From IMG/VR virus record IMGVR_UViG_3300045988_183539: a stretch of DNA of 64,000 nt, one strand, 5' to 3'. Source of the DNA: a virus. The notes beneath the pieces are model-generated. The model searched no databases. It was given only the letters and a program-made list of their open reading frames with translations, and was not told the origin of the DNA. The translations under genes were made by a program, and so were the position numbers. Positions 1-64,000 of the stretch are shown here, piece after piece (the stretch's first letter is position 1; each line of letters begins with the position of its first letter).

Positions 1-1
1 A

Positions 2-83
2 ATTGTAATGTGTGGTTTAGGTGTAGCAATGGTAAGTGTAATGTTTAAGAGTATTGGTATTGTAAATGATGCTTTTGGTGGTT
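2..83 (+). CDS. C-terminal end of a hydrophobic protein truncated by the window start
   Basis: Open frame from the window edge to TAA at 81-83; hydrophobic residues (IVMCGLGVAMVSVMF...). Confidence 0.3.
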
Positions 84-102
84 AATTATAGATAATAAAA
101 AA

Positions 103-327
103 ATGGAGGAAATAAAGAAAATGGATAAAGACCTTCGTAAAGATAAAGATATTTTAGTGTGTAAGATAACTAAAGATATATTAAATAAAAATATTTGTAC
201 TTTTGATGATTTAGTTTTAGATGTTTCTAAAATATATGGAGATGAAGGTATTAATATTGTTGCAATGAAGACAACATATTTTAAAGAATTAATAGATAGT
301 AATTTTTCTAAGAAGATTACAAAATAG
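103..327 (+). CDS. hypothetical 74-aa protein
   Basis: ORF track; RBS-like GGAGG before ATG. Confidence 0.4.
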   Translation: MEEIKKMDKDLRKDKDILVCKITKDILNKNICTFDDLVLDVSKIYGDEGINIVAMKTTYFKELIDSNFSKKITK

Positions 328-338
328 GGGAGTTTGTT

Positions 339-728
339 ATGATTGGTATTCCTATAACACAAGACATTTTAAAATATGAAGCTAAATTTGCTCTTAATCT
401 AACAACAAGAAAATGTATTTTTTATGGATTAGGAGCTACAGCTGTATTAACAAGTTTCTTTTTATTATTTAAAGATTTTAGTTTTACATTTAGAGCGTGT
501 GCTTCTATTTGTATAGGAATTCCTTTATTTCTTTGGGGTGCAGTAAAACCTTTTGGTGTTAACCCAGAAAAGATTATAAGCCCTATAATTTTTGATAATT
601 TTATTGCACCTTCTGTACGAATTAAAGAAATCCATATGACAGTATATGATGATAAGAAAAAAATAGTAAAAGAAACAAAAAAGAAAAATAGAGCAAAAAT
701 AAGTAAAGAGTATAAACCTATATATTAA
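339..728 (+). CDS. small two-TM membrane protein directly upstream of the VirB4-like gene (TcpE/Orf17-like position)
   Basis: 129 aa with two hydrophobic helices and GGGGAG RBS. Its position before the VirB4-like ATPase is typical of Gram-positive conjugation loci. Confidence 0.45.
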   Translation: MIGIPITQDILKYEAKFALNLTTRKCIFYGLGATAVLTSFFLLFKDFSFTFRACASICIGIPLFLWGAVKPFGVNPEKIISPIIFDNFIAPSVRIKEIHMTVYDDKKKIVKETKKKNRAKISKEYKPIY

Positions 729-748
729 TATTACGAAAGGATATATTT

Positions 749-3217
749 ATGGGATTTGGTAAAAAAAATAAAAATAATATAAATACTGTTGATAATGAAC
801 AGAATAAAAATAAAAAGAAAACTAATAAAAAGAAGATTAAAATACCTAAAACAGTTCAAGATACTTTAGATTGGGAATGTGTTTTTGAAAATGGTGTTTT
901 TCAAATAGGTCCTAAAAGATTTTCTAAAACTTTTTATTTTGAAGATATTGCTTTTAAAACAAAATCTGATGAAGACCAGATGGCTATTTATCAGGCATAT
1001 TTAAGATTTCTTAATTCTATAAATCCTGATGAAGATTTATTTATTACTTTTGTTAATTATAAAGATGATGAAAATGCTAAGTTAGCGGCAATCCTTCCTA
1101 TAAATAAAGATGATGGCTTTAATAATTATAGAAAAGAATTAGGAACTATTTTAAGAAATAATATTAAATTAAGTAGAAATGCTATATCTACAAAAAGATA
1201 TATTACTGTTTATGTAAATGCAGATACAGTTGATAATGCAATGTTGAGACTAAATGAATTAGAAACAACTTTAGAAAATGCTTTTAAAAAAATATGTGGT
1301 GCAAAATTAACAGCCATATCTTTAGAAGAAAGATTAGAAGTTATTAATAATATTTTAAATGGCACAGATGAAGCAAACTATTGGTTTGTACACGATAAAA
1401 CAGGAAAAACAACTATAGATTTTAAAGAAATGGCAAGACAAAAGCTTACTACTAAAGATATTATAGCTCCTCAGTCTATGAAATTTTATAGTAATCGTTT
1501 TGAAATTAATGAAAGAATAGGACAGGGAATGTATCTTGATAATTTAGCAAACTGGATGGATACTAATTTTTTACCTAGTCTGATAGCTGTTAATTTTGAG
1601 TCAGTTTTTACTATTCATATATCTGCATTAGAGCAGACAGAAGCAATAAAGAAGGTACATAATAAATCTATTAATATAAATGCTGAAATAGAAGATAAAA
1701 TGGATGCAAGAGCAGCAAAAGGCAAAGACCCTACTTTTATTAATGCAGATTTAAGAAAAGCACAGGCTGAAATAGAAGATTTACAAAATGATATTCAAAA
1801 CAGAGACCAGAAATATTTCTTTATGGATATGTCTATTATTCATTTTGCAGAAAATAAGCAGATTTTAAAAGAACAAGAAAAAATAATAAAAAATAGTGCA
1901 AATAAATATATGTGTTCGATAAAACCAGCTTTAGAACAGCAGGAAAGATGTCTTATTAGTACATTACCTTTGGGTCATAACAAAATGTTCCAGACAAGAG
2001 GTCTTACTACAGAAAATTTAGGAGTTTTCTTACCTTTCGATGAGATAAACCAGTTTGATGTTAATGGTATTTATTATGGAGTAAATGCTATTAATAAATC
2101 TTTAATAGTTTATGACAGAACAAAAGGTATGAATTATAATGGTTTAATTTTTGGTGCTTCTGGTTCTGGTAAATCTTTTAGTGCTAAACGTGAAATAACA
2201 AGTGTTCTTCTTAATAAAAATGCAAATTGTTATATCATAGACCCAGATGATGAATATACACCTATTGCAGATGCATTTGGTGGAACTATAATTAAAATAT
2301 CACCTGGTAATGGTGTTTATATAAATCCCTTCGATTTAGATATAGATACATCTGCTGATAGTGATTTAAACCCTATTACTATGAAGATAGATTTTATTTG
2401 TGGTTTGCTGGAAACAATGATAGGAAATAATGCTAAATTATCTCCAACACAAATTTCTATTGTTACTAGATGTGTACAACAGATATATAGACCTTATTTA
2501 GAGCATTTACAGGAACTCCCTCCAGACGAAAATGGTAGAAAACGTACTATAGATAGAGATTATTGTCCTACAATGCAGAATTTATTTGATGCTTTAATTA
2601 ACCAGCCTCAATCAGAAGCTCAAAACCTTGCCTTAATTATGGAAACATATACAGCAGGAGCATTTGATACATTTGCTCATAGAACAAATGTAGATATAGA
2701 TAATAAGTTTATTATTTTTAATATATCTAACATTGGTACAAACTTAAAAGAATTAGGTCTTAAAATTTGTGTAAACCACGTCTGGAATAAAATGGTAGAA
2801 AACAGAAGAAATAAGAAATGGACTTGGTTTTATATAGATGAATTCCATTTACTTCTTAAGAGCCATTCGACATCAGATTTCATAATGTCTATTTTTAAGA
2901 GAGCTAGAAAGTTCTTAGGAGTTACTACAGGTATTACGCAAAATGTTGGAGATTTACTTAGAACAGAAGATGGACAAGCTATTATTAATAATACATCTTT
3001 CATTTATATGTTAAATCAATCAGCAATGGATAGATATGATTTACAAAAATTATTAAAACTGTCTGATGGAGATGTTGAATATGTTACAAATGTAGAACAA
3101 GGTCACGGTCTTATTTATACAGGAACACAGACAATACCATTTTCTGATGATTTCCCAGAAGATACTAAGTTATATGATATTATGACAACTAAACCTAAAC
3201 AAGAGGAAGTTGCGTAA
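749..3217 (+). CDS. VirB4-like conjugative transfer ATPase (TcpF/Orf16/TrsE class)
   Basis: 822 aa; Walker A GASGSGKSF, Walker B WFYIDEFHLLL, with size and domain order of Gram-positive VirB4 homologs. AAAGGA RBS. Confidence 0.8.
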   Translation: MGFGKKNKNNINTVDNEQNKNKKKTNKKKIKIPKTVQDTLDWECVFENGVFQIGPKRFSKTFYFEDIAFKTKSDEDQMAIYQAYLRFLNSINPDEDLFITFVNYKDDENAKLAAILPINKDDGFNNYRKELGTILRNNIKLSRNAISTKRYITVYVNADTVDNAMLRLNELETTLENAFKKICGAKLTAISLEERLEVINNILNGTDEANYWFVHDKTGKTTIDFKEMARQKLTTKDIIAPQSMKFYSNRFEINERIGQGMYLDNLANWMDTNFLPSLIAVNFESVFTIHISALEQTEAIKKVHNKSININAEIEDKMDARAAKGKDPTFINADLRKAQAEIEDLQNDIQNRDQKYFFMDMSIIHFAENKQILKEQEKIIKNSANKYMCSIKPALEQQERCLISTLPLGHNKMFQTRGLTTENLGVFLPFDEINQFDVNGIYYGVNAINKSLIVYDRTKGMNYNGLIFGASGSGKSFSAKREITSVLLNKNANCYIIDPDDEYTPIADAFGGTIIKISPGNGVYINPFDLDIDTSADSDLNPITMKIDFICGLLETMIGNNAKLSPTQISIVTRCVQQIYRPYLEHLQELPPDENGRKRTIDRDYCPTMQNLFDALINQPQSEAQNLALIMETYTAGAFDTFAHRTNVDIDNKFIIFNISNIGTNLKELGLKICVNHVWNKMVENRRNKKWTWFYIDEFHLLLKSHSTSDFIMSIFKRARKFLGVTTGITQNVGDLLRTEDGQAIINNTSFIYMLNQSAMDRYDLQKLLKLSDGDVEYVTNVEQGHGLIYTGTQTIPFSDDFPEDTKLYDIMTTKPKQEEVA

Positions 3218-3246
3218 TTATAAAATTATATATTTGTTTTAAAGAT

Positions 3247-3281
3247 TGTCACATTAAGGAATTAGTGTGACATCTTTTTTT
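3247..3281 (+). terminator. rho-independent terminator after the VirB4-like gene
   Basis: tgtcaca...tgtgaca hairpin followed by a T-run. Confidence 0.55.
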
Positions 3282-3365
3282 ATAGAATAAACATTTATTT
3301 ACAATTAATAAAAAAATAATAGGACATTATTCTATATATATAGTTTTTTTTGAAAGGAAGTTTTT

Positions 3366-4175
3366 ATGGAAAATTGGAATAAATATTTTAACGAAAATAC
3401 AGATGATGATAACAATATTGCAAGCAATGTTTATGCAAATAATGTTTCAGAAAACAATGTTACAAATGATTATGAACTTGAAGATAATTTAGAAATAAAT
3501 CAAAATAATGATAATATAGATGATAATGAGTTAGATAAATATTTAGAAAATGAGAATGATAATTTTAGTTTAACAGTAAGTGAGTATAAAACATTTTGTG
3601 ACAGATTATCTGGATTTAATGAAATAGATGAAACTAAAGCAGCTATAACATATCAGTCTTATAATATAAATCCACAAGATGTTAATGAAAATACAACAAA
3701 TGATATTGTATATAATTTAAATAATGCTGTAGCTGAAATTGCTTATGATGAGTTACATCCAGATTTAGCAGTATTATCTATTAAGTTTAAAAGTTTTGAT
3801 GACCCTGAACTTAGACTTTTCTGGTCAAGAATACAAAAATGGAGAACTTCTTTAAGTAGACCACAAGATAATGATGAAATTCCTGTTTTTGTTATTACTC
3901 TTATAGAAAAAGATAGTGTGAATTCTGTAAAAGATAAAGAGCATTATACAATATTATCTGCAAATATTGTAAATCCCTTAATTTGTTATATCACAAGAGA
4001 AATTCCTACAATTTCTGCTGAAAATATAATTAATGAGCGTGATGAAATTATGGGAGGAAATGTTATAAAAATGCTTTTAGCTACAGATTTTTTAACATTT
4101 GAAGTAAGAGATGATATTGATATTTTAAATGTAAAAGCAGAAGTTTTAAGAGAAAATGAAGAAGAAGCTTTATAG
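3366..4175 (+). CDS. hypothetical protein with acidic Asn/Asp/Glu-rich N-terminus
   Basis: 269 aa; GAAAGGAAG RBS. Confidence 0.5.
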   Translation: MENWNKYFNENTDDDNNIASNVYANNVSENNVTNDYELEDNLEINQNNDNIDDNELDKYLENENDNFSLTVSEYKTFCDRLSGFNEIDETKAAITYQSYNINPQDVNENTTNDIVYNLNNAVAEIAYDELHPDLAVLSIKFKSFDDPELRLFWSRIQKWRTSLSRPQDNDEIPVFVITLIEKDSVNSVKDKEHYTILSANIVNPLICYITREIPTISAENIINERDEIMGGNVIKMLLATDFLTFEVRDDIDILNVKAEVLRENEEEAL

Positions 4176-4201
4176 TTTCTTCTTAAAATATAGGAGAAAT
4201 T

Positions 4202-7200
4202 ATGAATAGTAAGGCAAATAATAGTAGTAATAATACAAAAAATCAGACACGACAGCAAAAAACTACTAATCAGAATAATACATCAAAATCATCAAATAAT
4301 AGTAATAATAGTAAACCATCTGCATCACAGACACAAAATAATGAAACAAAGACTTCAACTTCGTCTTCAACAAATTATAATACAAGACAGGCTGTAAATA
4401 CTATTGGCAGAGATATTTACAATTTAACAGATGGACGAATAAAATTAGGTTCATTTCAAGAAGGTGGAGGACGTGCTGGAGCTAGACAGGCTTTAGCTGA
4501 AACTGTATATAATTATACAACACAAGGTACAAGAGATAGAGAAAACAATTCCTTTTTTGATAATAAAATGAGGTTTAATAAAACAATAGCAGTTATGTCT
4601 GCTGTTGGTCATACAGCTAAAGAGAATGCTGTTATAAATACATATAATAATATTGATTGGAATAGTTCTAAAATACAGACCCAAATGACAAAAATGGGTA
4701 TCCTTTCTAATAACAGCCAGCAATACCTTAATAGCTTTTTAAGTTCTAATACTGTAGTTGTTCCTAATAATGAAATAAAGAATGTAAATGAAGACAAAAT
4801 TACATTAGGTGATTTAAAATTAAATAATTCACAAAAGGCTAGTTTAATAAATACAGGTAAGTTTACTTTTGAAGGACAAGAATATCATATAAAAGATAAA
4901 GAGTTGTCAGAAGTAAGAAAAGCCTATAATGCTGCAAAAATAGAAATAAAAAATAATAATAATATTACTAAAGCTCTTACAGGTAAAGATAAAGAATTAG
5001 TAATGCAGCAGATAAAAAGCAAACAGACAGATTATCTTAAAAAAATTAGTGTTACAGGTGGATTTAATGGTAGTTTAGCTTCTACTAAGAAAGAAATTAA
5101 AGCTATAGATTATAAGTTAGAGATATTAGAATGTAAATTAAAATCTGCTAATAATGCAACAGACTTACATAACTTTAAAAGCCAGATTGCAGAATTAAAA
5201 GATTATAAAGAGTCATTTATGTTATATAAAGAAACAGGAGCTATAACAGAAGACTTTGATAGAGGTGCTGGAAGAAAAAAATATGGCCGTTCTATAATTG
5301 CTCAAAATATCATTGGCAGTGATATGTATAGAGGAACTAAATTTATTCAAAATAGTAGTAAAGCTATTATTAGTGGTGCAAGATTAACAATTAAGACAAC
5401 AACAAAGGCTAGTGCTGGATTAGTTAGTGCAGCAACATATATTCCAAGAAAAACAAGTCCAAATTCTAAAGCAGGAATAATAAGCAATAATATTAATAAT
5501 AATGCACAGAAATATAAGAATAATATTAACGATAAGATAAGACATAAGACAAAAGAAGAAAAAAAAGCTCAGGCAAAAGAAAGAAAAGTTACTCATAAAG
5601 CAGAAGCTTTAGAAAAAAGAGAGAAAAGACTTGAAAGAACAGAAGCTAGAATTAATATTTTAAAAACAGGTAAATTAACTGATGCAGAAGAAAAAAGACT
5701 TCAAAAATTAACAGAAAAGATAAATAGTAAAAAAATAGTATCTAATAAAGAATTAAACGAATATAATGAGTTATTAAATAAAAAAGAAAAAGGTGTTTTA
5801 ACAAGAAAAGACCAGAAAGCTTTAACAAAACAGCAAAAAGTTTATAAAGCAAGAACAACATTATATAGTACTCCAGATAAAGTAAAAGAAACAGTAAAAG
5901 ATGGTTTAAAAAAATCTAAAGGTGTTGTTGTAAAAAAGGTAAAAACAACAAAGGCATATGATAAATATACACAGTTTAAAAATGGCAAATTCTATGGAAA
6001 TGCGATGAAAGTAAAAGGAAAGGTAAGAAATAGTAAGATTGGAAAAGCAAGTAAAGATATAAAATATACTATTTTACATCCTTTTAAAACTGTAAAAAAA
6101 ATAAAAGATATGATAATAGATAAGCCATTAATGTTCATTAAAAAGTATTTATTAAAAATCATTGGAACTGTTATAGCTTTATATCTTTTATTAATAGGTT
6201 TTGCTTTTATTATGTTATTACCTATATTAGGTATAGGTTCATTTTTTGACTCATTACCATCATCAACAATTTCTAATGAATTAGCACAAATAAATTATAT
6301 TCAATTAATTGTTAATGATACAGCTAATAATTTAGGTAAAGAACTTACAAAGACAGCAATAAAAGATGCGGAAACTCATTTTATATCAGAAAATGGAGCA
6401 GTTTCTTCTACAAAATATGATTGGAAGAAGAGTGTATCAGAAGGAAGTATAAAGCATATATGGGCTACAGAAGATTTAAATAAAGATGTCTGGGATAGAA
6501 CAGAACTTGCAGGAGTATCTGCTAATCTTTTACCTATTACAAGTATGATGCATTATAGATATAATCAATCAATTGATTTTGATAATTATTTAACTGCAAA
6601 AGCATATATATATTATATGTATGTAAGGTCACACGATACAGCCGCAGATGAAAATGGCAATATATATAGTTATGATACATTAGCAGATTGTTCAAACGAT
6701 AGTTTATATGTAACAAAACCTACATATGATATTGATAATAGTAAAGTAACAAGAGGAGTGGAAAGCTGTACTAATGTATATGTACACGGATATTCTTCCG
6801 ATTATAATAAAGCTATTAACAAAGCAAGGGCTGAATTAGGTGATTTTTTAAATATGGTTCAGAGTGCTTTAGGTATAGGACATCCAGATGGAACTAATGA
6901 AGATAATGGTGTATTTATAGACAAAAAACCTTATGATAGTAAAGGGGAATGTGACAACTATGAAGCATTTCAAGCTGGTGTAGGAAATAATTATACTAAT
7001 TGTGGAAAAGAAGAACACGACCATAATAAAGAAGGTTGTAGCAAAGCTTGGTATAATGGTGATGATATATGTACTATTGAGGAACATATACATAATGATG
7101 ATTGCTATATTCATAACAAAACATTTTTAGGTTATGATAATTGTGAATTTGGTGATATACACGAAGAAACAGCTGATTGTTATGAACTTCAATTTTTACC

Positions 7201-8647
7201 ACAGAAAACAAGAGTTTATTTTAATGAATGTTCACATAGTATCTTAATAGATATTAATGATTACAAGGAAAATGATGAATATTATTGTGAAGAATGTGAA
7301 CAGTATAGAACAGAAAACCGACATTTTGATGGTTATTTTGAGTGGGTAAATGTTCAAGTATGTAATGGACATCACGAACACAATGAAAATTGTGCTAAAT
7401 ATGATGAATATACTGAATTAATATGTACAAAAGAAGAGCATAGTCACGAAGCTAATGGAGAAACCTTAAATTGGACTTGTGGTAAAGAAGGTCATATACA
7501 TAATGCTTGGCATTCAGAAAATGACCCAGGCTGTTATAAGACAGCTTACATTTGTATGGGTCATTGTGGAGGACATATATCTCCAACAATAAATATATCA
7601 CAGGATATGAGCTATACTACATTAAGCAAATTAGATAATTTTAAAACACCAAAATTAATCACACAATCAGATTTTTCTCTTTGTCAAATTAAAGAAACAT
7701 ATAAAACTATAGATGCTTGGCAGAACCATTGGATAACAACATTTAATTCTTGGTATTATTTTCCACTTAGAGGACCAATACAATCTATAGAATGGAAAGC
7801 TAAAAAACTTACACAAGGAACTTTAACTTTTGCTAATTGGGCTGTAGGTAAAATAAATGGTTCAGAAATATCTTATAAAGATGATGATAAATATAAGATG
7901 GAAGGATATGATTTATTTGAATTTGAAGGCTGGACAAAAGAACAGAATGGTGATTGGGTAATTAAACAAGAAGTATTAGATGATTTAAAATTATTATATG
8001 GTGATTACTATGATGACAAATATGCAATGGGTATACAAAATTGGGATGCTTTTCAAGTAAGTTTTCCATCAGCAGTTAATGAAAGTCTTAGCAGTACACA
8101 GATAGATGATACTTTAACTAAGATAAAGAAAGAAAATTCATTAACTCCAAAACAAGAAGCTATAATAAAAGAAGGATTAAATGCAGTTGGAAATTATTAT
8201 TATTCTGAAAGCAAAAACAGTCCTAATGCACATCTTAATGCTGTGTATGGCAGAAAGATTGATGGACAGGATACTTATAATGGACCAGCAGATGCATCAG
8301 GATTTTTAATAGGTATAATCAGAAGAGGAATAATTTCTGTTAATGGTTATAATGGCTTAATAGATGAAAATACAGATTTTTATGGACAAGGATTTGTTAC
8401 TACAGATTATAAAGTAGGAGATATATTAAGTAGTGCTGATGGCAAATGTGCTATGTATTTAGGAGCATTGGAGAAAGGAATAGATAATTATTCTGTTTTA
8501 ACAATGAAATCACATAGTAGTAGTGATAAACAAAATAAAACAGGTTTTTATGTTTTAGAATGTTCTAAAGATTATGGTGGAGTTGTTGTCAGAAAAGTAA
8601 CAAAAAGTGAATTAGAAGCATCGTACACACATTGTTATAGAATTTAA
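4202..8647 (+). CDS. large multidomain surface/cell-wall protein: low-complexity N-terminus, Lys-rich coiled-coil, TM segment, Cys/His-rich repeat region, C-terminal NlpC/P60-like domain
   Basis: 1481 aa with AGGAG RBS. Central hydrophobic segment IIGTVIALYLLLIGFAFIMLLPILGIGSFF. Repeated C-x-x-EEH-x-H motifs. C-terminus resembles NlpC/P60 (VYGRKIDGQ...DASGFL...GDIL...GKCAMYLG). Position matches cell-wall hydrolases of Gram-positive T4SS. Confidence 0.65.
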   Translation: MNSKANNSSNNTKNQTRQQKTTNQNNTSKSSNNSNNSKPSASQTQNNETKTSTSSSTNYNTRQAVNTIGRDIYNLTDGRIKLGSFQEGGGRAGARQALAETVYNYTTQGTRDRENNSFFDNKMRFNKTIAVMSAVGHTAKENAVINTYNNIDWNSSKIQTQMTKMGILSNNSQQYLNSFLSSNTVVVPNNEIKNVNEDKITLGDLKLNNSQKASLINTGKFTFEGQEYHIKDKELSEVRKAYNAAKIEIKNNNNITKALTGKDKELVMQQIKSKQTDYLKKISVTGGFNGSLASTKKEIKAIDYKLEILECKLKSANNATDLHNFKSQIAELKDYKESFMLYKETGAITEDFDRGAGRKKYGRSIIAQNIIGSDMYRGTKFIQNSSKAIISGARLTIKTTTKASAGLVSAATYIPRKTSPNSKAGIISNNINNNAQKYKNNINDKIRHKTKEEKKAQAKERKVTHKAEALEKREKRLERTEARINILKTGKLTDAEEKRLQKLTEKINSKKIVSNKELNEYNELLNKKEKGVLTRKDQKALTKQQKVYKARTTLYSTPDKVKETVKDGLKKSKGVVVKKVKTTKAYDKYTQFKNGKFYGNAMKVKGKVRNSKIGKASKDIKYTILHPFKTVKKIKDMIIDKPLMFIKKYLLKIIGTVIALYLLLIGFAFIMLLPILGIGSFFDSLPSSTISNELAQINYIQLIVNDTANNLGKELTKTAIKDAETHFISENGAVSSTKYDWKKSVSEGSIKHIWATEDLNKDVWDRTELAGVSANLLPITSMMHYRYNQSIDFDNYLTAKAYIYYMYVRSHDTAADENGNIYSYDTLADCSNDSLYVTKPTYDIDNSKVTRGVESCTNVYVHGYSSDYNKAINKARAELGDFLNMVQSALGIGHPDGTNEDNGVFIDKKPYDSKGECDNYEAFQAGVGNNYTNCGKEEHDHNKEGCSKAWYNGDDICTIEEHIHNDDCYIHNKTFLGYDNCEFGDIHEETADCYELQFLPQKTRVYFNECSHSILIDINDYKENDEYYCEECEQYRTENRHFDGYFEWVNVQVCNGHHEHNENCAKYDEYTELICTKEEHSHEANGETLNWTCGKEGHIHNAWHSENDPGCYKTAYICMGHCGGHISPTINISQDMSYTTLSKLDNFKTPKLITQSDFSLCQIKETYKTIDAWQNHWITTFNSWYYFPLRGPIQSIEWKAKKLTQGTLTFANWAVGKINGSEISYKDDDKYKMEGYDLFEFEGWTKEQNGDWVIKQEVLDDLKLLYGDYYDDKYAMGIQNWDAFQVSFPSAVNESLSSTQIDDTLTKIKKENSLTPKQEAIIKEGLNAVGNYYYSESKNSPNAHLNAVYGRKIDGQDTYNGPADASGFLIGIIRRGIISVNGYNGLIDENTDFYGQGFVTTDYKVGDILSSADGKCAMYLGALEKGIDNYSVLTMKSHSSSDKQNKTGFYVLECSKDYGGVVVRKVTKSELEASYTHCYRI

Positions 8648-8664
8648 AATAAATTTTATTTTTA

Positions 8665-8703
8665 AAGAACCATTTTTAGTAGAGATACTAAGGTGGTTCT
8701 TTT
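8665..8703 (+). terminator. rho-independent terminator
   Basis: aagaacca...tggttctt hairpin plus T-run. Confidence 0.5.
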
Positions 8704-8869
8704 CTAATGTTGTTTTTAATAAAAACACTTATATTAAAAAAATAAATGGATTTTATATATTTTTAAATCTATATTTTTACTTTTCTACATTATTATTTTA
8801 TCTCTTAAAAATATTAAAAATAAACATTTTATTTACAATATTTATAATGTTTATAGAAAGGTAAAAAGA

Positions 8870-10468
8870 ATGAATAATGTAGAAATAAAGAAATATGATG
8901 CTAAAATCAAGGAAATTGATAAAATAATAAACACATATTCTGAGAGTAAAAATTTAGGTATAAAGTTATACTATGTTCCTGAAATATATTCAGAAAATAA
9001 GATTGATTATATAGCAATAAAATCTAATAATGAGTTTTATAAAATTCCTACGATTAAATACAATGATAATCCATTGTATTTAATGAATGTAATTACAAGA
9101 GATTTATGTAATCTGGACTTATTAGAAGTCTTAACAGATGATAAAGTAATAGATGCAATCAAATCTATTTATAAACAGGATATAACATTAAATGAAGCAT
9201 TAAACAACAAAAAAATTGAAAGATTTATAACTCCTATTAAAGAAAGATTAGATGATGTTTTGGAACATATAACATTACCTGCAAGAAGTAATAAGAAAGG
9301 TTTTTATGACAGAACAAAATTAGATGCAATAAAAAGATATGTTGCAGAAAATAGTAATTTTAAACCTGTTTATGAAAACGAATACTGTTTAATTTTTGGG
9401 AAAAAGATGCCAAGAAGTGATGAAAATATATTAATAAGCAGTCATTCTGATATTGTAAATACGATAACAAATGTAAACAGTTCTTATAAGAACGGATTTT
9501 ATCACGGAACATATGATAATTTAGGTACTAATGCGGCAGCAGTATCTATTATGTGTATGAATGAAAATAACTTATCAGATAATGTTTTTTTTGCTTTTAC
9601 TGCTGAAGAAGAGACAGGTAGATGTTTAGGAGCAAAATCAGCTTATCAATTTATGGAAAGAAATTCAAAATATCCAACATTATATGTATCTTTAGATGTA
9701 ACAGATGAAGGATATGATGATAATAGATTATGTTCAATAGAAGGATTACACGCTAACAATGATATTAAAAGTAAAATCGCAGATAGTATGATGATAACTG
9801 AAGGAGAAGAGCAATCATTCTGTGTTATAAAAGCAAAACATAAAGATAGTTCTCCTTTTAATAAAGATTATATTGATGGAAATTATACTGTTTTTGATGA
9901 AGGTGTTTATTATGGTCAGACTTTAAACCAAAATGCATTAAGCTTTTGTTTACCTACTGATGGAAGTATGCATAGTAATACAGGTTTAGATGTTAAAGAT
10001 AGTATATTTACAGGATATATTTTATCGCTTGATACTTTTATACACCAATACACTAATACTAAAAACTTTGAAATTGAAGATATAAAAGATTATAAGGATT
10101 ATCTTGTAAATAAAGCAAAAGAAACAAAGAAAGTCTATGCTTTTGATAATCTTAATTATAGACCTGATTTTAGTTATACGCTAGATGATTATTATGAAGA
10201 AGATGAAGATTTATATGCGGATTCTTTTAGTATTGCTGAATTATATGGAATTGATTTAGATGAAAAAGGAAAAATATCTTCAGATGATATACCATATGAA
10301 TTAGAATCAACATTATCAGAACTTGCAGAAGGATATGGTGCAACTGAAATATATGAATATTTAGCAGATATGGATTGTGAGTTTGGGGGAATTATACCTG
10401 AAGAAGTTTTAGTTCCGATTTTTAATAAATATCACGAACAGGAAGAGGAATTAGATTATACATCCTAA
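8870..10468 (+). CDS. M20/M28/M42-family dinuclear zinc peptidase-like protein with acidic C-terminal tail
   Basis: Motif order H-x-D (SSHSDIV), D-N-x-G (YDNLGTNAAAV), EE (FTAEEETG), D (SLDVTDEG), H (GSMHSNTG), as in M28/M42 aminopeptidases. Confidence 0.5.
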   Translation: MNNVEIKKYDAKIKEIDKIINTYSESKNLGIKLYYVPEIYSENKIDYIAIKSNNEFYKIPTIKYNDNPLYLMNVITRDLCNLDLLEVLTDDKVIDAIKSIYKQDITLNEALNNKKIERFITPIKERLDDVLEHITLPARSNKKGFYDRTKLDAIKRYVAENSNFKPVYENEYCLIFGKKMPRSDENILISSHSDIVNTITNVNSSYKNGFYHGTYDNLGTNAAAVSIMCMNENNLSDNVFFAFTAEEETGRCLGAKSAYQFMERNSKYPTLYVSLDVTDEGYDDNRLCSIEGLHANNDIKSKIADSMMITEGEEQSFCVIKAKHKDSSPFNKDYIDGNYTVFDEGVYYGQTLNQNALSFCLPTDGSMHSNTGLDVKDSIFTGYILSLDTFIHQYTNTKNFEIEDIKDYKDYLVNKAKETKKVYAFDNLNYRPDFSYTLDDYYEEDEDLYADSFSIAELYGIDLDEKGKISSDDIPYELESTLSELAEGYGATEIYEYLADMDCEFGGIIPEEVLVPIFNKYHEQEEELDYTS

Positions 10469-10576
10469 TATAATAAAAAAACAATATATCTTATAAAAAA
10501 TAATATTTTATAAGATATAAATAAAACACCTTAAATAATTTTAGACACCATTATTATTATTTGAGGTGATTTTTTT

Positions 10577-11443
10577 ATGAGAAAAATAATAAATAATTTT
10601 GTACAAATATCTATTCTGTTATGTTTTATTGTAATTTTTAGTTCAAATAAAATAAATGTATATGCTTCAGATGATATTCCAACAGTAACACTTGATGCTG
10701 GACACGATAGCTTTCATACAGGAGCAACAGCAAATGAATTATATGAAGAAAAATTAAATTTAATAATTACAAATTATTGTAAAGATTATTTAGAAAAACA
10801 TTCTAATATTATTGTGTATTTATCAAGGGATAATTTTACCTGTCCTTATCCAGACACACCATATAAAGATTGTAATTATGAAAGGTTAATAAAAGCAAAA
10901 GAAGTAAATACAGACCTTTTTTATAGCATTCATTGTAATTATAGTCCACACGAATATATGAATGGAGCTAGTGTTATAATTCCAAATACAAATTTTAAAC
11001 CATATTTTTATGAAGAAGGAAATATATTAGCAAATATTATAAAAAATAATTATAGTAATTTAATTCCTGTTACAGAAATATATACAAGAAATTCAGATGA
11101 AGATGAAGAAACAATAGATAATTTCTATCCAGATGAAACAAGGGCTGATTATTATAATGTAAATAGAACAAGTAAATATAATGATTTTTTAGGAATTATT
11201 GTTGAACACGGATTTCTTTCTAATACAAATAATGCAGAAATTTTAAAGAATACAGATATTTTAAAACAAATAGGTGAAGCTGATGCAAAGTCTATAATAG
11301 AGTATTTTAAAAATAAAGGATATGATTGTGAATTAGAATATATAGAACAAAAAACAACACCCGATATTGATAAAGTAAAAGATTTATTTATAAAAGAAAG
11401 ATACAAAAAATTCAAATTTTTTATAGAATTTTTAAATAAATAA
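10577..11443 (+). CDS. N-acetylmuramoyl-L-alanine amidase (Amidase_3/CwlD-like) with signal peptide
   Basis: N-terminal hydrophobic signal; motifs TLDAGHDSFHTGAT, SIHCNY, EHGFLSN typical of the Amidase_3 fold. Confidence 0.7.
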   Translation: MRKIINNFVQISILLCFIVIFSSNKINVYASDDIPTVTLDAGHDSFHTGATANELYEEKLNLIITNYCKDYLEKHSNIIVYLSRDNFTCPYPDTPYKDCNYERLIKAKEVNTDLFYSIHCNYSPHEYMNGASVIIPNTNFKPYFYEEGNILANIIKNNYSNLIPVTEIYTRNSDEDEETIDNFYPDETRADYYNVNRTSKYNDFLGIIVEHGFLSNTNNAEILKNTDILKQIGEADAKSIIEYFKNKGYDCELEYIEQKTTPDIDKVKDLFIKERYKKFKFFIEFLNK

Positions 11444-11526
11444 CAACGCTTTTTTACACTTAACTACATTATTATTATAAAACTGTTTAATGGTTTTATA
11501 TTTTAATGAATAAAGGAGTAAAATAT

Positions 11527-13353
11527 ATGAACAAAAATGAGTATGTATCATATTTTTTAGAGGACATTGAAGAACTTTTGGTAGATAACGCTAAAAGCTT
11601 TTATAATATTAGTGCAGCTAAGACATATGATGATGACAAAAGTCCAATATTATTAGTAGGTTATCCTAATTCTGCAATGAGAGCATATGAAATCCCATAT
11701 ATAAAAAGAGATATTAAAAATGCTAATGATTATAGAGATATTTTAACAATTTATAGAGATAAAATAAGAGATTTAAAAACAAATATTATTCTTGATATAG
11801 AAAATTATGAAAATACTCTTGATAATATTAATAATTTTAGGAATACTCCAACAAATGTAGAAAATACAGAAATAGCAGAGGAAATTCCTAGAACAAGATT
11901 ACATTCAGATGAATATTATGAAGAGTACGATACAGATTATTATTCTGAATTTATTGATACAGTAAAAGATTGGATTAGAGATTATGAAGTAGAACATAAT
12001 TGTCATATTGATGATGGTGATTATGGAGCATTGTATAATGATTACAATAATAATGATGATAGCTTTTTAGAAACTATGCTTAGTAATCTTGATAAATTTA
12101 ATATAACTTATAATACTGTTTCAGAAGATAGGCAGGAAGAATTTGATAATGCTGTTCAGGACTTAACAAGTACAGAGGAACAGGAGAGTGAAAATCCTTT
12201 AGATACTGATGAAAGAATAGTTCTTAATCATACAGAAGATTATTATGAAGACTTTGACCCTTATGATTTTGAAGAATTTAAGGATGTTGTAAATGATTAT
12301 ATTGAAGATTACAATAAAACAGTTAGTGAAGACAAAAAAGTTCAGAGAGAATCTATTAGTGAATTTATATTAGAAGACCTTTATGAAAATGATTATTTAG
12401 ATGAGCCATTAAGCTTTTATCATTCTTTTTTAGAAGTTATGGAAGATAATATTGGAAAAATTGATTTTGAAGCAATAGAAAGACATAATTTAATTCCAGA
12501 TGAAAATGAATATATACCTCATCATACAAGAGATTATTATGAAGATTATGATACAGATTATTTAGATGAATTCATTGAAACAGCTAAAGAATGGATTGAA
12601 GATTATGAGCATCTAAATAGTGTGACTATAATAATAGATGATGAGGAATTTGAAGACTTAAATGCTATTTATCAGGATAATGATTATAGTTTTAATGCAA
12701 CAATGCTTGATAATATGGGTAAAGTATTCTATGTTATTAATCATCCAGAAGAATATTATAATAGATTAGATGGACTTATTAGCAATAAAGAACATTTTGA
12801 AAAAAATGCTAAGGAATGGATTAATGATAATTTTAAATACTTAGTTATTTTGTCTAAATCTGATATAGATAATATAGATTATAGTGAGATATATAATAAT
12901 TATTGTAATAATGGTATATCATTTGTTGATACAATGCTTAATAGTATGATTAATTATGATTATTTGATAGAAGACCCAAGAGAAGGTATGGTCTTTACTC
13001 AACCTATTAGCCATATTGTAACACAGCAAAATACTATAAATGAAACTGTAAGCACAAATAGAAGAACTCCACAAGAGCTTAGAGAACTTTATAATCAGGC
13101 AAAAGATTTTGAAAATGTAAGAAATAATCTTGAAAAATTCTTACTAACAGATGAAGATAAAACTAATAATAATATTTATGAAAATTCTGACGGGTTTGGT
13201 TATAGAATTATTTTTGATGATAATACTAAATTAAAAGTACCTAAGTCTATGATTACTAAATGGATAGATGATTATGGTATTGATTATATTGAAGAAAACT
13301 TGTTTAATAAGTCATTTGAATGTCAAGATAATGACGAAATATCTTTAGATTAA
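11527..13353 (+). CDS. highly acidic protein with three internal repeats (possible DNA-mimic/anti-restriction-like)
   Basis: AAAGGAG RBS 7 nt before ATG 11527 (the track ORF starts at 11506). Repeats of YYE-[ED]-[YF]D-x-DY...EFI-x-T-x-K-[DE]WI-x-DYE. Very high Asp/Glu/Tyr content. Confidence 0.55.
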   Translation: MNKNEYVSYFLEDIEELLVDNAKSFYNISAAKTYDDDKSPILLVGYPNSAMRAYEIPYIKRDIKNANDYRDILTIYRDKIRDLKTNIILDIENYENTLDNINNFRNTPTNVENTEIAEEIPRTRLHSDEYYEEYDTDYYSEFIDTVKDWIRDYEVEHNCHIDDGDYGALYNDYNNNDDSFLETMLSNLDKFNITYNTVSEDRQEEFDNAVQDLTSTEEQESENPLDTDERIVLNHTEDYYEDFDPYDFEEFKDVVNDYIEDYNKTVSEDKKVQRESISEFILEDLYENDYLDEPLSFYHSFLEVMEDNIGKIDFEAIERHNLIPDENEYIPHHTRDYYEDYDTDYLDEFIETAKEWIEDYEHLNSVTIIIDDEEFEDLNAIYQDNDYSFNATMLDNMGKVFYVINHPEEYYNRLDGLISNKEHFEKNAKEWINDNFKYLVILSKSDIDNIDYSEIYNNYCNNGISFVDTMLNSMINYDYLIEDPREGMVFTQPISHIVTQQNTINETVSTNRRTPQELRELYNQAKDFENVRNNLEKFLLTDEDKTNNNIYENSDGFGYRIIFDDNTKLKVPKSMITKWIDDYGIDYIEENLFNKSFECQDNDEISLD

Positions 13354-13435
13354 AAAATAATAATATAAAGTCCTTTAAAGTAATAATAATTGCATTATTT
13401 TAAAGGGCTTATATTTATATATAGTACAATAATAA

Positions 13436-13495
13436 ATCGAACATCTGTTGGGTGTCGAAATTGACTAAACTAGGAAAGAAATTTTTAGGTATTTA
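13436..13495 (+). repeat. copy A of the conserved ~55-nt noncoding element (ATCGAAC...GGTGYCGAAA-N-TGACTAAACTAG-rAAAr-TTTTTAGG)
   Basis: Near-identity to 29661-29725 and 58285-58341 seen directly in the sequence. Confidence 0.7.
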
Positions 13496-13529
13496 ATCAA
13501 TAAAAAGACAGATTATAAGGAGAGAAAAT

Positions 13530-14300
13530 ATGTATTGGGAAAATATAGAAGAACAAGTATGGAATAATGCTAGTTTTGTAAATAGTAAAGAAATACAAGA
13601 GATTAGAAGTAAACAATTTAAAAATCCTGTTATTTATGTTGATATGGATGGTACATTGTTTCAATGGAATAGATTAAAAAGTAAAGAATACCCAGATGGT
13701 GTTACTTTAGAAATGGTTTATTCACCTGGTTATTTTAGAAATTTAAAACCTAATTTAGGTATTTTAGAATTAGTAAATGCTTTACACGATAAAGGATATG
13801 ATATAAAGATAGCATCTAAATCTAGTTATACAGCTATAAAAGAAAAATTTGATAGCTTAATGGAATATTTACCTTTTTTAAACAAAAATGATATTTATTT
13901 TATTCCTTTAAATGCAAATAAGTCAGATTTTCTTCCAAATATAAAATCTAATGATATTTTAATAGATGACTATAATCCTAATTTAGATGAATTTAAAGGA
14001 AGTGTTATAAAATGTGTTACAGATATTAATACAATAAATCCTAAATACCCTTGGATTGAAAATAATGCTCCAGTTTATAAAAATATAGATAAAATAACTT
14101 GGACTTTAATAAGAGAATGGAAGTTTTCACAAAATTCAGAAAATCCTTTAAACTTTACAGATTTAAAATACATTTTTGATAAAAGTGTTATGTCTTTTGA
14201 AGATTTTTATAATATATGTAATGGTTTTAATATTAATTTAGATGAGTTTGCTTTTTTAAAAACAGAAAATGAAAAAGATGAAGAAGAAATAGAAATATAA
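13530..14300 (+). CDS. HAD-superfamily 5'(3')-deoxyribonucleotidase-like protein
   Basis: N-terminal VIYVDMDGTLFQW (DxDGT HAD motif I in the NT5C-like context); 256 aa. Confidence 0.55.
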   Translation: MYWENIEEQVWNNASFVNSKEIQEIRSKQFKNPVIYVDMDGTLFQWNRLKSKEYPDGVTLEMVYSPGYFRNLKPNLGILELVNALHDKGYDIKIASKSSYTAIKEKFDSLMEYLPFLNKNDIYFIPLNANKSDFLPNIKSNDILIDDYNPNLDEFKGSVIKCVTDINTINPKYPWIENNAPVYKNIDKITWTLIREWKFSQNSENPLNFTDLKYIFDKSVMSFEDFYNICNGFNINLDEFAFLKTENEKDEEEIEI

Positions 14301-14329
14301 AATAACAAAAATATATAATTTGATTTTTA

Positions 14330-14363
14330 AGTAAGAAATATTATAAAATTTCTTACTTTTTTT
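14330..14363 (+). terminator. rho-independent terminator
   Basis: agtaagaaat...atttcttact hairpin followed by TTTTTTT. Confidence 0.6.
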
Positions 14364-14374
14364 ATACATTTTTT

Positions 14375-14420
14375 TAATGAATTTGTCTTACATTTTCGCA
14401 TTATTATTATAAATAAAAAA
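14375..14420 (+). promoter_or_regulatory. terminator-proximal promoter cassette (family member)
   Basis: cattttcgcaTTATTATTATAAATAAAA matches the recurrent TTtACTTT-n-CACAyTATTATT-rTAtAAA module. Confidence 0.4.
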
Positions 14421-14477
14421 TTAGAAAAATAGGAATGTCATTTGACACTACCATAATAAATTAGGAGATATAAAAAT

Positions 14478-14693
14478 ATGACAAAAACAGAAGCGGTTAT
14501 TCTTGGTATTGATATTTATGATGTTTGTAAGAAAAGTAAGAATGAAACAGAAGCAATAAATAAAATCATTAATTTATTAAAACAAGAGAAATTAATAAAA
14601 ATAGATAAAGAAAATCTTTATGAATGTAAAGGACAAATGAGTATAACAGATTATCCAGAATATTTACCAGATGGTTATGAAATGGATAGATAA
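14478..14693 (+). CDS. hypothetical 71-aa protein
   Basis: ORF track; AGGAG RBS. Confidence 0.45.
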   Translation: MTKTEAVILGIDIYDVCKKSKNETEAINKIINLLKQEKLIKIDKENLYECKGQMSITDYPEYLPDGYEMDR

Positions 14694-14704
14694 GGAAGGT
14701 AAAA

Positions 14705-15802
14705 ATGGGGAAAATAATATACACAAATATAAATGAGATTAATAGTAAAATAAAAAATATGACATATAGTTGTTGCGTTGGTAATTATATTTCGGATAGC
14801 TGGAATAATATAATATGTGCTTACGCTAAAAATGATAATAATATTCCTGTTAATTGGCTTAATGATTTAAGACGTATTAATAATATTTTAGAAAATAGTA
14901 TTTTAGAAAAAATGTTAGAAGATAAACATAGTTGTGGTTTATATGAGAAATGTAAAGATAATAAAGATAAATTGTTAGGAGTAATCTATAATAATTTTTT
15001 ATATATGCCTATAAATAAAGATAATACATATTATATTGAAACTATTTGTAAGAATAATAAATTAAATACAGCAGAAGATATTGAAATGAAAGAGTACAAA
15101 TGGAAAGATATAGAATTAAGTCTTAAAGTGTTAGATGATTTTAAGGAATATGGTTTTAATATTGATTTGGCTCAAAAATATTATAATTTAAAAGGTAAAG
15201 ATAAAAACTTACTTATTAAAATATTAGATAGTAAAACAATAAGATATAGTAAGAATAACAAACCATATATAAATAATGTTAAATTATATAAGGTTATTTA
15301 TGAATGTATAAATAAGAATGAATTAGAATTAGCTGTCTCTGTAAAAGATAGTTTTAATAAATTACATTTTCTGCCTAATTACATTAAAAAAGATAGTAAA
15401 GATTATATAGCAGACATATCTTTTATAACAAGTAATGTTTATGATAAAATATCACACTTTTATGGAGAAAATGGAAAGCAAATCTTTTTTGATAATATTA
15501 AATTTAATACATTTTTAGAACAATTTAGCCCTTATTATTTTGAAAATCCTATAACTAAGGAAAGAACATATTTACCTATAACAAAAGATATTAATACGAA
15601 TAAGTTTATTACTTTTAATGAGTTAAATGAAATAATTAAGGAAAATTTCTACATTAAAAGATATAGTAAAGATTTTAAACATTACGAATGTGTACATAAT
15701 TTAGAAGATATTATTGATATTGATATAAATGATTATATAGATTTAAAAGGATATTCTTATTATAAAGACAAAGAAAAAATAGATTATGAATTAGATAAGT
15801 AA
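14705..15802 (+). CDS. hypothetical 365-aa protein
   Basis: ORF track; GGAAGG RBS; no recognisable motifs. Confidence 0.5.
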   Translation: MGKIIYTNINEINSKIKNMTYSCCVGNYISDSWNNIICAYAKNDNNIPVNWLNDLRRINNILENSILEKMLEDKHSCGLYEKCKDNKDKLLGVIYNNFLYMPINKDNTYYIETICKNNKLNTAEDIEMKEYKWKDIELSLKVLDDFKEYGFNIDLAQKYYNLKGKDKNLLIKILDSKTIRYSKNNKPYINNVKLYKVIYECINKNELELAVSVKDSFNKLHFLPNYIKKDSKDYIADISFITSNVYDKISHFYGENGKQIFFDNIKFNTFLEQFSPYYFENPITKERTYLPITKDINTNKFITFNELNEIIKENFYIKRYSKDFKHYECVHNLEDIIDIDINDYIDLKGYSYYKDKEKIDYELDK

Positions 15803-15920
15803 TGATAAAAGGTAGTCTATATAATAGATTACCTTTACTTTTTGTAATAAATAGGATTATAATACAAACATTAAAAGTTTTTAGATAAAGTCGTAAATAT
15901 TAAATTAAGGAGAGTGAATT

Positions 15921-17450
15921 ATGTTATTTAAAAAAAGAAATAGAGGTTATTATGAACATTTAAAAGGCTTATATGAAGAGTCAGATGAAGCCTTAAAGGA
16001 AAGAAAAAGAAAAGAAGAAGAGCAATTAAAAAAGTTAGAACTATATGGACTTAGTGCAAAACCACCAGAACCAGAAAAATTTAAGCCAAAGTATTTTGAT
16101 ATGCCTAAAAGTATAGCTTGTAATTTTAATCCTAATAATTTTGCTATTGATTATTGGAGAAATATTGAAAAAGAAAAATTTGATGACCAAGCTTATGGGT
16201 TAATTGAAGACAAATTTATGGGAGATGCAGCTTATATTTCTGCGGATTATATAAAAGATGCAATATATTACATAATTAAAACGTATTGGCTTCGTCCTAA
16301 AGTAGCCAAGAAATATAAAAAAGAAATAGAATGGGCTAATTATTTTATTTCTGAAGATTTACCTCGTGTTTTAAATAACCAGCATATGTATGTAGACCAT
16401 TTAAATAAAGAAATTTATGCGGCAGATATAAATACTATCTATGAAGAAATGGAACGTAGGTTTAGGTATAATCCAATTTTAATTCCTAAAGATAGAAATG
16501 TAATAGATGATACCTATGAACATAAGGCTTTTTACAACAAATGTATTTTTAAAGATTATGTAAATCTTCAAAAATATAATGGTTATGACCCATATTATTT
16601 TGATTACATCAAATTTGGATATTCTATTGAAACAGCATTTATGCTTTTAAAAGATGCAGGAAGATATGGTTATGACCCAGGTCTTCAGGGAGTATATCTT
16701 GAAAGTGATTTAAGAGCTATATTAAGATATAGAGATACATTAAAAATAACCAAAGAAGAATTCTTAGCTTTAGATGATTTAGGTAAATCTCTTGTAATGA
16801 GAGCTGCAATAGAAAGTGATATAGGGTTATTTATGTTTCCTGCACCAATAAAAATAGAATACGAAAAAGCGAAAATATGGTTGTATAATGAATATGCGAA
16901 TACAATTAAAAAAGGTCGTAGAAAAATTAATGAAGAAATGTATTTAGAAGAGATATTTGAAACAAATTTTGGAGAAAATCCTATGATTTCAGACCTCATA
17001 CATCCTATTTTTTATTATGATGAAAATAATCATTTTAAAGAACTGCCAGGTTATTTTTTCCAAGATAAAGAAGGAAATATTGATAAACGAAGTTTTACTA
17101 CATTAGCGGAGATGAATTATGAAACAGCAAATACTATGGTATTTGTTCCAAAACCAAATTATGAAGATATAAAAGAGCCTGGTGTTAGTAAAAAAATAGG
17201 TACTCATATATGTGAAATGGAAAAAGATAAGCCAGTTAATACAGGAAAAGTATTTTCTATTAAGGATTTTTTTAATTATGAAAGATTATATGAAGACTTG
17301 ATGTATTATTACAATGATAAATTTAGAAAAGAAAAAGGAACAAATTACAAAGGTATAAAATGTCCTTCAGTAAAAATGACAAAAGAAGATGGTTATAAGG
17401 AAACTGACAACCAATATGGAAAAGTATTAGATTTGGATTTAAGATTATAA
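15921..17450 (+). CDS. hypothetical 509-aa protein
   Basis: ORF track; AAGGAG RBS. Confidence 0.5.
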   Translation: MLFKKRNRGYYEHLKGLYEESDEALKERKRKEEEQLKKLELYGLSAKPPEPEKFKPKYFDMPKSIACNFNPNNFAIDYWRNIEKEKFDDQAYGLIEDKFMGDAAYISADYIKDAIYYIIKTYWLRPKVAKKYKKEIEWANYFISEDLPRVLNNQHMYVDHLNKEIYAADINTIYEEMERRFRYNPILIPKDRNVIDDTYEHKAFYNKCIFKDYVNLQKYNGYDPYYFDYIKFGYSIETAFMLLKDAGRYGYDPGLQGVYLESDLRAILRYRDTLKITKEEFLALDDLGKSLVMRAAIESDIGLFMFPAPIKIEYEKAKIWLYNEYANTIKKGRRKINEEMYLEEIFETNFGENPMISDLIHPIFYYDENNHFKELPGYFFQDKEGNIDKRSFTTLAEMNYETANTMVFVPKPNYEDIKEPGVSKKIGTHICEMEKDKPVNTGKVFSIKDFFNYERLYEDLMYYYNDKFRKEKGTNYKGIKCPSVKMTKEDGYKETDNQYGKVLDLDLRL

Positions 17451-17634
17451 AATTAATCAAATTATAGTTAAAACATAAAAAAAGTAATAAAAAATTGTAA
17501 ATACTAAACAAAAAATATTATATTCTGTTAAAAATATTTATAATATTTTCACAAAAGCTATTGATTTTCCTTCATATATGTTATATTATAACACCACAAA
17601 ATATTTGTTAAAATATGGAAAAGAGGTAGGAAAT

Positions 17635-17994
17635 ATGGCTTCAAAAAAAAGGGACATTTATAATTTAAAATCCATAAAAGATGAATTAAATTCCTACAAT
17701 AGTGACGTTTGTAATTTAGTGGAAAAGGAACAAACTATTGTAAATAAGGCATTTTTTTATTTTTTAGAAGAGTACAGAAGAGAAGATTTTATTTCTGAAT
17801 TAGAAAGGACAAAATACAGCAGACTTGAACTTAATGAACTTAAAACACTCTTTAGTATGTATAATGAAGATAATTTCGACTTGAATACGGTAAGAAAGCT
17901 GGTCAGAGCTGTAAACCACATAGATGAAGCAAATAAGTATGAAAAGGAATGTGGAGATACTCTATTTAAAAAGATAGGAAGTAAAGGTTTTTAG
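17635..17994 (+). CDS. hypothetical protein
   Basis: Internal ATG with GAGGTAGG RBS preferred over the track start 17578. Confidence 0.4.
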   Translation: MASKKRDIYNLKSIKDELNSYNSDVCNLVEKEQTIVNKAFFYFLEEYRREDFISELERTKYSRLELNELKTLFSMYNEDNFDLNTVRKLVRAVNHIDEANKYEKECGDTLFKKIGSKGF

Positions 17995-18033
17995 GAATAA
18001 AGTTGTAGAAAGGTCATATAAAAAGGCTAAAAT

Positions 18034-18390
18034 ATGATGAATGAGTTAAATATATATATAAAGTTTGATTACGAAAAGTTCTTAACAAAGGTAAACAATT
18101 ATTTTAATGATAATGAAATAGATAGAAAGGAGTATAAACGGACAGTATTTGCCCCAGAAGATAAAGGGTATGTAATTTCAATAAACAGAAATAATATTTA
18201 TATTACTTATTTTAATGAAGAAGGACTTAATATCGTAAATCAATTTATTAATGAAAATATCGTGAACCAAGTAATAATATTACAATATAATAACCAAGTA
18301 GACGAAGTAATAACAAACCTAAAAAACAGAAATACTGTTATAAAAGAAGAGTGTAGTAATAGTAAAATACTAATAAGTTCAGGTGTATAA
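18034..18390 (+). CDS. hypothetical 118-aa protein
   Basis: ORF track. Confidence 0.45.
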   Translation: MMNELNIYIKFDYEKFLTKVNNYFNDNEIDRKEYKRTVFAPEDKGYVISINRNNIYITYFNEEGLNIVNQFINENIVNQVIILQYNNQVDEVITNLKNRNTVIKEECSNSKILISSGV

Positions 18391-18408
18391 ATATAGCGGA
18401 GTAACGAT

Positions 18409-18816
18409 ATGGATAATAAACAAAACAAAAATCCAATAAATTTATATGATATTTCTGAAATAGCAATCTTTATAATTATAGTTTTTTTAATATTTATCCG
18501 TATATTTTGCAGAGATAAAGACTATATTTGGATATGGGTTGTAAATTTCATAGGGATGATGATTTCTTTTATCAATTTATTTATAAATCGTATTAATTCA
18601 AAAGATGCAGAAAAAGAAAAGAGAATAATACAATCATTAGAAGGATTAATTTTTTGTTTATTATTTGTAGTCATATTTTTTATTTTTGTAGCATATTTTA
18701 ACAAAATTGTATATTCAGATACATTTAATGATGTTATTACATTGTTGGCTGTATTATTTAGTATTGGTAATAAAATATGGAATGTTATATTTAGTATAAT
18801 TGAAGAATATATATAA
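18409..18816 (+). CDS. small integral membrane protein
   Basis: Three or more hydrophobic helices. Confidence 0.45.
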   Translation: MDNKQNKNPINLYDISEIAIFIIIVFLIFIRIFCRDKDYIWIWVVNFIGMMISFINLFINRINSKDAEKEKRIIQSLEGLIFCLLFVVIFFIFVAYFNKIVYSDTFNDVITLLAVLFSIGNKIWNVIFSIIEEYI

Positions 18817-18832
18817 GATAGGAAAACATAAA

Positions 18833-19495
18833 ATGAAGATATTTAGTAAAAGATATACGGTATATGGTAAATTTTCAAAAATAAAATCATCACCTGCTTG
18901 TACAGAAAAAATATTTAATGTATTAAATAAAGATGATTTTTTACCATTTAATATTCAGGTTTTTCAAATAAACAAAGACAAAGACCAAATTGTAAAAACA
19001 TTACAACCAGGCTTTGTAAATAAAGAGAAAAATATAGAAATAACATTTATGCCTGATAAAATTGAGATAACAATAAAAAATAATTTTAGTGATATGCTTT
19101 CTATGGTTATTAATTATATTAATCAATTTAGTGAAATTTTTAATATAAAAATAGAAGCTTTTTCACTAGAAACAGTTTTACAGTTAAGAAATATTGATTT
19201 AAATTTAAGCAACTCAATAAAAAACAAAATAATACCTTCTAATTCATTATTTTATGAAGCAGATGATATAGTATGGCAGGTTGCACATAAAAAGAAAATA
19301 CACAAACAGGACAATGACATTATTATGTCTGAAAGAATAAATTGTTCAGAAGAAAGTGAAAGTTTAGCTAAGATAGAATATGATATAATTATGAATGTCA
19401 AGAAAAATAAAGATATATCAAATGAAGAACATCTTAAAGAATTAGATAGTATGACAAATACAAATATTTCTGATATAGAAAGGGTGTTAGGATAG
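18833..19495 (+). CDS. hypothetical protein
   Basis: Second ATG with AGGAAAA RBS; the track start 18800 overlaps the previous gene. Confidence 0.45.
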   Translation: MKIFSKRYTVYGKFSKIKSSPACTEKIFNVLNKDDFLPFNIQVFQINKDKDQIVKTLQPGFVNKEKNIEITFMPDKIEITIKNNFSDMLSMVINYINQFSEIFNIKIEAFSLETVLQLRNIDLNLSNSIKNKIIPSNSLFYEADDIVWQVAHKKKIHKQDNDIIMSERINCSEESESLAKIEYDIIMNVKKNKDISNEEHLKELDSMTNTNISDIERVLG

Positions 19496-20082
19496 TGATT
19501 TATATTTCAGAAGGTGACTTAAAAGTTATAAAGCCTACAGATATAATATTTTGTAGAAAACCAGATAAAGATTTAGAAAAATATTATATTTCTGTAGAAG
19601 AAAATGAGAAATTAACTATTATTTTTGAAAGAGCTGCACAAGAGATAATATCTTCTTTAAACTGGAATGATTTAAAGATAGGTGAGATTAATGAAATGGA
19701 AAATATTGTTCGTGAATTAATCTCAGCTACATCATATTCAAAGGTATTAGAATGGTTAAATCGTTTATATTTAGAGTATAATGAAAATAACTTATTCTTA
19801 TGCACATTATTTCATACATTATCACATATGGATTATGATGATATATACCCTACAGCACCAACAATGGCAATGTCAGCATTAAATAATAATAATGATATTG
19901 TTGTTAGATATGCCGTTAAAGCTTTTTCAAATTGGAACTCAAAAGATTGTATTAAATATATGCGTAATAATACGCCTAAACAAGATTGGGTTAGAAAAGA
20001 ATGGCAACAAGTAATAGACTATATAAAAATAAATGGTGATGAAGTAGATGAGTTACTTAATAAGGATGATTGGTCAGAATAA
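19495..20082 (+). CDS. hypothetical 195-aa protein
   Basis: ORF track; GTG-ATT overlap with the previous stop. Confidence 0.45.
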   Translation: MIYISEGDLKVIKPTDIIFCRKPDKDLEKYYISVEENEKLTIIFERAAQEIISSLNWNDLKIGEINEMENIVRELISATSYSKVLEWLNRLYLEYNENNLFLCTLFHTLSHMDYDDIYPTAPTMAMSALNNNNDIVVRYAVKAFSNWNSKDCIKYMRNNTPKQDWVRKEWQQVIDYIKINGDEVDELLNKDDWSE

Positions 20083-20701
20083 AGAGTGGGTTCAGACCGC
20101 AAAACAAATAAATAATTTAGGTTCAATCTCTGCTGATGCAATAAGTGATTTACATTCAACAGATAACTGTATATCAACGTGGGATGTTAATAATAAAAAT
20201 AAAGATGATGTAAAGAAAGGAATACAAGCTTTAACATCTGGATTTAGGGCATTAGAAGATATAAAAATAGTATATTTAGATTTTGATAAATTAATAACTT
20301 CAGGATTTAATATAATACAAACTAATGGTTTAACCAAAATAAAAAATTATGAAAAACTACATAGAGATATTTCAGATTTGAATTCTGATAAATTACAAAA
20401 TTTAGCAAAAATTATTTTAGAAGAAGTATGGAGCAAAAATACTGAAATAATACACAAACAGGATATTATTTGTTATTTAATAGAAGCTTTAAATGATGGG
20501 TTATTAGAATTTAATAGTTTAGAAAAAAATGTAAAACAGGAATTAGCTTCAAATATAAATAAACAGTTAAAAAAAGGTAAATTAAAAGAAAGTGATTTTG
20601 ATAAAAAGGTATTAGATGATATAAAAGAACAGATTAAAAAACAAAATAAAAAGACAAATTGTCGTTATGAAGAATTTTGTGAAAGATATAATAAAAAATA
20701 A
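20048..20701 (+). CDS. hypothetical 217-aa protein
   Basis: ORF track. Confidence 0.4.
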   Translation: MSYLIRMIGQNKEWVQTAKQINNLGSISADAISDLHSTDNCISTWDVNNKNKDDVKKGIQALTSGFRALEDIKIVYLDFDKLITSGFNIIQTNGLTKIKNYEKLHRDISDLNSDKLQNLAKIILEEVWSKNTEIIHKQDIICYLIEALNDGLLEFNSLEKNVKQELASNINKQLKKGKLKESDFDKKVLDDIKEQIKKQNKKTNCRYEEFCERYNKK

Positions 20702-20788
20702 TTTATGTACCATTTAACATCTATTAAGAATGAGTTTAAAAAACTATTTTCTTAATAGGTGTTTTTTTGTTGTTAAAAAAGTGTACAT

Positions 20789-20822
20789 TATTTTTACTTT
20801 TCCACATTACTAGATATAGAAA
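20789..20822 (+). promoter_or_regulatory. promoter cassette family member
   Basis: TTTTTACTTTTCCACATTACTAGATATAGAA. Confidence 0.35.
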
Positions 20823-20877
20823 CAAAAAAAATAAAACAACTATATATTGTTTTTTTATAGAAAGTGATGTGATTAGT

Positions 20878-21408
20878 ATGATGGGAAAACAGCATTTAAC
20901 ATTTGGATTAGCTACAGGAGTAATAACAATATTTACACTAAAAGAATTAGGTTTTACAGAAGTCTGGAATAATTCCTTTTGTTTATTAACACTTACAGGA
21001 TTAGGTTCATTACTTCCAGATATAGATTACCCTTACACAACATTAGGAAAGAAAGTAAAACCTATCAGTAATCTTTTATATAAGACTATAGGACATAGAA
21101 CTTATACCCACGACTTATTTTTAATGATAATAATAATGGCTTTAAGTATATATAAGTATAATAATATATTTATGTATTTTTTATGGCTTGGAATATTAGG
21201 ACATTTATTTTTAGATAGTCTTACAGCAAAGGGTATTCCTTTTTTATATCTTTTTAATAAGAAAAACATACATCTAACACCATACAGATTTAGATTTAAT
21301 TCAAACAGTTTTAGGGCAAAAATAATAACAATATTTTTTTGCTTTTTATATGGTTACATAAATTATTGTATTTTAAAATATTTAGATATTCCTTTAAGTA
21401 TTACTTAA
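20878..21408 (+). CDS. YdjM/DUF457-family membrane-bound metal-dependent hydrolase
   Basis: MMGKQHLTFGLATG start, HRTYTHDLF and GHLFLDSLT His motifs between TM helices. ATG at 20878 chosen over the TTG track start 20767. Confidence 0.55.
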   Translation: MMGKQHLTFGLATGVITIFTLKELGFTEVWNNSFCLLTLTGLGSLLPDIDYPYTTLGKKVKPISNLLYKTIGHRTYTHDLFLMIIIMALSIYKYNNIFMYFLWLGILGHLFLDSLTAKGIPFLYLFNKKNIHLTPYRFRFNSNSFRAKIITIFFCFLYGYINYCILKYLDIPLSIT

Positions 21409-21496
21409 GGGAATATTTTTTTTGTAAAAAATATTACTTTTTTTTGCTTAAAAAAAAATCAATTGCATTATTTTTATATAATCATTAATTAAATTA

Positions 21497-21517
21497 ATGA
21501 TTACTCCTTTCTTTTTG
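21497..21517. promoter_or_regulatory. perfect 9-bp inverted repeat ATCATTAAT-TAA-ATTAATGAT
   Basis: Seen directly; lies in the 260-bp intergenic region beside the tRNA-like fragment. Confidence 0.4.
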
Positions 21518-21561
21518 GTATTTTATTTTTAAAACTTTTCTAACTTATATATTAGAAAATA

Positions 21562-21611
21562 CGCACTACTTTTAAATGGAAGATATTTAGGTTCGAGTCC
21601 TAATAGTGTGT
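21562..21611 (+). other. tRNA 3'-half-like fragment (acceptor strand + T-arm GGTTCGAGTCC + 3' acceptor)
   Basis: ttagg-TTCGAGT-cctaa T-arm followed by tagtgtg, which pairs with the upstream cgcacta. D and anticodon arms are absent, so it is not a full tRNA. Confidence 0.45.
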
Positions 21612-21671
21612 TTTAGGTTTTTATTAATAATTTAAAATCTAAAATACAAAGATATTGAAAGGAATAAAAAA

Positions 21672-21878
21672 ATGCACGAAATAGTTGAACATTATGGAAA
21701 GGTTATTTTAGCTCTTTTTGCTATTGCCGCAATTCTTTTATTAGCAGGATATGTAGTTTTTACAATTACAAAGAAGACAAAGACATCTGTAGATAGTATT
21801 GATTACGAAGATGCTAAAACAAAGGTAAGCGAGGCTTGGGGAGACAACACAAATCCAACAACTCCAAATGGAAATTAA
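21672..21878 (+). CDS. Flp/Fap-type pilin-like small protein
   Basis: 68 aa; E-x-YG motif (IVEHYGKVILALFAIAAILLLAG) then a hydrophobic helix; sits upstream of the TadA-like ATPase. Confidence 0.5.
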   Translation: MHEIVEHYGKVILALFAIAAILLLAGYVVFTITKKTKTSVDSIDYEDAKTKVSEAWGDNTNPTTPNGN

Positions 21879-21989
21879 TAAATAACAGAAGACTAAAAAA
21901 AGAAAAAGAGAAAATAATTATATATTAATAAACAATTAGTATATTATTTAATTTTCTCTTTTTTTAAAAATTAAAGGGAGAAAAATTTA

Positions 21990-23105
21990 ATGGAAAATAC
22001 AAATACATCTTTAACATTAGATGAAATAATAGAAAAGAACAGAAAAGATTTATTTTCAGAATTAAATGAATTCTTAGATAATGAAAAGATAACAGATATT
22101 GAATGGGATGGCGAACATTTATGGATAACAGAGTTAGGAAAAGGCTGTTATCCTGTTGATAAAAAATTATCTATAGATTTTGTGAATAATTTAAGTATCA
22201 GATTATCAAATATAATGAAAACTAATTTTAATGCTTTAAACCCTATATTGGAAGCACATACAAAAGAATTAAGAATATCAATCTTTCACGAAAGCAGAAC
22301 TGGGGAAAAATCTATAACTATTAGGAAAATTCCTACAAATATAAGATATAACCACGAAAAATTAGTAAAAGATAATACAATCCCAGAAGAATTATTAAAC
22401 CTATTAGAAAATTGTGTTAAAGCACATTGTAATATAGTTGTTGGAGGAAGACCTCACGCAGGAAAAACAGAATTAGTTAAATACTTATCTAATTTTATAC
22501 CAGCAAATGAGAAAGTAGTGACATTAGAGGATAATGCAGAAATCCATTATAGAGAAATACATCCTAATAGAAAGAGTGTATCATTTTTAGTTGATGATAA
22601 AGTAACATATTCAGATGCTATTAAGGCTTGTTTGAGACATAATGCTGATTGGTTACTATTATCTGAAGCAAGAGGACCAGAGATTATTGAACTTCTTAAT
22701 GCACTTAGTACAGGAAGTTATTGTATGACGACAGTACACGTAGATGGAGCTAAAGACATTCCTGATAGAATGTATAATATGCTTAATAATAGTAGTATAA
22801 ATGAAAGATTTATCAATAACATATATCGTTATATGGATGTAGGAATAATAATAAAAGCTGATAAAAAAGAAAACAGAATTATATCAGAAGTTGGATTTTT
22901 TAACAGAGCAAATGTTAAGAATGAAGATGGAGAATATGAAATGCAGAACATTTATACACCTTTTTATAATACATTTGAAGGGTTAAAAGATAAAGATAAG
23001 TTACCTATAAATATCCAAAGAGCATTTGTAAGAGAAAATATTAAAAATCCATTTGAAAAACCAGAAATTACTGATGAAATAAAGGAAGTTTCTGTAAATG
23101 GTTAA
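21990..23105 (+). CDS. TadA/CpaF/VirB11-family secretion ATPase
   Basis: Walker A VVGGRPHAGKTE, Walker B/Asp box WLLLSEARGPE, 371 aa. Confidence 0.7.
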   Translation: MENTNTSLTLDEIIEKNRKDLFSELNEFLDNEKITDIEWDGEHLWITELGKGCYPVDKKLSIDFVNNLSIRLSNIMKTNFNALNPILEAHTKELRISIFHESRTGEKSITIRKIPTNIRYNHEKLVKDNTIPEELLNLLENCVKAHCNIVVGGRPHAGKTELVKYLSNFIPANEKVVTLEDNAEIHYREIHPNRKSVSFLVDDKVTYSDAIKACLRHNADWLLLSEARGPEIIELLNALSTGSYCMTTVHVDGAKDIPDRMYNMLNNSSINERFINNIYRYMDVGIIIKADKKENRIISEVGFFNRANVKNEDGEYEMQNIYTPFYNTFEGLKDKDKLPINIQRAFVRENIKNPFEKPEITDEIKEVSVNG

Positions 23106-24597
23106 TACATTTAATAAAATAAAAGATTATTTCTCTTTAAAGCAGATGAAAAAAGAAATCTATGGTTATGGTTATACTGTATCAGGAATAAAATATTTAT
23201 TAATGACAATTATAAGTATATTAATAACAATAGGTTTTAGCTTATTATATCAAATGCAGATTGGCTATACAATAATAGTTGCGTTCCTATCTTTTGCTGT
23301 TATTCCTTTACTAATAAGAGCAAAATTTATTAATTTATATCAGAAAAAACGATTTAATGAAGTAGATATATATTTACATCAGATGGTTTATTCATTTCAG
23401 AAAAAACCTAAGATATTAACAGCTCTTGAAGATACAGTAAAAGTAAGTACAGGTAAATTAAAAAAGACCTTAGAAATAGCTATTGAAAACTTATATACAA
23501 GTTCTTCTGAAAGTTTGTATGAAGAGTCATTTAAAATAATAGAAAAAGAATATAATAATTCCAGAGTAAAAGCGTTAAACAAATATATGTTAAATATAGA
23601 AAAAACAGGTGGAGAGTATTCTAATTCTATTAATATTATGCTTGTAGATATTGATAGCTGGATAAATAGAACATATATGGAACAAGCAGAAGTAGAACGT
23701 ATTAAATTTACCAATATGATAGGTTTATTAATAGGCTTTATAATGGGTAGCGTTTGTTCAATTTTTTCTTATTATATGAACCATAGCCAATATGTATCTG
23801 TAAATGGAAGTGTAGCTGATGATGTATTATATCAGATTGGATGTTTAGTATTTTTAGTTGTATGTGTATTATTTTATACATATACACAAGTTGGATATAA
23901 CAGAGATTGGGTATCCAAAGAATTAAATAAAAAAACAGTAATGAAAGATTATAAAACAGCAACAGAATTTAATCCTAACAAGCTTAGAATAATGAGTATA
24001 CCAATATATATATTTTTCATTATTTTAGCAATAGTTATATATTTTATAAAGGCAATTCCTTTTAGAGGATTTATTTCTATAGGTCTTATAGCTTTTGATA
24101 TATATTTAATAATATCACCTAAATTACAAAAAAATGGAGCTGTTGCAAGAACCAAAAAGAACATTCAGAATAGTTTCTCAGAATGGTTAAGAGATGTTTC
24201 ATTGAATTTACAAAAAGAACCATTGTTGTCTGCTATTCAGGATACATATGATGAATGTCCTGTAGTATTAAAACCAGAATTAGAATTATTTTTAACAAGA
24301 ATAGAAGAAAATCCAACAGCAGTAGAACCATATTATGAATTTTTAGCAAGATTTCGTATTTTAGATATAAGTTCTGCCATTAGAAATTTATATTCTATCT
24401 CAGACAATAATTCAGAAGATATGGATAAACAGTTAAATTCTTTAATAGAAAGAAATTATAGTATTATAAATAAAAATGAAATAGCATCATATGAAGATAG
24501 AAATGCAGCACTGCATTTTTCTGAAAACATTCCTATAATTATAGCCAGTATTAAGTTGGGAATTGATATGTTAGCTTTAATTTCAATATTTATTTAA
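23098..24597 (+). CDS. TadB/TadC (GspF-like) polytopic membrane protein
   Basis: 499 aa with two clusters of TM helices separated by cytoplasmic domains; overlaps the ATPase stop by 8 nt. Confidence 0.5.
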   Translation: MVNTFNKIKDYFSLKQMKKEIYGYGYTVSGIKYLLMTIISILITIGFSLLYQMQIGYTIIVAFLSFAVIPLLIRAKFINLYQKKRFNEVDIYLHQMVYSFQKKPKILTALEDTVKVSTGKLKKTLEIAIENLYTSSSESLYEESFKIIEKEYNNSRVKALNKYMLNIEKTGGEYSNSINIMLVDIDSWINRTYMEQAEVERIKFTNMIGLLIGFIMGSVCSIFSYYMNHSQYVSVNGSVADDVLYQIGCLVFLVVCVLFYTYTQVGYNRDWVSKELNKKTVMKDYKTATEFNPNKLRIMSIPIYIFFIILAIVIYFIKAIPFRGFISIGLIAFDIYLIISPKLQKNGAVARTKKNIQNSFSEWLRDVSLNLQKEPLLSAIQDTYDECPVVLKPELELFLTRIEENPTAVEPYYEFLARFRILDISSAIRNLYSISDNNSEDMDKQLNSLIERNYSIINKNEIASYEDRNAALHFSENIPIIIASIKLGIDMLALISIFI

Positions 24598-24674
24598 TGA
24601 TTTTATTATATTACTAACATAGTTATAAAATAGCTGTGTTAGTAATTATTATAAATAGAAAAGAGGAAAAATAA

Positions 24675-24785
24675 ATGCATACATTAATAGATAATTTTTC
24701 AGACATATTAGTTGCTTTAATAGTAAATAGTGGAGTAATAATAATATTTTTATATTGTTTATTTAAGGTTATGGGAGGTTTTTAG
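24675..24785 (+). CDS. 36-aa hydrophobic peptide (minor pilin-like)
   Basis: AAGAGGAAAA RBS; not in the ORF track because it is under 60 aa. Confidence 0.3.
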   Translation: MHTLIDNFSDILVALIVNSGVIIIFLYCLFKVMGGF

Positions 24786-24791
24786 AATTAT

Positions 24792-24929
24792 ATGAATGAA
24801 ATATTAGAAGTTTATGGAGAAAATTTAATAGAAATGCTGGGAGTTATTGCTGGAATTTCATTAGTTATTGTATTAATGATAAATTATGGGGAAACAATCC
24901 AGCAGATATTAAATGGCATTTTTATATAA
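24792..24929 (+). CDS. 45-aa Flp-type pilin-like peptide
   Basis: ILEVYGENLIEMLGVIAGISLVIVLMI repeats the E-x-YG plus hydrophobic pattern of 21672. Confidence 0.4.
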   Translation: MNEILEVYGENLIEMLGVIAGISLVIVLMINYGETIQQILNGIFI

Positions 24930-24950
24930 AAATAAAAGGATAAATGAAAT

Positions 24951-25442
24951 ATGAAAAGTATTATAGAAAGCAGTATTTATTTATTTCTTATGGCATTAAT
25001 TTGTGGTATCTCAGTACAATTTATTTTGATGAATGAAAGAGTAACAAAAGTAAATGAAGTAGCTTCATATATTGAAAATTATACAGAAGCTAATGGAATA
25101 TGTGAAACAGAAGAAGTAGAAATAGATGGTAAAAAGATAAATAAAATAATATATTACAAATATGATAATGCAAACAATATAGTAAAAGCAACAGAAGAAG
25201 AAATAAATAATAAGGATATTTTAACATTTCCTAAAATACAAGATGATAAAATAGAAGCATTAAAAAATATAACTAAAGATTATGGTTTTAAAATAGATTT
25301 TAAATATATTTCCCCAACAAGCAACTATGGATATATGGATTATACAGTAACATACTATTTAGGTAATAGCTTATTAGGATTTGGAAAAACACACACATAT
25401 TCAGGTTTAGCAAGATTTTCATTAGTAGAGCAGGGAGTGTGA
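24951..25442 (+). CDS. TadE/pseudopilin-like protein with N-terminal TM segment
   Basis: 163 aa with an N-terminal hydrophobic helix and a position after the Tad core. Confidence 0.4.
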   Translation: MKSIIESSIYLFLMALICGISVQFILMNERVTKVNEVASYIENYTEANGICETEEVEIDGKKINKIIYYKYDNANNIVKATEEEINNKDILTFPKIQDDKIEALKNITKDYGFKIDFKYISPTSNYGYMDYTVTYYLGNSLLGFGKTHTYSGLARFSLVEQGV

Positions 25443-25446
25443 TTTT

Positions 25447-25905
25447 ATGAGAACAACAATTACAACCTCTACTTTATTAGTATCATTAGTTATAATAGTA
25501 TTAATTCATTGTACATTAATAGGACATAATGCTAGAGAAAATGAAATATCATCTGGATTAAATAGTTCAATAGATTATGCTTATGGGAAAATGATGGACT
25601 ATTATGAGGATAAAGAGTTTATAGATAAATATGTAGAAACAGACCCTTTTGGGTTTGCTAAATATGATGAAAATAATAAGTTAATATTTAAAATAGATGT
25701 AGAAACTGTAAAGAAAGAATTAGTAAACAAATTCTGTGAAATCTTGCAACAAAGATTAGGTTCAGATGGAAAAATAAAAGTACAAGTATTATATATGGAT
25801 TTAGATGAAGGTACTTTTCAAGTAAATGTTACTGAATATTATGCTTATCCATTATCAAGTAAAACAGGAGCTTGTATGTACGAAAAAACATATACTTTAT
25901 ATTAA
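25447..25905 (+). CDS. pseudopilin-like protein with N-terminal TM segment
   Basis: 152 aa, N-terminal hydrophobic helix, 4-nt gap from the previous gene. Confidence 0.4.
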   Translation: MRTTITTSTLLVSLVIIVLIHCTLIGHNARENEISSGLNSSIDYAYGKMMDYYEDKEFIDKYVETDPFGFAKYDENNKLIFKIDVETVKKELVNKFCEILQQRLGSDGKIKVQVLYMDLDEGTFQVNVTEYYAYPLSSKTGACMYEKTYTLY

Positions 25906-26017
25906 GATTAGGAGTAATTAACTCTTAATCTTTTTTTATAATTTATTGTTAAAAGTCGCAATAATTAAATAAAACTACATTATTATATTTATATTAAAAA
26001 TAAAGAAAGGTGTAAAA

Positions 26018-27286
26018 ATGGAAAAAATAAAATATTCAGCTAGTGAAAAAAAGAATAGACATTTGTTATTTGAAACTAATAAAAATTTATTTATTACAGG
26101 AGCAGGAGGTACAGGAAAATCTACTTTTCTAAATGAATTTATAGAAAAGAACCCTAATACAATAGTAACAGCTCCAACAGGAATAGCGGCTGTAAATATA
26201 GGAGGAGTAACAACTTTTAATGCTTTTAGTATACCAATACCTTGTTTTGGAGCTACAACAAATAAACTGACTGAAGCAAAATTAAAGAAGATAATTATGG
26301 TTGATAATGTAATTATTGATGAAATAAGTATGTGCAGAGTAGATGCTTTTGTTTATATCACAAAGGTAATTAAAAAAGCTGAAAAGATAAAAGGTAAGAA
26401 GATAAGAATTATTGTTAGTGGGGATTTCTCACAGCTTCCTCCTGTAATTACAGATGAAGATGCTAAAATGTTAAAAAAATTTGGTTTTCATAAGTCTGGG
26501 TTGCCTTTTACTTGTAAAGAGTGGGAAAATTGTCATTTTACTACTATAGAGCTTACAGAAGTTAAAAGACAGGATAATCTTGAATTTATAGAAAACTTAA
26601 ATAAAGCCAGATTAGCAGATAAAAAATGTATAACATATTTTAATCAGTTTGTAACAGATGAAATTCCAGATGATTGTATTCATATATGTGGAACTAACGC
26701 AGAAAGTTCTAAACTTAATAAAGAATATTTGGACTCATTAGAGGGTATGCCATATGCGTATCAGGCAGTAAAACAAGGAAGAACTACAGGAGCATATGTA
26801 GATGATATTATTATTCTTAAAGATGGAGCAAATGTATATTTTACAGTCAATGATATATACGAGCATAAATATGTTAATGGAACATTTGGAAAAATACATA
26901 AATGTTTTAATGACCATATAGAAGTAGAAGTTGATGAAGAAATAATAGATGTTTACCCACACAGATATTCGGTTTATAATTATAAAATTATAAATGGAGT
27001 ATTAAAGAAAGAAGAAATTGGTTCAGTTTTACAAATGCCTTTAAAATTAGCTAAAGCAATTACTGTGCATAAATCCCAAGGCAAAACTTTTAATAAAGAA
27101 GTGTTTACACCTAAAATATTCGCAGCAGGACAGGCTTATGTTGCATTAAGCAGAGTAAGAAATCCTGAAGGTTTATTTTTAACAGAACCTTTACTTCCAG
27201 AACAATTAATGTCAGACAGAACAGTACTTAAATTTTATAAAAATAATTATAAATTTGAAAGTAATCGTAAAAAAACAGAAAAATAA
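26018..27286 (+). CDS. Pif1/RecD-family (AAA_30 + UvrD_C_2) DNA helicase
   Basis: ITGAGGTGKST Walker A, APTGIAAVNIGG, IIDEISM Walker B, TVHKSQGKTF, AAGQAYVALSRVRNPEGLF C-terminal motif. Confidence 0.75.
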   Translation: MEKIKYSASEKKNRHLLFETNKNLFITGAGGTGKSTFLNEFIEKNPNTIVTAPTGIAAVNIGGVTTFNAFSIPIPCFGATTNKLTEAKLKKIIMVDNVIIDEISMCRVDAFVYITKVIKKAEKIKGKKIRIIVSGDFSQLPPVITDEDAKMLKKFGFHKSGLPFTCKEWENCHFTTIELTEVKRQDNLEFIENLNKARLADKKCITYFNQFVTDEIPDDCIHICGTNAESSKLNKEYLDSLEGMPYAYQAVKQGRTTGAYVDDIIILKDGANVYFTVNDIYEHKYVNGTFGKIHKCFNDHIEVEVDEEIIDVYPHRYSVYNYKIINGVLKKEEIGSVLQMPLKLAKAITVHKSQGKTFNKEVFTPKIFAAGQAYVALSRVRNPEGLFLTEPLLPEQLMSDRTVLKFYKNNYKFESNRKKTEK

Positions 27287-27312
27287 TACAAATATATTGA
27301 TGAAAATTATAA

Positions 27313-27355
27313 AAGACCTTTAAAGTATATTTAACTTTAGAGGTCTTATTTTTTA
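27313..27355. terminator. bidirectional hairpin terminator between convergent genes
   Basis: aagacct...aggtctt stem with a T-run. Confidence 0.5.
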
Positions 27356-27363
27356 ATAAGTTT

Positions 27364-27507
27364 TTAATGTGTATTTTTAAGATATAGCTTAATATATTCT
27401 CTTGTTTTAGGGTCACAATGTAATTCATCAATAGATTTCTTTCCTGATTTTACATCTTCAACAGCTTGTTTGAAAAATTCATCTTTAATTAAATCATTAT
27501 TATCCAT
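27364..27507 (-). CDS. hypothetical 47-aa protein
   Basis: GGAGA RBS 8 nt upstream on the - strand; not in the track (under 60 aa). Confidence 0.3.
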   Translation of the reverse strand: MDNNDLIKDEFFKQAVEDVKSGKKSIDELHCDPKTREYIKLYLKNTH

Positions 27508-27526
27508 ATAAAAAATCTCCTTATTT

Positions 27527-28558
27527 TTACTCTAATTCATAATTACAATCATCATTATGAGTAATATTTATATCTATAATATTGTTATTACAATTTTTTT
27601 TAGCTGTTTTTTGGTCTTGTAACAATTTTTTTGCTTTATATAAAAACGTAGGATTATTTTTAATTTGAGCTTTATTCATATTGTTAATTATATCATTAAT
27701 TTCATTCATAGATAGTATAGTAATATCATATTTTTTACTAAAGCTATTGTTAGGTATAAAATTAGGATTGTATGTATTATATTCTTGTGTTTCTAATATT
27801 TCCTGTTTCGTTTCTTTATTAAGATATTTTGATACTTCTTTTTCGTTAAGGGATTTTCCCTGATATAATGCTAATATACATATATCATACATAATAGTAG
27901 CTTCTAAGTCATTAGCTGGCTTTATATGGTCATATATATTAAGATAACAAGTATCTATTAAAGTAAATATTTCTTTGTCAGATAAGGATATATTATATAA
28001 TTCTCGAAAGTTTTGTAATTTAATTTGAACTATGTCATCATATTTTTCTGTTATTTTTAAAACATTTTCATAGGCATAGTTAAAAGCTTCACGTTCTAAT
28101 GAACATAAAACATAAAAACATAAAGCAATTTCTTTACTCTTTATATATAGATTGTTATAATCATTTATATATAAATATGCTTTTTTAGACTGTATATAAA
28201 ATACATCATTAAATTGTATTATTTTGTTAAGTTTAAAAAACGAATTAGTTTCTATTAATTTATTTTGATGACTGTGATATAATTCGTGATATAAGGTGTT
28301 ATATAATACATAACAATTGTCATCTCTATTAGATGTTAAAAGGTCTGCATTAATTTTTATAATCTTATCATCATAAGAAAAAAATCCATTTATATCTGGA
28401 GAATTAAAGTTTTTAATAATAAGTTTAGAACAGTTATTTGGAATATTTTTCTTTATTTTATCAAAAAGGGAAAAAGTTATTTTTTCTTTACGATTAATAG
28501 ATAATATTTTCCAATTTTTAGAAGTGAAATAATCTTCAAGCTTACGTTTAAAAAACAT
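27527..28558 (-). CDS. hypothetical protein with HExxH motif (possible zinc metalloprotease-like)
   Basis: 343 aa; YHELYHSHQN contains HELYH. Confidence 0.45.
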   Translation of the reverse strand: MFFKRKLEDYFTSKNWKILSINRKEKITFSLFDKIKKNIPNNCSKLIIKNFNSPDINGFFSYDDKIIKINADLLTSNRDDNCYVLYNTLYHELYHSHQNKLIETNSFFKLNKIIQFNDVFYIQSKKAYLYINDYNNLYIKSKEIALCFYVLCSLEREAFNYAYENVLKITEKYDDIVQIKLQNFRELYNISLSDKEIFTLIDTCYLNIYDHIKPANDLEATIMYDICILALYQGKSLNEKEVSKYLNKETKQEILETQEYNTYNPNFIPNNSFSKKYDITILSMNEINDIINNMNKAQIKNNPTFLYKAKKLLQDQKTAKKNCNNNIIDINITHNDDCNYELE

Positions 28559-28570
28559 AATAGTTCTCCT

Positions 28571-28912
28571 TTATACATATAAATAAAAAAACGAATGTAA
28601 ATATTTTTCTTTATCTTTGTAATTATTTTTACAATAATCATTAAAATAAGGCAAACACATTATAAAATCGTGAATTTGGTTAAAATTATAATCTGAATAC
28701 ATTATATCCCTAATAGATAATCCTTTCACCTTAATATCACTAATATTTTTATTATTTAGCCATTCATAAAAATTAGGAAGGCATTTATCTGGTATATATT
28801 CAGTTCTATTTTTTATAAGCCTTATGGCTTCATCTTCATCATAATCATATCCATCATCATAGGATTGTAATTTTAATATCATTCTTTCTTTTAAATCTTT
28901 AGGTATGGTCAT
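28571..28912 (-). CDS. hypothetical 113-aa protein
   Basis: ORF track. Confidence 0.45.
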   Translation of the reverse strand: MTIPKDLKERMILKLQSYDDGYDYDEDEAIRLIKNRTEYIPDKCLPNFYEWLNNKNISDIKVKGLSIRDIMYSDYNFNQIHDFIMCLPYFNDYCKNNYKDKEKYLHSFFYLYV

Positions 28913-29013
28913 AATTTTTATTTCTCCTTTTATTTTTTATTAAATTGTTTATATGTCTGGTATTATTTTTTCTGTATTTTGTTATCATAATATCTTGATT
29001 AAAATATAAATAA

Positions 29014-29580
29014 TTACTTATTATTGATTTCCTTTTCTTTATTAAAAAATGCTAACCCTATACAAATACTGTCAGCAATATCGTCACTAACATCTATATC
29101 GTATATTTGTTTTACTAATTCGATAGCTCTATTTTTTAATTCTTTTCTTTTTAATTTTACTTTATTTTCTGAATTAGGTATTCCTACAGCTTTTCTCCAA
29201 ACAGTAGGAGAGTAGAAATATATCAAACATCTCTTATGTTCTATTGAATAACTAAGAACTAAGCCTTGTATATGACATAACTTTTTATAAGCATATCCAT
29301 CTTTTCCCATATAAGTATCTTCAATAACTATTACTTTAGGTTTATATTTTTTTAGATAAATATTAATTCCTTTTATCATTTCAATTATTCGATAATCCAT
29401 ATTTTTCTTTTTTATTTCATTTTCCTCTTGTTTATTCATATTTTTATTTGTTTCATAAGGATTATCTGGTTTAATATAAGTGTAATCTATAAGTTCTTTT
29501 GTATTATAATCAAAAACAGCAATACCAGTATTTGTTGTACTTCCATCTATGCTGATTAAATATTGCTTTATTTTATTCAT
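29014..29580 (-). CDS. RuvC-family Holliday junction resolvase-like protein
   Basis: N-terminal ISIDGSTTNTGIAVFD (RNase H-like first Asp motif), C-terminal DIADSICIGLAF. Confidence 0.6.
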   Translation of the reverse strand: MNKIKQYLISIDGSTTNTGIAVFDYNTKELIDYTYIKPDNPYETNKNMNKQEENEIKKKNMDYRIIEMIKGINIYLKKYKPKVIVIEDTYMGKDGYAYKKLCHIQGLVLSYSIEHKRCLIYFYSPTVWRKAVGIPNSENKVKLKRKELKNRAIELVKQIYDIDVSDDIADSICIGLAFFNKEKEINNK

Positions 29581-29660
29581 TTGTTTTTATTCCTTTTTTA
29601 ATAATATATATTATCTTTTTTATTTTTAATTTAATGAAAATCAAAAGTAATTTTATATAA

Positions 29661-29725
29661 ATCGAACGGTTGTTCCGGTGCCGAAAATGACTAAACTAGA
29701 TAAAAAGTTTTTAGGGTTTATTTAG
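29661..29725 (+). repeat. copy B of the conserved ~55-nt element
   Basis: ATCGAACggttgttccGGTGCCGAAAaTGACTAAACTAGaTAAAAAGTTTTTAGGG; overlaps the stop of the - strand gene 29711-30001. Confidence 0.7.
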
Positions 29726-30001
29726 AAATAATTCTATAGTATTAATAGCACTACCATTTATAGATATAATTTCTAATTCTTCTAATTCTTTTTTTATATC
29801 AGTAGACATTCTTTTACTAAAAAAATCTTTTGTTCTAAAATCAATAGGATTGTTTAAATATTGCTCTATTTCAATAATACCTAACCTTTTATTGGTTTCT
29901 ATTTCATATAAAACAATATGTGTTGGAGCTATTCTTGAATATGATGAACCATATTTTATTATTAAATTTTCTAAAAATACTATATAATCTTTTAATTTCA
30001 T
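29711..30001 (-). CDS. hypothetical 96-aa protein
   Basis: ORF track. Confidence 0.45.
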   Translation of the reverse strand: MKLKDYIVFLENLIIKYGSSYSRIAPTHIVLYEIETNKRLGIIEIEQYLNNPIDFRTKDFFSKRMSTDIKKELEELEIISINGSAINTIELFLNKP

Positions 30002-30303
30002 ATTAATAAAATACCTTTCTTTGTGTAATAAATATATGTATATGTATGTTTTATATATTTTAAATTATAATAATAATGTCTTTTATTTTATAAATTGTTT
30101 AAATTTTGATGTATATTTTTTGACATTTTTACATTATTATTAAAAACAAAAAATATGATATAAAATATTATTATTTAATTAAGAAAGAAAAATATTATAA
30201 TTATATTTGACAGTAGTAAAATACAGATTTATAAATATAATTAAAGATATTTAATATAAAAATATCCCAAACTATTAATTATATAAAAAGAAAGGAAAAT
30301 ATT

Positions 30304-30783
30304 ATGAGACCTTTTTATGAAATAGAACAAATGATTATTGCTCATTATAATAATGATGATGATAGTTTTAATAGTTTTGCAAGAGCAGTAATAGACTATT
30401 ATAGAAAAGATGGAAATATATTAGGTGCAGAAGAATTAGAAGAAATTATGACAACAGGTCATTTAGAACCAAGAACTAACAGACCTAAATTTTTACAAGA
30501 GACAACTCCTATTTATCCAGAAAAAGATAATAGTGTTTCTGACAATACAAATGATGTTTCTAACATAGAAACAGTAGAAGAAAAGAAAAATGATATTACA
30601 GAAAGTATAGAAGATAATGATATTCAAGAAAAACCTAAAAGGCATAGAAGAACAAAGGCTGAAATGTTATTAGCAAAACAGCAGGAAGAAAATTCTGTTA
30701 AACAAGATAGTACTGTTAAAACTAAGAGACATAGACGTACTAAATCCGAATTACTAGCTGCTGGATATTATAATAATAAATAA
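30304..30783 (+). CDS. hypothetical protein with duplicated KRHRRTK-[AS]E-[ML]L segment
   Basis: 159 aa; AAAGGAAAA RBS; internal direct repeat. Confidence 0.45.
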   Translation: MRPFYEIEQMIIAHYNNDDDSFNSFARAVIDYYRKDGNILGAEELEEIMTTGHLEPRTNRPKFLQETTPIYPEKDNSVSDNTNDVSNIETVEEKKNDITESIEDNDIQEKPKRHRRTKAEMLLAKQQEENSVKQDSTVKTKRHRRTKSELLAAGYYNNK

Positions 30784-30889
30784 ATATCTTTATAAAGAAA
30801 GACTGTATATTGATTATTTAAATAAAATCAATAACACAGTCTTTTTATTATTTTTACAAAAAAGTGGTTTTTATTATCTTAAAAGTGTG

Positions 30890-30930
30890 CTTTTTTTTCA
30901 CTTTAGCACAATATTATTTTATATTAAAAA
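30890..30930 (+). promoter_or_regulatory. promoter cassette family member
   Basis: TTTTTTTTCACTTTAGCACAATATTATTTTATATTA. Confidence 0.4.
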
Positions 30931-30945
30931 TGAAAGGAGCAAACA

Positions 30946-31197
30946 GTGAATGAGGTACTAAAAATAAAAAAAGAATATAATACGCTTAAAGAAAAATTTT
31001 TAAGCAATGGGATTGGAGAATATAAAATATTATTAGAAGAAATATGGGATAAAATGATAATAGGAGATGAAAATATTATACAAGTTCCATTCAGATATAA
31101 TAAATATATATCCTCTTTATCTCATATAGGTTTTAATGCAACTTTAACAATGGATTTAGATTGTTTAGTTGTGCAGATTACTATGCAGGAAAATTAA
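30946..31197 (+). CDS. hypothetical 83-aa protein
   Basis: AAAGGAG RBS. Confidence 0.45.
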   Translation: MNEVLKIKKEYNTLKEKFLSNGIGEYKILLEEIWDKMIIGDENIIQVPFRYNKYISSLSHIGFNATLTMDLDCLVVQITMQEN

Positions 31198-31219
31198 AAA
31201 AAAGAAAGGTAATTAAAGA

Positions 31220-32788
31220 ATGAGTATTGGAATATTTATAGCTGTAGTAGTTGTAGCTTTATTATTAATGAGTTATATAAAAGCACCAACAGATAAGGCT
31301 TTTATTGTATCAGGCTTAAGGAAGAAGCCTAAGTATGTAATAGGAAGGTCAGCACTTCGTATTCCATTTTTACAGAGAGTAGATAAGCTTGATTTAAAAA
31401 TGATTAGTGTTGATGTAAAAACTAAAGAGTCAGTTCCTACAAATGAATATATTAATGTAAATATTGATTCAGCAGTTAAAATTAAGGTTGGTTTATCACC
31501 AGATATGTTAGAAAAGGCAGCTAATAACTTCTTAAATAAAAATGATTTATATATTAGAGACCAGGTTGTTGATGTACTTGAAGGTAATGTTCGTGAAATT
31601 ATTGGGCAGATGAAGCTTGAAGAAATTGTTCAGGATAGAAAGTTATTTGCTGAAAAGGTACAGGAAAACGCTGCTCCAGATATGGAAAAGATGGGTCTTG
31701 AAATAGTAAGTTTTAATGTACAGAATGTTACTGATGAAGGCAATGTTATTGAAAACTTAGGTATTGATAGAGTAGTAAGTATTTCTAAGTCAGCACAGAT
31801 TTCAAGAGCAGAAAGTGAAAGAGATATTGCTGTTGCTAAAGCTAATGCTGAAAAACAGGCTAATGATGCAAGAATTGAAGCAGAAACAGCTATTGCAGAA
31901 AGAAATAACGAACTTGAAATTAAAAAGCAGGAGTTAAAGAAGGCTGCTGATATTAGAAAAGCTGAAGCAGATGCCGCTTATGAAATTCAGGAACAGGAAC
32001 AACGAAAGACTATTGAAATCACAACTGCAAATGCTAATATAGCAAAGCAGGAAAAGGAGATTGAACTTAGAGAAAAGGAAATTGCTGTTAAGGAAAAGAC
32101 ACTTGATGCTGAAATCCGTAAACAGGCAGAAGCAGAAAAGTATGCCGCACAGCAGAAGGCAGATGCAGACCTTTATTTAAGACAGAAGGAAGCAGAAGCA
32201 AAGCAGTTTGAAATTGTTAAACAAGCTGAGGCTAAGAAATCACAGGCAGAAGCAGATAGATTTGCTAAGGAACAGGAAGCAGAAGCTATTAAGGCACAGG
32301 GATTAGCAGAAGCAGAGAGCATTAAGGCTAAAGGTGTTGCTGATGCTGAAAGTATTAAGGCAAAGGGTATGGCAGAAGCAGAAGCTATGGAAAAGAAGGC
32401 AACTGCCTATGAGAAGTATGGTAAGGCTGCTATGACTGATATGATTATTAAGATACTTCCAGAAATGGCAGGACAGATTGCTAAACCTCTTGAAGCCATT
32501 GATAAGGTTACTATTATTGATGGTGGTAATGGTGAAACAGGGGTAGGTTCATTTAGTGGTAATGTTCCTTCAGTACTTGCAAAGACTATTGAATCTGTTA
32601 AGGAAACAACAGGATTTGACCTTACAGAGGTTATGAAAGCTAATACATATGATGCTAAAACAACTAAGAATGTTAATTTTACAGGACTTCCTAATGAAGT
32701 TAATGTAGATGCTTCTAATGTTTCTGATATAGAAGATGTGTTTGAAAATACTGATTTTGATAAGGCTATGAAAAAGCTTTCTGATTAA
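31220..32788 (+). CDS. flotillin-like SPFH/band-7 protein
   Basis: N-terminal TM helix, SPFH-like region, long Ala/Glu/Lys coiled-coil with EA repeats typical of FloT/YqiK. Confidence 0.7.
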   Translation: MSIGIFIAVVVVALLLMSYIKAPTDKAFIVSGLRKKPKYVIGRSALRIPFLQRVDKLDLKMISVDVKTKESVPTNEYINVNIDSAVKIKVGLSPDMLEKAANNFLNKNDLYIRDQVVDVLEGNVREIIGQMKLEEIVQDRKLFAEKVQENAAPDMEKMGLEIVSFNVQNVTDEGNVIENLGIDRVVSISKSAQISRAESERDIAVAKANAEKQANDARIEAETAIAERNNELEIKKQELKKAADIRKAEADAAYEIQEQEQRKTIEITTANANIAKQEKEIELREKEIAVKEKTLDAEIRKQAEAEKYAAQQKADADLYLRQKEAEAKQFEIVKQAEAKKSQAEADRFAKEQEAEAIKAQGLAEAESIKAKGVADAESIKAKGMAEAEAMEKKATAYEKYGKAAMTDMIIKILPEMAGQIAKPLEAIDKVTIIDGGNGETGVGSFSGNVPSVLAKTIESVKETTGFDLTEVMKANTYDAKTTKNVNFTGLPNEVNVDASNVSDIEDVFENTDFDKAMKKLSD

Positions 32789-32904
32789 TATTAAATATAT
32801 AATTTTGATTATAGGCACTAATTAATATTTTAGTTAGTGTCTATTTTTATATTTATATAAAAGATTGAAAATTTTTTTTACTTTAGAAAAATTAAAATAT
32901 ACTA

Positions 32905-32940
32905 TTTTTTATCTTTTTTACACTATTATATAAAACAATA
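32905..32940 (+). promoter_or_regulatory. promoter cassette family member
   Basis: TCTTTTTTACACTATTATATAAAACAATA. Confidence 0.4.
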
Positions 32941-32959
32941 AAAATTGAGGATTTATATT

Positions 32960-33847
32960 ATGAAAGATTGGATAAAAAATATTCATACCATTGATAAGAC
33001 TTGTGTAAATTCTGAAGGGGAATATTATAAATATACAGAATTTAACAGAAAGCCAATATCTTTATATATCGTTGTAACAAGAGATTGTAATGCCAGATGT
33101 CCTTTTTGTGAATATAGAGGAAAACTAAAAAAAATCAATATCAATAAATTTGAAGAAATTTTTATTGAGTTAAGTAAATATTATGATATTACAACAGTTC
33201 ATTTTACAGGTGGAGAACCTACCTTAGAATTAGATACAATTAATGTATTAAGCAAAGTCATAAAAGAAATTTCTCCTTTAACTAAAACAAGCGTTAACAC
33301 CAATGGAATATTCTTAAATGAATTGTCTAATATAGATACAATAGATAATATTGCTTTAAGCAGACACACTATTATAGATAAAGATAATTTTAATATTTTT
33401 AGAACCAATAATATCGCTACATATGAAAATATTTATAATAATAATTATAAGGAAAAAATTCATTTAAGCTGTAATCTTATAAAAGGATATATAGATAGTA
33501 GTGATAAAATATTAGAATATCTTGAAATGGCATCTAAATTAGATATTAATGATGTAGGTTTTGTTAGTCTTATGCATATAAATAATTATTGTGAAGAAAA
33601 TTTTGTAGAATTTAGTAATATAATTCCAAAGGAAAAGGATTTTTTTAATAAAACAAGAGATTATAAATGTATTAATAATAAAAATATAATTACTTGCAAG
33701 TGTGAAAATTATCTTTATAGAGCTAAAAATATGAATTTTATATCAATGTATCATAGATATGCTATTAAGAATAATGAAAAAGCAGATTTTCTTGTTTATG
33801 AAAACAATCATTTAAAACAAGGCTTTAATGGAAATATATTAATATAA
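32960..33847 (+). CDS. radical SAM enzyme
   Basis: CNARCPFCEY (CxxxCxxC) near the N-terminus and a GGEP motif (HFTGGEPTL). GAGGA RBS before ATG 32960 (track start 32945). Confidence 0.6.
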   Translation: MKDWIKNIHTIDKTCVNSEGEYYKYTEFNRKPISLYIVVTRDCNARCPFCEYRGKLKKININKFEEIFIELSKYYDITTVHFTGGEPTLELDTINVLSKVIKEISPLTKTSVNTNGIFLNELSNIDTIDNIALSRHTIIDKDNFNIFRTNNIATYENIYNNNYKEKIHLSCNLIKGYIDSSDKILEYLEMASKLDINDVGFVSLMHINNYCEENFVEFSNIIPKEKDFFNKTRDYKCINNKNIITCKCENYLYRAKNMNFISMYHRYAIKNNEKADFLVYENNHLKQGFNGNILI

Positions 33848-33862
33848 AATAAGGAGATAATA

Positions 33863-34201
33863 ATGAATAATATAAGAGAATATTTTTATGAGGTATATAA
33901 GAGAGATTGGATTAATACACATATATCCAATGAAAGATATATAGGGACTATGAATGAATATTATAAGGAAAAGAAAGATAATATAAATTATCCTGATTTT
34001 CCTTCATTTAAAGACTATATAGAAGAAAATGGTTTTGATTTTGGAGAAATTTATTGTAGTTATGATGAATTTTTGGATTTTGAATATCAACAGAAAAATT
34101 ATTGGAAAAGTTTAATTAATGATGAAGAGATTTATGGTGAATATTTAGAAGATTTAGAGATATTAAAAGAAGAAGAAAAAACGGATAATTTAGAAATATA
34201 G
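33863..34201 (+). CDS. hypothetical 112-aa protein
   Basis: AAGGAG RBS. Confidence 0.45.
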   Translation: MNNIREYFYEVYKRDWINTHISNERYIGTMNEYYKEKKDNINYPDFPSFKDYIEENGFDFGEIYCSYDEFLDFEYQQKNYWKSLINDEEIYGEYLEDLEILKEEEKTDNLEI

Positions 34202-34213
34202 AAAGGAAAAGAT

Positions 34214-34426
34214 ATGGAAGAAAATGTAACAGAAGAAATGATAGACCTGTTAAAAAAAGTAGCTGATTTATGTTGCAAGGCAAGTGAAGAAGTTTATGAT
34301 GATGATAAAGAAAATGGAACAGCAAATATATTAAATTTATGTGATAAGTTACAGGAAGCTATAGATGAATATGTTTTAGATTATGACTGTAAAAAAATAT
34401 TAGAAAATAATGAATTAGAGTATTAA
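34214..34426 (+). CDS. small acidic Cys-containing protein, paralog of 40936-41160
   Basis: EEMIDLLKKVADLCCKASEEVYDDDKENGTANILNLCDKLQEAIDEY aligns with QEMIDILKNISDLCYKASNEVYEDDDKEKGTAKILILCDNLNEVIDDY. Confidence 0.5.
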   Translation: MEENVTEEMIDLLKKVADLCCKASEEVYDDDKENGTANILNLCDKLQEAIDEYVLDYDCKKILENNELEY

Positions 34427-34454
34427 ACAATATATTATTACAAGGAGAAAAAAT

Positions 34455-34601
34455 ATGGAAAAGATTATTAAGGAATTAAAAGAAGCAGGATATGATTATG
34501 GAGTAGCTATTGCAACTAAAGCAGAAATTAAAGCTGGAGCTGATTGTGGTCAATTAAGTTTAATAGTTGAAAAGAGTTCAGACAAAGTGATGAACTATTA
34601 A
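34455..34601 (+). CDS. hypothetical 48-aa protein
   Basis: AAGGAGAAAAAATATG RBS; absent from the track because of size. Confidence 0.3.
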   Translation: MEKIIKELKEAGYDYGVAIATKAEIKAGADCGQLSLIVEKSSDKVMNY

Positions 34602-34617
34602 GATAAGGAGTTTTAAT

Positions 34618-35319
34618 ATGAAACATAATTCAAAAATGATTAATTTAGCACATAGCATATTAGGGACTGATAATAAAAACATTAATTGGAAAAAAATAGA
34701 CAAGCATTTAGATGAATATATAAAAACAATAAATAAAGTTCACACCATTAAAAATAAAGAAACAATTTTTTATATTGTAGATGATTTAAGGAATACTAAT
34801 TCAATTTCGGAAAAAACTAAGAAGATTGTATTAGAAACTTTAGATATAGATGAAAGTCTTTATAAAAATAGTATAACTAAAGACACTAATGATTTTGAAA
34901 GTTATACTTTTGATAGAAATACAAATATAAGTGATTCTGAAATAGATAAATATAAAGAGATAATTGAAGGTAATAATCATTCGGATATAAGAATTAAAAA
35001 TGAAGATATTCAGTCTGCTCATAATAAAAAATATTATGAATATGAATTAAAAGATTTTTTAAATGTATTTACTGATAATATAGAAGGAAATAATGCATTA
35101 AAAGCTTTAAGAGATGGTGATTTCGTTATAGGCGAAAATAAATATGAATGTAAGACAGGAAATATTTGCGGCACACTTTCAAAAGATTTTGTTGTAAAGT
35201 TTAAAAAAGATGATGAGCTTAGAGCTAAATTTTTAACTATCAATTGGACTAAAATAATTAACGAAGTAAACAGTATAAATAAAGAAAAACACAATGATGA
35301 TTTTGATTATGATTATTAA
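34618..35319 (+). CDS. hypothetical protein, paralog of 35361-35801
   Basis: Shared segment INWKKIDKHLDEYIKTINKVHTIKNKETIFYIVDDL...KKIVLETLDI versus IDWIKLNKNLNEYIETMSKVVNIKNKDSVYYLLTD...KKVIFRTLDI. Confidence 0.5.
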   Translation: MKHNSKMINLAHSILGTDNKNINWKKIDKHLDEYIKTINKVHTIKNKETIFYIVDDLRNTNSISEKTKKIVLETLDIDESLYKNSITKDTNDFESYTFDRNTNISDSEIDKYKEIIEGNNHSDIRIKNEDIQSAHNKKYYEYELKDFLNVFTDNIEGNNALKALRDGDFVIGENKYECKTGNICGTLSKDFVVKFKKDDELRAKFLTINWTKIINEVNSINKEKHNDDFDYDY

Positions 35320-35360
35320 TTATTTTATAAAAATAATTATATTAATATAAGGAGTTTGAT

Positions 35361-35801
35361 ATGAAACATAATATAAAGCAAATATCTTTTATGATAGCGT
35401 CTTTTAAAGATATTACTGATTCTTTTGGAGAAAATAAGAAATCTATAGAATTTTTTAAAAGGCAGGTTGAAGGTCTTGTTAATATAGGTCAGTTAAATTA
35501 TTTAGATGTTATTTTATTCTATAATATATTAGATATATATAATACTAATTTAGAAGAAATAGACTGGATTAAATTAAATAAGAATTTAAACGAATACATA
35601 GAAACTATGAGTAAGGTTGTAAATATAAAAAATAAAGATAGCGTGTATTATTTATTAACAGATAATAATAATATATCTAAGCAGACTAAAAAAGTTATAT
35701 TTAGGACATTAGATATAAAAGATGAAGATTATAAAATAAGTTCAAAGGATAATGATATATCTTTTGGTAGTTATGAAAAGAATAATTCATTTTTATATTA
35801 G
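35361..35801 (+). CDS. hypothetical protein, paralog of 34618-35319
   Basis: See above; GGAG RBS. Confidence 0.5.
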   Translation: MKHNIKQISFMIASFKDITDSFGENKKSIEFFKRQVEGLVNIGQLNYLDVILFYNILDIYNTNLEEIDWIKLNKNLNEYIETMSKVVNIKNKDSVYYLLTDNNNISKQTKKVIFRTLDIKDEDYKISSKDNDISFGSYEKNNSFLY

Positions 35802-36489
35802 AGATTGTATTAATGAACATACTAATGAATTAAGAGAAGATATTTTAGGTTCAAGAAAAGAAAGATGGATGATTGGTGTTAGTTGTATGAGTGGTTGTCC
35901 TGTAAGATGCCAGTTTTGTAATACTGGAAAATTAAAAAGGTATAGAAATCTATCTGCAAAAGAGATATATGAACAGGTTGTTTTTATATTAGACAAGCAT
36001 CCAGAGATAAAAGAGATTGATAGTAAGGAATTTAAGATTAATTATACAAGAATGGGAGAACCTTTTCTTAATATTGAAGCTGTAAAAGAAGCTATCACTC
36101 TTATAGACAATGAGCCAAGATTAAAGAATGTCAAGATACATCATTATATAAGCACAATAGGACTTAAAGGTAGTGATTTTAGTTTTGTAAAGGATAATAT
36201 TACTTTACAAATTAGCTTACATAGTCTTAATGAAGATAGAAGACACAATCTTATTCCTATAGATGGACTTATGAGTATAAAAGAACTTGGCGAAATAAGA
36301 ACAGAAAGTAATCTTAAGACAACTGTTAATATGACGCTTGTAGACACAAAAGACTTTGATATTGATATTATGAAAAAGTATTTTGACCCTAAGTATTTTT
36401 TTATTAAGCTTAGTCCTATTAATGAGAATGAGGTTAGTAAGGAACATAATATGGGTAAAGGTATTATTCATAGAGAAAATTTAATATAA
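35773..36489 (+). CDS. RlmN/Cfr-family radical SAM protein, trimmed form lacking the N-terminal domain and the C-terminal Cys-bearing tail
   Basis: GVSCMSGCPVRCQFCNTG...RNLSAKEIYEQV, TRMGEPFLN, ISTIGL and LQISLHSLNEDRRHNLIPI align with the RlmN core. No Cys after the cluster. Start uncertain (35752, 35773 or 35866). Confidence 0.6.
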   Translation: MKRIIHFYIRDCINEHTNELREDILGSRKERWMIGVSCMSGCPVRCQFCNTGKLKRYRNLSAKEIYEQVVFILDKHPEIKEIDSKEFKINYTRMGEPFLNIEAVKEAITLIDNEPRLKNVKIHHYISTIGLKGSDFSFVKDNITLQISLHSLNEDRRHNLIPIDGLMSIKELGEIRTESNLKTTVNMTLVDTKDFDIDIMKKYFDPKYFFIKLSPINENEVSKEHNMGKGIIHRENLI

Positions 36490-36608
36490 CATTTTTTTAT
36501 TATATCTTCTTAAGTTCTTATTTTTAGGATTTAAGAAGATATTTTTTTATATTCTTTTATTGTATTCTATCCCATAAATAGGGTATAATTAATTATAAGA
36601 GATTGAAT

Positions 36609-36698
36609 ATGAATAAATATATATTAATGCATAAAAATATTGAAGTAGCTTTAATGGATTTAGATGAAAATGATAGAAATGCAAAACCAATAAAATAG
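36609..36698 (+). pseudogene. truncated duplicate of the hipA-like N-terminus
   Basis: MNKYILMHKNIEVALMDLDENDRNAKPIK* versus the N-terminus of 39528 (MKDYILMHKNIEVALMKLDENDANSKPSK). Confidence 0.55.
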
Positions 36699-36750
36699 AA
36701 AATATTATTAATTTAGATTAAAAGTAAAAGAACTCTTGAAAAAAAGGGTT

Positions 36751-36790
36751 CTTTTTTTTACTTTTACCACACTATTATAGTATAGATAAA
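36751..36790 (+). promoter_or_regulatory. promoter cassette family member after a hairpin terminator
   Basis: TTTTTTTTACTTTTACCACACTATTATAGTATAGATAAA. Confidence 0.4.
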
Positions 36791-37003
36791 ACTTAATGAA
36801 AAAGTAGAAATATGTGTTTCACTAGAAAGGAGACATAACAATGTATAGAGTCGAATGGTTAGATATGGATGGAGAAATTAAGATAGTTAGAGGGTTTAAA
36901 ACAAGTGGAAAAATGGATTAGAACACACTGTTTTGATTTAGATTTTGAACATCCTATGGTGCTTTATGACGAAAAATAATGAAATGTCTTTGATTGGAAA
37001 GGA

Positions 37004-37192
37004 ATGATAAAAATGGATATTAGAATTTATGATATTGAAAATCTTCCATTAGGTACAAGGGTGACTTTAGTTACTTGTGATGGATTAAAATATCCAGCAG
37101 TTGTATTTGGAAATAGATTTGGATTTGGAAATGGAAGTTATATGGAAATGGAAATTTGCAAAGAAAAAAATATGGCTGTATTTCTGTCTTAG
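37004..37192 (+). CDS. hypothetical 62-aa protein
   Basis: ORF track. Confidence 0.35.
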   Translation: MIKMDIRIYDIENLPLGTRVTLVTCDGLKYPAVVFGNRFGFGNGSYMEMEICKEKNMAVFLS

Positions 37193-37213
37193 AATACATA
37201 TTCCATAGGAGGA

Positions 37214-37420
37214 TTGGAGGAAATCATTATGGTATGGGAAGTAATTATTCACAATACAAAAACTGATAAAATTTATATTGGTGGCATTTTTTCAACATCA
37301 GAAGAAGCAAGACAGATTGTTGAATTATGGAACAAGAAATATCAAACTTCAGAGAAATGGGCTGATTCCATTGGAGTAACGATTGGGGATAGATATATTC
37401 TTGATTGTAAATGCGATTAG
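37214..37420 (+). CDS. hypothetical 68-aa protein
   Basis: AGGAGG RBS. Confidence 0.4.
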   Translation: MEEIIMVWEVIIHNTKTDKIYIGGIFSTSEEARQIVELWNKKYQTSEKWADSIGVTIGDRYILDCKCD

Positions 37421-37524
37421 AATGAAACTAAGATTTACAAGGAAGGAGCAAAAGTAAATGTATAAATATCTATTAGACCGCATAAGAGATGGTAGAGATT
37501 AATAACAGAAAAGGAATAAACAGT

Positions 37525-37914
37525 ATGAATATTTTAACTTTTGAGAATATTGCATTAATAATTATTGTCTGTAGCGTACTTCTTGCTATAGGAATGACAG
37601 TATTTAACCTGCCTAAAATATTAAGCAAAATTTTCTTTATAATACTTATAGTATTAGTATTAGTATTAGTATCTTCTGAAGCATTATTTAAAAATGCAGT
37701 TCCAACAGAAAGCAGGACTGAAATACAGGAAATAATAAGTAAAGAAAGCATAACAACTGTAGAATATAAGGACTTAGAGGGTAATACCCAAAAGACTTTT
37801 ATCAGTGGAATAAAGACCTCTGATGAATATATTCCTTATTCGTATATAGAAACTAAAACTTATAGCATAGGATTCTTCTATAAAGATGTAAATACACTGT
37901 GTCTTAAAAAGTGA
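37525..37914 (+). CDS. membrane protein (two TM helices)
   Basis: AAAAGGAAT RBS before the second ATG; contains the short TATTAG hexamer tandem repeat. Confidence 0.4.
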   Translation: MNILTFENIALIIIVCSVLLAIGMTVFNLPKILSKIFFIILIVLVLVLVSSEALFKNAVPTESRTEIQEIISKESITTVEYKDLEGNTQKTFISGIKTSDEYIPYSYIETKTYSIGFFYKDVNTLCLKK

Positions 37915-38114
37915 AAATAAAGGAGAAATATTTATCCTAGTACTAATAATTTTAGCAGTAATCATCTTAATTATTATAGGAATTATTTATAATCCTAATA
38001 TACCTACTTTAGTAAAAGTGTGGTTATTATCTTAAGTCATTAATATTAATAGAAATTATATAAAATAAAGCAAAATATATTAAAAATAAAAGATTAAAAT
38101 AGGAGAATACGATT

Positions 38115-38357
38115 ATGGATGGCCAAAAATTAATGAATAAATTAAATTACTTAGGTATGGATAATAAAATTAGATTATTAGCTTTAAAGGATAAGTTAGC
38201 AACAGCAAATGATTTAGCTGTTATGAATGAATTAGAAGTATGCAATCTTATTGTTACAAAATATACACTTGTTTATGCTGAAGATGAAGAAATTGGTTTA
38301 GTAGAAACAGAAAAGTTAGATGAATATAAAACCCTGGTAAAAGTAATCAGTAGATAG
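38115..38357 (+). CDS. hypothetical 80-aa protein
   Basis: AGGAGAA RBS. Confidence 0.45.
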   Translation: MDGQKLMNKLNYLGMDNKIRLLALKDKLATANDLAVMNELEVCNLIVTKYTLVYAEDEEIGLVETEKLDEYKTLVKVISR

Positions 38358-38374
38358 AAAGGAAAGTATCTATA

Positions 38375-38911
38375 ATGGGAAGATTAGTAGATATAGATGA
38401 TGTAAAAGCACTTATTGATGATATTTATAAAAGAGAAAAAGACATTATAAATATGGATTATAAAAGAAATGTTATTAAAGACAGAATAGATGAATTAGAT
38501 ACATCTGTTGATATAAATAGTATTGTAAGTCAATTAGAAGATTATGGTAATGAAGAATGTTCTTATTATGAAGGTACTCCATATAAGGGTGTTATTACAG
38601 AATGTATTGGGAAAGCACTTGAAATTGTAAAATCTAATACAAATAGAATTGTTAAAAAAGATAAAAATATTAATAATAATAATAATTCTAAAACTATGAC
38701 TAAAGAGTATATGATGTCTGTAGATGAATTAAAGATGAAATTCCCTATTGGGAGTAAACAGACTATTAATGATAAGGATTATATTGTTAAGAGTATTAAT
38801 GAACCAGTATCATCTAATTGTATGGCATCATTTCCAACAATTACATATGAAGAATGCAATAATAAAGAAATAGATAATGAAACGGATATTGAGGAATATT
38901 TTAGTTTATAA
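38375..38911 (+). CDS. hypothetical 178-aa protein
   Basis: ORF track. Confidence 0.45.
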   Translation: MGRLVDIDDVKALIDDIYKREKDIINMDYKRNVIKDRIDELDTSVDINSIVSQLEDYGNEECSYYEGTPYKGVITECIGKALEIVKSNTNRIVKKDKNINNNNNSKTMTKEYMMSVDELKMKFPIGSKQTINDKDYIVKSINEPVSSNCMASFPTITYEECNNKEIDNETDIEEYFSL

Positions 38912-39075
38912 ATGGATTAATTTATATGAAGGAATGAAATCAAAACGACAGAAATAATTTACATATCACATCAAAAAATGATTGGTGTGGTATTTTTTTA
39001 CTTGTAATGCATCTCCAATTTGGATATAATATAATAAAGAATAGATTATAGTATAAAAGAAAAAGAGGGATTTTT

Positions 39076-39510
39076 ATGTGTAATAATATTTCAAATAATA
39101 TAAAAGAATTAAGAGAAATGACAGGATTATCACAAAGTGAATTTGCTTCTAAATATAAAATACAAAAGAGAACCTTACAAAATTGGGAGCAAGGTATATC
39201 AAAAGCACCAGAATATTTTATAGACCTATTATCAAAAGATATTCTAAAGGCAAATGATATAGAAAAAATATACTCTATTATTGGAAAAAAAGGAAAATAT
39301 ATCTATAATGATTGTAAAGAATGTCTTATAGACGATAAAGGAAACGATATTAATATAAAAATACCTGATTTTGATAAGATAAACAAACATAACTTAGGTT
39401 TATATTGTGACTTTTTATTTGAAGACTATAAAAATAGTGTTGAAGATTTTATAAATCAATGTAAGGGAGATATTAAATCAGATATGATATGGACTACATT
39501 TGATGATTAA
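39076..39510 (+). CDS. XRE-family HTH protein (HipB-like antitoxin position)
   Basis: IKELREMTGLSQSEFASKYKIQKRTLQNWEQG HTH; immediately upstream of the HipA-like kinase. Confidence 0.6.
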   Translation: MCNNISNNIKELREMTGLSQSEFASKYKIQKRTLQNWEQGISKAPEYFIDLLSKDILKANDIEKIYSIIGKKGKYIYNDCKECLIDDKGNDINIKIPDFDKINKHNLGLYCDFLFEDYKNSVEDFINQCKGDIKSDMIWTTFDD

Positions 39511-39527
39511 TTGATGAAAGGAAGAAT

Positions 39528-40781
39528 ATGAAAGATTATATATTAATGCATAAAAATATTGAAGTGGCATTAATGAAGTTAGATGAAAATGATGCTAATT
39601 CAAAGCCATCAAAGATATATTTGAATGAAAAAGAACAAGACCATATTCCTATCGGAGCAAGAATGAATAATATTAAATTCATTAACTGGTGGCAGGATAG
39701 GGCAATCCCTAAAACAAGGCAGGGAGCAAGAACAGCTTTACAAAGATTAGGATATAGTTCAGTTACAAATGCTATGATAAATAATCTGGCTTTAAGTCTT
39801 AATGATTGTTATTGGATAAAACCCAGATATTCAGAATTAACTTGGGAAGAAGTTAATTTATTTTCAAATAATTTTGTTGATGCTTTTGGAGAACTCACCT
39901 TTAACCAAACAGAGGATTTAGATTTAAGAAAATATACTAAGTTTTTAAGTGCTGTTTCACAAGGAGAAGTTCAAAAGAAATGGTGTATAGATAAGGATAA
40001 TCATAGGTATCTTGTAAAAGGTAATTATGGCAATTCTTATCAACAAAGCATTAATGAAGTATTTGCCAGCAATTTTCATAAAGACCAAAATTTTAATAAT
40101 TACACACCTTATTATTTTTGCAATATTGAACTTACAAATAACAGAAAAGGATTAGGATGTTTTTCTTATAACTTTTGTAATGAAAATATTGAAAGTATTT
40201 CAGCTTGGGAATTATTACAAACTAGAAAGATTAAACAAAATGAAAGCTTATACTATCCTTTCAAAGATATATGCTTATCGCTAGGAATCAAAGAAGATGA
40301 TTTTGATAATTTTATTGATTATGAGATTTGTAGTGATTTTTTATTTACAAATTTAGATAGACATATGAATAATATAAGTATTTTAAGAAATCCAGACACA
40401 TTAGAAATATTAGGGTTCGCTCCTATATATGATACTGGAAATAGTATGTTTTATAATGTTTCTACTAATGAATTAAATAATGTTAAGTTAGGACAAGATA
40501 AAACACATTCATTTATAACATCAAAAGAAAATAGATTGCTAAAGTATGTTAGAAATAAAGAGATTATAAACATAGATAAAATTAATACTGATTTCTCAAT
40601 ATACGAAAAGGATATTTATGATGATTTAAGGATTTCTTTATTAAAAGAAAAATTTGAAAGAAAAATAGATTTGTTGCTGTCTTTTCAAAAAGGCAATAAT
40701 ATCTGGGAAGATAATTATAATAAAATATATATACAGAATTATAATAATTCAATAGAAACTGATGAAATAGACTTAGATTAA
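39528..40781 (+). CDS. HipA-family Ser/Thr kinase-like toxin
   Basis: C-terminal catalytic motif LDRHMNN (D-x-H-x-x-N) and FAPIYDTGNS (DFG-like) as in the HipA fold; 417 aa. Confidence 0.65.
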   Translation: MKDYILMHKNIEVALMKLDENDANSKPSKIYLNEKEQDHIPIGARMNNIKFINWWQDRAIPKTRQGARTALQRLGYSSVTNAMINNLALSLNDCYWIKPRYSELTWEEVNLFSNNFVDAFGELTFNQTEDLDLRKYTKFLSAVSQGEVQKKWCIDKDNHRYLVKGNYGNSYQQSINEVFASNFHKDQNFNNYTPYYFCNIELTNNRKGLGCFSYNFCNENIESISAWELLQTRKIKQNESLYYPFKDICLSLGIKEDDFDNFIDYEICSDFLFTNLDRHMNNISILRNPDTLEILGFAPIYDTGNSMFYNVSTNELNNVKLGQDKTHSFITSKENRLLKYVRNKEIINIDKINTDFSIYEKDIYDDLRISLLKEKFERKIDLLLSFQKGNNIWEDNYNKIYIQNYNNSIETDEIDLD

Positions 40782-40792
40782 ATATAAAGAGA

Positions 40793-40832
40793 GCTTATTT
40801 TTTTATAAATAGGCTCTTTTTTTTATATTTAA
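40793..40832 (+). terminator. rho-independent terminator (same hairpin sequence as 44004-44042)
   Basis: gagcttat...ataggctc + T8. Confidence 0.55.
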
Positions 40833-40935
40833 TTTATTTTAAGGAAATTTTAAAATAATGATTAAAAATAAGAATTCTATATATCCATTATTATTATATA
40901 TTTCAATTGTATAAAAAAAGGAGTGAACTTTAATT

Positions 40936-41160
40936 ATGTTTAAAAAAAATGAAAATTTAAGAGAAAATAATAATAATATGACACAAGAAATGATAGATAT
41001 ATTAAAAAATATATCAGATTTATGTTATAAGGCAAGTAATGAAGTCTATGAGGATGATGATAAAGAAAAAGGAACTGCAAAGATATTAATTTTATGTGAT
41101 AATCTAAATGAAGTTATTGATGATTATATAGATAATTATGAAGATATAGAATTAGATTAA
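40936..41160 (+). CDS. small acidic Cys-containing protein, paralog of 34214-34426
   Basis: See 34214. Confidence 0.5.
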   Translation: MFKKNENLRENNNNMTQEMIDILKNISDLCYKASNEVYEDDDKEKGTAKILILCDNLNEVIDDYIDNYEDIELD

Positions 41161-41180
41161 GTAGTAGGTGATATAGATAT

Positions 41181-41645
41181 ATGTTTGATAGATATAAAAG
41201 AAAAAAATATCCTGCTGGATATGTTGATTTATGTAAGTTTGTAAGATTTTATGATGACTGTAGTTATAATGAAAACGGCATAACAAATAAAGATAAATAT
41301 CATTATGAATATCGTAGTTTTTATTTACAAGGCGTTTCAAATGAAGATTGGACTGTTATTAGTCTTAGTCAAGAAAGAGCAATGGATAAAATTTTAAAAT
41401 TTATGTCTGAACATCCAGAAGCAAGAAAAACAGGTTACATAATAGACGAAGAAAGTAAAGAAAAAGATATTCGTTTAACGAAGGCACTTCATAAACTTAA
41501 TATAAATTATAAAGAAGCTTATGAATACAATAAATATTTGGATAATCAAATAATAGCTGCACTAGATATGGCACTAGAACGACAATATTCTTCTGATAAT
41601 GAGAATAATATGAAAGATAATGATGAATATGATTATGATAGATAA
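41181..41645 (+). CDS. hypothetical 154-aa protein
   Basis: ORF track. Confidence 0.45.
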   Translation: MFDRYKRKKYPAGYVDLCKFVRFYDDCSYNENGITNKDKYHYEYRSFYLQGVSNEDWTVISLSQERAMDKILKFMSEHPEARKTGYIIDEESKEKDIRLTKALHKLNINYKEAYEYNKYLDNQIIAALDMALERQYSSDNENNMKDNDEYDYDR

Positions 41646-41727
41646 ATTTAGATAATAATATTTAAAGCAAATAACAATAAAATAAAAACTTATAAAAGAC
41701 ATCTATAAAAAATATAGATGTTTTTTT

Positions 41728-41770
41728 GTATTTTTTTTAACTTTTTCCCATTATTATTATAAGAATTTTT
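41728..41770 (+). promoter_or_regulatory. promoter cassette family member after a hairpin terminator
   Basis: TTTTTTTTAACTTTTTCCCATTATTATTATAAGAATTTT; a second extended -10 TGGTATAAT lies at 41806. Confidence 0.4.
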
Positions 41771-41827
41771 ACAGAAAAAGAGAATATTTGTATTTTTGTT
41801 TTAATATGGTATAATGGAGGAAAGTTT

Positions 41828-43972
41828 ATGTTTAGTAAAAGAGAGACAGAACTTAATAAAAGGTATATATATACAGAAAGAGGATATATGCACTTAAATG
41901 ATGTACTTAGTAAAATAAATCAAAAAGGTCAGATATTTTCATTAAATCCTAATTTTACAACAATAAGATATATAGATAAAAACGAATATGATAATGATGT
42001 ATATGAATATGTTGAACCAACATTTTTTGAGGAAAATGAAGATAATAGTAATGAAGACAATCCTAAATTTATAATTATTTCAGCTCCAGGAGCAACAGGT
42101 AAAACTGCATTAGCAAAACATATATGTCGTAAATATAATGGAATATATTGGGATTTGCCAGATACAAAAGTAGCTGAATATAGTTTTCAGGGAACAATTA
42201 TGGAAGCTGTTGGCAATGATAAAATTAGTTCCTTTATTCAAAGCTTAATAGATGGTTCTAGTTTTCTGGTTATAGATGCATTTGATGAAGCCGAAACAGG
42301 TTCAGGAAGAACAGGTATTGAATTTTTTTTAAGAGATTTTAATAATATTACTATAAATAATAAAGAAACTTGTGCTGTATTATTAGCAAGAACCGAAAGT
42401 GCATTATTTATAAAGAAATATTTTCAGGATAATAATATCTCTTATAATCATTATGAGGTAAGTTATTTTGAAGAAGATAATGCAAAAACATATATAAAAA
42501 ATGGATTAAAAAAGAGAAATATTCCAATTACTAATATTGTAAATGAATGTATAGAAGCTCAGTTTGAAGAAATTAAACGAATATTAATGAATAAAAATAC
42601 TAATTCATTTTTAGGGTATGCTCCAGTATTAAATGCTTTGTCAGCTTCATATGATGAAGAAAGAAATACTTTAAATTTACTTAAAAATACATATAATTCA
42701 GAAAGTAACTGTCATTTATTAAAAGCTATTATGGACTCTTTATTAACAAGAGAACGTGACAAATTTATAAAATCTTTAAAAATAAAGCTATCTAATGAAA
42801 TAAATAATTTTTCTGATGAAGTTTATGGCCCTAAAGAACAGATTTTAAGAATTTTTGGACAGGTTTTGTATAATGATAGTAATTTCTTCATAGAGTCTCA
42901 TAAGGAAATACCTGCTCAATATTATGAAGAATATTTAGAAGCTGTTAATGCACAATTACCTCAACACCCATTCATAAAATCAAAAGACAAAAATGGTCAG
43001 ATTAATTATGAATTTACAGGAATTGTTTTTAGTGATTACATAATATCTTATATGTTGTCATTAGATGATTATAAAGATTTTGCAGAAGAATATGTTTCAG
43101 AAAGAAAATATAATCCTTCTCCATTATTGATAGAGTTTTATACTATTTTTTCTAAAAATACAATATCAGGTAAAAATATAGCTCTTATGTATAATTCATT
43201 AAAAGCACATACACAGACAGGAGATAAAACATATATTTATATAAATGGTGATAAAAATGATTGTTCTGTTGAATTTTTGCTTGAAAGAAAAAATGTAAAA
43301 TACCTTTCTATTGAATTTAATATATATGATATTCAAAAAGGAATTTATATAAATCAGTTATCAAATTGTTATATTGATATTGGGTCTGATGTTTATGTAG
43401 GAGCTGTTAATAGTGAGTCACGTATTTGCAATTCAATAATTAATTGTAATAGAATAATATGGGGTAGTGAGTATGTCTCAATTGAAGCTTACTCTCCAGG
43501 AGAGACTTCTTTAATCTGTGAAGAAATGGGCTATATAACCCAGACTATTCCTAAATTTGAAATAAAAACAGATTATGATAAGAATTTTAAAGTGTATTGT
43601 CCATCATTAAAAGGATATTATAGATTATTACCTTATCTTAATGAAGAAAACAATAATGATAATACTGATGATTTTATTGTTTTTGCAAATGTACTTAGAA
43701 GAATTTTTAGTTGCTTGCGTTCTCATAGTAAAGATGCTCCTGCAAGAAAAATGGATTTCATTGATAATCGTATTATTAATAATAATGAAGCAAAATTAAA
43801 CATTTTAAAATTCCTTATAAATATAGGTTTATTATATACAGATGAACAGGATTGGCTTTATAAACTAAAAACAGATGAATTATCAACATATTCTATAAAA
43901 TGGAATAATGTTCGTGATGGAGATTTTGCTTCTTTGGAGACATTATATAATAAGTATACTGCTAATAAATAA
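41828..43972 (+). CDS. P-loop NTPase, NACHT/STAND-like
   Basis: Walker A ISAPGATGKTA, Walker B LVIDAFDEAETG (hhhhD[GA]hDE pattern of NACHT), long C-terminal region, 714 aa. Confidence 0.5.
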   Translation: MFSKRETELNKRYIYTERGYMHLNDVLSKINQKGQIFSLNPNFTTIRYIDKNEYDNDVYEYVEPTFFEENEDNSNEDNPKFIIISAPGATGKTALAKHICRKYNGIYWDLPDTKVAEYSFQGTIMEAVGNDKISSFIQSLIDGSSFLVIDAFDEAETGSGRTGIEFFLRDFNNITINNKETCAVLLARTESALFIKKYFQDNNISYNHYEVSYFEEDNAKTYIKNGLKKRNIPITNIVNECIEAQFEEIKRILMNKNTNSFLGYAPVLNALSASYDEERNTLNLLKNTYNSESNCHLLKAIMDSLLTRERDKFIKSLKIKLSNEINNFSDEVYGPKEQILRIFGQVLYNDSNFFIESHKEIPAQYYEEYLEAVNAQLPQHPFIKSKDKNGQINYEFTGIVFSDYIISYMLSLDDYKDFAEEYVSERKYNPSPLLIEFYTIFSKNTISGKNIALMYNSLKAHTQTGDKTYIYINGDKNDCSVEFLLERKNVKYLSIEFNIYDIQKGIYINQLSNCYIDIGSDVYVGAVNSESRICNSIINCNRIIWGSEYVSIEAYSPGETSLICEEMGYITQTIPKFEIKTDYDKNFKVYCPSLKGYYRLLPYLNEENNNDNTDDFIVFANVLRRIFSCLRSHSKDAPARKMDFIDNRIINNNEAKLNILKFLINIGLLYTDEQDWLYKLKTDELSTYSIKWNNVRDGDFASLETLYNKYTANK

Positions 43973-44003
43973 TGATAATATAAATAATACAATTGTGAGC
44001 TTA

Positions 44004-44042
44004 TTTTTATAAAAAAATAGGCTCTTTTTTTATATTTGCAAC
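44004..44042 (+). terminator. rho-independent terminator
   Basis: gagcttat...ataggctc + T7. Confidence 0.55.
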
Positions 44043-44098
44043 AATATTATTATATAAATTAATTATTTAAATATGTCTAATGGAAAGGAAGATATAAT

Positions 44099-44449
44099 AT
44101 GTTTAATAGTGTTCCTTTAACATTATTTACAAATACATATAATAGAAAATCAAATAATAAGAGCTTTTTTAATAATGAAAAAAAGATTAACAAAAATATC
44201 AAAAATTTTATATTAGAAGGAGATATTTATATGGATATAAAGACAGATGAAACAGTATTAATGTTTATTGCTGACAATAAATATAGTACTTGGATTTTAC
44301 GAAAGAATGAAGAAACAATAAGTACTGGAGATATATCTGAATGCTTACAGACAATTTTTTCAAATTATGATGTAAAGGGAATTGATTTAGTCCCAACACA
44401 ATTTAGTGAAAGTTGTGTATTGCAGTATTTAATTATGGCTAAAATCTAA
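44099..44449 (+). CDS. hypothetical protein (alternative start at 44231 with AGGAG RBS)
   Basis: ORF track; two candidate starts. Confidence 0.4.
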   Translation: MFNSVPLTLFTNTYNRKSNNKSFFNNEKKINKNIKNFILEGDIYMDIKTDETVLMFIADNKYSTWILRKNEETISTGDISECLQTIFSNYDVKGIDLVPTQFSESCVLQYLIMAKI

Positions 44450-44545
44450 ATGGAGAATACTATGCATACTAACATATAAGCTTTTTATGTTTAAGTATGC
44501 CATATATAAACAGATAAAATAATTTTATTAGAGAGATGAAAAATA

Positions 44546-45136
44546 ATGAATATCGAATATAATATTACTCTAAAATACACAAAAAACAATATTATAGATT
44601 TTTTGTGTAGAGAGGATGATAAAAAATGGTTTTTACATAAGAATGATTTAAAAAATTATATAGAAAAATATATTTCAAAAATTCCTGAACCAATATTAAA
44701 AGCTTTTGATAAAGAAGGATGGAAAATAATTTTAACAAATGAAAACTTAGAAGATAAGTTTGGTTATGATTTTGAAATATATGGAGTTACAGATAAAAAT
44801 TACAAAACAATATATACTTATGCATATCCTGTAGCAATAACTTACGGTTTGGGTCACGAAATAGGCCATTTTGTTGATATATTTTTAGGAAATATTTCAA
44901 GAACTAACCAATGGAAGAATATATGTAAACAACATAAAGAATTATCAGATATGCCAATATATTATTTTACATTAAATAAATGCGAATTTTATGATGAAGA
45001 ATATTTTGCAGATAGCTTTTTATTATTTCTTAATGACAAGACATTGCTTAAAAGATGTAATGAAAGTGCATATAATTTATTTGATAGGTTATTTAATAAT
45101 ATAGATATAATTATAGATATAATATCAAAAGGTTAA
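44546..45136 (+). CDS. HExxH zinc-metalloprotease-like protein
   Basis: GLGHEIGHFVD contains HEIGH; 196 aa. Confidence 0.5.
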   Translation: MNIEYNITLKYTKNNIIDFLCREDDKKWFLHKNDLKNYIEKYISKIPEPILKAFDKEGWKIILTNENLEDKFGYDFEIYGVTDKNYKTIYTYAYPVAITYGLGHEIGHFVDIFLGNISRTNQWKNICKQHKELSDMPIYYFTLNKCEFYDEEYFADSFLLFLNDKTLLKRCNESAYNLFDRLFNNIDIIIDIISKG

Positions 45137-45153
45137 TAAAAAAAGGAGAAAAT

Positions 45154-45684
45154 ATGAACTATAATATTATTATTACTTTAATGTTAATTATTCCTATACT
45201 AATGTTTTGTATTTATTATTGTTTTGCAGGAATAAAAGAAGAAAATATATGGGATAATCCATCAATAGATAGAGGATGTATATGTGCAATTATTGGTTTT
45301 ATTAACTTTGTATGTTTTGTAGCATTTGAGATTAATAATAGTATTTTTACAACCATACTGATTATTATTGAAGTTCCTATTTTAATATGGACTGTATTTA
45401 CAAAATGTTTTAATAAATTTGAAAATAAAAAAAGGTTATATAACGAATTGTTATATATATATAATCAGGAAGATTTAACTGATTTTAAAAAGCATATGAC
45501 ACGAAAAGAACAAATAGAGTTTCTTAAAAGTATTAAGATTGAATGTTTGGATAGAACCAGAGAAGAAAATATAAATAGTGATGGAGAAAAAGTTGTTACA
45601 ACTAAGGATATTTACCAATATATCCCATTAATCGAAAATGAAGAAGATTTAGAATATTGGGAAGATATTTTAAGAAAGGAATAA
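45154..45684 (+). CDS. membrane protein (three TM helices) with soluble C-terminal domain
   Basis: AAAGGAG RBS. Confidence 0.45.
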   Translation: MNYNIIITLMLIIPILMFCIYYCFAGIKEENIWDNPSIDRGCICAIIGFINFVCFVAFEINNSIFTTILIIIEVPILIWTVFTKCFNKFENKKRLYNELLYIYNQEDLTDFKKHMTRKEQIEFLKSIKIECLDRTREENINSDGEKVVTTKDIYQYIPLIENEEDLEYWEDILRKE

Positions 45685-45687
45685 CTT

Positions 45688-45981
45688 ATGACTTTTAAAG
45701 AAGCAAGAAAACAAGCAAGAGAAATAGCTATCAAAATAGACCATTGGTGTTATATGTATAAAGATAGTGGAAAAAATAATTATTACGTTTCAAAGAATGT
45801 AGATTATAGTGCTGACCCCAAAACAAGTTATTATGTACATAAAAGCGGAAAAATTATAAATATGTATCTTTATGAAAAAATAAATAAAAACCTTAAAAAA
45901 AGAGGTATATACACTTATCCATTCTCTCCTGTAATTATGTATCAAGTAAAAAGCTTTAGAAAAGAAGTTTTAGGTAAGTGA
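45688..45981 (+). CDS. hypothetical 97-aa protein
   Basis: ORF track. Confidence 0.45.
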   Translation: MTFKEARKQAREIAIKIDHWCYMYKDSGKNNYYVSKNVDYSADPKTSYYVHKSGKIINMYLYEKINKNLKKRGIYTYPFSPVIMYQVKSFRKEVLGK

Positions 45982-46256
45982 AGGAGCGTTTTATGATAAA
46001 AGACAAAATAGAAGAAATTATAAAAAAATATTATCATTTATCAGATGATTATTATAGTGAATATAGATATGATAAGAATAATATAGAATATAATATTAAA
46101 GATGAATTAGAACAGTTTTGTATTAAAAATAGACTTCTATATAAAGTTAAAAAATGTGTTGACCCAGATAAAGAAGCATATAGTAGTGATTTACTTATAT
46201 TAACATTTATAGATAAAAATAATGAACTTCAATTATATACTATTTATATAATTTAG
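45978..46256 (+). CDS. hypothetical 92-aa protein
   Basis: 4-nt overlap with the previous gene. Confidence 0.4.
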   Translation: MKERFMIKDKIEEIIKKYYHLSDDYYSEYRYDKNNIEYNIKDELEQFCIKNRLLYKVKKCVDPDKEAYSSDLLILTFIDKNNELQLYTIYII

Positions 46257-46743
46257 AAAAATTTTTACAAAAAAGAAAAAATTATGAATAAAAATGATAT
46301 AAAAAAGTACTACATACTACAGTGTGTTTTATTGTATATGGTTTATTAGAGAAAATGGATAATGATTATGTAAGAATTTACGAAAATTCAAAAGATGATA
46401 AATATAGTTTTAAAGGTTCTTATTGGATACATTTTAAAGACATATATAAAACTCAAGATGAGTGTATTAAGGGGTATTAAAATTAAAGATAATATTATTG
46501 TTGATAAATATAAAGCTGAAATTGTTGATTTATATAGTTTTATTAAATTTCCACTTGAATATTCTTTTAAAAATGAAGAATTTACTGATTATAATGCTAT
46601 CAGAGCTTATAAGAAAAGAGCTGCTGGTTTTATATGAGTAATTATATAAGTAAAGATGACAAAAAATATATTTATATCTATTTTATAGAAGAGATGTGTT
46701 ATTAGTAGATTTATGGTTTATTTTTGAAAGGAAAATATAATTT

Positions 46744-47051
46744 ATGAAAGATGAAAATAATAAAAAGATATTGGTTATTTTAATAATTATATTATAAGCA
46801 GCATAATAGGGTTTACTTATTTTATTTATAACTCAAAGAAAACAGCTAAAGAGAATGCTATAAAATATGAAGAAGAAAAAGACAAACCAGAATTTAACGC
46901 TCTTACTAAAGAAAATATTTCTATTTATAAATTATCAGATACAGAAAATACAGAATATTTTATAAAATTCTCTGATACATATTTTGGCTCTAGTAATTAT
47001 TATCCAATAGGTACAAAATTGCCTGAAGATATTATTTTATCAAAAAATTAA
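46744..47051 (+). pseudogene. small secreted/membrane-anchored protein gene disrupted by a frameshift near 46790-46800
   Basis: MKDENNKKILVILIIIL* continues in the +1 frame as SIIGFTYFIYNSKKTAKENAIKYEEEKDKPEF...ILSKN*. Confidence 0.35.
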
Positions 47052-47069
47052 AAAAATAAAGCTCAATTA

Positions 47070-47285
47070 ATGATTATTAATGACAAAGTATTTATGATTG
47101 AAAGTAGAAGAATATCTGGTAGTGCAGGTGATGGTCATAATTGTAGTGTTGGATTATGGAATATAACTGAAATAATAAATGAAACAGATAAGAATAATAT
47201 TATCAATGAATTATTAAAAGATAATAATAATTATTATAAAATAAATACATCTGATTTAGTAAAAGATGAAACATTATTAAAATAA
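47070..47285 (+). CDS. hypothetical 71-aa protein
   Basis: ORF track. Confidence 0.35.
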   Translation: MIINDKVFMIESRRISGSAGDGHNCSVGLWNITEIINETDKNNIINELLKDNNNYYKINTSDLVKDETLLK

Positions 47286-47330
47286 TTATAATACATTTTT
47301 AGAAAGGGATTATTATTAAAAATAATCTCT

Positions 47331-47365
47331 TTTTTTATACTTTAATACACTATTATTAAAAGATG
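47331..47365 (+). promoter_or_regulatory. promoter cassette family member
   Basis: TTTTTTTATACTTTAATACACTATTATTAAAAGAT. Confidence 0.4.
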
Positions 47366-47393
47366 AAAAACTTATTTAAGGAGAAGTTAAGAT

Positions 47394-47603
47394 ATGAATT
47401 TATTAGAGTGTTATGTTGAAAAGATATATTCAAAAACAGATATTACAGAAGAATATCGTAAAAAGGTAAATAACGCTATTACAGAAAAATATTATCTTGT
47501 TGATATGACTTATAATAGTTATGGTTCAGTTACCAGAACAAAAAAGATGATGAGTGAAAGTGAGTATAATAAGATGATAGAAAAAGGATATTTTATAGGA
47601 TAA
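47394..47603 (+). CDS. hypothetical 69-aa protein (first gene of a 4-gene operon)
   Basis: AAGGAGAAG RBS. Confidence 0.45.
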   Translation: MNLLECYVEKIYSKTDITEEYRKKVNNAITEKYYLVDMTYNSYGSVTRTKKMMSESEYNKMIEKGYFIG

Positions 47604-47613
47604 GGAGAAAAAT

Positions 47614-47865
47614 ATGGAATTTAATAACGAAATAGTAGAATTTATTAACAGATATAGCAATATAAAAGTAGAGTACAATAATACAGAAAATGTAATTAAA
47701 AATATAGATATGTTGCATAAAGATATTTTAAAAAATTTAGATTTACAGAAAGAAATTTCAAGAGAAGAAAGAAATATTATTTGCGATGAAATAATTCTTG
47801 CTACAGGAGCTTTGGAAAGAATTAAGAATATATTAAATGATAATTTAAATGATAGTATAGATTAA
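47614..47865 (+). CDS. hypothetical 83-aa protein
   Basis: AAGGAGAAAAATATG RBS. Confidence 0.45.
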   Translation: MEFNNEIVEFINRYSNIKVEYNNTENVIKNIDMLHKDILKNLDLQKEISREERNIICDEIILATGALERIKNILNDNLNDSID

Positions 47866-47882
47866 AAGGAATATATAATTTT

Positions 47883-48362
47883 ATGAAAACTAAGAAAACA
47901 CTAAAATTAGAACAAGATATATATAATGCTACAAAGAAAGTGGGAGTCTTTGGATGTTTTGAAGTGACAATAGGTTTCTTTGGTAAAGAAAGAGTAGATT
48001 ATATGACATATGATACAAAAGGTATTTTTAGATGTTATGAAATAAAAGTAAGTAAGTCTGATTTTCATAGCAATGCTAAATTAAGTTTTGTAGGTCATTA
48101 TAATTATTATGTCCTTACAAGAAAATTATACGAAGAGGTTAAAGATGAAATACCTGATTGGGTTGGTGTTTATGTAGGAGAGAACCTTGTAAAATCACCT
48201 AAAAAGCAAGATATAGACGAAAAGGTATATAAATATAGAAGAACAATAAATGGTCGCTCTAGTGAGCTTACAATACCTTATAAAGAGATGTTAAAAGAAA
48301 GTATTATTAGGTCTCTATACAGAGATGCAAATAAATGGTATATTTATAATTATCAATTATAA
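47883..48362 (+). CDS. PD-(D/E)xK nuclease-fold protein (VRR-NUC/Hjc-like)
   Basis: GVFGCFEVTIGFFGKERVDYMTYD...FRCYEIKVSKSDF has the core beta-strand order with D...E-x-K. Confidence 0.45.
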   Translation: MKTKKTLKLEQDIYNATKKVGVFGCFEVTIGFFGKERVDYMTYDTKGIFRCYEIKVSKSDFHSNAKLSFVGHYNYYVLTRKLYEEVKDEIPDWVGVYVGENLVKSPKKQDIDEKVYKYRRTINGRSSELTIPYKEMLKESIIRSLYRDANKWYIYNYQL

Positions 48363-48378
48363 AGGTGGTATATATACT

Positions 48379-49176
48379 ATGATGATAGCTTTAACATATA
48401 GATGTAATATGGGATGCACTCATTGTATTTCAGATTGCAAACCAGATGGAATAGATATGAGTAAAGACACTCTTATTGATAGTCTTGATTTTATAAATAA
48501 ACATAAAATAAAAGCAATATTGTTTTCTGGCGGTGAACCATTTGAGCATCCAGATATTATATCTTTACTTGATGTTATAGAAGAAAAATTAGATAAGAAT
48601 ACCCCTATTACCTTTGCTACAAATGGAAGAGTTTTAGCAGATAATATTGAAATTTATGAAAAAGTATCTGAATTAGTTAAGAAGAATAAGAAAAGAATAA
48701 TCATACAGGTAACAGATGATGATAGATTTTACCCTACTAAACTTAATGAAAAGCAAAGATATAGACTAGAAAAGATAGGTGCTGTTATAGAAGGTGTTCC
48801 TAGCTATGTTTCTGATAGAAATAAATGTTTATATCCACAAGGTAGAGCTTTAGATAATTTTGATGAATCTTTTTATTATACTATTGCACCTAAATGCGTT
48901 AATATACGATTATTAGTAAGACAGAATATAAATAAAATATCTAATATATGTGATACATTGCTTATGAGAGGAAAGATGTGTACTCCAGTAATTGCTCCTA
49001 ATGGTATGCTAAAAATAGGAGAGTCAGCCTTGTGTCCTGAAGTAGCTTCAATTTATGATAATGAAAAAGATATTATAAATAAAATATCTCATTTTAATTG
49101 TAATAAATGTACATATGCACTTGAACAATTAAAGAAAAATAATCTACCTGCTTATAATCTATTAATAAAGGAGTAA
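48379..49176 (+). CDS. radical SAM enzyme with Cys-rich SPASM/twitch-like C-terminal domain
   Basis: CNMGCTHC (CxxxCxxC), FSGGEPFEHPD, C-terminal CVNIRLL...CDTLLMRGKMCTPV...ALCPEV...NCNKCTYA. AAAGGTGG RBS before ATG 48379. Confidence 0.6.
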   Translation: MMIALTYRCNMGCTHCISDCKPDGIDMSKDTLIDSLDFINKHKIKAILFSGGEPFEHPDIISLLDVIEEKLDKNTPITFATNGRVLADNIEIYEKVSELVKKNKKRIIIQVTDDDRFYPTKLNEKQRYRLEKIGAVIEGVPSYVSDRNKCLYPQGRALDNFDESFYYTIAPKCVNIRLLVRQNINKISNICDTLLMRGKMCTPVIAPNGMLKIGESALCPEVASIYDNEKDIINKISHFNCNKCTYALEQLKKNNLPAYNLLIKE

Positions 49177-49178
49177 TT

Positions 49179-49700
49179 ATGGGAAATTATTATAAAGGAA
49201 ACATCCGATTTATATTAAGAAAAGATTTACCAGAGTTTATAATAGATGCTTTATTATTTATACAAGATAAAGATTTTAAAATGCCTAAAAAATAATCAGG
49301 AATAGATATTTTTAATGAAGAAAATAGAAATAAGGTCAATATTGATTTTTCTGCTATAATAGATGATATAGATAATACTATGTTTATAGATAAAGATAAT
49401 TATAAATATATTACTAATATATATAAAAATCAAATTGTTGGATATGAATTATTTGTTTCAGTAATACTCAATGGTAAAAATAATTATAATGATTTAATTG
49501 ACAAATGGTATTCTTTCTTTAAAGATTACATAGATATTTCTTTAAGCAAAGAATGCTTTACAGTTAAAAATGATAATATTCTATTAGGAGAAGTTCACGA
49601 TGAAGATGGTACTTATGATAGATATTATCTTCTAAATACCCCATATATTATTTCAAATTTACAAAAATATATAAATTATGAAAATGATTATGAGGTATAA
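49179..49700 (+). pseudogene. gene with strong RBS interrupted by an in-frame TAA at 49293-49295
   Basis: AAGGAG RBS before ATG 49179. 49179 and the track ORF 49380-49700 share a frame (difference 201 nt). Only one stop separates MGNYYKGNIRFILRKD...KMPKK from SGIDIFNEEN... Confidence 0.4.
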
Positions 49701-49719
49701 ATAAGCTTAAAATATGTCT

Positions 49720-49760
49720 TTTTTTTCACTCTTTCGCATTATTATTGTATAAATAAAAAA
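49720..49760 (+). promoter_or_regulatory. promoter cassette family member (clearest copy: TTCACT-17-TGTATAAAT)
   Basis: TTTTTTTCACTCTTTCGCATTATTATTGTATAAATAAAAAAGGAG. Confidence 0.45.
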
Positions 49761-49772
49761 GGAGATAAAAAG

Positions 49773-49952
49773 ATGAAAAAGATTAGATATGCGATTGAAA
49801 AAGTAATAGAAGTTCCTGAAACAGAAGGGGAAGAGTCAATTAATAATATAATCCGCAGAAGATGTGAAGAAGAAGGTGGATTAGATTATATTTATACAAC
49901 AGAAGATGATATGAAGAAAAATAGATGTAAAAGTTTGTTTGATAATATTTAA
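49773..49952 (+). CDS. hypothetical 59-aa protein
   Basis: AAGGAG RBS; just under the track cutoff. Confidence 0.4.
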   Translation: MKKIRYAIEKVIEVPETEGEESINNIIRRRCEEEGGLDYIYTTEDDMKKNRCKSLFDNI

Positions 49953-50005
49953 GAATTGTTTTACAAAAAGCCGCAGGAATAAGAATAAAAAAAGGAATAT
50001 AAAAA

Positions 50006-50284
50006 ATGATAAAATTAAAAATAGGTAGAAAAATCTATGAATTAGATAGTAAAGATATAATTTTAGACAATGGTGTCAGCTATCAGATTATTACTCAAAA
50101 AGATACAAAAGGATTTAGTTGGTCTTATCCTGTAATGAGTAAGAAACTTTTCAATAATTTAAAAAAATCTGAATTGATTTTTACAAATGAAGAGTTACAA
50201 CAGGCAGCTATAGAAGAATATAATACTCAAATTATAACTTATTGGAAATTCAATATAACCAAAATGAAAGAATTAGGTTATTAA
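50006..50284 (+). CDS. hypothetical 92-aa protein
   Basis: AAAGGAATAT RBS. Confidence 0.45.
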   Translation: MIKLKIGRKIYELDSKDIILDNGVSYQIITQKDTKGFSWSYPVMSKKLFNNLKKSELIFTNEELQQAAIEEYNTQIITYWKFNITKMKELGY

Positions 50285-50313
50285 AAAATCACTTTTTAAT
50301 GAAAGGAAAATAT

Positions 50314-50706
50314 ATGACATTAAAAGAATTAGAGTTTCTTAAGAATATAAATAAAATCAATGAATTAATAACAGCAAAGGATTTACTAAATACAAAAGAC
50401 AGAACATTACTTTATGGCTATATGTGTACAAGAGAAACATTTCACGTATATTTAAAAAATAATGAAATTCATACTGTTATATACAGTAGAGATTATAGTG
50501 AAAATAGTATAAAACCTAAAAATATGAGAGAAATATCAATAAAATCAAACGATAATTATATACCAGATAAAAGGCTATACCCTGAAACTTGTGATTATGA
50601 ATTTTGTGTATTATTAAAAGAAAGAGATATTTATTTACCATTCACTACCTACGATGAAAAAAGACCTTTGCGTAACTACTATGGATTTACTTTAGAGGAT
50701 ATATAA
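50314..50706 (+). CDS. hypothetical protein
   Basis: AAAGGAAAATATATG RBS; track start 50242 lacks an RBS. Confidence 0.45.
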   Translation: MTLKELEFLKNINKINELITAKDLLNTKDRTLLYGYMCTRETFHVYLKNNEIHTVIYSRDYSENSIKPKNMREISIKSNDNYIPDKRLYPETCDYEFCVLLKERDIYLPFTTYDEKRPLRNYYGFTLEDI

Positions 50707-50811
50707 TGAAAGATTGTTTTTAATAACAGAGTGAAGAAATAAAATAGGCAATATTCAAAAAATAGAAGAGTTATGTTATTAAAAAATTATTTTTAATAGG
50801 AGGTTTGTATT

Positions 50812-51108
50812 ATGAATATATTATTATCTGATGATGAAATTATACAAAAAATAAAAATGTATCCTGTTCCTAACTGGATATGGATTGAAATATGGGAAAT
50901 GTCTCAATATGAGATACAAGTTGTAATTACTGTGAACAAAGAAGAAATGTGTCATCTGGCAGACCATATAGTTATTCATACTTGTTCGGCTCAAACAGAT
51001 AATGAGAATGATATAATTGAATTAAAAACATATGGAGGATTAATAGTAAAACTAATAAGAAAGAATTTTCCGAATAGTAATGTTCATAGCAGACTTTATT
51101 ATAGATAA
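50812..51108 (+). CDS. hypothetical 98-aa protein
   Basis: GGAGG RBS. Confidence 0.45.
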   Translation: MNILLSDDEIIQKIKMYPVPNWIWIEIWEMSQYEIQVVITVNKEEMCHLADHIVIHTCSAQTDNENDIIELKTYGGLIVKLIRKNFPNSNVHSRLYYR

Positions 51109-51585
51109 AAAATGTTTTTATATAAAATAGTAGAAGGCGATAAATATGAAATGTAAATGTGTAAAAAACTCACATAATAATAGTAATTTTAATTTAGAGC
51201 ATATTTATAAAGTTGAAGAAAATATTGGCATATAGCCTCCAATATTATGCAGATTTAGGTATTGAGATAATCCCAGCACATTATTTAAAAGAATGATTTT
51301 TGAATTTGCTATGTGTAAATTTGAAGTAATATAATAATATTTATGATATTTTATGAATATTATACATTAAATAAAGTAAGGAATGATTTATATATAGAGT
51401 AATTTATAAATTTTACAGTGGTGGTTATAAAATAAGTGATAAAATGAGCTTAGAAGATGCCAGAATTTTTAAACTAAAATGTTTAGAAATGTATTATAAA
51501 GAAGATGAAGTTTATATTATACAAATAATAGAATAAAAATATATTAAAAATCCAGTTTTATACGAAAAGGAGAACTAAAAATAAA

Positions 51586-51924
51586 ATGAATAAACCTCCA
51601 ATATATGAATGTTCAAATTGTTATAATGAATTTTCAGAACAATTATATCCTGTAAATATATCGAATGTCAGATGGGTGAATCTGATATGCGACAAATACC
51701 CAAACGGTTGTATTCAGATAAGCTGTTATGATGCTCAAGAAAATGCTTATTATGCAACGAAACTTTTAAAATGTTATGTGAGTAAGAAAGGCAGATATGC
51801 AATTTGGGGTAAACATAGATTTTATGAAGGATATAGCGGTGGTCTTATATTGAGAGGTGTTCCGTATAAGTCTATTGAAACTATAAGAGATGCGGCTAAA
51901 CCGTATGGAACGATAGTAGAATGA
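51586..51924 (+). CDS. hypothetical 112-aa protein with N-terminal CxxC...C pattern
   Basis: AAAGGAGAA RBS; YECSNCYNEF. Confidence 0.45.
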   Translation: MNKPPIYECSNCYNEFSEQLYPVNISNVRWVNLICDKYPNGCIQISCYDAQENAYYATKLLKCYVSKKGRYAIWGKHRFYEGYSGGLILRGVPYKSIETIRDAAKPYGTIVE

Positions 51925-51943
51925 AAGAATGATTTAAAAGAAG

Positions 51944-52258
51944 GTGTTTAAAATTAGAACAGAAACAAAAGTAATAAAGTTATTATTAAAAGAATTATAT
52001 CCAAATGAAACATTTTCAGTACATCTAAAACAACCTTATTCATATATTAGTAACTCAGACAAAATAAAAATAAAATGTCCTAAATCAACAAATAAAAAAG
52101 ATGTAATTAGTATATTGAAAAAATATGTATATGGTATTGATGTTTATGAAAAAGGAAGTTTTGGGTATATAAAACATATTGATAATACACCATATATCAT
52201 CTTAATGAATGGTGAAAAAATAGATATGGATATGGTTGAATTTATTGAAGTAGAGTAA
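51944..52258 (+). CDS. hypothetical 104-aa protein
   Basis: ORF track. Confidence 0.4.
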   Translation: MFKIRTETKVIKLLLKELYPNETFSVHLKQPYSYISNSDKIKIKCPKSTNKKDVISILKKYVYGIDVYEKGSFGYIKHIDNTPYIILMNGEKIDMDMVEFIEVE

Positions 52259-52281
52259 GGCAATAAAAGAGGTGATTAAAA

Positions 52282-52569
52282 TTGTGGAAAAGGTCTTTAG
52301 ATATTTTTCCTAGTGAATACATTAATCCAGAACACGAAAACGAATTAAATAACGAATTAGAGCTTGGAGATTTTGCAAAAGTTATAGTTGACTCTCAATT
52401 TCAAGATAAATATGAAGATGGTTCTCAATTTCCAAGATTTTTAGGATTAATAGGAAAGGTGATTAATATTAATATATCTGATGAATGGTCTTATCAATTA
52501 TTATTTGAAGATGGATTAACAAATTGGTTTAAAAGATATATTTTAGAAAAACAAATAATAGATGTTTAA
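52282..52569 (+). CDS. hypothetical 95-aa protein (TTG start); truncated paralog at 53083-53184
   Basis: AGAGGTGA RBS. KRSLDIFPSEYI is repeated as KRPLDIFPEEWI in the 33-aa ORF at 53083. Confidence 0.4.
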   Translation: MWKRSLDIFPSEYINPEHENELNNELELGDFAKVIVDSQFQDKYEDGSQFPRFLGLIGKVININISDEWSYQLLFEDGLTNWFKRYILEKQIIDV

Positions 52570-52639
52570 AATAAAAATAGAAGTAAAGATATTGTTAAAA
52601 TAACCTTTATTTTATGTTTTTTAAAATAAAAGGATGATA

Positions 52640-52887
52640 TATGAAAATTATAGAGACAGATTTGAAAGATTTTTCAGATAATGATACTAAAGCCTTTTAT
52701 TTAGAAAAAAGAAGGACAATATACAATCTCTGAATTCATAGAGCTTTTACAGGCGGCTAAAGAAAAATTTGGTGATAAAGAAATTTTAATCCACGATATG
52801 AATGATGGATGTTTATACGGATTTTCTCATATATATTTAAATAAAGGAAATAATGAAGAAGATAGTGCTATATGTATATATGCATAA
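52640..52887 (+). pseudogene. small gene disrupted by a frameshift in an A6 run near 52700
   Basis: MKIIETDLKDFSDNDTKAFYLEK... stops, then continues in the +1 frame as GQYTISEFIELLQAAKEKFGDKEILIHDMNDGCLYGFSHIYLNKGNNEE... Confidence 0.3.
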
Positions 52888-53249
52888 ATTAAAAAGGAGA
52901 AAAAAATGGATTTATAGATATATTATAAAATAGATAATGATTTATATTTTGATAAATATGAAGTGACTTGTTCTTGTTCTGATAATTTGTATTACGCATC
53001 TAATATAAATGATAATCAGTATCGTATAAAAACATAATAATATTGATTTAGACTAATAGTTTGGTTAAGATTGGAGTATCATATGGATAAGTTAGATAAA
53101 AAAACATACATAAATATTGTTAGAAAAATTATGAAAAGACCTTTAGATATTTTCCCTGAAGAATGGATAATAAGTGTTTTATAATAAGCTGATGATAAGA
53201 TTTATAATAAAAAGTGATAAAGAGAGATTTAATACAGGTTTCTCTTTAT

Positions 53250-53285
53250 TTTTTTTTACTTTTTCACACTATTATATATAGATTA
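53250..53285 (+). promoter_or_regulatory. promoter cassette family member
   Basis: TTTTTTTTTACTTTTTCACACTATTATATATAGATT. Confidence 0.4.
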
Positions 53286-53407
53286 AGAAAATTAAGATTT
53301 ATGGAGAGTCAAAAGTAAGCCAGCAATTTAGATTTGAAAGATATTTCGGATGATAATAATAATAAATTAAATAAAAACTGAAACTATTAGAAACAAGAAA
53401 ATCTTAT

Positions 53408-53470
53408 CTAACAGAAAGGAGAATCGCTTCTCCCCTCAGCTAAAGCTAAGGGGTTTCAGCGATTAATTGA
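53408..53470 (+). ncRNA. GC-rich nested hairpin element in the 5' leader of 53478
   Basis: GGAGAATCGCTTCTCCCCTCAGCTAAAGCTAAGGGGTTTCAGCGATT holds mutually exclusive stems (ggagaa/ttctcc; cccct/agggg; aatcgct/agcgatt) in 28% GC DNA. Confidence 0.35.
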
Positions 53471-53477
53471 TGGAGTT

Positions 53478-54146
53478 ATGAAAAATATAAGTAAAAAGAA
53501 ATCATTCTGGAAGGAATTTTTTAATGAGTGTTATGGAGTGATAGCATTCGGAGCAATTACGATATCTATTGTTTTATCTGCCATTGTAGGAAATCTGATA
53601 TTGCCATGTATAAATAATGGAGAGGCAATAAATCCGTATATAGAAGATGTAAGCGGTAAGTTTACATTATTTGTAATAAAAACAGCCATAGGCGGTTTGT
53701 ATTTATTTGGTGTTATTTTCATACTATTAACTGCTTTTTCTATTATAGGCATAATTGTAATAAACTTAGTAACTGGAATAACGCATATACTAGCTGTAAA
53801 AAGATATACATACCTGCCATTAACAATAGATGAAGTAAAAGAAGCTATAAATGTAGGATTATTTGAAGATACTCCTGAAAGCTATACAGATTATCTTGCA
53901 AAACAGATGAAGTATTTTGGTGGCAGTGTAACCTTTTCAGTTGATGATATGAAAATGATAATAAAAACAATAAAAGCAATATGGAATCAATCCTTTAAGC
54001 TTAATAAAGATTTTCTTATTAGAAATAAAATAGAAAGTTATCATCAGCTTCCATTTGGACTTAAGGATGACAGAGCCGATTTATTTTGCAAATTAGAGAA
54101 AAACCAAACAGTATCTTTTGATATGAACGACGTTTATTTCATTTAG
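53478..54146 (+). CDS. polytopic membrane protein
   Basis: 222 aa, four or more TM helices. Confidence 0.5.
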   Translation: MKNISKKKSFWKEFFNECYGVIAFGAITISIVLSAIVGNLILPCINNGEAINPYIEDVSGKFTLFVIKTAIGGLYLFGVIFILLTAFSIIGIIVINLVTGITHILAVKRYTYLPLTIDEVKEAINVGLFEDTPESYTDYLAKQMKYFGGSVTFSVDDMKMIIKTIKAIWNQSFKLNKDFLIRNKIESYHQLPFGLKDDRADLFCKLEKNQTVSFDMNDVYFI

Positions 54147-54237
54147 AACATCAGGTGAAAAGCTGTTTGCATTTAGGCATGAAATTAAGGAAGTTCGTGC
54201 TTTTGTTGCTAGTAAGAGAAAGGAGAAACAATATAAA

Positions 54238-54624
54238 ATGATACATACTTTATCAAAGATATTTATGAATTATGGAGAATCTAATTGGACCGTAGGCGTA
54301 TTAATAGGATTTTTAATGATTACAGCATGCATTATTTTATTTGCAATAGGAATATGTAGTAAAGGAAAGTTAAATATTGCTCTAATAGGACTAATGTTAA
54401 TTATAATTGGAGCAATAATTCTTATTATATCCTCTGTAAATTGTGAAAATGATAATACAAAAAATATAAATGAAGCAATTAGAAAAGAATATGAAGACGC
54501 TTCCTTTATTAAGAGAGACAACAAGTTTACAAGCAATAATATAACATATATTTATTACGTTAAAAATAGAAAAATAGTAGTGTATTCATTATCAAATAAT
54601 GAGAATATTAAAATTATTGAATAA
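54238..54624 (+). CDS. membrane protein (two TM helices)
   Basis: ORF track. Confidence 0.45.
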   Translation: MIHTLSKIFMNYGESNWTVGVLIGFLMITACIILFAIGICSKGKLNIALIGLMLIIIGAIILIISSVNCENDNTKNINEAIRKEYEDASFIKRDNKFTSNNITYIYYVKNRKIVVYSLSNNENIKIIE

Positions 54625-54721
54625 TTTGTATAAAGAGAAAGAAACTATGATTTTTGCAACAGGAGAAAATAATACTCTTATAGATAATATAACCATAGAT
54701 TAATAGAAAGGTAAAACTATT

Positions 54722-55109
54722 ATGACCAGGAATAAAAAGATAGAAATTTGTAAGATTAATTATAATGCTATAAAAAAATCATATAAACATGAACAAATAA
54801 TGAAAATTATATTTATAATTTTATGTTTGATATTATTTTCTTTATTTTTATGCTTGATATATAAAGAAAACGAAAAAGTTCCTTTTTAAAGCAGGACTAA
54901 TATTAGCTATATTCTTTATTTTCCTTTTAGCAATAATAATAACAAGTATTATAGTAGATAAAAAAGTATTAGGAATCGTTAAAGATAGTATTAATAATAA
55001 CGATTATGACATAATTTTAAAAGATGATAATAAGTATTATACATCTATAGACAATGGATTAATTTTATTTACATATGATGGAATAGTTCACAATAATGTA
55101 AAAATATAA
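54722..55109 (+). pseudogene. two-TM membrane protein gene disrupted by a frameshift in a T5 run near 54870
   Basis: MTRNKK...FSLFLCLIYKENEKVPF* then -1 frame KFLFKAGLILAIFFIFLLAIIITSIIVDKK...NVKI*. Confidence 0.3.
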
Positions 55110-55130
55110 GATAGAAAAGGAAAAATAAAT

Positions 55131-55610
55131 ATGAATACGAAAACATTAAAGAAAGAAATATTAAAATTTATCATAAAAGATGGATTATATATAATAATAG
55201 GGTTTATGATTATAGCTATATTTACTTATTTTGTAGTGAAAGATATATTCTCACCAACAATGATAATTCTTAGTATAGTAGGTTTTTTTGTAATATTTGT
55301 AATACTTCAATCATTTTTGTTATATAATGATGAGATAGATGAAATAGATGAAATAGATACAAGGCTTTATATTAAAGAGTTAATAGATAAGGATATACCT
55401 TTAGATATACAATTATGTCCAGATAATTTTAATCAATGTATTGAAATTAAACATTTTGCTATTGACTATTATGGTGAATTAAAGTTAAGAATAGATACTT
55501 TATATGATTATGGTACTGAGTTATCAATTATAATGAAACCTATTGATAAAGATAATAAGAAAATAGAAATAGATAATGAATTAAATGTTTATGTTTATTT
55601 AAAAATATGA
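55131..55610 (+). CDS. membrane protein (two TM helices) with EIDEIDEID repeat
   Basis: ORF track; AAAGGAAAAATAAATATG RBS. Confidence 0.45.
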   Translation: MNTKTLKKEILKFIIKDGLYIIIGFMIIAIFTYFVVKDIFSPTMIILSIVGFFVIFVILQSFLLYNDEIDEIDEIDTRLYIKELIDKDIPLDIQLCPDNFNQCIEIKHFAIDYYGELKLRIDTLYDYGTELSIIMKPIDKDNKKIEIDNELNVYVYLKI

Positions 55611-55814
55611 TAGGATTAAGATAATATGAATATAAAAGTGAGGAAGAAGACATATGACAGATATATTAAAATTAAGATGTTATATGGATGAAACATCTAC
55701 TCCTTATAATGAAAATGAAATTCAAACATTAAATATTAAAGAAGATGATTAATTTAAAAATTTTATCAATATAATTTTAAAGCTGGTGTAAAAGATATAT
55801 ACATCAGCTTTTAT

Positions 55815-55850
55815 TTTATTTTTATACACTATTATTATAAAGATATAAAT
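55815..55850 (+). promoter_or_regulatory. promoter cassette family member
   Basis: TTTTATTTTATTTTTATACACTATTATTATAAAGATAT after the agctggtg...catcagct hairpin. Confidence 0.4.
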
Positions 55851-55872
55851 TTGAAAAATGAAAGGAAAAATA

Positions 55873-56019
55873 ATGTTTGGTAATATTTTATATGTTCTAT
55901 TAATATTATCTTTGATATCTTTTGTTATAAAAGGTATTAGAGATAAAGATATTATTATTTGTTTGTTTAATGTGATGGTCGCTTTTATGATAAGCGTTAT
56001 ATACTTTTGTATATTTTAA
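55873..56019 (+). CDS. 48-aa highly hydrophobic peptide (small membrane protein; type I toxin-like)
   Basis: AAAGGAAAAATAATG RBS; MFGNILYVLLILSLISFVIKGIRDKDIIICLFNVMVAFMISVIYFCIF. Confidence 0.4.
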   Translation: MFGNILYVLLILSLISFVIKGIRDKDIIICLFNVMVAFMISVIYFCIF

Positions 56020-56039
56020 TAATAGGGGTAAGAATAATA

Positions 56040-56328
56040 AATGCAAAAATTTGTAAAAATTAATAACGAAGTGGACACGCCTGTAAGAATAAGGATTGCC
56101 TGAGTTGCCAGGTGGAAACTTAAATATCAAACTTCTTAAATAGGGGCACAGCCCCTTAGAAGCCCATTACCTTTAGGTGATGGGGAGTTCACATGTAATC
56201 TATTTTGTTGCAGAAGACTGTTTAAGCCAGAAAACTTTTGTAAAAAATATGGCTGGAATAAAACTTGTAGAACTTGCCAGCAAAAAGGAAGTTATAAATT
56301 ATTTGAATAATAGTATGAATGATAAAAG
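56040..56328 (+). ncRNA. candidate structured RNA / long structured 3' region ending at a terminator
   Basis: Locally GC-enriched with GGGGCACAGCCCC and CCCAT...ATGGG hairpins and a repeated TTGCCAG. No convincing + strand ORF. Ends at the intrinsic terminator 56329-56358. Confidence 0.3.
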
Positions 56329-56358
56329 ATGTTCTTAAGAATAAGGACATCTTTTTTT
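56329..56358 (+). terminator. rho-independent terminator
   Basis: gatgttctta-agaa-taaggacatc + T7. Confidence 0.55.
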
Positions 56359-56685
56359 ATGACCTTATTTTTATAAAGTACTTTATAAGAAATTATTCAT
56401 TAAAATATAAAAAATTATAGCATAAAGATACTAACTTTTTGTTATTAGGATAAAAAATAATATATATTTTTTGTAAAAATCTATATGTAAATTTAAAATT
56501 TATTACACAAAAGGTTATTTTTAATATAATCACAAAAATTATTAAACACGCTAAATAAAACATAAGGGATTTTATAAATAGACATACTTTAAAATCTATT
56601 ATATTAAACATTTAAGGCTACTAAAATTTCAACAATATAATATCTATTTGTGTAATAAATTAATAATATATACTCTTTATTTTTA

Positions 56686-56745
56686 TTTCTAAAAAAATTT
56701 CTAAAATTCTAAAAAAGTCTAATAAATACTCTAAAAAGATTTCAC
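56686..56745. repeat. iteron-like direct repeats (TCTAAAA(A) x4) upstream of the primase-helicase gene; candidate replication origin
   Basis: TTTCTAAAAAAATTTCTAAAATTCTAAAAAAGTCTAATAAATACTCTAAAAAG. Confidence 0.4.
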
Positions 56746-56812
56746 TTTATAACATTATTTTTATAAAAGAAAAAATAACAGAAGTAAAAAAATAAGAAAG
56801 GAAAGATTTATT

Positions 56813-56956
56813 ATGATTGATTTAAATAATATGCCAATAGATGAACTTAAAAAATATTTATCAGAAAATAATTTATCTATCGTATGTGAAGATGGAAAGA
56901 TTGTTTCTACTGTTTTAGAAAAAGAAGCTGATTTTGAAGACGAAAAAGAAATTTAA
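56813..56956 (+). CDS. hypothetical 47-aa acidic protein
   Basis: AAGAAAGGAAAG RBS; absent from the track because of size. Confidence 0.3.
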   Translation: MIDLNNMPIDELKKYLSENNLSIVCEDGKIVSTVLEKEADFEDEKEI

Positions 56957-57001
56957 CAACATTATTATTAAAAAAAATACAAATGAGAGGAGTATCTGCT
57001 A

Positions 57002-59674
57002 ATGAATAGTAATAATATTGTTGAATGTATGTTTTTTGGTCAGAGATTTAATGAAAAGCCTTCTAAAATGGAAACAGGATATATACAGAAGAATATAACG
57101 ATTGCAAACATAACAATAGAAAATTTAGCAGAAGCTCTTGTTAATGGTGCTTCTTTTAGACCAAGCATATTAATAGGGGGACGTACAAAAGATGATTGGA
57201 AAAGACAACAGCTTTTTGGTTTAGATTTTGATAGTGGTGTTTCTATTGATGCATCATACAATAAAGCTATATCATTAGGTCTTATTCCTGTATTTATGTA
57301 TACTACATTTAGTCATACTCCAGAACATCACAAATATAGAATGATTTTTTGTACAGATAAAGTCATTACAGATATGGCTTTAAGAGACAAATTCCAAGCT
57401 ACTCTTATGGGTTTAATGGGAGATATAGATAAAGTATGTTTTAACAGAGATAGATTATTTTTTGGAGGAAAAGGTAAAGAAATACTTTTTCCTAATTTCA
57501 ATGCAAAACTTAATGCAGAAGAAATTATAGATAAGTATTGGAAAGATGATTTTGAAGTATATATAAAAGGACAAACTAAGTCAAAAAAAAGAAAATTAAA
57601 GAAAACAACAGAACCTAAGCAAAATAATTCATTTACTGTTATAAATTATGAACCAGATATTGATGAAATACCTTATGCAAGTTATCCAGTAAGATGTGTT
57701 ACCTTAGGTAATTTACGTTGTCTAAAAAAATATTATGATAGTATTATTTGGGCAGAAGGAATGCACAGAGAAAGATTTATTTTTATTTACTACAATTGTG
57801 TTAAATTACTTTATGGTTCAGATAGAGCTTATAAAGAATGTATAGAATTAAATAATAGTATGGAAGAACCATTAACAACATATGAATTAAAATCTGCAAT
57901 AATACATACAGATGAACATATGGAAAATAAAGATTGGTATAGAAAAGCATTACACGGAGATGGATGTTTTATTTTTAGACCTGAAACAATTATTTCAGAT
58001 AAATGGTTAAATATAGATGAAGAAACAGCTATAAAATGTGGATTTTTTGATAATAAAATAAGAAAAGAAAAAATAGAAGAAAATAAAAAGTTAGATACTC
58101 TTAGAGATAAAGAAGTAGCTAGATTATATTTATCTGGATTAGGTTATAAAAAAATAGTTAATAACCTTTCTAAGGAATATAAATGTAGTGCATCTACAGT
58201 TAAAAGAACTATAGAGAGATTAGGAATAAAAGAAAGAAATATTTCTTTAGAAGATATAGAGTTTAATGAAAATAAGAAGTATGCCAAACATTCGTTTGGG
58301 GTGCCGAAAGTGACTAAACTAGAAAAAGAAGTTTTTAAGGTAAAGTCTAAAAAAGAAATATCAGATAATAAAGAAGATAATATAGTATTTTTAAATGAAG
58401 ACTGTAAGAGATTATATGAAACGTCTAAAAATGCAGGGTCAGAAAGTAATATTAATGAACAGGAGATAGCTATTGAAACAATATTAAATAATCCTACAGT
58501 TAATTACTGTTTAAAAGGTAAAGCTGGTACAGGTAAAAGTTATTGTATTAATAGTTTATTACAGAGATTAACAGAAGAAGAAAGAAAAAAGACATTAGTA
58601 GTAGCTCCAACAGGAGTAGCTGCTTCTAATATTACATATACAACAGCTCATACAATACATTCAATATTTGAGTTATATACATTCGTACAAAGACAAGATG
58701 AACATATTAGGATACCTAAGATTTTATTAAATGTAGATAGAATTATCATTGATGAAATAGGTATGGTAAGAAAAGATGTATTTAATCAGTTAGTACGAAT
58801 TATTAATAATGCTCAAAAATTAACAGGTAATAAAATACAGTTAATATTAGCAGGAGATTTTGGACAGATTTCCCCTGTTGTTACAAAAGAAGATAAAACT
58901 GTAATGGATATTTATTACAAGGGAAGTGAAGATAAATATTTCTGTTTTGATAGTCCTTTATGGGATAGTTTAGATATTCATACAATAGTATTAAGAAATA
59001 ATCATAGACATAATAATGATGATTGCGATGAATTACAGAAAGAATTTATTAATATATGTGATGAGATTAAATTTGGAGCTATATCAGGATTAAAATGGTT
59101 AAATAATAACTTAAAACATACTGCTATAGAAGATGGAATATATCTTTGTGCTAATAATAAACAGGTTGATGTTTATAATAAAATGTATACAGATAAATTC
59201 ACAGATAAAAAGACATATAATGCTGTATGTTTTGGAATTACATCTGAAAGAAAATTACCTGTAAAGCTTAGTTTAGAATTAGCAGTAGGTATGAAAATAA
59301 TGACTCTTGTTAATACAAAGAAATACAAGAATGGTAGTTTAGGAGTAATAACAAAGCTTTATAAGGATAAGATTAAAGTAAAGTTAGATAATACAGGAAA
59401 AGAGATTACTGTAAAATATACTGAATTTAAGATAAATGAAGAAACTGATGAAGTATTATATCAGTTACCAATAGCTATAGCATATGCTATTACTGTAAAT
59501 AAAGCACAAGGATTAACATTAGAGAAAGTAAATATTGTTCCTGGCTTTTTTGCGGCAGGACAATTATATACAGCTATAACAAGAATAAAGAATGTACATA
59601 ATATTAGTATTATTGGTGAATTAAAAGAAACTGATTTAGTTGTAGATACAAGAGCATTAAGTTTTATTGCTTAA
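57002..59674 (+). CDS. replication protein: N-terminal AEP-type Prim-Pol + PriCT-like region + HTH, fused to a C-terminal Pif1/RecD-like helicase
   Basis: N-terminal LFGLDFDSG (DxD) and TTFSHTPEHHKY (SxH) primase-polymerase motifs; HTH ASTVKRTIERLG. Helicase motifs LKGKAGTGKSY, VVAPTGVAASNI, IIDEIGMV, ITVNKAQGLT, AAGQLYTAITRIKN. GAGAGGAG RBS. Confidence 0.7.
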   Translation: MNSNNIVECMFFGQRFNEKPSKMETGYIQKNITIANITIENLAEALVNGASFRPSILIGGRTKDDWKRQQLFGLDFDSGVSIDASYNKAISLGLIPVFMYTTFSHTPEHHKYRMIFCTDKVITDMALRDKFQATLMGLMGDIDKVCFNRDRLFFGGKGKEILFPNFNAKLNAEEIIDKYWKDDFEVYIKGQTKSKKRKLKKTTEPKQNNSFTVINYEPDIDEIPYASYPVRCVTLGNLRCLKKYYDSIIWAEGMHRERFIFIYYNCVKLLYGSDRAYKECIELNNSMEEPLTTYELKSAIIHTDEHMENKDWYRKALHGDGCFIFRPETIISDKWLNIDEETAIKCGFFDNKIRKEKIEENKKLDTLRDKEVARLYLSGLGYKKIVNNLSKEYKCSASTVKRTIERLGIKERNISLEDIEFNENKKYAKHSFGVPKVTKLEKEVFKVKSKKEISDNKEDNIVFLNEDCKRLYETSKNAGSESNINEQEIAIETILNNPTVNYCLKGKAGTGKSYCINSLLQRLTEEERKKTLVVAPTGVAASNITYTTAHTIHSIFELYTFVQRQDEHIRIPKILLNVDRIIIDEIGMVRKDVFNQLVRIINNAQKLTGNKIQLILAGDFGQISPVVTKEDKTVMDIYYKGSEDKYFCFDSPLWDSLDIHTIVLRNNHRHNNDDCDELQKEFINICDEIKFGAISGLKWLNNNLKHTAIEDGIYLCANNKQVDVYNKMYTDKFTDKKTYNAVCFGITSERKLPVKLSLELAVGMKIMTLVNTKKYKNGSLGVITKLYKDKIKVKLDNTGKEITVKYTEFKINEETDEVLYQLPIAIAYAITVNKAQGLTLEKVNIVPGFFAAGQLYTAITRIKNVHNISIIGELKETDLVVDTRALSFIA
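58285..58341 (+). repeat. copy C of the conserved ~55-nt element, embedded in the primase-helicase CDS at the linker between HTH and helicase domains
   Basis: AAACATTCGTTTGGGGTGCCGAAAGTGACTAAACTAGAAAAAGAAGTTTTTAAGG; encodes ...KHSFGVPKVTKLEKEVFKV... Confidence 0.7.
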
Positions 59675-59735
59675 ATAAAAAGCAGTTAAAAAATACAATA
59701 CATAAATTAAGATTATATGAAAGGAAATTAAAATT

Positions 59736-60209
59736 ATGGATAAAAGAAAAGTAATGACAGGACATTATCAGGAAAATATGTTTGGAGATTTAATGGATAG
59801 AGAAGATTATTTTCATAAGCTGCCGAACCTTTCAAGAAGACAGGTAGAACTTCCTAAGGAAAAAGAGAAAGTATTTTTTATAAAAGAAGATGAAATTGAT
59901 TGGGGATTAAGAAGCCAAGAGCTATTAGATGAAGAAAAAAATACGATATATGAAGTATATGATTTAACTGAATGTCCAGAAGATGCAACAATATATAGAG
60001 ATTTATTTAACGCTAATGATTATATTGCTGCATTAAAATTAGGAATGAAATTAGCAAAAGAAGGTTACACATCTATAAAAGTTATGGATATAGATAAATT
60101 AAATGAATATCTTGAAAGTAAGAATAAAGAGAAGGCTGTAGAAAATACTAAAGAAACAACAAAAGAAATAGCTGATAAAGAAATAGAAGATTTGTTCATA
60201 TTAGATTAA
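59736..60209 (+). CDS. hypothetical 157-aa protein
   Basis: AAAGGAAAT RBS. Confidence 0.45.
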   Translation: MDKRKVMTGHYQENMFGDLMDREDYFHKLPNLSRRQVELPKEKEKVFFIKEDEIDWGLRSQELLDEEKNTIYEVYDLTECPEDATIYRDLFNANDYIAALKLGMKLAKEGYTSIKVMDIDKLNEYLESKNKEKAVENTKETTKEIADKEIEDLFILD

Positions 60210-60283
60210 AGATATAAATATCTTTTCTGTAATGTTCTTATGTAGATATTAAATTATCAAGAAAAGAAGGAAAGTAAATATTA

Positions 60284-60604
60284 ATGGAGTTTGCAGTACA
60301 AAGCAATGTTATTAGAGGACTTTCAAAACAGCAATATCAGACATTAATGGAATTATGTCAGTATTCAAACAATCTTTACAATGTCGCACTTTACAATATC
60401 AGACAATATTTCTTTAATGAGAAACAGTTTTTAACTTACGAGAGTAATTATCACGAGTGTAAAGAAAATGAAAACTATGCTTTGTTACAAGCAGGAGTTG
60501 CACAACAGACTTTAAAAGTCGCTGATAGAAGTTTTAAATCATTCTTTAATCTGTTAAAGAAATGTAAAACTGGTGATTATCGTTACCATAAAGTTCACAA
60601 GTAG
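60284..60604 (+). pseudogene. N-terminal fragment of an IS200/IS605-family TnpB (OrfB)-like protein
   Basis: 106 aa resembling the TnpB N-terminal helical region (LSKQQYQTLMELCQYSNNLYNVALYN...LLQAGVAQQTLKVADRSFKSFFNLLKK...YHKVHK*), then a stop; RuvC-like and zinc-finger parts are absent. Confidence 0.4.
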
Positions 60605-60633
60605 CAATAGAGATTTCAATTTCTAATAAAAGA

Positions 60634-60855
60634 ATGCGAAATACTAATTTTGATATTTTACCTGACGAATATACAAAAATACTAATAACAAAAGATAATA
60701 AAGATGAAAATAATAATATTGAAAAGCTACCATATTATGATTTCATATATGAGTTATCTAAAGGCAAACAATTATTAGAGTACAAGAGAACTCCTATAAA
60801 AGTAAATGAACCTAATATAGAGCAAGAAAAAATATGTGATATAAAAACACAATAA
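60634..60855 (+). CDS. hypothetical 73-aa protein
   Basis: ORF track. Confidence 0.3.
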   Translation: MRNTNFDILPDEYTKILITKDNKDENNNIEKLPYYDFIYELSKGKQLLEYKRTPIKVNEPNIEQEKICDIKTQ

Positions 60856-60872
60856 TAAAATATTTTTAAAAT

Positions 60873-60909
60873 AAGGGCTGTTTTTTAAGACAGAACCCTT
60901 ATTTTTTTT
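60873..60909 (+). terminator. rho-independent terminator
   Basis: aagggctg...cagaaccctt + T8. Confidence 0.55.
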
Positions 60910-60945
60910 CACTTTGAGACAATATTATTGTATAAAGTGATATTG
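60905..60945 (+). promoter_or_regulatory. promoter cassette family member
   Basis: TTTTTTTTCACTTTGAGACAATATTATTGTATAAAGTGA. Confidence 0.4.
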
Positions 60946-60971
60946 TTGTAATTATAAAAAAGGAGCGAAAA

Positions 60972-61223
60972 ATGTTTAATATTCGTAAAAAGAAACTAAA
61001 AAAGATATTAGATAGACAATATGAGTGTTCTTCATTAAGAGATTATTTAAGAAATATAACACATAAAGAATTACATATACTTGCAGAAGAAATAATATGG
61101 AAAAATTATGATGGTTATAATACAGAAGCTTGTTTATCAAAACAAAAGCATTATGATTATATGGATAGAGATAGTAAAGAATTTTTTATATATGAAAATA
61201 GTTCTCTATTAGGATTATATTAG
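60972..61223 (+). CDS. hypothetical 83-aa protein
   Basis: AAGGAGCGAAAAATG RBS. Confidence 0.45.
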   Translation: MFNIRKKKLKKILDRQYECSSLRDYLRNITHKELHILAEEIIWKNYDGYNTEACLSKQKHYDYMDRDSKEFFIYENSSLLGLY

Positions 61224-61252
61224 TTTTTTATTAATATAAGGAGCATATAACA

Positions 61253-61810
61253 ATGAAAAAGAAAAGTTTTATAAAAGAGTTTATAAAAAGAAATGAAGAA
61301 TATTATGCAGAGTTTCTTGTATTTTTAGATGTTACTATTTCTTTTATTATAGGAGGAGTAATAACATTTTTAACAAATAATCATTCAGAAAATAATTGTT
61401 ATTTTTTTATTAATTTACTTGAAAATATAATTATTGTGTTAATTATAAGTTTTTTAATAATGTATTGTTTATTTTTAGTATTTGTAAAAATAATTCCTAA
61501 TGTTATTAATTTTGTAAATAAACAGAAAGCAATTTATAAATATGTTCGTTTATTTAATGAACTTGAAAATAGAAAATTTTTAGATACAGCTTTAGATGTT
61601 ACAGCATATATTATAAAAATATTAAATTATAAAAAAGCAGATGGTTCTTTTTCAGTTATAAAATTAACAAAGGAAGATACATATAAGTTATCAGATTTTT
61701 ATAAAAAAAGATTTAATGAGCCTATAATGATAGAAGATAAAATGTTTAAGAAAATTGGATATAAAAATCCATTTCCATATAGCGAAGTTATATGGTGTTC
61801 TAATCCTTAA
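61253..61810 (+). CDS. membrane protein (two TM helices)
   Basis: AAGGAGCAT RBS. Confidence 0.45.
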   Translation: MKKKSFIKEFIKRNEEYYAEFLVFLDVTISFIIGGVITFLTNNHSENNCYFFINLLENIIIVLIISFLIMYCLFLVFVKIIPNVINFVNKQKAIYKYVRLFNELENRKFLDTALDVTAYIIKILNYKKADGSFSVIKLTKEDTYKLSDFYKKRFNEPIMIEDKMFKKIGYKNPFPYSEVIWCSNP

Positions 61811-61907
61811 AAAATAAAGCTTCAATATTGTTTTTTATAAAAATATGACAATATATATAAAATAATTAATTTATTTCTTACCAATAAAGAAAAGAGGATA
61901 AAAAGCT

Positions 61908-62798
61908 ATGGATAATACAGCTTTAGCAAAGAGAATGAAAAAATATTATGAAGAAGTACCTAAAACAAGATTAATAAGAAGAATGCCAGTATGTATAAGA
62001 TTAGATGGAAAAGCATTTCATACGTTTTTAAAGGGATTTAAAAAGCCATTTGATGATATATTTATAAAAACAATGCAGGATACTATGAGATACTTATGTC
62101 AGAATATACAGGGATGTGTATTAGGTTATTCACAATCAGATGAAATCAGTTTAATACTTATAGATTATCAAAAACTCACAACAAGTGCCTGGTTTGATTA
62201 TAATGTTCAAAAGATATGTAGTGTGTCATCAAGTATGGCTACATTAACCTTTAATAAGCTATTAAAAAACAATGTTGATAAATATAAGGTTGAAAAATGG
62301 GATGGAGTTTCAAAGTATAAAAATGGAGAAGATGAATATATTGAGACATTATTAAGAGCAGTTGATAAAGGTGCAATGTTTGATAGTAGATGTTTTAATA
62401 TACCAAAGGAAGAGGTTGCTAATTTAATATTCTGGAGACAATTTGATGCAAGCAATAATTCAGTACAAATGGTAGGACAGGCTTATTTTACGCAAGAAGA
62501 ACTTAATAACAAGAATACTAATCAGATACAGGATATGTTAATGACACAGAAAGGCATTAACTGGAATGATTATCCTATTTATCAGAAGAGAGGAAGTTGC
62601 TGTATTAAACGAAAATTCTGGATTGATAAAAATGATGGGTGTGAATTTAGTGAAGAATATTCTTGTGAATTAGAAAAAGCAGGCGTTAATAGTGATAATG
62701 CTATTAAAAAAACAGAATGGATTATAGATAAAAACATTCCTATATTCAAAGGAGAAAACAGAAAATATATAAATGAATTAATACTTTTTAAGGAGTAA
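61908..62798 (+). CDS. Thg1-like protein (TLP): tRNA-His guanylyltransferase-family 3'-5' nucleotidyltransferase
   Basis: PVCIRLDGKAFHTFLKGFKKPFD and VLGYSQSDEISLIL match the Thg1 RLDG-x-FH-x-F and GQSDEYSF catalytic motifs; C-terminal ANLIFWRQFDASNN matches the Thg1 WRQ region; 296 aa. Confidence 0.65.
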   Translation: MDNTALAKRMKKYYEEVPKTRLIRRMPVCIRLDGKAFHTFLKGFKKPFDDIFIKTMQDTMRYLCQNIQGCVLGYSQSDEISLILIDYQKLTTSAWFDYNVQKICSVSSSMATLTFNKLLKNNVDKYKVEKWDGVSKYKNGEDEYIETLLRAVDKGAMFDSRCFNIPKEEVANLIFWRQFDASNNSVQMVGQAYFTQEELNNKNTNQIQDMLMTQKGINWNDYPIYQKRGSCCIKRKFWIDKNDGCEFSEEYSCELEKAGVNSDNAIKKTEWIIDKNIPIFKGENRKYINELILFKE

Positions 62799-62804
62799 AA
62801 ATAA

Positions 62805-63002
62805 ATGGATAATGTGTGGCATATATTTGACAAAGAATATCCAGATAAAAAATTAATAAAAGGGAAAAGATATTTGATTTGCACTTGGAGTAATGAGTAT
62901 TTTTGTGCTGAATTTACAGGTGAAGATTTTTTTGGATATCCATTATTAACAAAAGCTTGGGCTGAATTTGAAAGATTTGAAGAAAAAGAATATAAAAAAT
63001 AA
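62805..63002 (+). CDS. hypothetical 65-aa protein
   Basis: ORF track; 6 nt after the previous gene. Confidence 0.4.
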   Translation: MDNVWHIFDKEYPDKKLIKGKRYLICTWSNEYFCAEFTGEDFFGYPLLTKAWAEFERFEEKEYKK

Positions 63003-63112
63003 GTTTGAAAAATAAAAGGAGAATTTTAGATATGGGAAGTTATACAAATTATAGTATGGAAGTAATAGATATTGATAATTAAGGATATAATGCATATAAA
63101 ATTGCAAAATAT

Positions 63113-63298
63113 ATGTTAGACAAAAATAATGAAGCTGAAAAATATTATGCTTTTTATAATAGTTTAGAAAATTTTATAGAAAATATTGACCCTACATTAA
63201 AAATAGATTATTTCCTGATATACTTTTTAAATTACACGAAGAAGGTGAAAGAAATGAAGATATATTGGATAAAGTATTTTATAAATGGAAAAATGTAA
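63113..63298 (+). CDS. hypothetical 61-aa protein
   Basis: ORF track. Confidence 0.3.
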   Translation: MLDKNNEAEKYYAFYNSLENFIENIDPTLKIDYFLIYFLNYTKKVKEMKIYWIKYFINGKM

Positions 63299-63390
63299 CA
63301 TTGCCCAGCAGAAATACATATTCCAGAATTTGATGGAAACAAATTAGAAGGAATAAGTCAAGATAATATAGAAATGGATAGGTAAAGATT

Positions 63391-63615
63391 ATGGAAAAAG
63401 GAACAGATATATGTTTAGCAGAGATAGCTTTTTTAATATTAAGAAATATTCCTAATGGGTATTCAAAAGAAGAAAAAGACTGTTTTGGAAATGGTGTTAT
63501 TACTATGTTAAACACTTTACAAAGTACACTTGATATATTAAAAGAAAATTCTAATATAAGTATGGAAGATATTGAAAATATTATAAAAAAAGAGATTTTA
63601 TTGGGGAAGGAATAA
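63391..63615 (+). CDS. hypothetical 74-aa protein
   Basis: ORF track. Confidence 0.35.
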   Translation: MEKGTDICLAEIAFLILRNIPNGYSKEEKDCFGNGVITMLNTLQSTLDILKENSNISMEDIENIIKKEILLGKE

Positions 63616-63621
63616 ATATAT

Positions 63622-64000
63622 ATGGTCAAAAAAATAAGATTAATTGGAGACAAAACAACTAATTTATTTTGTATGAATTTAAAACAATATTTTAATTTTA
63701 TAGGTACTTATGTTGAAATAGATTATGTGTATGATTATATTTATAAAAACGATTTTATAGATAAAGAGTTATTAAATGATTTATTTATAATAACAGATAA
63801 TAAAGAAAATAATATAAATATTGAGTATGATTTAGTAATTTCAACAATTAAAAATACAGGTAGTGACATTTATATTATAGAAGACAGTATAAATCAAATA
63901 AAATACAATTATGAAGAAGACATAAATATTATTTTATCTCTATTATTAAAAAATAATTATATTACAGAAGATGAATATGATGTTTTAAATATATTAAATC
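63622..64000 (+). CDS. hypothetical protein, 5' portion (continues beyond the window)
   Basis: GGGGAAGGAATAAATATATATG RBS; open frame to the window end. Confidence 0.35.
   Translation, partial: MVKKIRLIGDKTTNLFCMNLKQYFNFIGTYVEIDYVYDYIYKNDFIDKELLNDLFIITDNKENNINIEYDLVISTIKNTGSDIYIIEDSINQIKYNYEEDINIILSLLLKNNYITEDEYDVLNILN

What the first reader, a model, noticed from the sequence alone, without database searches (positions are those of the whole stretch)
21497..21620. tRNA 3'-half-like fragment and a perfect palindrome in the long intergenic gap between the conjugation and Tad modules
ttagg-TTCGAGT-cctaa then tagtgtg is a textbook T-arm plus 3' acceptor strand, and the upstream cgcacta can pair with that acceptor strand to give a minihelix. 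The D and anticodon arms are absent. Integrative elements usually rebuild the 3' end of a tRNA gene at att sites, so this may mark an old integration junction or the element's own attP-like core. The adjacent perfect IR ATCATTAAT-TAA-ATTAATGAT is a candidate recombinase or regulator binding site. The surrounding 260 bp is the longest non-coding stretch in the first 26 kb.
Basis: partly seen in the sequence, partly recalled or inferred. Interest (0 to 1): 0.6.

Follow-up and report, generated by a model that had tools for sequence, protein, structure and literature searches.

The report
Anticodon-less tRNA mimic in operon leader
The "tRNA fragment" is a complete 51-base tRNA look-alike with no anticodon, kept intact by compensating mutations, lying in the folded untranslated leader of a pilus/secretion operon on a large AT-rich gut mobile element; it is most likely an RNA signal, not the scar of an integration event.

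Summary
The sequence is real. GGTTCGAGTCC occurs once in 64 kb (0 of 100 shuffles). It belongs to a closed 51-nt structure at 21561-21611: an 8-bp acceptor stem, a short hairpin and a canonical T arm.

A relative whose ATPase is 79% identical (L022) carries the same structure at the same place. All 13 acceptor and T-stem pairs are kept and 5 are changed on both sides. This points to a structure under selection, not decay.

The integration-site reading is not supported. I found no second copy and no integrase among the ORFs scanned, and relatives are collinear across the gap.

The element lies inside a roughly 190-nt leader that folds far better than shuffles (z -3.4, and -3.8 in L022). Both also have a long-range helix pairing a CU-rich strand with the ribosome-binding site of a small Flp-like gene that precedes a CpaF/VirB11 ATPase.

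Best model (inferred): RNase P and RNase Z cut at the mimic, which frees the ribosome-binding site.

The closest known family is Rfam SpF41, a tRNA-like sRNA of streptococcal phages and satellites. The window scores below its threshold (27.8 against 52 bits). I rate it a new variant of a known kind, of moderate interest.

The parts
21384..21418 (+). Intrinsic-terminator-like hairpin plus T-run. It ends the upstream YdjM-like gene (20767-21408) and defines the start of a new transcription unit.
   Evidence: Terminator scan: 16 pairs followed by a T-run, 1 site found against 0.2 expected. YdjM family PF04307, E 5.8e-23.
21444..21482 (+). Promoter-like region: TTGCTT (21444-49), A9 tract, CATTAT (21466-71) and TATAAT (21477-82). 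Which hexamer serves as the -10 is unresolved.
   Evidence: The motif T-run/TTnCTT, A8-9, N6-8, C(A/C)YTAT, N4-5, TATAA is shared at the orthologous position in L022, L023, L025, L035, L222 and L223. The sigma-70 consensus scan did not call it. The motif is not repeated elsewhere in the window.
21479..21503 (+). Perfect 12+1+12 palindrome. It is the predicted 5'-terminal stem-loop of the leader RNA, or alternatively an operator overlapping the transcription start.
   Evidence: Arms are identical in L022 but the spacer is 17 nt. L023, L035, L025, L223 and L222 have differently sequenced hairpins at the same position.
21509..21524 (+). CU-rich anti-Shine-Dalgarno strand (within ACTCCTTTCTTTTTGGTATTTT). 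It forms the 5' strand of the long-range helix.
   Evidence: Minimum-energy folds of the window, L022 and L222 leaders all pair this conserved CU-rich segment with the SD region.
21536..21559 (+). Stem-loop A (TTTTCTAA...TTAGAAAA), immediately 5' of the tRNA mimic. It contains TATATT (21548-53), a possible internal -10 element.
   Evidence: L022 has an analogous hairpin, CTAAAAAA-TAT-TTTTTTAG.
21561..21611 (+). Anticodon-less tRNA mimic. It has an 8-bp acceptor stem (21561-68 with 21604-11), a hairpin at 21569-82 whose loop ends in GG, the linker ATAT, and a T arm at 21587-21603 with loop TTCGAGT. There is a U at -1 and a UUU trailer, and no CCA is encoded.
   Evidence: Fold. Motif unique in the window. 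Homologues in L022, L213, L221 and L174. 13 of 13 pairs are kept and 5 carry changes on both sides. Rfam tRNA 16.3 bits and SpF41 27.8 bits, both below threshold.
21607..21648 (+). Stem-loop B. It overlaps the last 5 nt of the acceptor 3' strand, so its base competes with the acceptor stem.
   Evidence: Forcing the acceptor stem shortens stem-loop B to 10 bp and costs only 1 kcal/mol. L022 has a different 9-bp hairpin at the same place.
21649..21664 (+). 3' strand of the long-range helix. It includes the Shine-Dalgarno sequence GAAAGGA (21657-63) of the small gene.
21672..21878 (+). 68-aa membrane protein (MHEIVEHYGKVILALF...). It looks like a Flp pilin and is the first gene of the operon.
   Evidence: Orthologous small genes precede the ATPase in every relative, including Lachnospira MAGs. 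It has no Pfam hit. The Flp-like reading is my inference from the N-terminal E-x-Y-G motif followed by a hydrophobic helix.
21990..23105 (+). CpaF/VirB11-family secretion ATPase, the second gene of the operon.
   Evidence: PF00437 T2SSE, E 4.4e-24. Homologues are named CpaF by JGI. It is about 32% identical to CpaF/VirB11 proteins of Clostridium and Bacillus plasmids.

Best explanation
Positions 21561-21611 encode a small tRNA mimic that is kept by selection. It has an 8-bp acceptor stem stacked on a canonical T arm. A short hairpin with a GG-ended loop stands where the D, anticodon and variable regions would be.

The mimic is one branch of a roughly 190-nt structured 5' leader of the operon that begins with the small Flp-like gene (21672) and the CpaF/VirB11 ATPase (21990). 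In the unprocessed leader a CU-rich segment (21509-24) pairs with the Shine-Dalgarno region (21649-64). This closes a loop that contains stem-loop A, the mimic and stem-loop B, and keeps the first gene untranslated.

Proposed mechanism (inferred, not shown):

1. Host RNase P recognises the acceptor/T-arm stack and cuts at 21560|21561, where a U sits at -1.
2. RNase Z cuts after the discriminator, where a UUU trailer follows and no CCA is encoded.
3. The cuts sever the anti-SD strand from the mRNA.
4. The ribosome-binding site is freed, the mRNA begins with stem-loop B, and a mini-RNA of about 52 nt is released.

Shown here: the structure, its conservation with compensatory changes, its position, and the shared leader architecture.

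Inferred: that the leader is transcribed from the upstream promoter-like motif, that RNase P and RNase Z cut it, and the effect on translation.
For: - **T arm.** All T-arm invariants are present (G53, U54, U55, C56, R57, A58, C61), and the motif is unique in the window with 0 of 100 shuffles containing it.
- **Covariation.** The window and L213 compared with L022 keep 13 of 13 acceptor and T-stem pairs. Five pairs are changed on both sides, against 1.7 expected, and 3 of 500 shuffles reach that value. Slid controls give 0-1. The flanking leader is only about 55-60% identical and full of indels. In my manual alignment the middle hairpin also keeps pairing, with one U-A to A-U swap.
- **Position.** In both lineages the element lies downstream of the upstream gene's terminator and of the conserved promoter-like motif, and 60-140 nt upstream of the small gene.
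- **Leader fold.** Both leaders fold far better than shuffles: z -3.4 with 0 of 200, and z -3.8 with 0 of 100. They share a 5' hairpin, an anti-SD:SD long-range helix, and three enclosed domains including the mimic. Forcing the full mimic in the window costs 1 kcal/mol.
- **Helix in a third relative.** L222 keeps the same anti-SD:SD helix around a different insert.
- **Processing contexts.** U(-1) and a U-rich trailer with no encoded CCA are conserved in the window, L213 and L022. From established knowledge (McClain, Guerrier-Takada and Altman 1987 for RNase P minihelix substrates; Zahler et al. 2003 for U-1; Pellegrini et al. 2003 for RNase Z of B. subtilis), these are the preferred contexts for bacterial RNase P and for RNase Z on CCA-less precursors. 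I cite these from memory.
- **tRNA-type genes nearby in relatives.** L024 has tRNA-Lys at 70 bits, and L222 has a tmRNA at 69.9 bits lying about 700 nt upstream of the small gene.
Against: - There are no expression or cleavage data. The transcription start is not known.
- Two candidate -10 hexamers give different starts. One of them would leave the left palindrome arm out of the RNA.
- A possible internal -10 element (TATATT, GATATT or AATATT lying 7-8 nt before the acceptor stem in the window, L213 and L022) could make the mimic the 5' end of the transcript, or a separate small RNA.
- Only three distinct sequences, from two lineages, carry the element. The covariation therefore rests on essentially one comparison.
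- Relatives at about 70% ATPase identity (L023, L025, L035, L223) run the same operon from a short leader with no mimic. The mimic is therefore dispensable for the operon as such.
- The stack is 13 bp rather than the canonical 12.
- In the window's minimum-energy fold the acceptor stem loses to stem-loop B.
Confidence: 0.4

Rival explanations
1. The mimic is a stand-alone small tRNA-like RNA gene, as in the SpF41 case. It would be transcribed from its own promoter just upstream, end at stem-loop B, and act in trans. Possible trans roles are a mimic or decoy for a tRNA-binding enzyme or toxin, a substrate of the element's Thg1-like enzyme, or a primer.
For: - SpF41, the best Rfam match, is such a unit. 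In Streptococcus phages and satellites it has an extended -10 (TGgTATAAT) about 10 nt upstream and a clear terminator.
- An A2/T6-conforming hexamer (TATATT, GATATT or AATATT) lies 7-8 nt before the acceptor 5' end in the window, L213 and L022.
- L022 has a hairpin plus a U-rich tail right after the mimic, then another 140 nt with a TATAAG-type motif before the gene.
- A Thg1-like gene lies on the same element.
Against: - In the window only 60 nt separate the mimic from the start codon.
- Stem-loop B is AU/GU-only and is not followed by a U-run.
- No downstream promoter is evident.
- The candidate hexamers lie inside stem-loop A, and their conservation may reflect that hairpin.
- The shared long-range helix spanning the mimic argues for one transcript.
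Confidence: 0.27
2. It is a functionless remnant of a tRNA or tmRNA gene that lost its middle by deletion, tolerated in a spacer where such genes often lie in this element family.
For: - Relatives have real tRNA-Lys and a degenerate tRNA-like sequence (L024) or a tmRNA (L222) upstream of the same operon.
- Several relatives lack the element altogether.
- ARAGORN and Rfam do not recognise it.
Against: - Five positions of the acceptor 5' strand and one T-stem position differ between the window and L022. Every one is matched by a pairing partner, and all T-loop invariants are intact, while the surrounding spacer has diverged heavily. Neutral decay would break the stems.
- The same truncated architecture occurs in both lineages, so the truncation came before the compensatory changes.
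- It shows no special resemblance to any of about 100 phage tRNAs or tmRNA ends sharing the L022-type T-arm/acceptor 3' pattern (the pattern does not match the window's own 3' end), nor to L222's tmRNA end.
Confidence: 0.1
3. It is an attachment-site core or old integration junction that rebuilt the 3' end of a host tRNA gene, with the palindrome as the recombinase binding site.
For: Integrative elements commonly target tRNA 3' ends. The element lies at a boundary between gene modules.
Against: - There is no second copy.
- No integrase was found among the ORFs scanned.
- Gene order is collinear in relatives with and without the element.
- The 5' acceptor strand is present and covaries.
- The element family occurs on 25%-GC contigs of up to 243 kb, with no flanking host DNA seen within the loci fetched around this operon.
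Confidence: 0.03
4. The structure acts in single-stranded DNA, for example as an origin of transfer or a single-strand initiation signal of the conjugative element, and not in RNA.
For: The gap lies next to a VirB4-like and CpaF/VirB11 gene set and is rich in inverted repeats.
Against: - Conservation of the exact T-loop consensus (UUCRANY closed by G53-C61) has no known role in DNA hairpins.
- G-U pairs in the acceptor stem (window) and in the middle hairpin work in RNA only on the + strand. The reverse strand scores 17.5 bits against 88.3 with the model.
- No relaxase was identified nearby.
Confidence: 0.05

Closest known systems
SpF41 sRNA (Rfam RF02435), a tRNA-like small RNA of Streptococcus prophages and phage satellites
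   Same: - It has an acceptor stem plus a canonical T arm (GGUUCGAAUCC).
- A short hairpin with a 4-nt loop replaces the anticodon arm.
- A 4-nt linker (AGAU against AUAU) precedes the T arm.
- It is carried by mobile elements, in a gap at the head of a structural operon (between early genes and terS).
- It is the best Rfam match of the window.
   Different: - SpF41 keeps a 17-nt D-arm-like segment (GUAGUAUAUAGGGAUUAC), which is missing here.
- SpF41 has its own extended -10 promoter and a strong terminator.
- The window scores 27.8 bits against a gathering score of 52, and L022 does not hit it at all.
- I found no described function for SpF41 in the searchable literature.
tRNA genes co-transcribed with mRNAs, and tRNA-like processing signals cut by RNase P and RNase Z (for example the tufB and secG-leuU operons of E. 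coli, C4 RNA of phages P1/P7, and mascRNA of MALAT1). These are recalled from my own knowledge.
   Same: An acceptor/T-arm module within a longer transcript could act as an endonuclease handle. It has U at -1, a U-rich trailer and no encoded CCA.
   Different: - Here the module is stripped of its anticodon arm and cannot decode.
- It is enclosed by an anti-SD:SD helix.
- No cleavage has been shown.
tRNA-like domain of tmRNA
   Same: - It has an acceptor stem plus a T arm with no anticodon arm.
- A relative (L222) carries a real tmRNA gene upstream of the same operon.
   Different: - There is no mRNA-like part and no pseudoknots.
- The G3-U70 pair needed for alanine charging is not conserved: G-U in the window under 8-bp numbering, G-C in L022.
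- There is no sequence similarity to L222's tmRNA ends beyond the T loop.
tRNA-gene attachment sites of integrative elements
   Same: It contains a tRNA 3'-end-like sequence at a module boundary of a mobile element.
   Different: - Both acceptor strands are present and covary.
- It is single-copy.
- No integrase was found.
- Relatives are collinear.

Membership tests
tRNA (Rfam RF00005; ARAGORN) | Cloverleaf with a D arm and a 7-nt anticodon loop, scoring at or above 29 bits | tested here: not met
   ARAGORN calls no gene. The Rfam tRNA model gives 16.3 bits against a gathering score of 29. The middle hairpin has a 4-6-nt loop.
tRNA (Rfam RF00005; ARAGORN) | T arm: 5-bp stem closed by G53-C61, with loop U54 U55 C56 R57 A58 N N, abutting the 3' acceptor strand | tested here: met
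   The window has TTAGG-TTCGAGT-CCTAA followed directly by TAGTGTGT. L022 has CTAGG-TTCGATT-CCTAG followed by TGATGCAG.
SpF41 sRNA (RF02435) | Score at or above the gathering threshold of 52 bits | tested here: not met
   The window scores 27.8 bits, E 0.047 in a 901-nt search. It gives no hit at gathering level. L022 gives no hit at E up to 10. True members score 95-114 bits.
SpF41 sRNA (RF02435) | Own promoter directly upstream and an intrinsic terminator directly downstream | tested here: inconclusive
   There are weak -10-like hexamers 7-8 nt upstream. The downstream hairpin has no U-run in the window and a U-rich tail in L022.
SpF41 sRNA (RF02435) | 17-nt D-arm-like segment between the acceptor 5' strand and the short hairpin | tested here: not met
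   The acceptor strand abuts the hairpin, with 0-1 nt between them.
tmRNA | tRNA-like domain with G3-U70, a tag reading frame and pseudoknots (RF00023 at or above 47 bits) | tested here: not met
   Neither ARAGORN nor Rfam finds a tmRNA in the window. G-U is not conserved in L022. A true tmRNA in L222 scores 69.9 bits.
tRNA-targeting att site | A direct repeat of the tRNA 3' segment at the other end of the element, plus an integrase | tested here: not met
   There is no second copy within 64 kb. No integrase domain was found. The rest of the roughly 240-kb element was not available.
tRNA-targeting att site | Identity of the segment to the 3' end of a host tRNA gene | not tested
RNase P / RNase Z substrate (functional class) | Coaxial acceptor/T-stem stack with an intact T loop, an unpaired 5' leader and an unpaired 3' trailer | tested here: met
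   The stack is 8+5 bp, with U at -1 and a UUU trailer, conserved in the window, L213 and L022.
RNase P / RNase Z substrate (functional class) | Actual cleavage at the predicted sites | not testable with these tools
   This needs an enzyme assay or RNA end mapping.
SD-sequestering translational leader (functional class) | An upstream anti-SD strand pairing with the SD, conserved across homologues | tested here: met
   The helix is predicted in the window, L022 and L222, with conserved (A/C)CTCCTTTCTTTT. These are predictions only.

The most novel reading that the evidence does not exclude
The mimic is a dedicated trans-acting partner of tRNA-end enzymes and not a passive processing handle. After release it would receive CCA and could serve in one of two ways. 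It could be a substrate, guide or primer for the element's own Thg1-like 3'-5' nucleotidyltransferase (61908-62798). Or it could be a decoy that absorbs host toxins or defence nucleases attacking tRNA acceptor ends when the element enters a new cell. Under this reading SpF41 of streptococcal phages and satellites would be a distant member of the same unrecognised class of anticodon-less tRNAs carried by mobile elements.
Probability: 0.1. Interest if true: 0.8.

Novelty: new variant of a known kind. Interest (0 to 1): 0.5.

Why it matters
tRNA mimicry inside bacterial mRNA leaders is rarely documented. This case offers a compact, testable example: a 51-nt acceptor/T-arm module placed between an anti-SD strand and the ribosome-binding site it masks, at the head of a pilus/secretion operon of an uncultivated gut element of about 240 kb.

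If RNase P or RNase Z cutting switches the operon on, that would link a housekeeping tRNA-processing activity to expression of a mobile element's surface machinery.

It also gives context to SpF41. That Rfam family has no described function that I could find, and it lies at an analogous module boundary in streptococcal phages and satellites.

For annotation practice, the case shows that a tRNA 3'-end look-alike on a mobile element need not be an att site.

Tried and rejected
- **Nucleotide similarity.** Searching 20500-23500 against plasmid and phage collections gave no match.
- **T-arm/acceptor pattern scan of viral contigs.** It returned 100 stretches. 78 were ordinary phage tRNAs (Tyr, Asn, Thr and others). 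Most of the other 22 looked like tmRNA ends or unrelated odd tRNAs. None had the mini architecture.
- **Palindrome-arm pattern scan of metagenome contigs.** It gave 82 mostly chance AT-rich hits. Only L174, L213 and L221 were relevant. The four hits from the viral scan were irrelevant.
- **ATPase-based scans of viral contigs.** They gave only L035 and L226, neither with the element.
- **Covariance model R1.** It found no further copy in the window (filters off) or in 35 related loci.
- **Repeated promoter motif.** I tested whether the promoter-like motif is repeated across the element. It is not above chance: 14 matches against 11 expected, and only 2 intergenic hits with the A-tract version.
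- **Literature searches.** I found no description of tRNA-like RNAs in phage or plasmid leaders or of anticodon-less decoys that matches this.
- **Considered and rejected.**
  - T-box or other riboswitch: no Rfam hit.
  - Two-piece tmRNA: the alpha_tmRNA hit of 10.7 bits lies inside the small ORF and is spurious.
  - Plastid-ycf2 hits on the minus strand: that model appears to mirror a T-arm/acceptor pattern on the opposite strand.
  - An 11-codon ORF starting at 21498: its peptide is not conserved in L022.

Full report
**1. What is in the sequence**

The window is 20-29% GC and almost every ORF is on the + strand.

The gap 21409-21671 follows a YdjM-family membrane protein gene (20767-21408; PF04307). 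A terminator-like hairpin plus T-run overlaps the end of that gene (21384-21418).

The gap precedes a 68-aa membrane protein gene (21672-21878) and a T2SSE/CpaF/VirB11-family ATPase (21990-23105).

GGTTCGANTCC occurs once in 64 kb, and none of 100 dinucleotide shuffles contains it.

Folding 21560-21614 gives a closed three-helix structure:
- an 8-bp acceptor stem, ACGCACUA with UAGUGUGU
- a hairpin, CUUUU-AAAU-GGAAG
- a 4-nt linker
- a T arm, UUAGG-UUCGAGU-CCUAA, abutting the 3' acceptor strand

So this is not a 3' half. It is a miniature tRNA-like fold of 51 nt (21561-21611) with no anticodon loop.

ARAGORN finds no tRNA. Rfam finds nothing at gathering level. At relaxed thresholds the best hits are SpF41_sRNA (27.8 bits, gathering score 52) and tRNA (16.3 bits, gathering score 29).

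The palindrome is a perfect 12+1+12, at 21479-21503.

**2. Where the window comes from**

The ATPase sequence occurs unchanged on many gut-metagenome contigs of up to 243 kb. In nine copies the intergenic region is identical except for the length of one T-run.

The window carries these genes:
- a VirB4-like ATPase
- an amidase
- two PIF1/Dda-like helicases
- RuvC
- flotillin
- three radical-SAM proteins
- a HipA-like protein
- a Thg1-like protein

It has almost no PHROG matches and no integrase domain among the ORFs scanned.

Relatives carry DnaE, a ParM-like protein, a tmRNA and tRNAs. IMG/VR lists a 244-kb relative.

The element is therefore a large AT-rich extrachromosomal element, either a megaplasmid or phage-like. 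Its host is unknown.

More distant relatives of the small-gene/ATPase operon (about 54% identity) lie in Lachnospira and Eubacterium MAG contigs. They have an ordinary promoter, a short leader and unrelated upstream genes.

**3. Comparative evidence**

| Locus | ATPase identity to window | What lies in the gap upstream of the small gene |
|---|---|---|
| L022 | 79% | Same gene order. A homologous element: CUGCAUCA-U-CUAUAAAAGGAUAG-UUAAU-CUAGG-UUCGAUU-CCUAG-UGAUGCAG-UUUU |
| L213, L221 | close variants | Middle hairpin shortened (CUUGGUGGAAG). T loop UUCGAGC |
| L023, L025, L035, L223 | about 70% | Short leader, no mimic |
| L024 | 71% | A true tRNA-Lys and a degenerate tRNA-like sequence |
| L222 | 72% | A true tmRNA further upstream, then a long leader without the mimic |

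On the alignment of the three distinct sequences, all 13 acceptor and T-stem pairs are standard pairs in every sequence. Five pairs carry changes on both sides and one goes from G-U to G-C. The shuffled expectation is 1.7 such pairs, and 3 of 500 shuffles reach the observed value. Sliding the 3' partners by 1-3 columns gives 0-1.

When aligned by hand the middle hairpin also keeps its pairing, including one U-A to A-U swap. Its loop always ends in GG.

The surrounding leader is much more diverged and full of indels.

A covariance model finds no further copy in the window or in 35 related loci.

**4. Reading of the comparison**

Compensated stems and an intact T-loop consensus within a diverged spacer indicate selection on an RNA fold. 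Simple decay of a tRNA gene would not give this pattern.

The same truncated layout in both lineages places the truncation before their split.

The att-site idea fails the testable parts of its own criteria:
- there is no second copy
- no integrase was found
- relatives are collinear
- the 5' acceptor strand is retained and covaries

Whether any host tRNA shares the 3' end could not be tested.

**5. The leader as a whole**

RNA folds of 21479-21690 and of the L022 counterpart are far more stable than shuffles: z -3.4 (0 of 200) and z -3.8 (0 of 100).

Both folds share one plan:
- a 5' hairpin made by the palindrome arms
- a long-range helix between a conserved CU-rich strand (ACUCCUUUCUUUU...) and the Shine-Dalgarno region
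- three domains enclosed by that helix: stem-loop A, the tRNA mimic and stem-loop B

In L022 the minimum-energy fold contains the whole mimic. In the window, forcing the acceptor stem costs 1 kcal/mol and leaves the rest unchanged. L222 has the same anti-SD:SD helix around a different 325-nt insert.

Relatives have a hairpin at the same place as the palindrome, with other arm sequences and loops of 1 to about 17 nt. That fits a 5'-terminal RNA stem-loop.

However, the arms are identical between the window and L022 despite a 1-nt against 17-nt spacer, and the left arm overlaps a TATAAT. An operator or a promoter constraint therefore cannot be excluded.

The transcription start is not established. 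Either CAYTAT or TATAA(T/A/G) could be the -10 element, and a third -10-like hexamer lies 7-8 nt before the mimic.

**6. Mechanism proposed**

The acceptor/T-arm stack has a U at -1 and a U-rich trailer, and no CCA is encoded. To my knowledge this is the context preferred by bacterial RNase P and by RNase Z on CCA-less precursors.

I propose that these enzymes cut the leader at the mimic. The cuts would detach the anti-SD strand, expose the ribosome-binding site of the small Flp-like gene, and release a mini-RNA.

This is inference. I give it 0.4.

The main rival, at 0.27, is a separate SpF41-like small RNA acting in trans.

**7. Closest known family**

SpF41 (RF02435) lies in Streptococcus prophages and satellites, between early genes and the small terminase gene. 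It has its own extended -10 promoter and its own terminator.

It shares with the window element the acceptor stem, the tetraloop hairpin, the 4-nt linker and the T arm. It differs in keeping a D-arm-like segment.

The window and L022 do not reach its threshold, so I do not file them as members.

I found no functional study of SpF41.

**8. Verdict**

The structural reading is right and the att reading is not supported.

This is a new variant of a known kind, a tRNA-like structured RNA, of moderate interest.

Noticed in passing
window 61908-62798 (+): A 296-aa Thg1 / tRNA-His guanylyltransferase-like protein (PF04446, E 2.3e-29). This is a 3'-5' nucleotidyltransferase acting on tRNA 5' ends. It lies on the same element as a tRNA mimic with a tRNA-His-like 8-bp acceptor stem. 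No link between the two was tested.
   Followed up: no
L222 71-386: A relative (ATPase 72% identical) encodes a bona fide tmRNA (Rfam 69.9 bits; ARAGORN tag EVQKKYILI*) about 700 nt upstream of the same small-gene/ATPase operon. Its 420-nt leader keeps the anti-SD:SD helix but has no tRNA mimic.
   Followed up: partly
L024 2143-2217 and 2301-2373: Another relative has a true tRNA-Lys(UUU) (70 bits) and a second, degenerate tRNA-like sequence in the equivalent gap. ARAGORN calls the second one Cys with an unusual ACA anticodon and T loop TTCTTGT, and it scores below the Rfam threshold. A long terminator-like hairpin follows.
   Followed up: partly
L224 2500-2608; L225 2501-2603: SpF41 sRNA copies lie in Streptococcus prophages (about 16.3 kb into genomes of about 38 kb, just before terS/terL) and in phage satellites. 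Each has an extended -10 promoter and an intrinsic terminator. In the prophage records the annotated upstream CDS overlaps the RNA's 5' end. The RNA looks like a tRNA whose anticodon loop is replaced by a tetraloop.
   Followed up: partly
window 21438-21445: The only difference among nine otherwise identical copies of the intergenic region is the length of a T-run (7, 8 or 9 T) immediately upstream of the -35-like TTGCTT. This could be sequencing or assembly noise, or a phase-variable promoter spacer.
   Followed up: no
window 32945-33847, 35752-36489, 48325-49176; 39076-40781: There are three radical-SAM ORFs, and an HTH protein followed by a protein with a weak HipA_C-like match (toxin-antitoxin-like pair). 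About 40 kb of ORFs have no family match.
   Followed up: no
L004 1-505: In one otherwise near-identical copy, the gene three positions upstream of the YdjM-like gene (upstream of the 195-aa and 211-aa genes) is replaced by a 473-aa protein with a Schlafen/AlbA_2 domain (PF04326). This suggests a variable cargo slot just upstream of this region.
   Followed up: no
window 14478-14693 (+): A 71-aa ORF with a good ribosome-binding site lies inside an apparent 404-bp gap. A CATTATT...TATAA motif like the one at 21466-21481 lies about 80 nt upstream of it.
   Followed up: no
L009-L021: The small Flp-like gene plus CpaF/VirB11 ATPase operon also exists in Lachnospira and Eubacterium MAG contigs at about 54% identity. 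It lies next to varied genes, apparently housekeeping ones in some loci (by my own reading of the sequence, not annotated), behind a textbook TTTACA-N17-TATTAT promoter. The mobile element's module may have been acquired from, or donated to, such hosts.
   Followed up: partly

Follow-up and report, generated by a model that had tools for sequence, protein, structure and literature searches.

A conjugative-element operon with two radical SAM genes, a putative split RlmN/Cfr-like enzyme and two small acidic genes that are probably passengers

Layout of the locus and the radical SAM protein rSAM-A

The window analyzed here, a 64-kb stretch of DNA, encodes a VirB4-like conjugation ATPase of the CD1110 family, in keeping with the initial annotation, which had placed the locus in a mobile element. 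A near-identity DNA search with the 30-44 kb region of the window gave no plasmid match, and the only match in phages was a 677-bp one in the flotillin gene. No tRNA or Rfam genes were found in the window. A terminator-like hairpin on the + strand after the flotillin gene (32811-32844), composed of a 15-bp stem and then a T-run, marks the upstream boundary of what appears to be a single operon, and a second terminator-like hairpin (36502-36542, + strand) marks its downstream boundary. Three terminator-like hairpin sites were found, compared to 0.5 expected from shuffles. The genes between the two boundaries lie on the + strand, and the intergenic gaps measure 12-41 nt, with AGGAG sites. The first three genes are those that had been described originally: a radical SAM gene, which we call rSAM-A (32960-33847), a gene for a 112-aa acidic protein (33863-34201), and a gene for a 70-aa acidic protein (34214-34426). 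AGGAG-type ribosome-binding sites precede both of the small genes, and that of the 112-aa gene is strong. Further downstream lie genes for a 48-aa micro-protein, two partial copies of an accessory protein with a Cys tail, and a second radical SAM protein, rSAM-B.

The rSAM-A open reading frame begins at 32945 or 32960, and the ATG at 32960 is favored by gene callers and by homologs, which gives a protein of 295 aa. It carries TRDCNARCPFCEY and FTGGEPT, and its score of 47.6 bits against Pfam PF04055, for which the cut-off is 29.5 bits, makes it a member of the radical SAM superfamily. The CxxxCxxC motif is formed by C43, C47, and C50 (C43NARC47PFC50), the GGE motif lies in FTGGEP, and both motifs are invariant in 34 homologs. 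The alignment of these homologs reveals other invariant cysteines as well, namely C15, C171, and C246-x-C248. When rSAM-A was used as a single query against IMG/VR and GTDB genomes, no match was returned, and its relatives surfaced through an alignment-based search. The protein is also encoded by the uncultured phages LR756501-3 and LR745206 (635-735 kb). Since GTDB genomes contain just two full-length relatives, one of which is a 425-kb contig that IMG/VR calls viral (L016, identical to L077), a cellular housekeeping role for rSAM-A is unsupported.

An AF2 model of rSAM-A (pLDDT 92) was compared to known structures using Foldseek, and the predicted fold is MoaA/viperin-like. The best full-length match is MoaA (2fb2; E = 1.4e-10, TM 0.63), and it is followed by viperin-like enzymes bound to CTP (E ~1e-8). 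Viperin-like enzymes also head a profile search of the PDB (E ~1e-14), and the best NCBIfam matches are MoaA models. Thus, rSAM-A is like these enzymes in its overall fold, including the C-terminal beta extension, and in its CxxxCxxC and GGE motifs. It differs from them in its extra set of cysteines (C15, C171, and the CxC at 246/248), which does not follow the auxiliary 3-Cys cluster pattern of MoaA, and in its C-terminus, which reads ...GFNGxxI rather than ending in Gly-Gly. It differs in its surroundings as well, since its gene context includes neither Moco nor antiviral genes and a Cys-tailed small protein adjoins rSAM-A in nearly every locus.

A putative split RlmN/Cfr-like enzyme and its four-gene module

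The second radical SAM protein of the operon, rSAM-B (35752-36489, + strand; 245 aa in the window), has an RlmN/Cfr-like radical SAM core. It matches TIGR00048 with an E-value of 2.4e-22, but its score of 79.4 bits lies below the cut-off of 290, and its profile aligns with residues 110-261 of RlmN (hhalign E = 1.7e-13). The 48-aa micro-protein (34455-34601, + strand) would correspond, according to profile alignment, to the detached C-terminal Cys-loop of such an enzyme, with the sequence GA(A/D)CGQL. Its profile aligns with residues 329-359 of E. coli RlmN, including the Cys355 loop AACGQL, with an hhalign E-value of 2.4e-4 and a probability of 44%. HMMER scans of the micro-protein against NCBIfam and PDB sequences, both as a single sequence and as a profile, returned nothing relevant and no RlmN match. 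Because the match between the micro-protein and RlmN is weak when taken by itself, the case for a split enzyme rests on collinearity and on an unsplit homolog. Concatenations of core and peptide (15 elements) are collinear with RlmN 71-372 (E = 4.4e-21), and they are also collinear with an unsplit 319-aa phage homolog that ends in GGGCGQLW (E = 1e-37). On these grounds, rSAM-B and the micro-protein are a putative split RlmN/Cfr-like enzyme. A search of one literature library for phage or split RlmN/Cfr enzymes found nothing relevant.

The modest hhalign probability and the HMMER scans that lack an RlmN match would also be expected if the 48-aa open reading frame encoded a peptide in its own right (a RiPP precursor or a toxin, for example) that resembles the AACGQL loop of RlmN by chance. 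We consider this highly improbable. The alignment begins exactly where rSAM-B ends and is collinear over the junction, and the same segment is fused to the core in the unsplit phage homolog. The pair of core and micro-protein genes co-occurs in at least four unrelated groups of cultured phages, represented by Kehishuvirus tikkala (crAss-like), Moorella MTATph1, Pectobacterium Wc4, and Vibrio D479. Furthermore, the micro-protein is 50-90% identical across loci in which rSAM-A is just 33-55% identical.

Compared to RlmN/Cfr (E. coli RlmN, PDB 3RFA/5HR7; TIGR00048, NF000424), the putative split enzyme has the radical SAM core, in rSAM-B, and, in the micro-protein, the conserved strand at the C-terminus together with the AACGQL loop and its Cys that carries the methyl group. 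In RlmN/Cfr, the loop with the methyl-carrying Cys355 is on the same polypeptide as the core, whereas here it is on a separate product of 43-48 aa, and the two genes usually have two other genes between them. The N-terminal RNA-binding domain (RlmN 1 to ~70) is absent from the split enzyme, the alignment beginning at ~71. The resolving Cys of RlmN, Cys118, lies seven residues ahead of the cluster motif, and the equivalent position is Gly in all of the split cores (16/16); some split cores possess the three cluster cysteines and no other. The unsplit homolog of phage ANB28 has a Cys at this position, and unsplit phage homologs sit within tRNA gene clusters, a slight hint of m2A or m8A formation in tRNA or rRNA. 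Finally, the split enzyme differs from RlmN/Cfr in being encoded by phages and mobile elements, where it is associated with another radical SAM enzyme and a Cys-tailed protein.

The genes for rSAM-A, the micro-protein, the accessory protein, and rSAM-B are found together in two loci whose rSAM-A proteins are 55% (L011) and 53% (L012) identical to that of the window, and this four-gene module is also present in at least 10 IMG/VR contigs (5.5-425 kb, several of them >200 kb) with rSAM-A identities of 33-41%. Six loci have rSAM-A with neither rSAM-B nor the peptide within ~6 kb, and the accessory gene adjoins rSAM-A in five of these (L032 being the exception). Because of these six loci, the two halves of the module may be functionally separable. 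Such loci are also what one would expect if rSAM-A were a stand-alone enzyme of the MoaA/viperin type that acts on GTP or CTP and whose neighbors are functionally unrelated to it; its product would be a modified nucleotide that either serves the nucleic acid of the element itself or poisons the host. The structural and profile matches described above, led by MoaA and by viperin-like enzymes, point in the same direction. However, rSAM-A scores far below the cut-offs that define these families: 53.2 versus 231 bits for the MoaA equivalog NF001199, 49.8 versus 284 bits for TIGR02666, and 23.2 versus 450 bits for the viperin model TIGR04278, with no PADLOC pVip match. In addition, the open reading frames neighboring rSAM-A showed no further Moco genes, rSAM-A almost always adjoins a protein whose C-terminal Cys tail is conserved, and in most loci one half of the split RlmN lies on either side of it. 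A stand-alone role is therefore unlikely in our estimation. In the reading that we prefer, in which rSAM-A belongs with the rest of the module, it probably acts on the Cys tail of the accessory protein or on a purine nucleotide.

We propose that rSAM-B and the micro-protein would together reconstitute an RlmN-like active site, in which the micro-protein Cys would be S-methylated by SAM. A 5'-deoxyadenosyl radical would then make a methylene radical on this Cys, and the methylene radical would attack an adenine; tRNA or rRNA is the probable target and DNA a possible one. Because the resolving Cys118 has been replaced by an invariant Gly, release would need a thiol supplied in trans, which could come from a second micro-protein or from the Cys tail of the accessory protein. 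As an alternative to release of this kind, the micro-protein might be consumed stoichiometrically. The loss of the resolving Cys would be compatible with the idea that the free micro-protein of ~43 aa that carries the Cys-loop is a consumable co-substrate and not part of the catalyst, but we offer this only as a speculative possibility with the odds against it. One outcome would be a nucleic-acid modification that is released by a trans thiol of the accessory protein or of a second micro-protein; another would be a micro-protein that is covalently joined through a methylene bridge to an adenine in host RNA or DNA. The MoaA-like rSAM-A would then serve to prepare or recycle the Cys-tailed partner. 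The Cys-loop is tandemly duplicated in Vibrio phage D479, which fits a consumable or a two-thiol mechanism.

The accessory protein, which accompanies rSAM-A at nearly every locus, ends in a DPCG..[Y/F]..C tail, and its intact versions in two related loci (L001 and L173) are 268-272 aa in length. In the window, it is represented by a 233-aa fragment (34618-35319, + strand) that is missing ~45 aa at its N-terminus as well as the majority of the conserved cysteines, and by a 146-aa open reading frame (35361-35801, + strand) that comprises the N-terminal part only and has no Cys tail. These two products are 40% identical over 95 aa. Neither the accessory protein nor the micro-protein produced anything above noise in Pfam, PHROG, or NCBIfam. 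The accessory protein was considered as a candidate for the missing N-terminal domain of RlmN and was ruled out (hhalign E ~0.5). The rSAM-B protein of the window is also shorter than the 260-268 aa of its relatives, with ~20 aa of the conserved N-terminus missing and ~20 more diverged, and the micro-protein of the window reads GADCGQL, having an Asp just before the Cys where all of its relatives have an Ala. Judged by the truncation of rSAM-B, the division of the accessory gene in two, and the Ala-to-Asp change beside the presumed catalytic Cys, the split-RlmN part of the window looks decayed. The window's arrangement of this part recurs in several samples. Intact rSAM-B proteins with their micro-proteins are encoded in L173 (7151-7948 and 6142-6276, respectively) and in Kehishuvirus (WEU69814 and WEU69813).

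The 112-aa and 70-aa genes and the helical-hairpin family

The initial annotation had regarded the two small acidic proteins as partners of the radical SAM enzyme. Their distribution argues against this, since neither gene occurs in any rSAM-A locus with an identity of 55% or less, and no homolog of either was found in L011, L012, or the module-bearing IMG/VR contigs (rSAM-A identities of 33-55%). The 112-aa protein has just two matches, both near-identical. In the L173 locus, whose rSAM-A is 83% identical to that of the window, the 70-aa gene is present and 97% identical and the 112-aa gene is absent, so the 70-aa gene is the older insertion and the 112-aa gene the most recent one. We consider it reasonably probable that positions 32845-36500 of the window constitute one operon built around an ancestral split-RlmN module of four genes that is shared by huge phages and a giant conjugative element, and that the 70-aa and 112-aa genes are co-transcribed passengers. 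The ancestral module would have consisted of rSAM-A, the Cys-tailed accessory protein, rSAM-B, and the 43-48-aa micro-protein; in the lineage of the window only, the 70-aa gene would have entered the space between the genes for rSAM-A and the micro-protein, to be joined there by the 112-aa gene at a later time. Given that the 70-aa gene has been stable in the operon and is 97% identical between the window and L173 while rSAM-A is 83% identical, a lineage-specific functional link between the 70-aa protein and rSAM-A may exist.

The position of the two genes, co-transcribed directly downstream of rSAM-A, also invites the proposal that one or both of the small proteins are a substrate or chaperone of rSAM-A, as in a RiPP-like pair of precursor and maturase. 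The 70-aa protein contains four cysteines, its gene has been kept at high identity in L173, and rSAM-A shows weak profile similarity to the peptide-modifying radical SAM enzymes HxsC, PqqE, and YydG/EpeE. Nevertheless, we judge this proposal to be very unlikely. A precursor would be expected to be co-conserved with its maturase, and the maturase to have a SPASM, twitch, or RRE domain; the two genes are missing from all of the more distant rSAM-A loci, and no such domains were detected in rSAM-A using Pfam and NCBIfam. Only one of the four cysteines, C43 in an "LCD" motif, is invariant throughout the 70-aa family, and none of the family members examined elsewhere adjoins a radical SAM gene. The Cys tail of the accessory protein, being linked to rSAM-A in nearly every locus, is a better candidate substrate.

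The 70-aa protein has a paralog of 74 aa encoded at 40936-41160 (+ strand), as had been observed originally; the two proteins are 65% identical over 54 aa (E = 1e-21). At the DNA level, the genes are 81% identical over 153 nt, and this similarity is confined to the coding core. They are one of three paralog pairs among the + strand open reading frames of at least 40 aa in the window. Upstream of the 74-aa gene is a pair of genes (39076-40781, + strand) that encode an HTH protein of 144 aa and a HipA-like kinase of 417 aa. The latter (39528-40781) scores 21.6 bits against HipA_C, which is below the cut-off of 30.5 and places it outside that family as defined by the model, and it matches the PADLOC candidate-defense model PDC-M03A (E = 1.4e-15). 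The 74-aa gene does follow the HipA-like gene in the window, beginning 154 nt past it, but the recurrent pairing with enzyme genes that had been suggested does not hold up: the HTH/HipA-like pair is absent beside the 74-aa paralog in the sister contigs L001 and L007 and is thus no conserved partner, and no radical SAM gene lies beside the other family members examined. What is constant in this lineage is the downstream neighbor, a gene for a 154-aa protein of no known family (41181-41645, + strand), which the 74-aa gene always precedes while the upstream gene varies. The 112-aa, 70-aa, and 154-aa proteins yielded nothing above noise in Pfam, PHROG, and NCBIfam, and no homologs of the 112-aa or 154-aa proteins were found beside other family members.

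The expectation that the small proteins would have homologs outside this element was borne out for the 70/74-aa proteins, for which we found 56 representative clusters, and failed for the 112-aa protein, whose only matches are the near-identical ones. Members of the 70/74-aa family are encoded in mobile elements, several of them identifiable as those of gut Firmicutes, and occur alone or fused to other domains. An AF2 model of the 70-aa protein (pLDDT 86.7) predicts a helical hairpin with helices H7-26 and H36-67. On the basis of this model, the 70/74-aa proteins are an uncharacterized family of predicted helical hairpins with a core of ~50 aa. Nothing ties them to radical SAM chemistry. The hairpins may act by binding another protein, and they may be part of an accessory pool that mobile elements express in new hosts. 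Small accessory LPD domains occur in the polyvalent proteins of conjugative elements and phages (Iyer et al. 2017, PMC5512222), and the 70/74-aa hairpin is likewise found alone or fused to small domains and in same-strand arrays of small genes; it differs from the LPD domains in that the hairpin domain itself lies outside Pfam, PHROGs, and PADLOC.

As the initial annotation had suggested, the acidic proteins of 70/74 aa and 112 aa might be anti-defense factors; they would inhibit host immunity, as DNA mimics or in another way, and would be produced when the conjugative element arrives in a new cell. The proteins are small and strongly acidic, with calculated pI values of 4.05 (70 aa), 4.11 (74 aa), and 4.23 (112 aa). 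Their genes sit on a conjugative element, and anti-defense genes are enriched in the leading regions of plasmids (PMC11541004). The element studied here and Anaerostipes hadrus L163 each have a duplication of the family, the family occurs in same-strand mobile-element arrays with SSB, DUF932, LPD24, and DUF3849, and in one member the hairpin is joined to a weak match to LPD16 (24.8 bits versus a Pfam cut-off of 27). Small size and strong negative charge are also features of Ocr and ArdA. However, acidity alone is what the 70-aa protein shares with Ocr and ArdA, to which it has no sequence or fold similarity. A Foldseek search with its model gave no significant match, including to Ocr, ArdA, and anti-CRISPR proteins, in either the PDB (best E = 1.6) or BFVD (best E = 0.84), and the hairpin has no Pfam, PHROG, or PADLOC match. 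Its two-helix core of ~50 aa is much smaller than known DNA mimics, and a predicted hairpin of this size could not by itself mimic B-DNA as the Ocr and ArdA dimers do. The dN/dS ratio between the 70-aa and 74-aa paralogs is ~0.45, which provides no support for positive selection and no sign of an arms race, and the 112-aa protein belongs to no family. An anti-defense function therefore seems doubtful for these proteins, and we continue to favor the view that the 70-aa and 112-aa genes are passengers in the radical SAM operon.

Implications of the module and its passengers

Among radical SAM enzymes, RlmN and Cfr are textbook examples that rely for their mechanism on two cysteines of a single chain, and the antibiotic resistance conferred by Cfr is important in the clinic. 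The putative split enzyme would represent a widespread phage and mobile-element lineage in which one RlmN Cys has moved to a micro-protein, the other has been lost, and the enzyme has become coupled to a second radical SAM protein and a Cys-tailed protein. The moved and lost cysteines and the extra partners would point to a different chemistry or target, such as host takeover, self-protection, or modification of tRNA or DNA. Since cultured phages carry the pair of core and micro-protein genes, the idea of a split enzyme is directly testable. Kehishuvirus tikkala, one of these, is a crAss-like phage on Bacteroides cellulosilyticus. With respect to the small acidic genes, this locus suggests that such genes, when they adjoin an enzyme gene, can have joined it recently as passengers without being partners of the enzyme, and it makes the 70/74-aa hairpin family a defined candidate for screens of mobile-element accessory genes.

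A MoaA-like radical SAM protein and its conserved neighbors

The radical SAM protein rSAM-A (295 aa; 32960-33847, + strand) carries the motifs CNARCPFCEY and FTGGEP and scores 47.6 bits against Pfam PF04055 (cut-off 29.5 bits), and it lies below the cut-off of every curated family tested. A database search returned approximately 300 homologs, many on contigs of 0.2-0.8 Mb. In an alignment-based scan, nearly all full-length relatives (29-41% identity) came from viral contigs in IMG/VR, of which several span 150-425 kb, and tblastn located rSAM-A in the uncultured phages LR756501-3 and LR745206 (635-735 kb). Only two true relatives were found among 185,579 reference genomes, one of which is a 425-kb contig classed as viral by IMG/VR. 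The best full-length structural match to the AlphaFold model of rSAM-A (built on 34 homologs; pLDDT 92) is MoaA (E 1.4e-10, TM 0.63), followed by viperin-like enzymes and peptide-modifying radical SAM cores. Additional cysteines are invariant in the family at C15, C171 and C246-x-C248.

Comparison of loci revealed a recurring neighborhood composed of rSAM-A, a second radical SAM protein (rSAM-B; RlmN/Cfr-like, approximately 262 aa in the relatives), an accessory protein and a micro-protein. The accessory protein (85-270 aa) has an N-domain made of helices and, at its C-terminus, a tail of the type DPCG..[Y/F]..(S/R)C, with which the protein usually ends. It is a near-obligate neighbor of rSAM-A, and we favor the reading that its Cys tail is a substrate or partner of rSAM-A; the main alternative is that rSAM-A acts on a nucleotide substrate. 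The micro-protein (43-48 aa; consensus IKxQLExAG(Y/F)D(Y/F)AVAIATxAEIKAGAACGQL(S/A)II), which is encoded in the window as a 48-aa ORF at 34455-34601, goes unmentioned in the initial annotation. It is 50-90% identical across loci in which rSAM-A is just 33-55% identical, making it the best-conserved gene of the set.

In five loci, the accessory protein and rSAM-A occur as a pair with neither rSAM-B nor the micro-protein within approximately 6 kb, indicating that the module has two halves. L032 is a sixth case of this kind, in which no Cys-tailed gene adjoins rSAM-A. In three IMG/VR contigs that have no rSAM-B nearby (164, 182 and 242 kb), an ORF of approximately 340 aa lies directly upstream of the pair (L026 4298-5296, L027 4590-5609 and L031 3878-4915, respectively), and by eye its N-terminus resembles NadR-type nucleotidyltransferases. 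The gene immediately before the radical SAM module is of the flotillin or SPFH/Band-7 type in the window (31220-32788), an 821-kb relative (L173 3316-4902) and a crAss-like phage (L165 2455-3672), a linkage that may be conserved.

Small acidic genes in the operon and beyond

As the initial annotation had it, rSAM-A is followed by genes for a 112-aa protein (33863-34201, + strand, after a 15-nt gap) and a 70-aa protein (34214-34426, + strand, after a 12-nt gap), each with an AGGAG-type ribosome-binding site. The 70-aa protein does have a paralog of 74 aa (40936-41160, + strand; 65% identity over 54 aa, E 1e-21) that starts 154 nt downstream of a weak HipA-like gene, and all three proteins are acidic (pI 4.05-4.23). 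The DNA of the paralogous genes is 81% identical over 153 nt, a similarity that does not extend beyond the coding core, and their dN/dS is approximately 0.45. The N-terminal half of a 63-aa metagenomic variant, P0003, is of the 70-aa type and its C-terminal half of the 74-aa type, a make-up that points to recombination or gene conversion between the paralogs.

The proposal that these small proteins act as partners for the radical SAM enzyme proved wrong, since neither the 112-aa nor the 70-aa gene is present in any of the compared loci with the recurring set in which rSAM-A is 33-55% identical. At L011, where rSAM-A is 55% identical to that of the window, the gap between rSAM-A and the micro-protein gene is 41 nt long. 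At L173, where rSAM-A is 83% identical, this gap holds a 70-aa gene 97% identical to that of the window, and the locus has no 112-aa gene. Both genes are present in the window and its closest relatives. Thus, insertion of the 70-aa gene preceded that of the 112-aa gene. The whole gene set lies between terminator-like hairpins at 32811-32844 and 36502-36542, so that the two small genes are co-transcribed passengers of the operon.

Homologs outside the element were found for one of the two small proteins. Among 5.8 billion proteins, the 112-aa protein has only near-identical matches, and it has no family match in Pfam, NCBIfam, PHROGs or PADLOC. A profile search with the 70/74-aa family recovered 56 representative clusters sharing a core of approximately 50 aa (VTxEMKxLLKxIADLAxxASxEVYDDDxENGTxGILxLCDxLxxKIDxYL) with one invariant Cys. 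AlphaFold predicts a helical hairpin for the 70-aa protein (pLDDT 86.7), and this model has no significant structural match in the PDB or BFVD. Family members stand alone (50-76 aa) or are fused to other domains at either end; one from Anaerostipes hadrus bears a weak LPD16 match. In the contexts examined, family genes sit in arrays of small genes that share one strand and include SSB, DUF932, DUF2786/DUF7168, LPD24, DUF3849 and DUF7336. In A. hadrus (CZAU01000013; L163), two hairpin-domain genes (6001-6540 and 7808-8401) lie 1.3 kb apart with SSB and DUF7336, indicating that duplication within one element recurs.

A recurrent pairing with enzyme genes did not hold up either. No radical SAM or HipA-like gene occurs in the family contexts examined, and in sister contigs the 74-aa paralog retains a 154-aa gene downstream, while the gene upstream of it varies, being HipA-like in L005 and L008 and a different one in L001 and L007. 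The HTH and HipA-like kinase pair of the window (39076-40781) matches the PADLOC candidate-defense model PDC-M03A (E 1.4e-15), with the kinase under the Pfam HipA_C cut-off. Since this pair is missing from L001 and L007, it represents a variable cargo cassette. The 70/74-aa hairpins most likely serve mobile elements as accessory factors that bind another protein, and an anti-defense role is possible for this family only.

A 29-codon remnant at 36609-36698 (MNKYILMHKNIEVALMDLDENDRNAKPIK*) is similar to the N-terminal end of the HipA-like protein at 39528 (MKDYILMHKNIEVALMKLDENDANSKPSK...), which suggests a lost second copy and past recombination. The sister contig L001 carries at 4492-4638 an intact 48-aa gene (MYRVEWLDMDGEIKIVRGFKTSGK...) that is frameshifted in the window (36841-36990).

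The element carrying the module

The window is AT-rich (approximately 25% GC), with nearly all of its genes on the + strand. It encodes a CD1110-family VirB4-like conjugation ATPase, which across 95% of its length shares approximately 35% identity with counterparts on Firmicutes conjugative plasmids, as well as a VirB11/T2SSE-type ATPase and a cell-wall hydrolase (examples from this set are 749-3217, 21990-23105 and 10577-11443), two PIF1-type helicases, one RuvC and one flotillin. Ten large ORFs of the window yielded no phage structural protein. Together with the conjugation genes, this indicates that the context is a giant conjugative element, which could be a plasmid, a phage-plasmid or an ICE within a small chromosome. 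Genes of this element are common also to huge phages. The helicase paralogs (26018-27286 and 57002-59674) are 32% identical over 405 aa, and the latter bears a 480-aa N-terminal extension. An identical 70-aa gene is present, as are the two conjugation-type ATPase genes and the hydrolase gene, on a 469,594-bp metagenome scaffold, which has 25% GC, nearly all genes on one strand and a persistently positive GC skew.

A split RlmN/Cfr-like enzyme

The window rSAM-B (35752-36489) matches the RlmN model TIGR00048 with an E-value of 2.4e-22 and a score far under the cut-off. The rSAM-B family profile aligns with E. coli RlmN residues 110-261 (E 1.7e-13), and rSAM-B terminates at approximately RlmN residue 325. 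The micro-protein profile aligns with RlmN 329-359 (E 2.4e-4), the segment of RlmN with Cys355, the residue that is S-methylated and then turned into a methylene radical. Concatenations of core and peptide from 15 elements are collinear with RlmN 71-372 (E 4.4e-21), and they align with an unsplit 319-aa homolog from Stenotrophomonas phage ANB28 (E 1e-37) whose C-terminus reads ...DDIGGGCGQLW. The N-terminal RNA-binding domain of RlmN has no counterpart in the split enzyme; the accessory protein was considered as this missing domain and rejected by comparison.

The pair of core and downstream micro-ORF, with the loop AACGQ(L/V/M), also occurs in cultured phages of unrelated groups, where all copies are annotated as hypothetical: Kehishuvirus tikkala (crAss-like, OQ198717; L165 4001-4923, 61.5% identity, micro-ORF MEKEIKEQLEKEGYDYGVAIATEAEIKAQAACGQLASILENQE), Moorella phage MTATph1 (L166 3998-4960), Pectobacterium phage Wc4 (L167 3501-4844) and Vibrio phage D479 (L172 2501-3581). 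In D479, a single ORF holds two tandem copies of the Cys-loop unit. The unsplit 319-aa proteins of ANB28 (L170 2974-3933) and phage BUCTxx99 (L171 2474-3433) end in a fused GGGCGQLW tail and have a Cys at the position of Cys118, the other cysteine on which the RlmN mechanism depends. In one record an unsplit gene bears the label "prohibitin family protein", apparently in error.

Together, rSAM-B and the micro-protein probably restore an active site of the RlmN type, in which the micro-protein Cys would carry a methyl or methylene unit to an adenine. Because the unsplit phage genes are enclosed by tRNA gene clusters, there are hints that tRNA or rRNA is the target. All 16 of 16 split cores have Gly at the Cys118 position, and some contain the three cluster cysteines and no others. 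With Cys118 lost, either release would need a trans thiol, from a second micro-protein or the accessory tail, or the micro-protein would be consumed.

Relative to the intact L001, L007 and L173, the window copy looks degraded. Its accessory gene is in two pieces, one of 233 aa (34618-35319) that lacks the N-domain and most conserved cysteines, and one of 146 aa (35361-35801) that has the N-domain only and no tail. The window rSAM-B is missing approximately 20 N-terminal residues and its next 20 or so have diverged from the conserved relatives, while its micro-protein reads GADCGQL versus GAACGQL in the relatives. This arrangement recurs across samples (L005, L006, L008 and L009), so it is not an assembly error. 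From these sequence features, we infer that the RlmN half (34455-36489) is decaying while rSAM-A stays intact.

No description of a split RlmN/Cfr-type enzyme was found in the searchable literature, and the PHROGs entry for the RlmN-like core reads "unknown function". What is most interesting at this locus is the combination of a split RlmN/Cfr-like system and a MoaA-like companion, apparently an undescribed variant within a known enzyme family.

What the first reader, a model, noticed from the sequence alone, without database searches (positions are those of the whole stretch)
34214..41160. Paralogous gene pairs and a hipA fragment record a segmental duplication and rearrangement inside the island
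There are three pairs of paralogs: 34214 with 40936 (small acidic proteins), 34618 with 35361, and full hipA (39528) with a 29-codon hipA N-terminal fragment at 36609 that keeps about 75% identity. The fragment lies right after the trimmed RlmN-like gene, while the intact hipBA is followed by the acidic paralog. This implies an ancestral unit [hipA - acidic protein] that was duplicated and then interrupted by insertion of the rSAM/X-family block. Terminator hairpins at 40793 and 44004 are also near-identical (gagcttat...ataggctc).
Basis: seen in the sequence. Interest (0 to 1): 0.55.

Follow-up and report, generated by a model that had tools for sequence, protein, structure and literature searches.

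The report
Decayed second hipBA module, recombining paralogs
The short hipA fragment is the deletion scar of a second toxin-antitoxin module that is still intact at the same spot in sibling elements, and the repeated genes and terminators around it are points where this variable region breaks and rejoins; this is ordinary mobile-element plasticity, not one block duplication.

Summary
The acidic gene pair shares 81% over 153 nt. The hipA fragment shares 82% over 106 nt with the resident hipA (23/29 aa). The 233-aa and 146-aa proteins share 40% over 95 aa. The two terminator stems are identical.

They do not form a duplicated block. The four pairs have four different offsets, and their flanks are no more alike than shuffled sequence.

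Near-identical contigs from other gut metagenomes show what happened:
- The hipA fragment is 91-93% identical to a different allele, hipBA-1. That allele sits intact directly after the same radical-SAM (rSAM) gene in three sibling contigs.
- In the window, hipB-1 and 1.16 kb of hipA-1 were deleted. What remains is the promoter/operator, 29 codons, the last ~30 nt of the gene and the terminator.
- The resident hipBA-2 has 83% (HipA) and 59% (HipB) protein identity to hipBA-1. One sibling carries the converse relic, the last 46 nt of hipA-2.
- The acidic paralogs recombine in nature: one contig has a hybrid gene and has lost about 6.75 kb.
- The terminator pair brackets a 3.2-kb cassette that two siblings lack.
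- The 233-aa and 146-aa genes are complementary truncated copies of a 268-aa gene.

The [hipA-acidic] duplication model is not supported. Interest is low.

The parts
34214..34426 (+). Acidic paralog 1 (70 aa, pI 4.05). The repeated core is 34223-34372.
   Evidence: An ortholog sits at the same position in L011, L012, L047 and L048.
34618..35319 (+). 233-aa gene. It is a copy of the siblings' 268-aa gene that lacks residues ~8-48 (the N segment). It has 54% aa identity to the sibling gene.
35361..35801 (+). 146-aa gene. It is a second copy of the 268-aa family that keeps the N and middle parts and lacks the C-terminal ~125 aa. Its stop codon lies at the point where rSAM homology begins.
35752..36489 (+). 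5'-truncated RlmN/Cfr-like radical-SAM gene (245 aa; siblings have 265 aa). The first 36 codons are replaced by 16 codons read from another frame of the 146-aa gene.
   Evidence: Nucleotide homology to siblings starts at 35800.
36502..36542 (+). Terminator hairpin of the rSAM gene, identical in L011.
36560..36592 (+). Retained hipBA-1 promoter: -35 TTGTAT (36560-36565), palindromic operator-like CCCATAAATAGGG (36571-36583), -10 TATAAT (36584-36589). Deletion junction A lies at 36588-36592 (ATTAA microhomology); there the ~466-nt hipB-1 gene is missing.
   Evidence: The region is near-identical to L011 upstream of hipB-1.
36593..36695 (+). hipA-1 ribosome-binding site and first 29 codons (ORF 36609-36698). 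It is 98/108 nt identical to L011 hipA-1 and 25/29 aa to the P0004-P0007 allele. Junction B at 36690-36695 is out of frame and creates the TAG stop.
36696..36806 (+). Last ~30 nt of hipA-1 (former stop TAA at 36719-36721), its terminator (36726-36755) and downstream spacer. 109/117 nt identical to L011.
36841..36921 (+). Frameshifted relic of the siblings' 48-aa gene. An 8-nt deletion truncates it to 26 codons.
36490..38344 (+). The 1.85-kb segment absent from siblings L001, L002, L003, L005, L006 and L008. It holds the scar, the 59-aa, DUF7336, 129/141-aa and 80-aa genes. It is homologous, with gaps, to the region downstream of hipBA-1 in L011/L012.
38375..38911 (+). 178-aa gene. It is absent in L046/L047 and reduced to a C-terminal relic in L011.
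39002..39030 (+). hipBA-2 promoter: -35 TTGTAA, palindrome TCCAATTTGGA (39014-39024), -10 TATAAT. The layout matches the hipBA-1 promoter but the palindrome differs.
39076..39510 (+). hipB-2, an HTH_3 antitoxin-like gene (144 aa; 59% identical to HipB-1).
39528..40781 (+). hipA-2, an intact HipA-fold kinase gene (417 aa; 83% identical to HipA-1).
40791..40830 (+). Left copy of the terminator repeat (GAGCTTAT...ATAGGCTC).
40936..41160 (+). Acidic paralog 2 (74 aa, pI 4.11). The repeated core is 40975-41127.
40831..43996 (+). The 3.2-kb cassette (74-aa, 154-aa and 714-aa P-loop genes) bracketed by the terminator repeats. It is missing in L003, L007, L046 and L047.
43997..44037 (+). Right copy of the terminator repeat.

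Best explanation
Window 34.2-44.0 kb is a variable, one-strand array of accessory genes. It lies in a large AT-rich (24% GC) element of the type carried by gut Firmicutes. That element encodes a CD1110-type VirB4, so it is conjugative or carries an integrated conjugative element.

Shown:
- The hipA fragment is a double-deletion scar of a separate hipBA module, hipBA-1. That module stands intact immediately after the RlmN-like rSAM gene in sibling elements.
- One deletion of about 466 nt (ATTAA microhomology) removed hipB-1 and fused the promoter/operator to the hipA-1 ribosome-binding site.
- A second, out-of-frame deletion of 1,156 nt removed hipA-1 codons 30 to about 414. It left the last ~30 nt and the terminator.
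- Neighbouring genes are also decayed: the 48-aa gene is frameshifted, the 186-aa gene is gone, and the rSAM 5' end is lost.
- Most siblings have lost the whole 1.85-kb segment.
- The intact module 2.4 kb downstream is a diverged relative, hipBA-2. It has a different operator palindrome.

Inferred: one element once carried both modules, and each lineage kept one. L011 retains the last 46 nt of hipA-2 as non-coding DNA in front of the terminator and the 74-aa gene.

The other 'paralog pairs' are independent and older:
- The two acidic genes share only a 150-nt core and each keeps its own position in relatives. They act as direct repeats for homologous recombination, seen as a hybrid gene with about 6.75 kb lost in L045.
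- The two terminators bracket a 3.2-kb cassette that is lost by crossover inside the hairpin in L003/L007.
- The 233-aa and 146-aa genes are complementary truncated tandem copies of the siblings' 268-aa gene.
For: Independent assemblies. L004 is 100% identical to the window over 21 kb. L010, from another sample, is 100% identical over 8.35 kb.

Scar anatomy.
- Window 36440-36592 matches the L011 rSAM end, terminator and hipBA-1 promoter.
- 36588-36695 matches the hipA-1 start at 98/108 nt.
- 36690-36806 matches the hipA-1 end and terminator at 109/117 nt.
- The fragment peptide matches the hipA-1 allele at 25/29 and hipA-2 at 23/29.

hipBA position in relatives. hipBA-1 is intact directly after the rSAM gene in L011, L012 and L042.

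Converse relic. L011 has 42/46 nt of the hipA-2 3' end after the stop codon of an unrelated 235-aa gene.

Indels and junctions.

Natural recombinants.
- The hybrid acidic gene sits in the context 112aa-hybrid-154-714. The longest exact match between the two paralogs is 17 nt.
- L048 carries a chimeric hipA, hipA-2-like for residues 1-300 and hipA-1-like (56/57) for residues 361-420.

No block duplication. The flanks are random and the offsets differ.

hipBA identity.
- The model's best fold matches are CtkA, HipA and HipT.
- D277-R-H-x-N-N282 and D302 are invariant in the homolog alignment.
- The upstream gene has an HTH_3 domain.
Against: - No contig was found with both hipBA modules intact. 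Coexistence in one element is therefore inferred from scars only.
- L046/L047 carry the hipBA-2 allele directly after the rSAM gene. The two 'sites' could be one locus with variable insertions, and the mosaic could come from exchange between elements.
- The direction of several indels (deletion or insertion) rests on a few comparators, not on a rooted phylogeny.
- The hybrid acidic gene is seen on one short Logan contig.
- HipA membership by sequence is weak for this protein: Pfam HipA_C gives 21.6 bits against a cutoff of 30.5, and there is no NCBIfam or PDB sequence hit.
- Toxicity was not tested.
Confidence: 0.8

Rival explanations
1. An ancestral [hipA - acidic gene] unit was duplicated as a segment. 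One copy was then interrupted and trimmed by insertion of the rSAM/X-family block.
For: The acidic pair (81% nt) and the hipA pair (79-82% nt) have similar divergence. hipA-2 is followed by acidic-2 in the window and many siblings, and that adjacency is old, as the hipA-2 relic in L011 shows.
Against: The order is not collinear, and the offsets differ (+6752 and +2918). The flanks are random. The fragment belongs to the hipA-1 allele. rSAM followed by hipBA is the conserved arrangement in five relatives. Acidic-1 is preceded by the 112-aa gene or by rSAM300, never by hipA.
Confidence: 0.04
2. The two hipBA modules were never intact together in one element. hipBA-1 and hipBA-2 are alleles of one locus in different lineages. 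The window and L011 are mosaics made by recombination between co-resident sibling elements, which brought in segments that were already scarred.
For: L046/L047 have hipBA-2 directly after the rSAM gene, the same position as hipBA-1 in L011. L048 has a chimeric hipA-2/hipA-1 gene and a mosaic downstream region. The 233/146 block is only ~72% identical to siblings, inside flanks that are 97-99% identical.
Against: The window and L011 are collinear across rSAM, site 1, the 59-aa, DUF7336 and 141-aa genes, the 178-aa relic, site 2 and the 74-aa gene, and they carry complementary scars. This is explained most simply by an ancestor with two modules.
Confidence: 0.3
3. The 29-codon ORF is a maintained functional unit. 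It would be either an expressed peptide from the HipA N terminus or an orphan HipB operator that modulates the resident hipBA-2.
For: The promoter with -35, -10 and palindrome, the ribosome-binding site, the ATG and the terminator are all intact. In HipBST, a separate protein equivalent to HipA N-subdomain 1 is the antitoxin (PMC8262856).
Against: The ORF ends because of an out-of-frame deletion junction. The 29 aa cover only two beta-strands of the model. The palindrome differs from that of hipBA-2. The neighbouring genes are decayed. The arrangement is seen on only 3 contigs, against 22 that carry this exact HipA-2 protein, and the siblings examined (L001-L003, L005, L006, L008) lack it entirely.
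Confidence: 0.04
4. The similarities or the variant junctions are assembly artefacts.
For: All comparators are metagenome assemblies. L045 is a 3.4-kb Logan contig.
Against: The window arrangement was recovered identically from at least two samples. The L003-type junction is seen in L003, L007, L046 and L047 from different projects. The paralogs share at most 17 exact nt, too few for a k=31 graph jump.
Confidence: 0.03

Closest known systems
hipBA type II toxin-antitoxin modules (HipA Ser/Thr kinase with HipB HTH repressor), as surveyed in PMC8262856
   Same: The gene order is an HTH gene followed 17 nt later by a ~420-aa kinase. The model has a HipA/CtkA/HipT fold. A DxHxxN-type catalytic motif and a downstream Asp are invariant. 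The promoter has a palindrome between -35 and -10. The module sits on a mobile element.
   Different: The sequence is too divergent for the Pfam HipA_C cutoff, NCBIfam or PDB sequence searches. HipB has a ~90-aa C-terminal extension. Neither the kinase target nor toxicity is known.
Toxin-antitoxin pseudogene relics and displacement of one TA module by a related one (the 'anti-addiction' or TA-competition idea; from my own knowledge, not checked in a paper here)
   Same: One module is intact and a related one is reduced to a scar. The antitoxins are much more diverged than the toxins (59% against 83%), and the operator palindromes differ.
   Different: Cross-neutralisation and the order of events are unknown. 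Here complementary scars are seen in two sibling lineages.
Repeat-mediated deletion in plasmid and ICE accessory regions (homologous recombination between short direct repeats)
   Same: A 150-nt repeat at 81% identity and a 42-nt repeat at 88% identity flank segments that are missing in natural variants, with crossovers inside the repeats.
   Different: The repeats are a pair of paralogous small genes and a pair of intrinsic terminators, not insertion sequences or dedicated recombination sites.
Integron cassette arrays (attC hairpins)
   Same: Small genes on one strand, a TA module, and hairpin repeats at cassette ends.
   Different: Only two copies of the hairpin exist. Both have T-tails typical of terminators. 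No integrase or attC structure was seen. The resemblance is superficial.

Membership tests
HipA-family kinase toxin (hipBA) | HipA_C (PF07804) domain above Pfam's gathering score | tested here: not met
   21.6 bits against a cutoff of 30.5, covering residues 257-332. Most homologous cluster representatives do carry a precomputed PF07804 hit.
HipA-family kinase toxin (hipBA) | HipA/CtkA kinase fold | tested here: met
   The AlphaFold model has pLDDT 72 and pTM 0.77. The top Foldseek PDB hits are CtkA 3akk, HipA 4pu5/3dnu/3tpe and HipT 7ab3, at E 1e-6 to 1e-4 and TM 0.43-0.6.
HipA-family kinase toxin (hipBA) | [quoted passage not shown] | tested here: inconclusive
   Q145-G-E-x-Q-K-K151, D277-R-H-M-N-N282 and D302 are invariant in 25 homologs. 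They lie in or near the stretch matched by HipA_C. They were not aligned residue by residue to E. coli HipA.
HipA-family kinase toxin (hipBA) | Upstream HTH (HipB-like) gene in the same operon, with an autoregulatory operator | tested here: met
   HTH_3 hit at 28.3 bits, above the cutoff of 23. The gap between the genes is 17 nt. A palindrome lies between -35 and -10. Binding was not tested.
HipA-family kinase toxin (hipBA) | Growth arrest by the kinase, neutralised by the antitoxin | not testable with these tools
   Needs expression experiments.
Segmental (block) duplication | Several similar features in the same order with one common offset | tested here: not met
   The offsets are +6752, +2918, +878 and +3206, and the order is reversed for acidic/hipA.
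Segmental (block) duplication | Similarity that extends into the flanks of the gene pairs | tested here: not met
   500-nt flanks scored at or below the mean of 300 shuffles. The cores were reached by 0 of 300 shuffles.
Gene relic / deletion scar | An intact counterpart at the same position in close relatives, with homology on both sides | tested here: met
   L011, L012 and L042 have rSAM-hipB1-hipA1. The window matches both flanks and both gene ends.
Gene relic / deletion scar | Loss of coding capacity (frame disruption or missing domains) | tested here: met
   The 1,156-nt internal deletion is out of frame and puts a TAG at the junction. hipB-1 is absent.
Integron cassette array | Integrase plus multiple attC sites at cassette ends | tested here: not met
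   The hairpin pattern occurs only twice, each time with a T-tail. No integrase was seen among the ORFs scanned. The window was not searched exhaustively for one.

The most novel reading that the evidence does not exclude
An ancestral element carried two insulated hipBA paralogs about 5 kb apart. Sibling lineages then lost one each, leaving complementary scars. This would be a natural record of one toxin-antitoxin module displacing or substituting for a related one. The surviving HipB may have cross-neutralised the other toxin and so allowed the loss of hipB-1. The retained promoter, operator and 29-codon ORF could then still be active as an orphan regulatory or peptide unit.
Probability: 0.25. 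Interest if true: 0.4.

Novelty: new member of a known kind. Interest (0 to 1): 0.22.

Why it matters
The work mainly corrects the reading of the region. The hipA fragment and the paralog pairs are not evidence of one duplication event. They are a TA-module scar plus independent repeats that drive deletions.

The complementary hipBA scars, the natural chimeric hipA and the hybrid acidic gene together give a small, clean example of how accessory regions of large conjugative elements turn over. They also show how related TA modules replace one another.

The host element may be of more interest than the finding itself. It belongs to a family with 24-31% GC and contigs of 230-530 kb in human gut metagenomes. 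It was not found in the PLSDB, INPHARED or IMG/VR copies searched.

Tried and rejected
- Permissive self-blastn suggested a 713-nt similarity, 33730-34399 vs 40452-41154 at 62%. This was AT-rich extension around the 150-nt core. The flanks alone score below the shuffle mean.
- The L011 235-aa gene that precedes acidic-2 was tested as a possible hipA remnant. It shows no similarity. Only the 46 nt after its stop codon are hipA-2-derived.
- Megablast of 30-46 kb against plasmids gave no match. Against phages it gave only an 83% match to the flotillin gene in an unannotated faecal contig.
- An IMG/VR scan for HipA relatives found none.
- PDB sequence searches with HipA-2 alone and with a 25-sequence profile gave no HipA hit. 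NCBIfam gave no hit. The family assignment therefore rests on fold and motifs.
- The integron-like cassette idea was rejected because only two hairpin copies exist and they look like terminators.
- The Hodor megaplasmids (PMC12934698) were rejected as the host element, because they have 44-47% GC against 24% here.
- Rfam found no family in the window.
- A search for more acidic paralogs found only two per element and only four clusters in the 5.8-billion-protein set.


Full report
**Context**

The window has 24% GC, and nearly all its genes lie on the + strand. It encodes:
- a CD1110-type VirB4-like conjugation ATPase at 749-3217; about 35% identical to annotated homologs on plasmids of Firmicutes;
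- a T2SSE-type ATPase;
- an Amidase_3 protein;
- two Dda/PIF1-like helicases.

There are no tRNAs and no Rfam families. The region is therefore part of a large conjugative element, or of a chromosome that carries one. The exact HipA protein of the window occurs on 22 public metagenome contigs, up to 470 kb long. L004 (ENA ERZ28576021, 469,594 bp) is 100% identical to window 29528-50781. L010, from another sample, is 100% identical over 8,352 nt. The arrangement is therefore not an assembly accident.

**Checking the observation**

Strict self-blastn finds the acidic pair (34223-34372 vs 40975-41127; 81% over 153 nt; 144 bits). It also finds the hipA pair (36585-36689 vs 39503-39608; 82% over 106 nt; 103 bits) and the terminator pair (40791-40830 vs 43997-44037; 88% over 42 nt; 48 bits).

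In 30 dinucleotide-preserving shuffles the best chance hit scored 39-53 bits. The first two pairs are far above chance. The terminator pair is not above chance by score, but its stem pattern occurs exactly twice against 0 expected.

At protein level:
- acidic pair, 35/54 identical;
- 233-aa vs 146-aa, 38/95 identical;
- fragment vs HipA residues 1-29, 23/29 identical.

**Is it a segmental duplication?**

It is not. The four similarities have four different offsets, and the order is not collinear. Acidic-1 lies 2.2 kb upstream of the fragment, whereas acidic-2 lies downstream of hipA. The 500-nt flanks on either side of the acidic core, and upstream of the hipA core, score at or below the mean of 300 shuffles. 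A 713-nt alignment from a permissive search was extension noise in AT-rich DNA.

**What the hipA fragment is**

The fragment peptide is closer to another allele, P0004-P0007 (25/29), than to the resident gene (23/29). I call that allele hipA-1 and the resident gene hipA-2. HipA-1 is 83% identical to HipA-2, and HipB-1 is 59% identical to HipB-2.

hipBA-1 stands intact directly after the same rSAM gene in sibling contigs L011 (378,682 bp), L012 and L042. Alignment with L011 shows the anatomy of the scar:
- Window 36440-36592 equals the end of the L011 rSAM gene, its terminator and the hipBA-1 promoter (-35 TTGTAT, a palindrome, -10 TATAAT).
- At 36588-36592 (ATTAA microhomology) about 466 nt holding hipB-1 are missing.
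- 36588-36695 is the hipA-1 ribosome-binding site plus 29 codons (98/108 nt).
- At 36690-36695 a further 1,156 nt of hipA-1 are missing. This deletion is out of frame, which creates the TAG that ends the 29-codon ORF.
- 36696-36806 is the last ~30 nt of hipA-1, its terminator and the downstream spacer (109/117 nt).

The 3' piece also shows residual similarity to the 3' end of hipA-2, reached by 0 of 300 shuffles.

Beyond the scar, window 36826-37206 and 37500-37931 match the genes downstream of hipBA-1 in L011/L012 at 83-97%. Several neighbours are decayed as well:
- the 186-aa gene is absent;
- the 48-aa gene has an 8-nt frameshifting deletion;
- the rSAM gene has lost its first 36 codons.

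Siblings L001, L002, L003, L005, L006 and L008 lack the whole of 36490-38344. Only 3 contigs carry it.

**The converse relic, and how firm the two-module inference is**

In L011 the 74-aa acidic gene and its terminator are preceded by an unrelated 235-aa gene. However, the 46 nt after that gene's stop codon are 42/46 identical to the last 15 codons of hipA-2. L011 also keeps a C-terminal relic of the 178-aa gene at the matching place.

The window and L011 are thus collinear across this order of features, with complementary scars:

rSAM, site 1, the 59-aa / DUF7336 / 141-aa genes, the 178-aa gene, site 2, terminator, 74-aa gene.

This suggests an ancestor with two modules and reciprocal loss. 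That is an inference, for three reasons:
- No contig has both modules intact.
- L046/L047 carry the hipBA-2 allele directly after the rSAM gene.
- L048 has a chimeric hipA. It is hipA-2-like for residues 1-300 and hipA-1-like (56/57) for residues 361-420, with the hipA-1 terminator.

Exchange of alleles between co-resident elements is therefore a live alternative.

**The other pairs**

The acidic proteins (70 and 74 aa, pI about 4.1) are similar only in a 150-nt core. Each element has only two copies, and each copy holds its own position in L011, L012, L047 and L048. Homologs fall into only four clusters in the large protein set. Of 53 aligned codons, 30 are identical, 5 differ synonymously and 18 non-synonymously. 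One of those clusters, P0123, is a hybrid with the 5' part of the 70-aa gene and the 3' part of the 74-aa gene. On contig L045 the gene order is 112aa-hybrid-154-714, so about 6.75 kb including hipBA-2 is gone. The paralogs share at most 17 exact nt, so a k-mer assembly jump is unlikely.

The terminator pair brackets 40831-43996, which holds the 74-aa, 154-aa and 714-aa genes. L003 and L007 lack this cassette, and their junction is a crossover inside the hairpin. L046/L047 also go from hipA-2 to the 116-aa gene.

The siblings' 268-aa gene aligns with both genes of the third pair. The 233-aa gene lacks residues ~8-48. The 146-aa gene keeps them but lacks the C-terminal ~125 aa and abuts the truncated rSAM gene. 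Both are only about 50% identical to the sibling gene, inside flanks that are 97-99% identical. This block is therefore an old or imported divergent variant, not a recent duplication.

**Is it really hipBA?**

By sequence the evidence is weak:
- Pfam HipA_C gives 21.6 bits, below the 30.5 cutoff.
- There is no NCBIfam hit.
- There is no PDB sequence hit, even with a profile.

Other evidence supports the assignment:
- Most of the 917 homologs carry PF07804.
- A model (pLDDT 72, pTM 0.77) finds CtkA, HipA and HipT as its best structural matches.
- D277-R-H-x-N-N282 and D302 are invariant in the homolog alignment.
- The upstream gene has an HTH_3 domain.
- Both promoters carry a palindrome between -35 and -10, and the two palindromes differ.

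The criteria used for the family are those in PMC8262856. Toxicity is untested.

**Verdict**

What is present is a TA-module scar and repeat-mediated turnover in a mosaic accessory region. That is a known kind of event, seen here in an undescribed element family.

Noticed in passing
window 13432-13536, 29657-29724, 58287-58389: A ~45-nt motif, CGAACATnTGTT..GGTGCCGAAAnTGACTAAACTAGnAAA, occurs three times on the + strand. One copy lies inside the 890-aa helicase ORF. It has no Rfam match. It could be a regulatory or origin-type site.
   Followed up: partly
whole window; L004, L011, L048, L051-L054: The host is a family of very AT-rich elements (24-31% GC) on contigs of 230-533 kb from human gut metagenomes. 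The genes seen include a CD1110-type VirB4, a flotillin, RuvC, Thg1, several rSAM genes and long one-strand arrays of small unknown genes. It was absent from the PLSDB, INPHARED and IMG/VR copies searched. It is distinct from the Hodor megaplasmids (44-47% GC). Whether it is a plasmid or a chromosome is not settled.
   Followed up: partly
L002 13090-13092 (window 42619/57526): Sibling L002 lacks window 42620-57525 (15 kb). The junction has a 3-nt microhomology and joins the 5' part of the 714-aa P-loop gene to the 3' part of the 890-aa helicase gene.
   Followed up: partly
L001 and L003, 7959-8757: In these siblings the RlmN-like rSAM gene is called as two ORFs (93 and 145 aa) instead of one of 265 aa. 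This gene appears to be decaying in several lineages.
   Followed up: no
window 39528-40781 and 48325-49176: HipA-2 matches the PADLOC candidate defence family PDC-M03A (E 1.4e-15). The rSAM gene at 48325 weakly matches prokaryotic viperin models (E 1.8e-9).
   Followed up: no
window 26018-27286 and 57002-59674: Two Dda/PIF1-like helicase genes are paralogous (26312-26461 vs 58745-58894, 70% nt). This is another dispersed gene pair in the window.
   Followed up: no
window 11911-11987 vs 12532-12608: An internal repeat, 82% over 77 nt, lies within the 615-aa ORF 11506-13353. Further weaker copies suggest a repetitive protein.
   Followed up: no
window 36752-36790 vs 53250-53286; 41678-41761 vs 53203-53280: Intergenic sequence near 53.2 kb resembles the spacer after the hipA-1 terminator (90% over 39 nt) and the region after the 154-aa gene. 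These may be further recombination-prone intergenic repeats.
   Followed up: no
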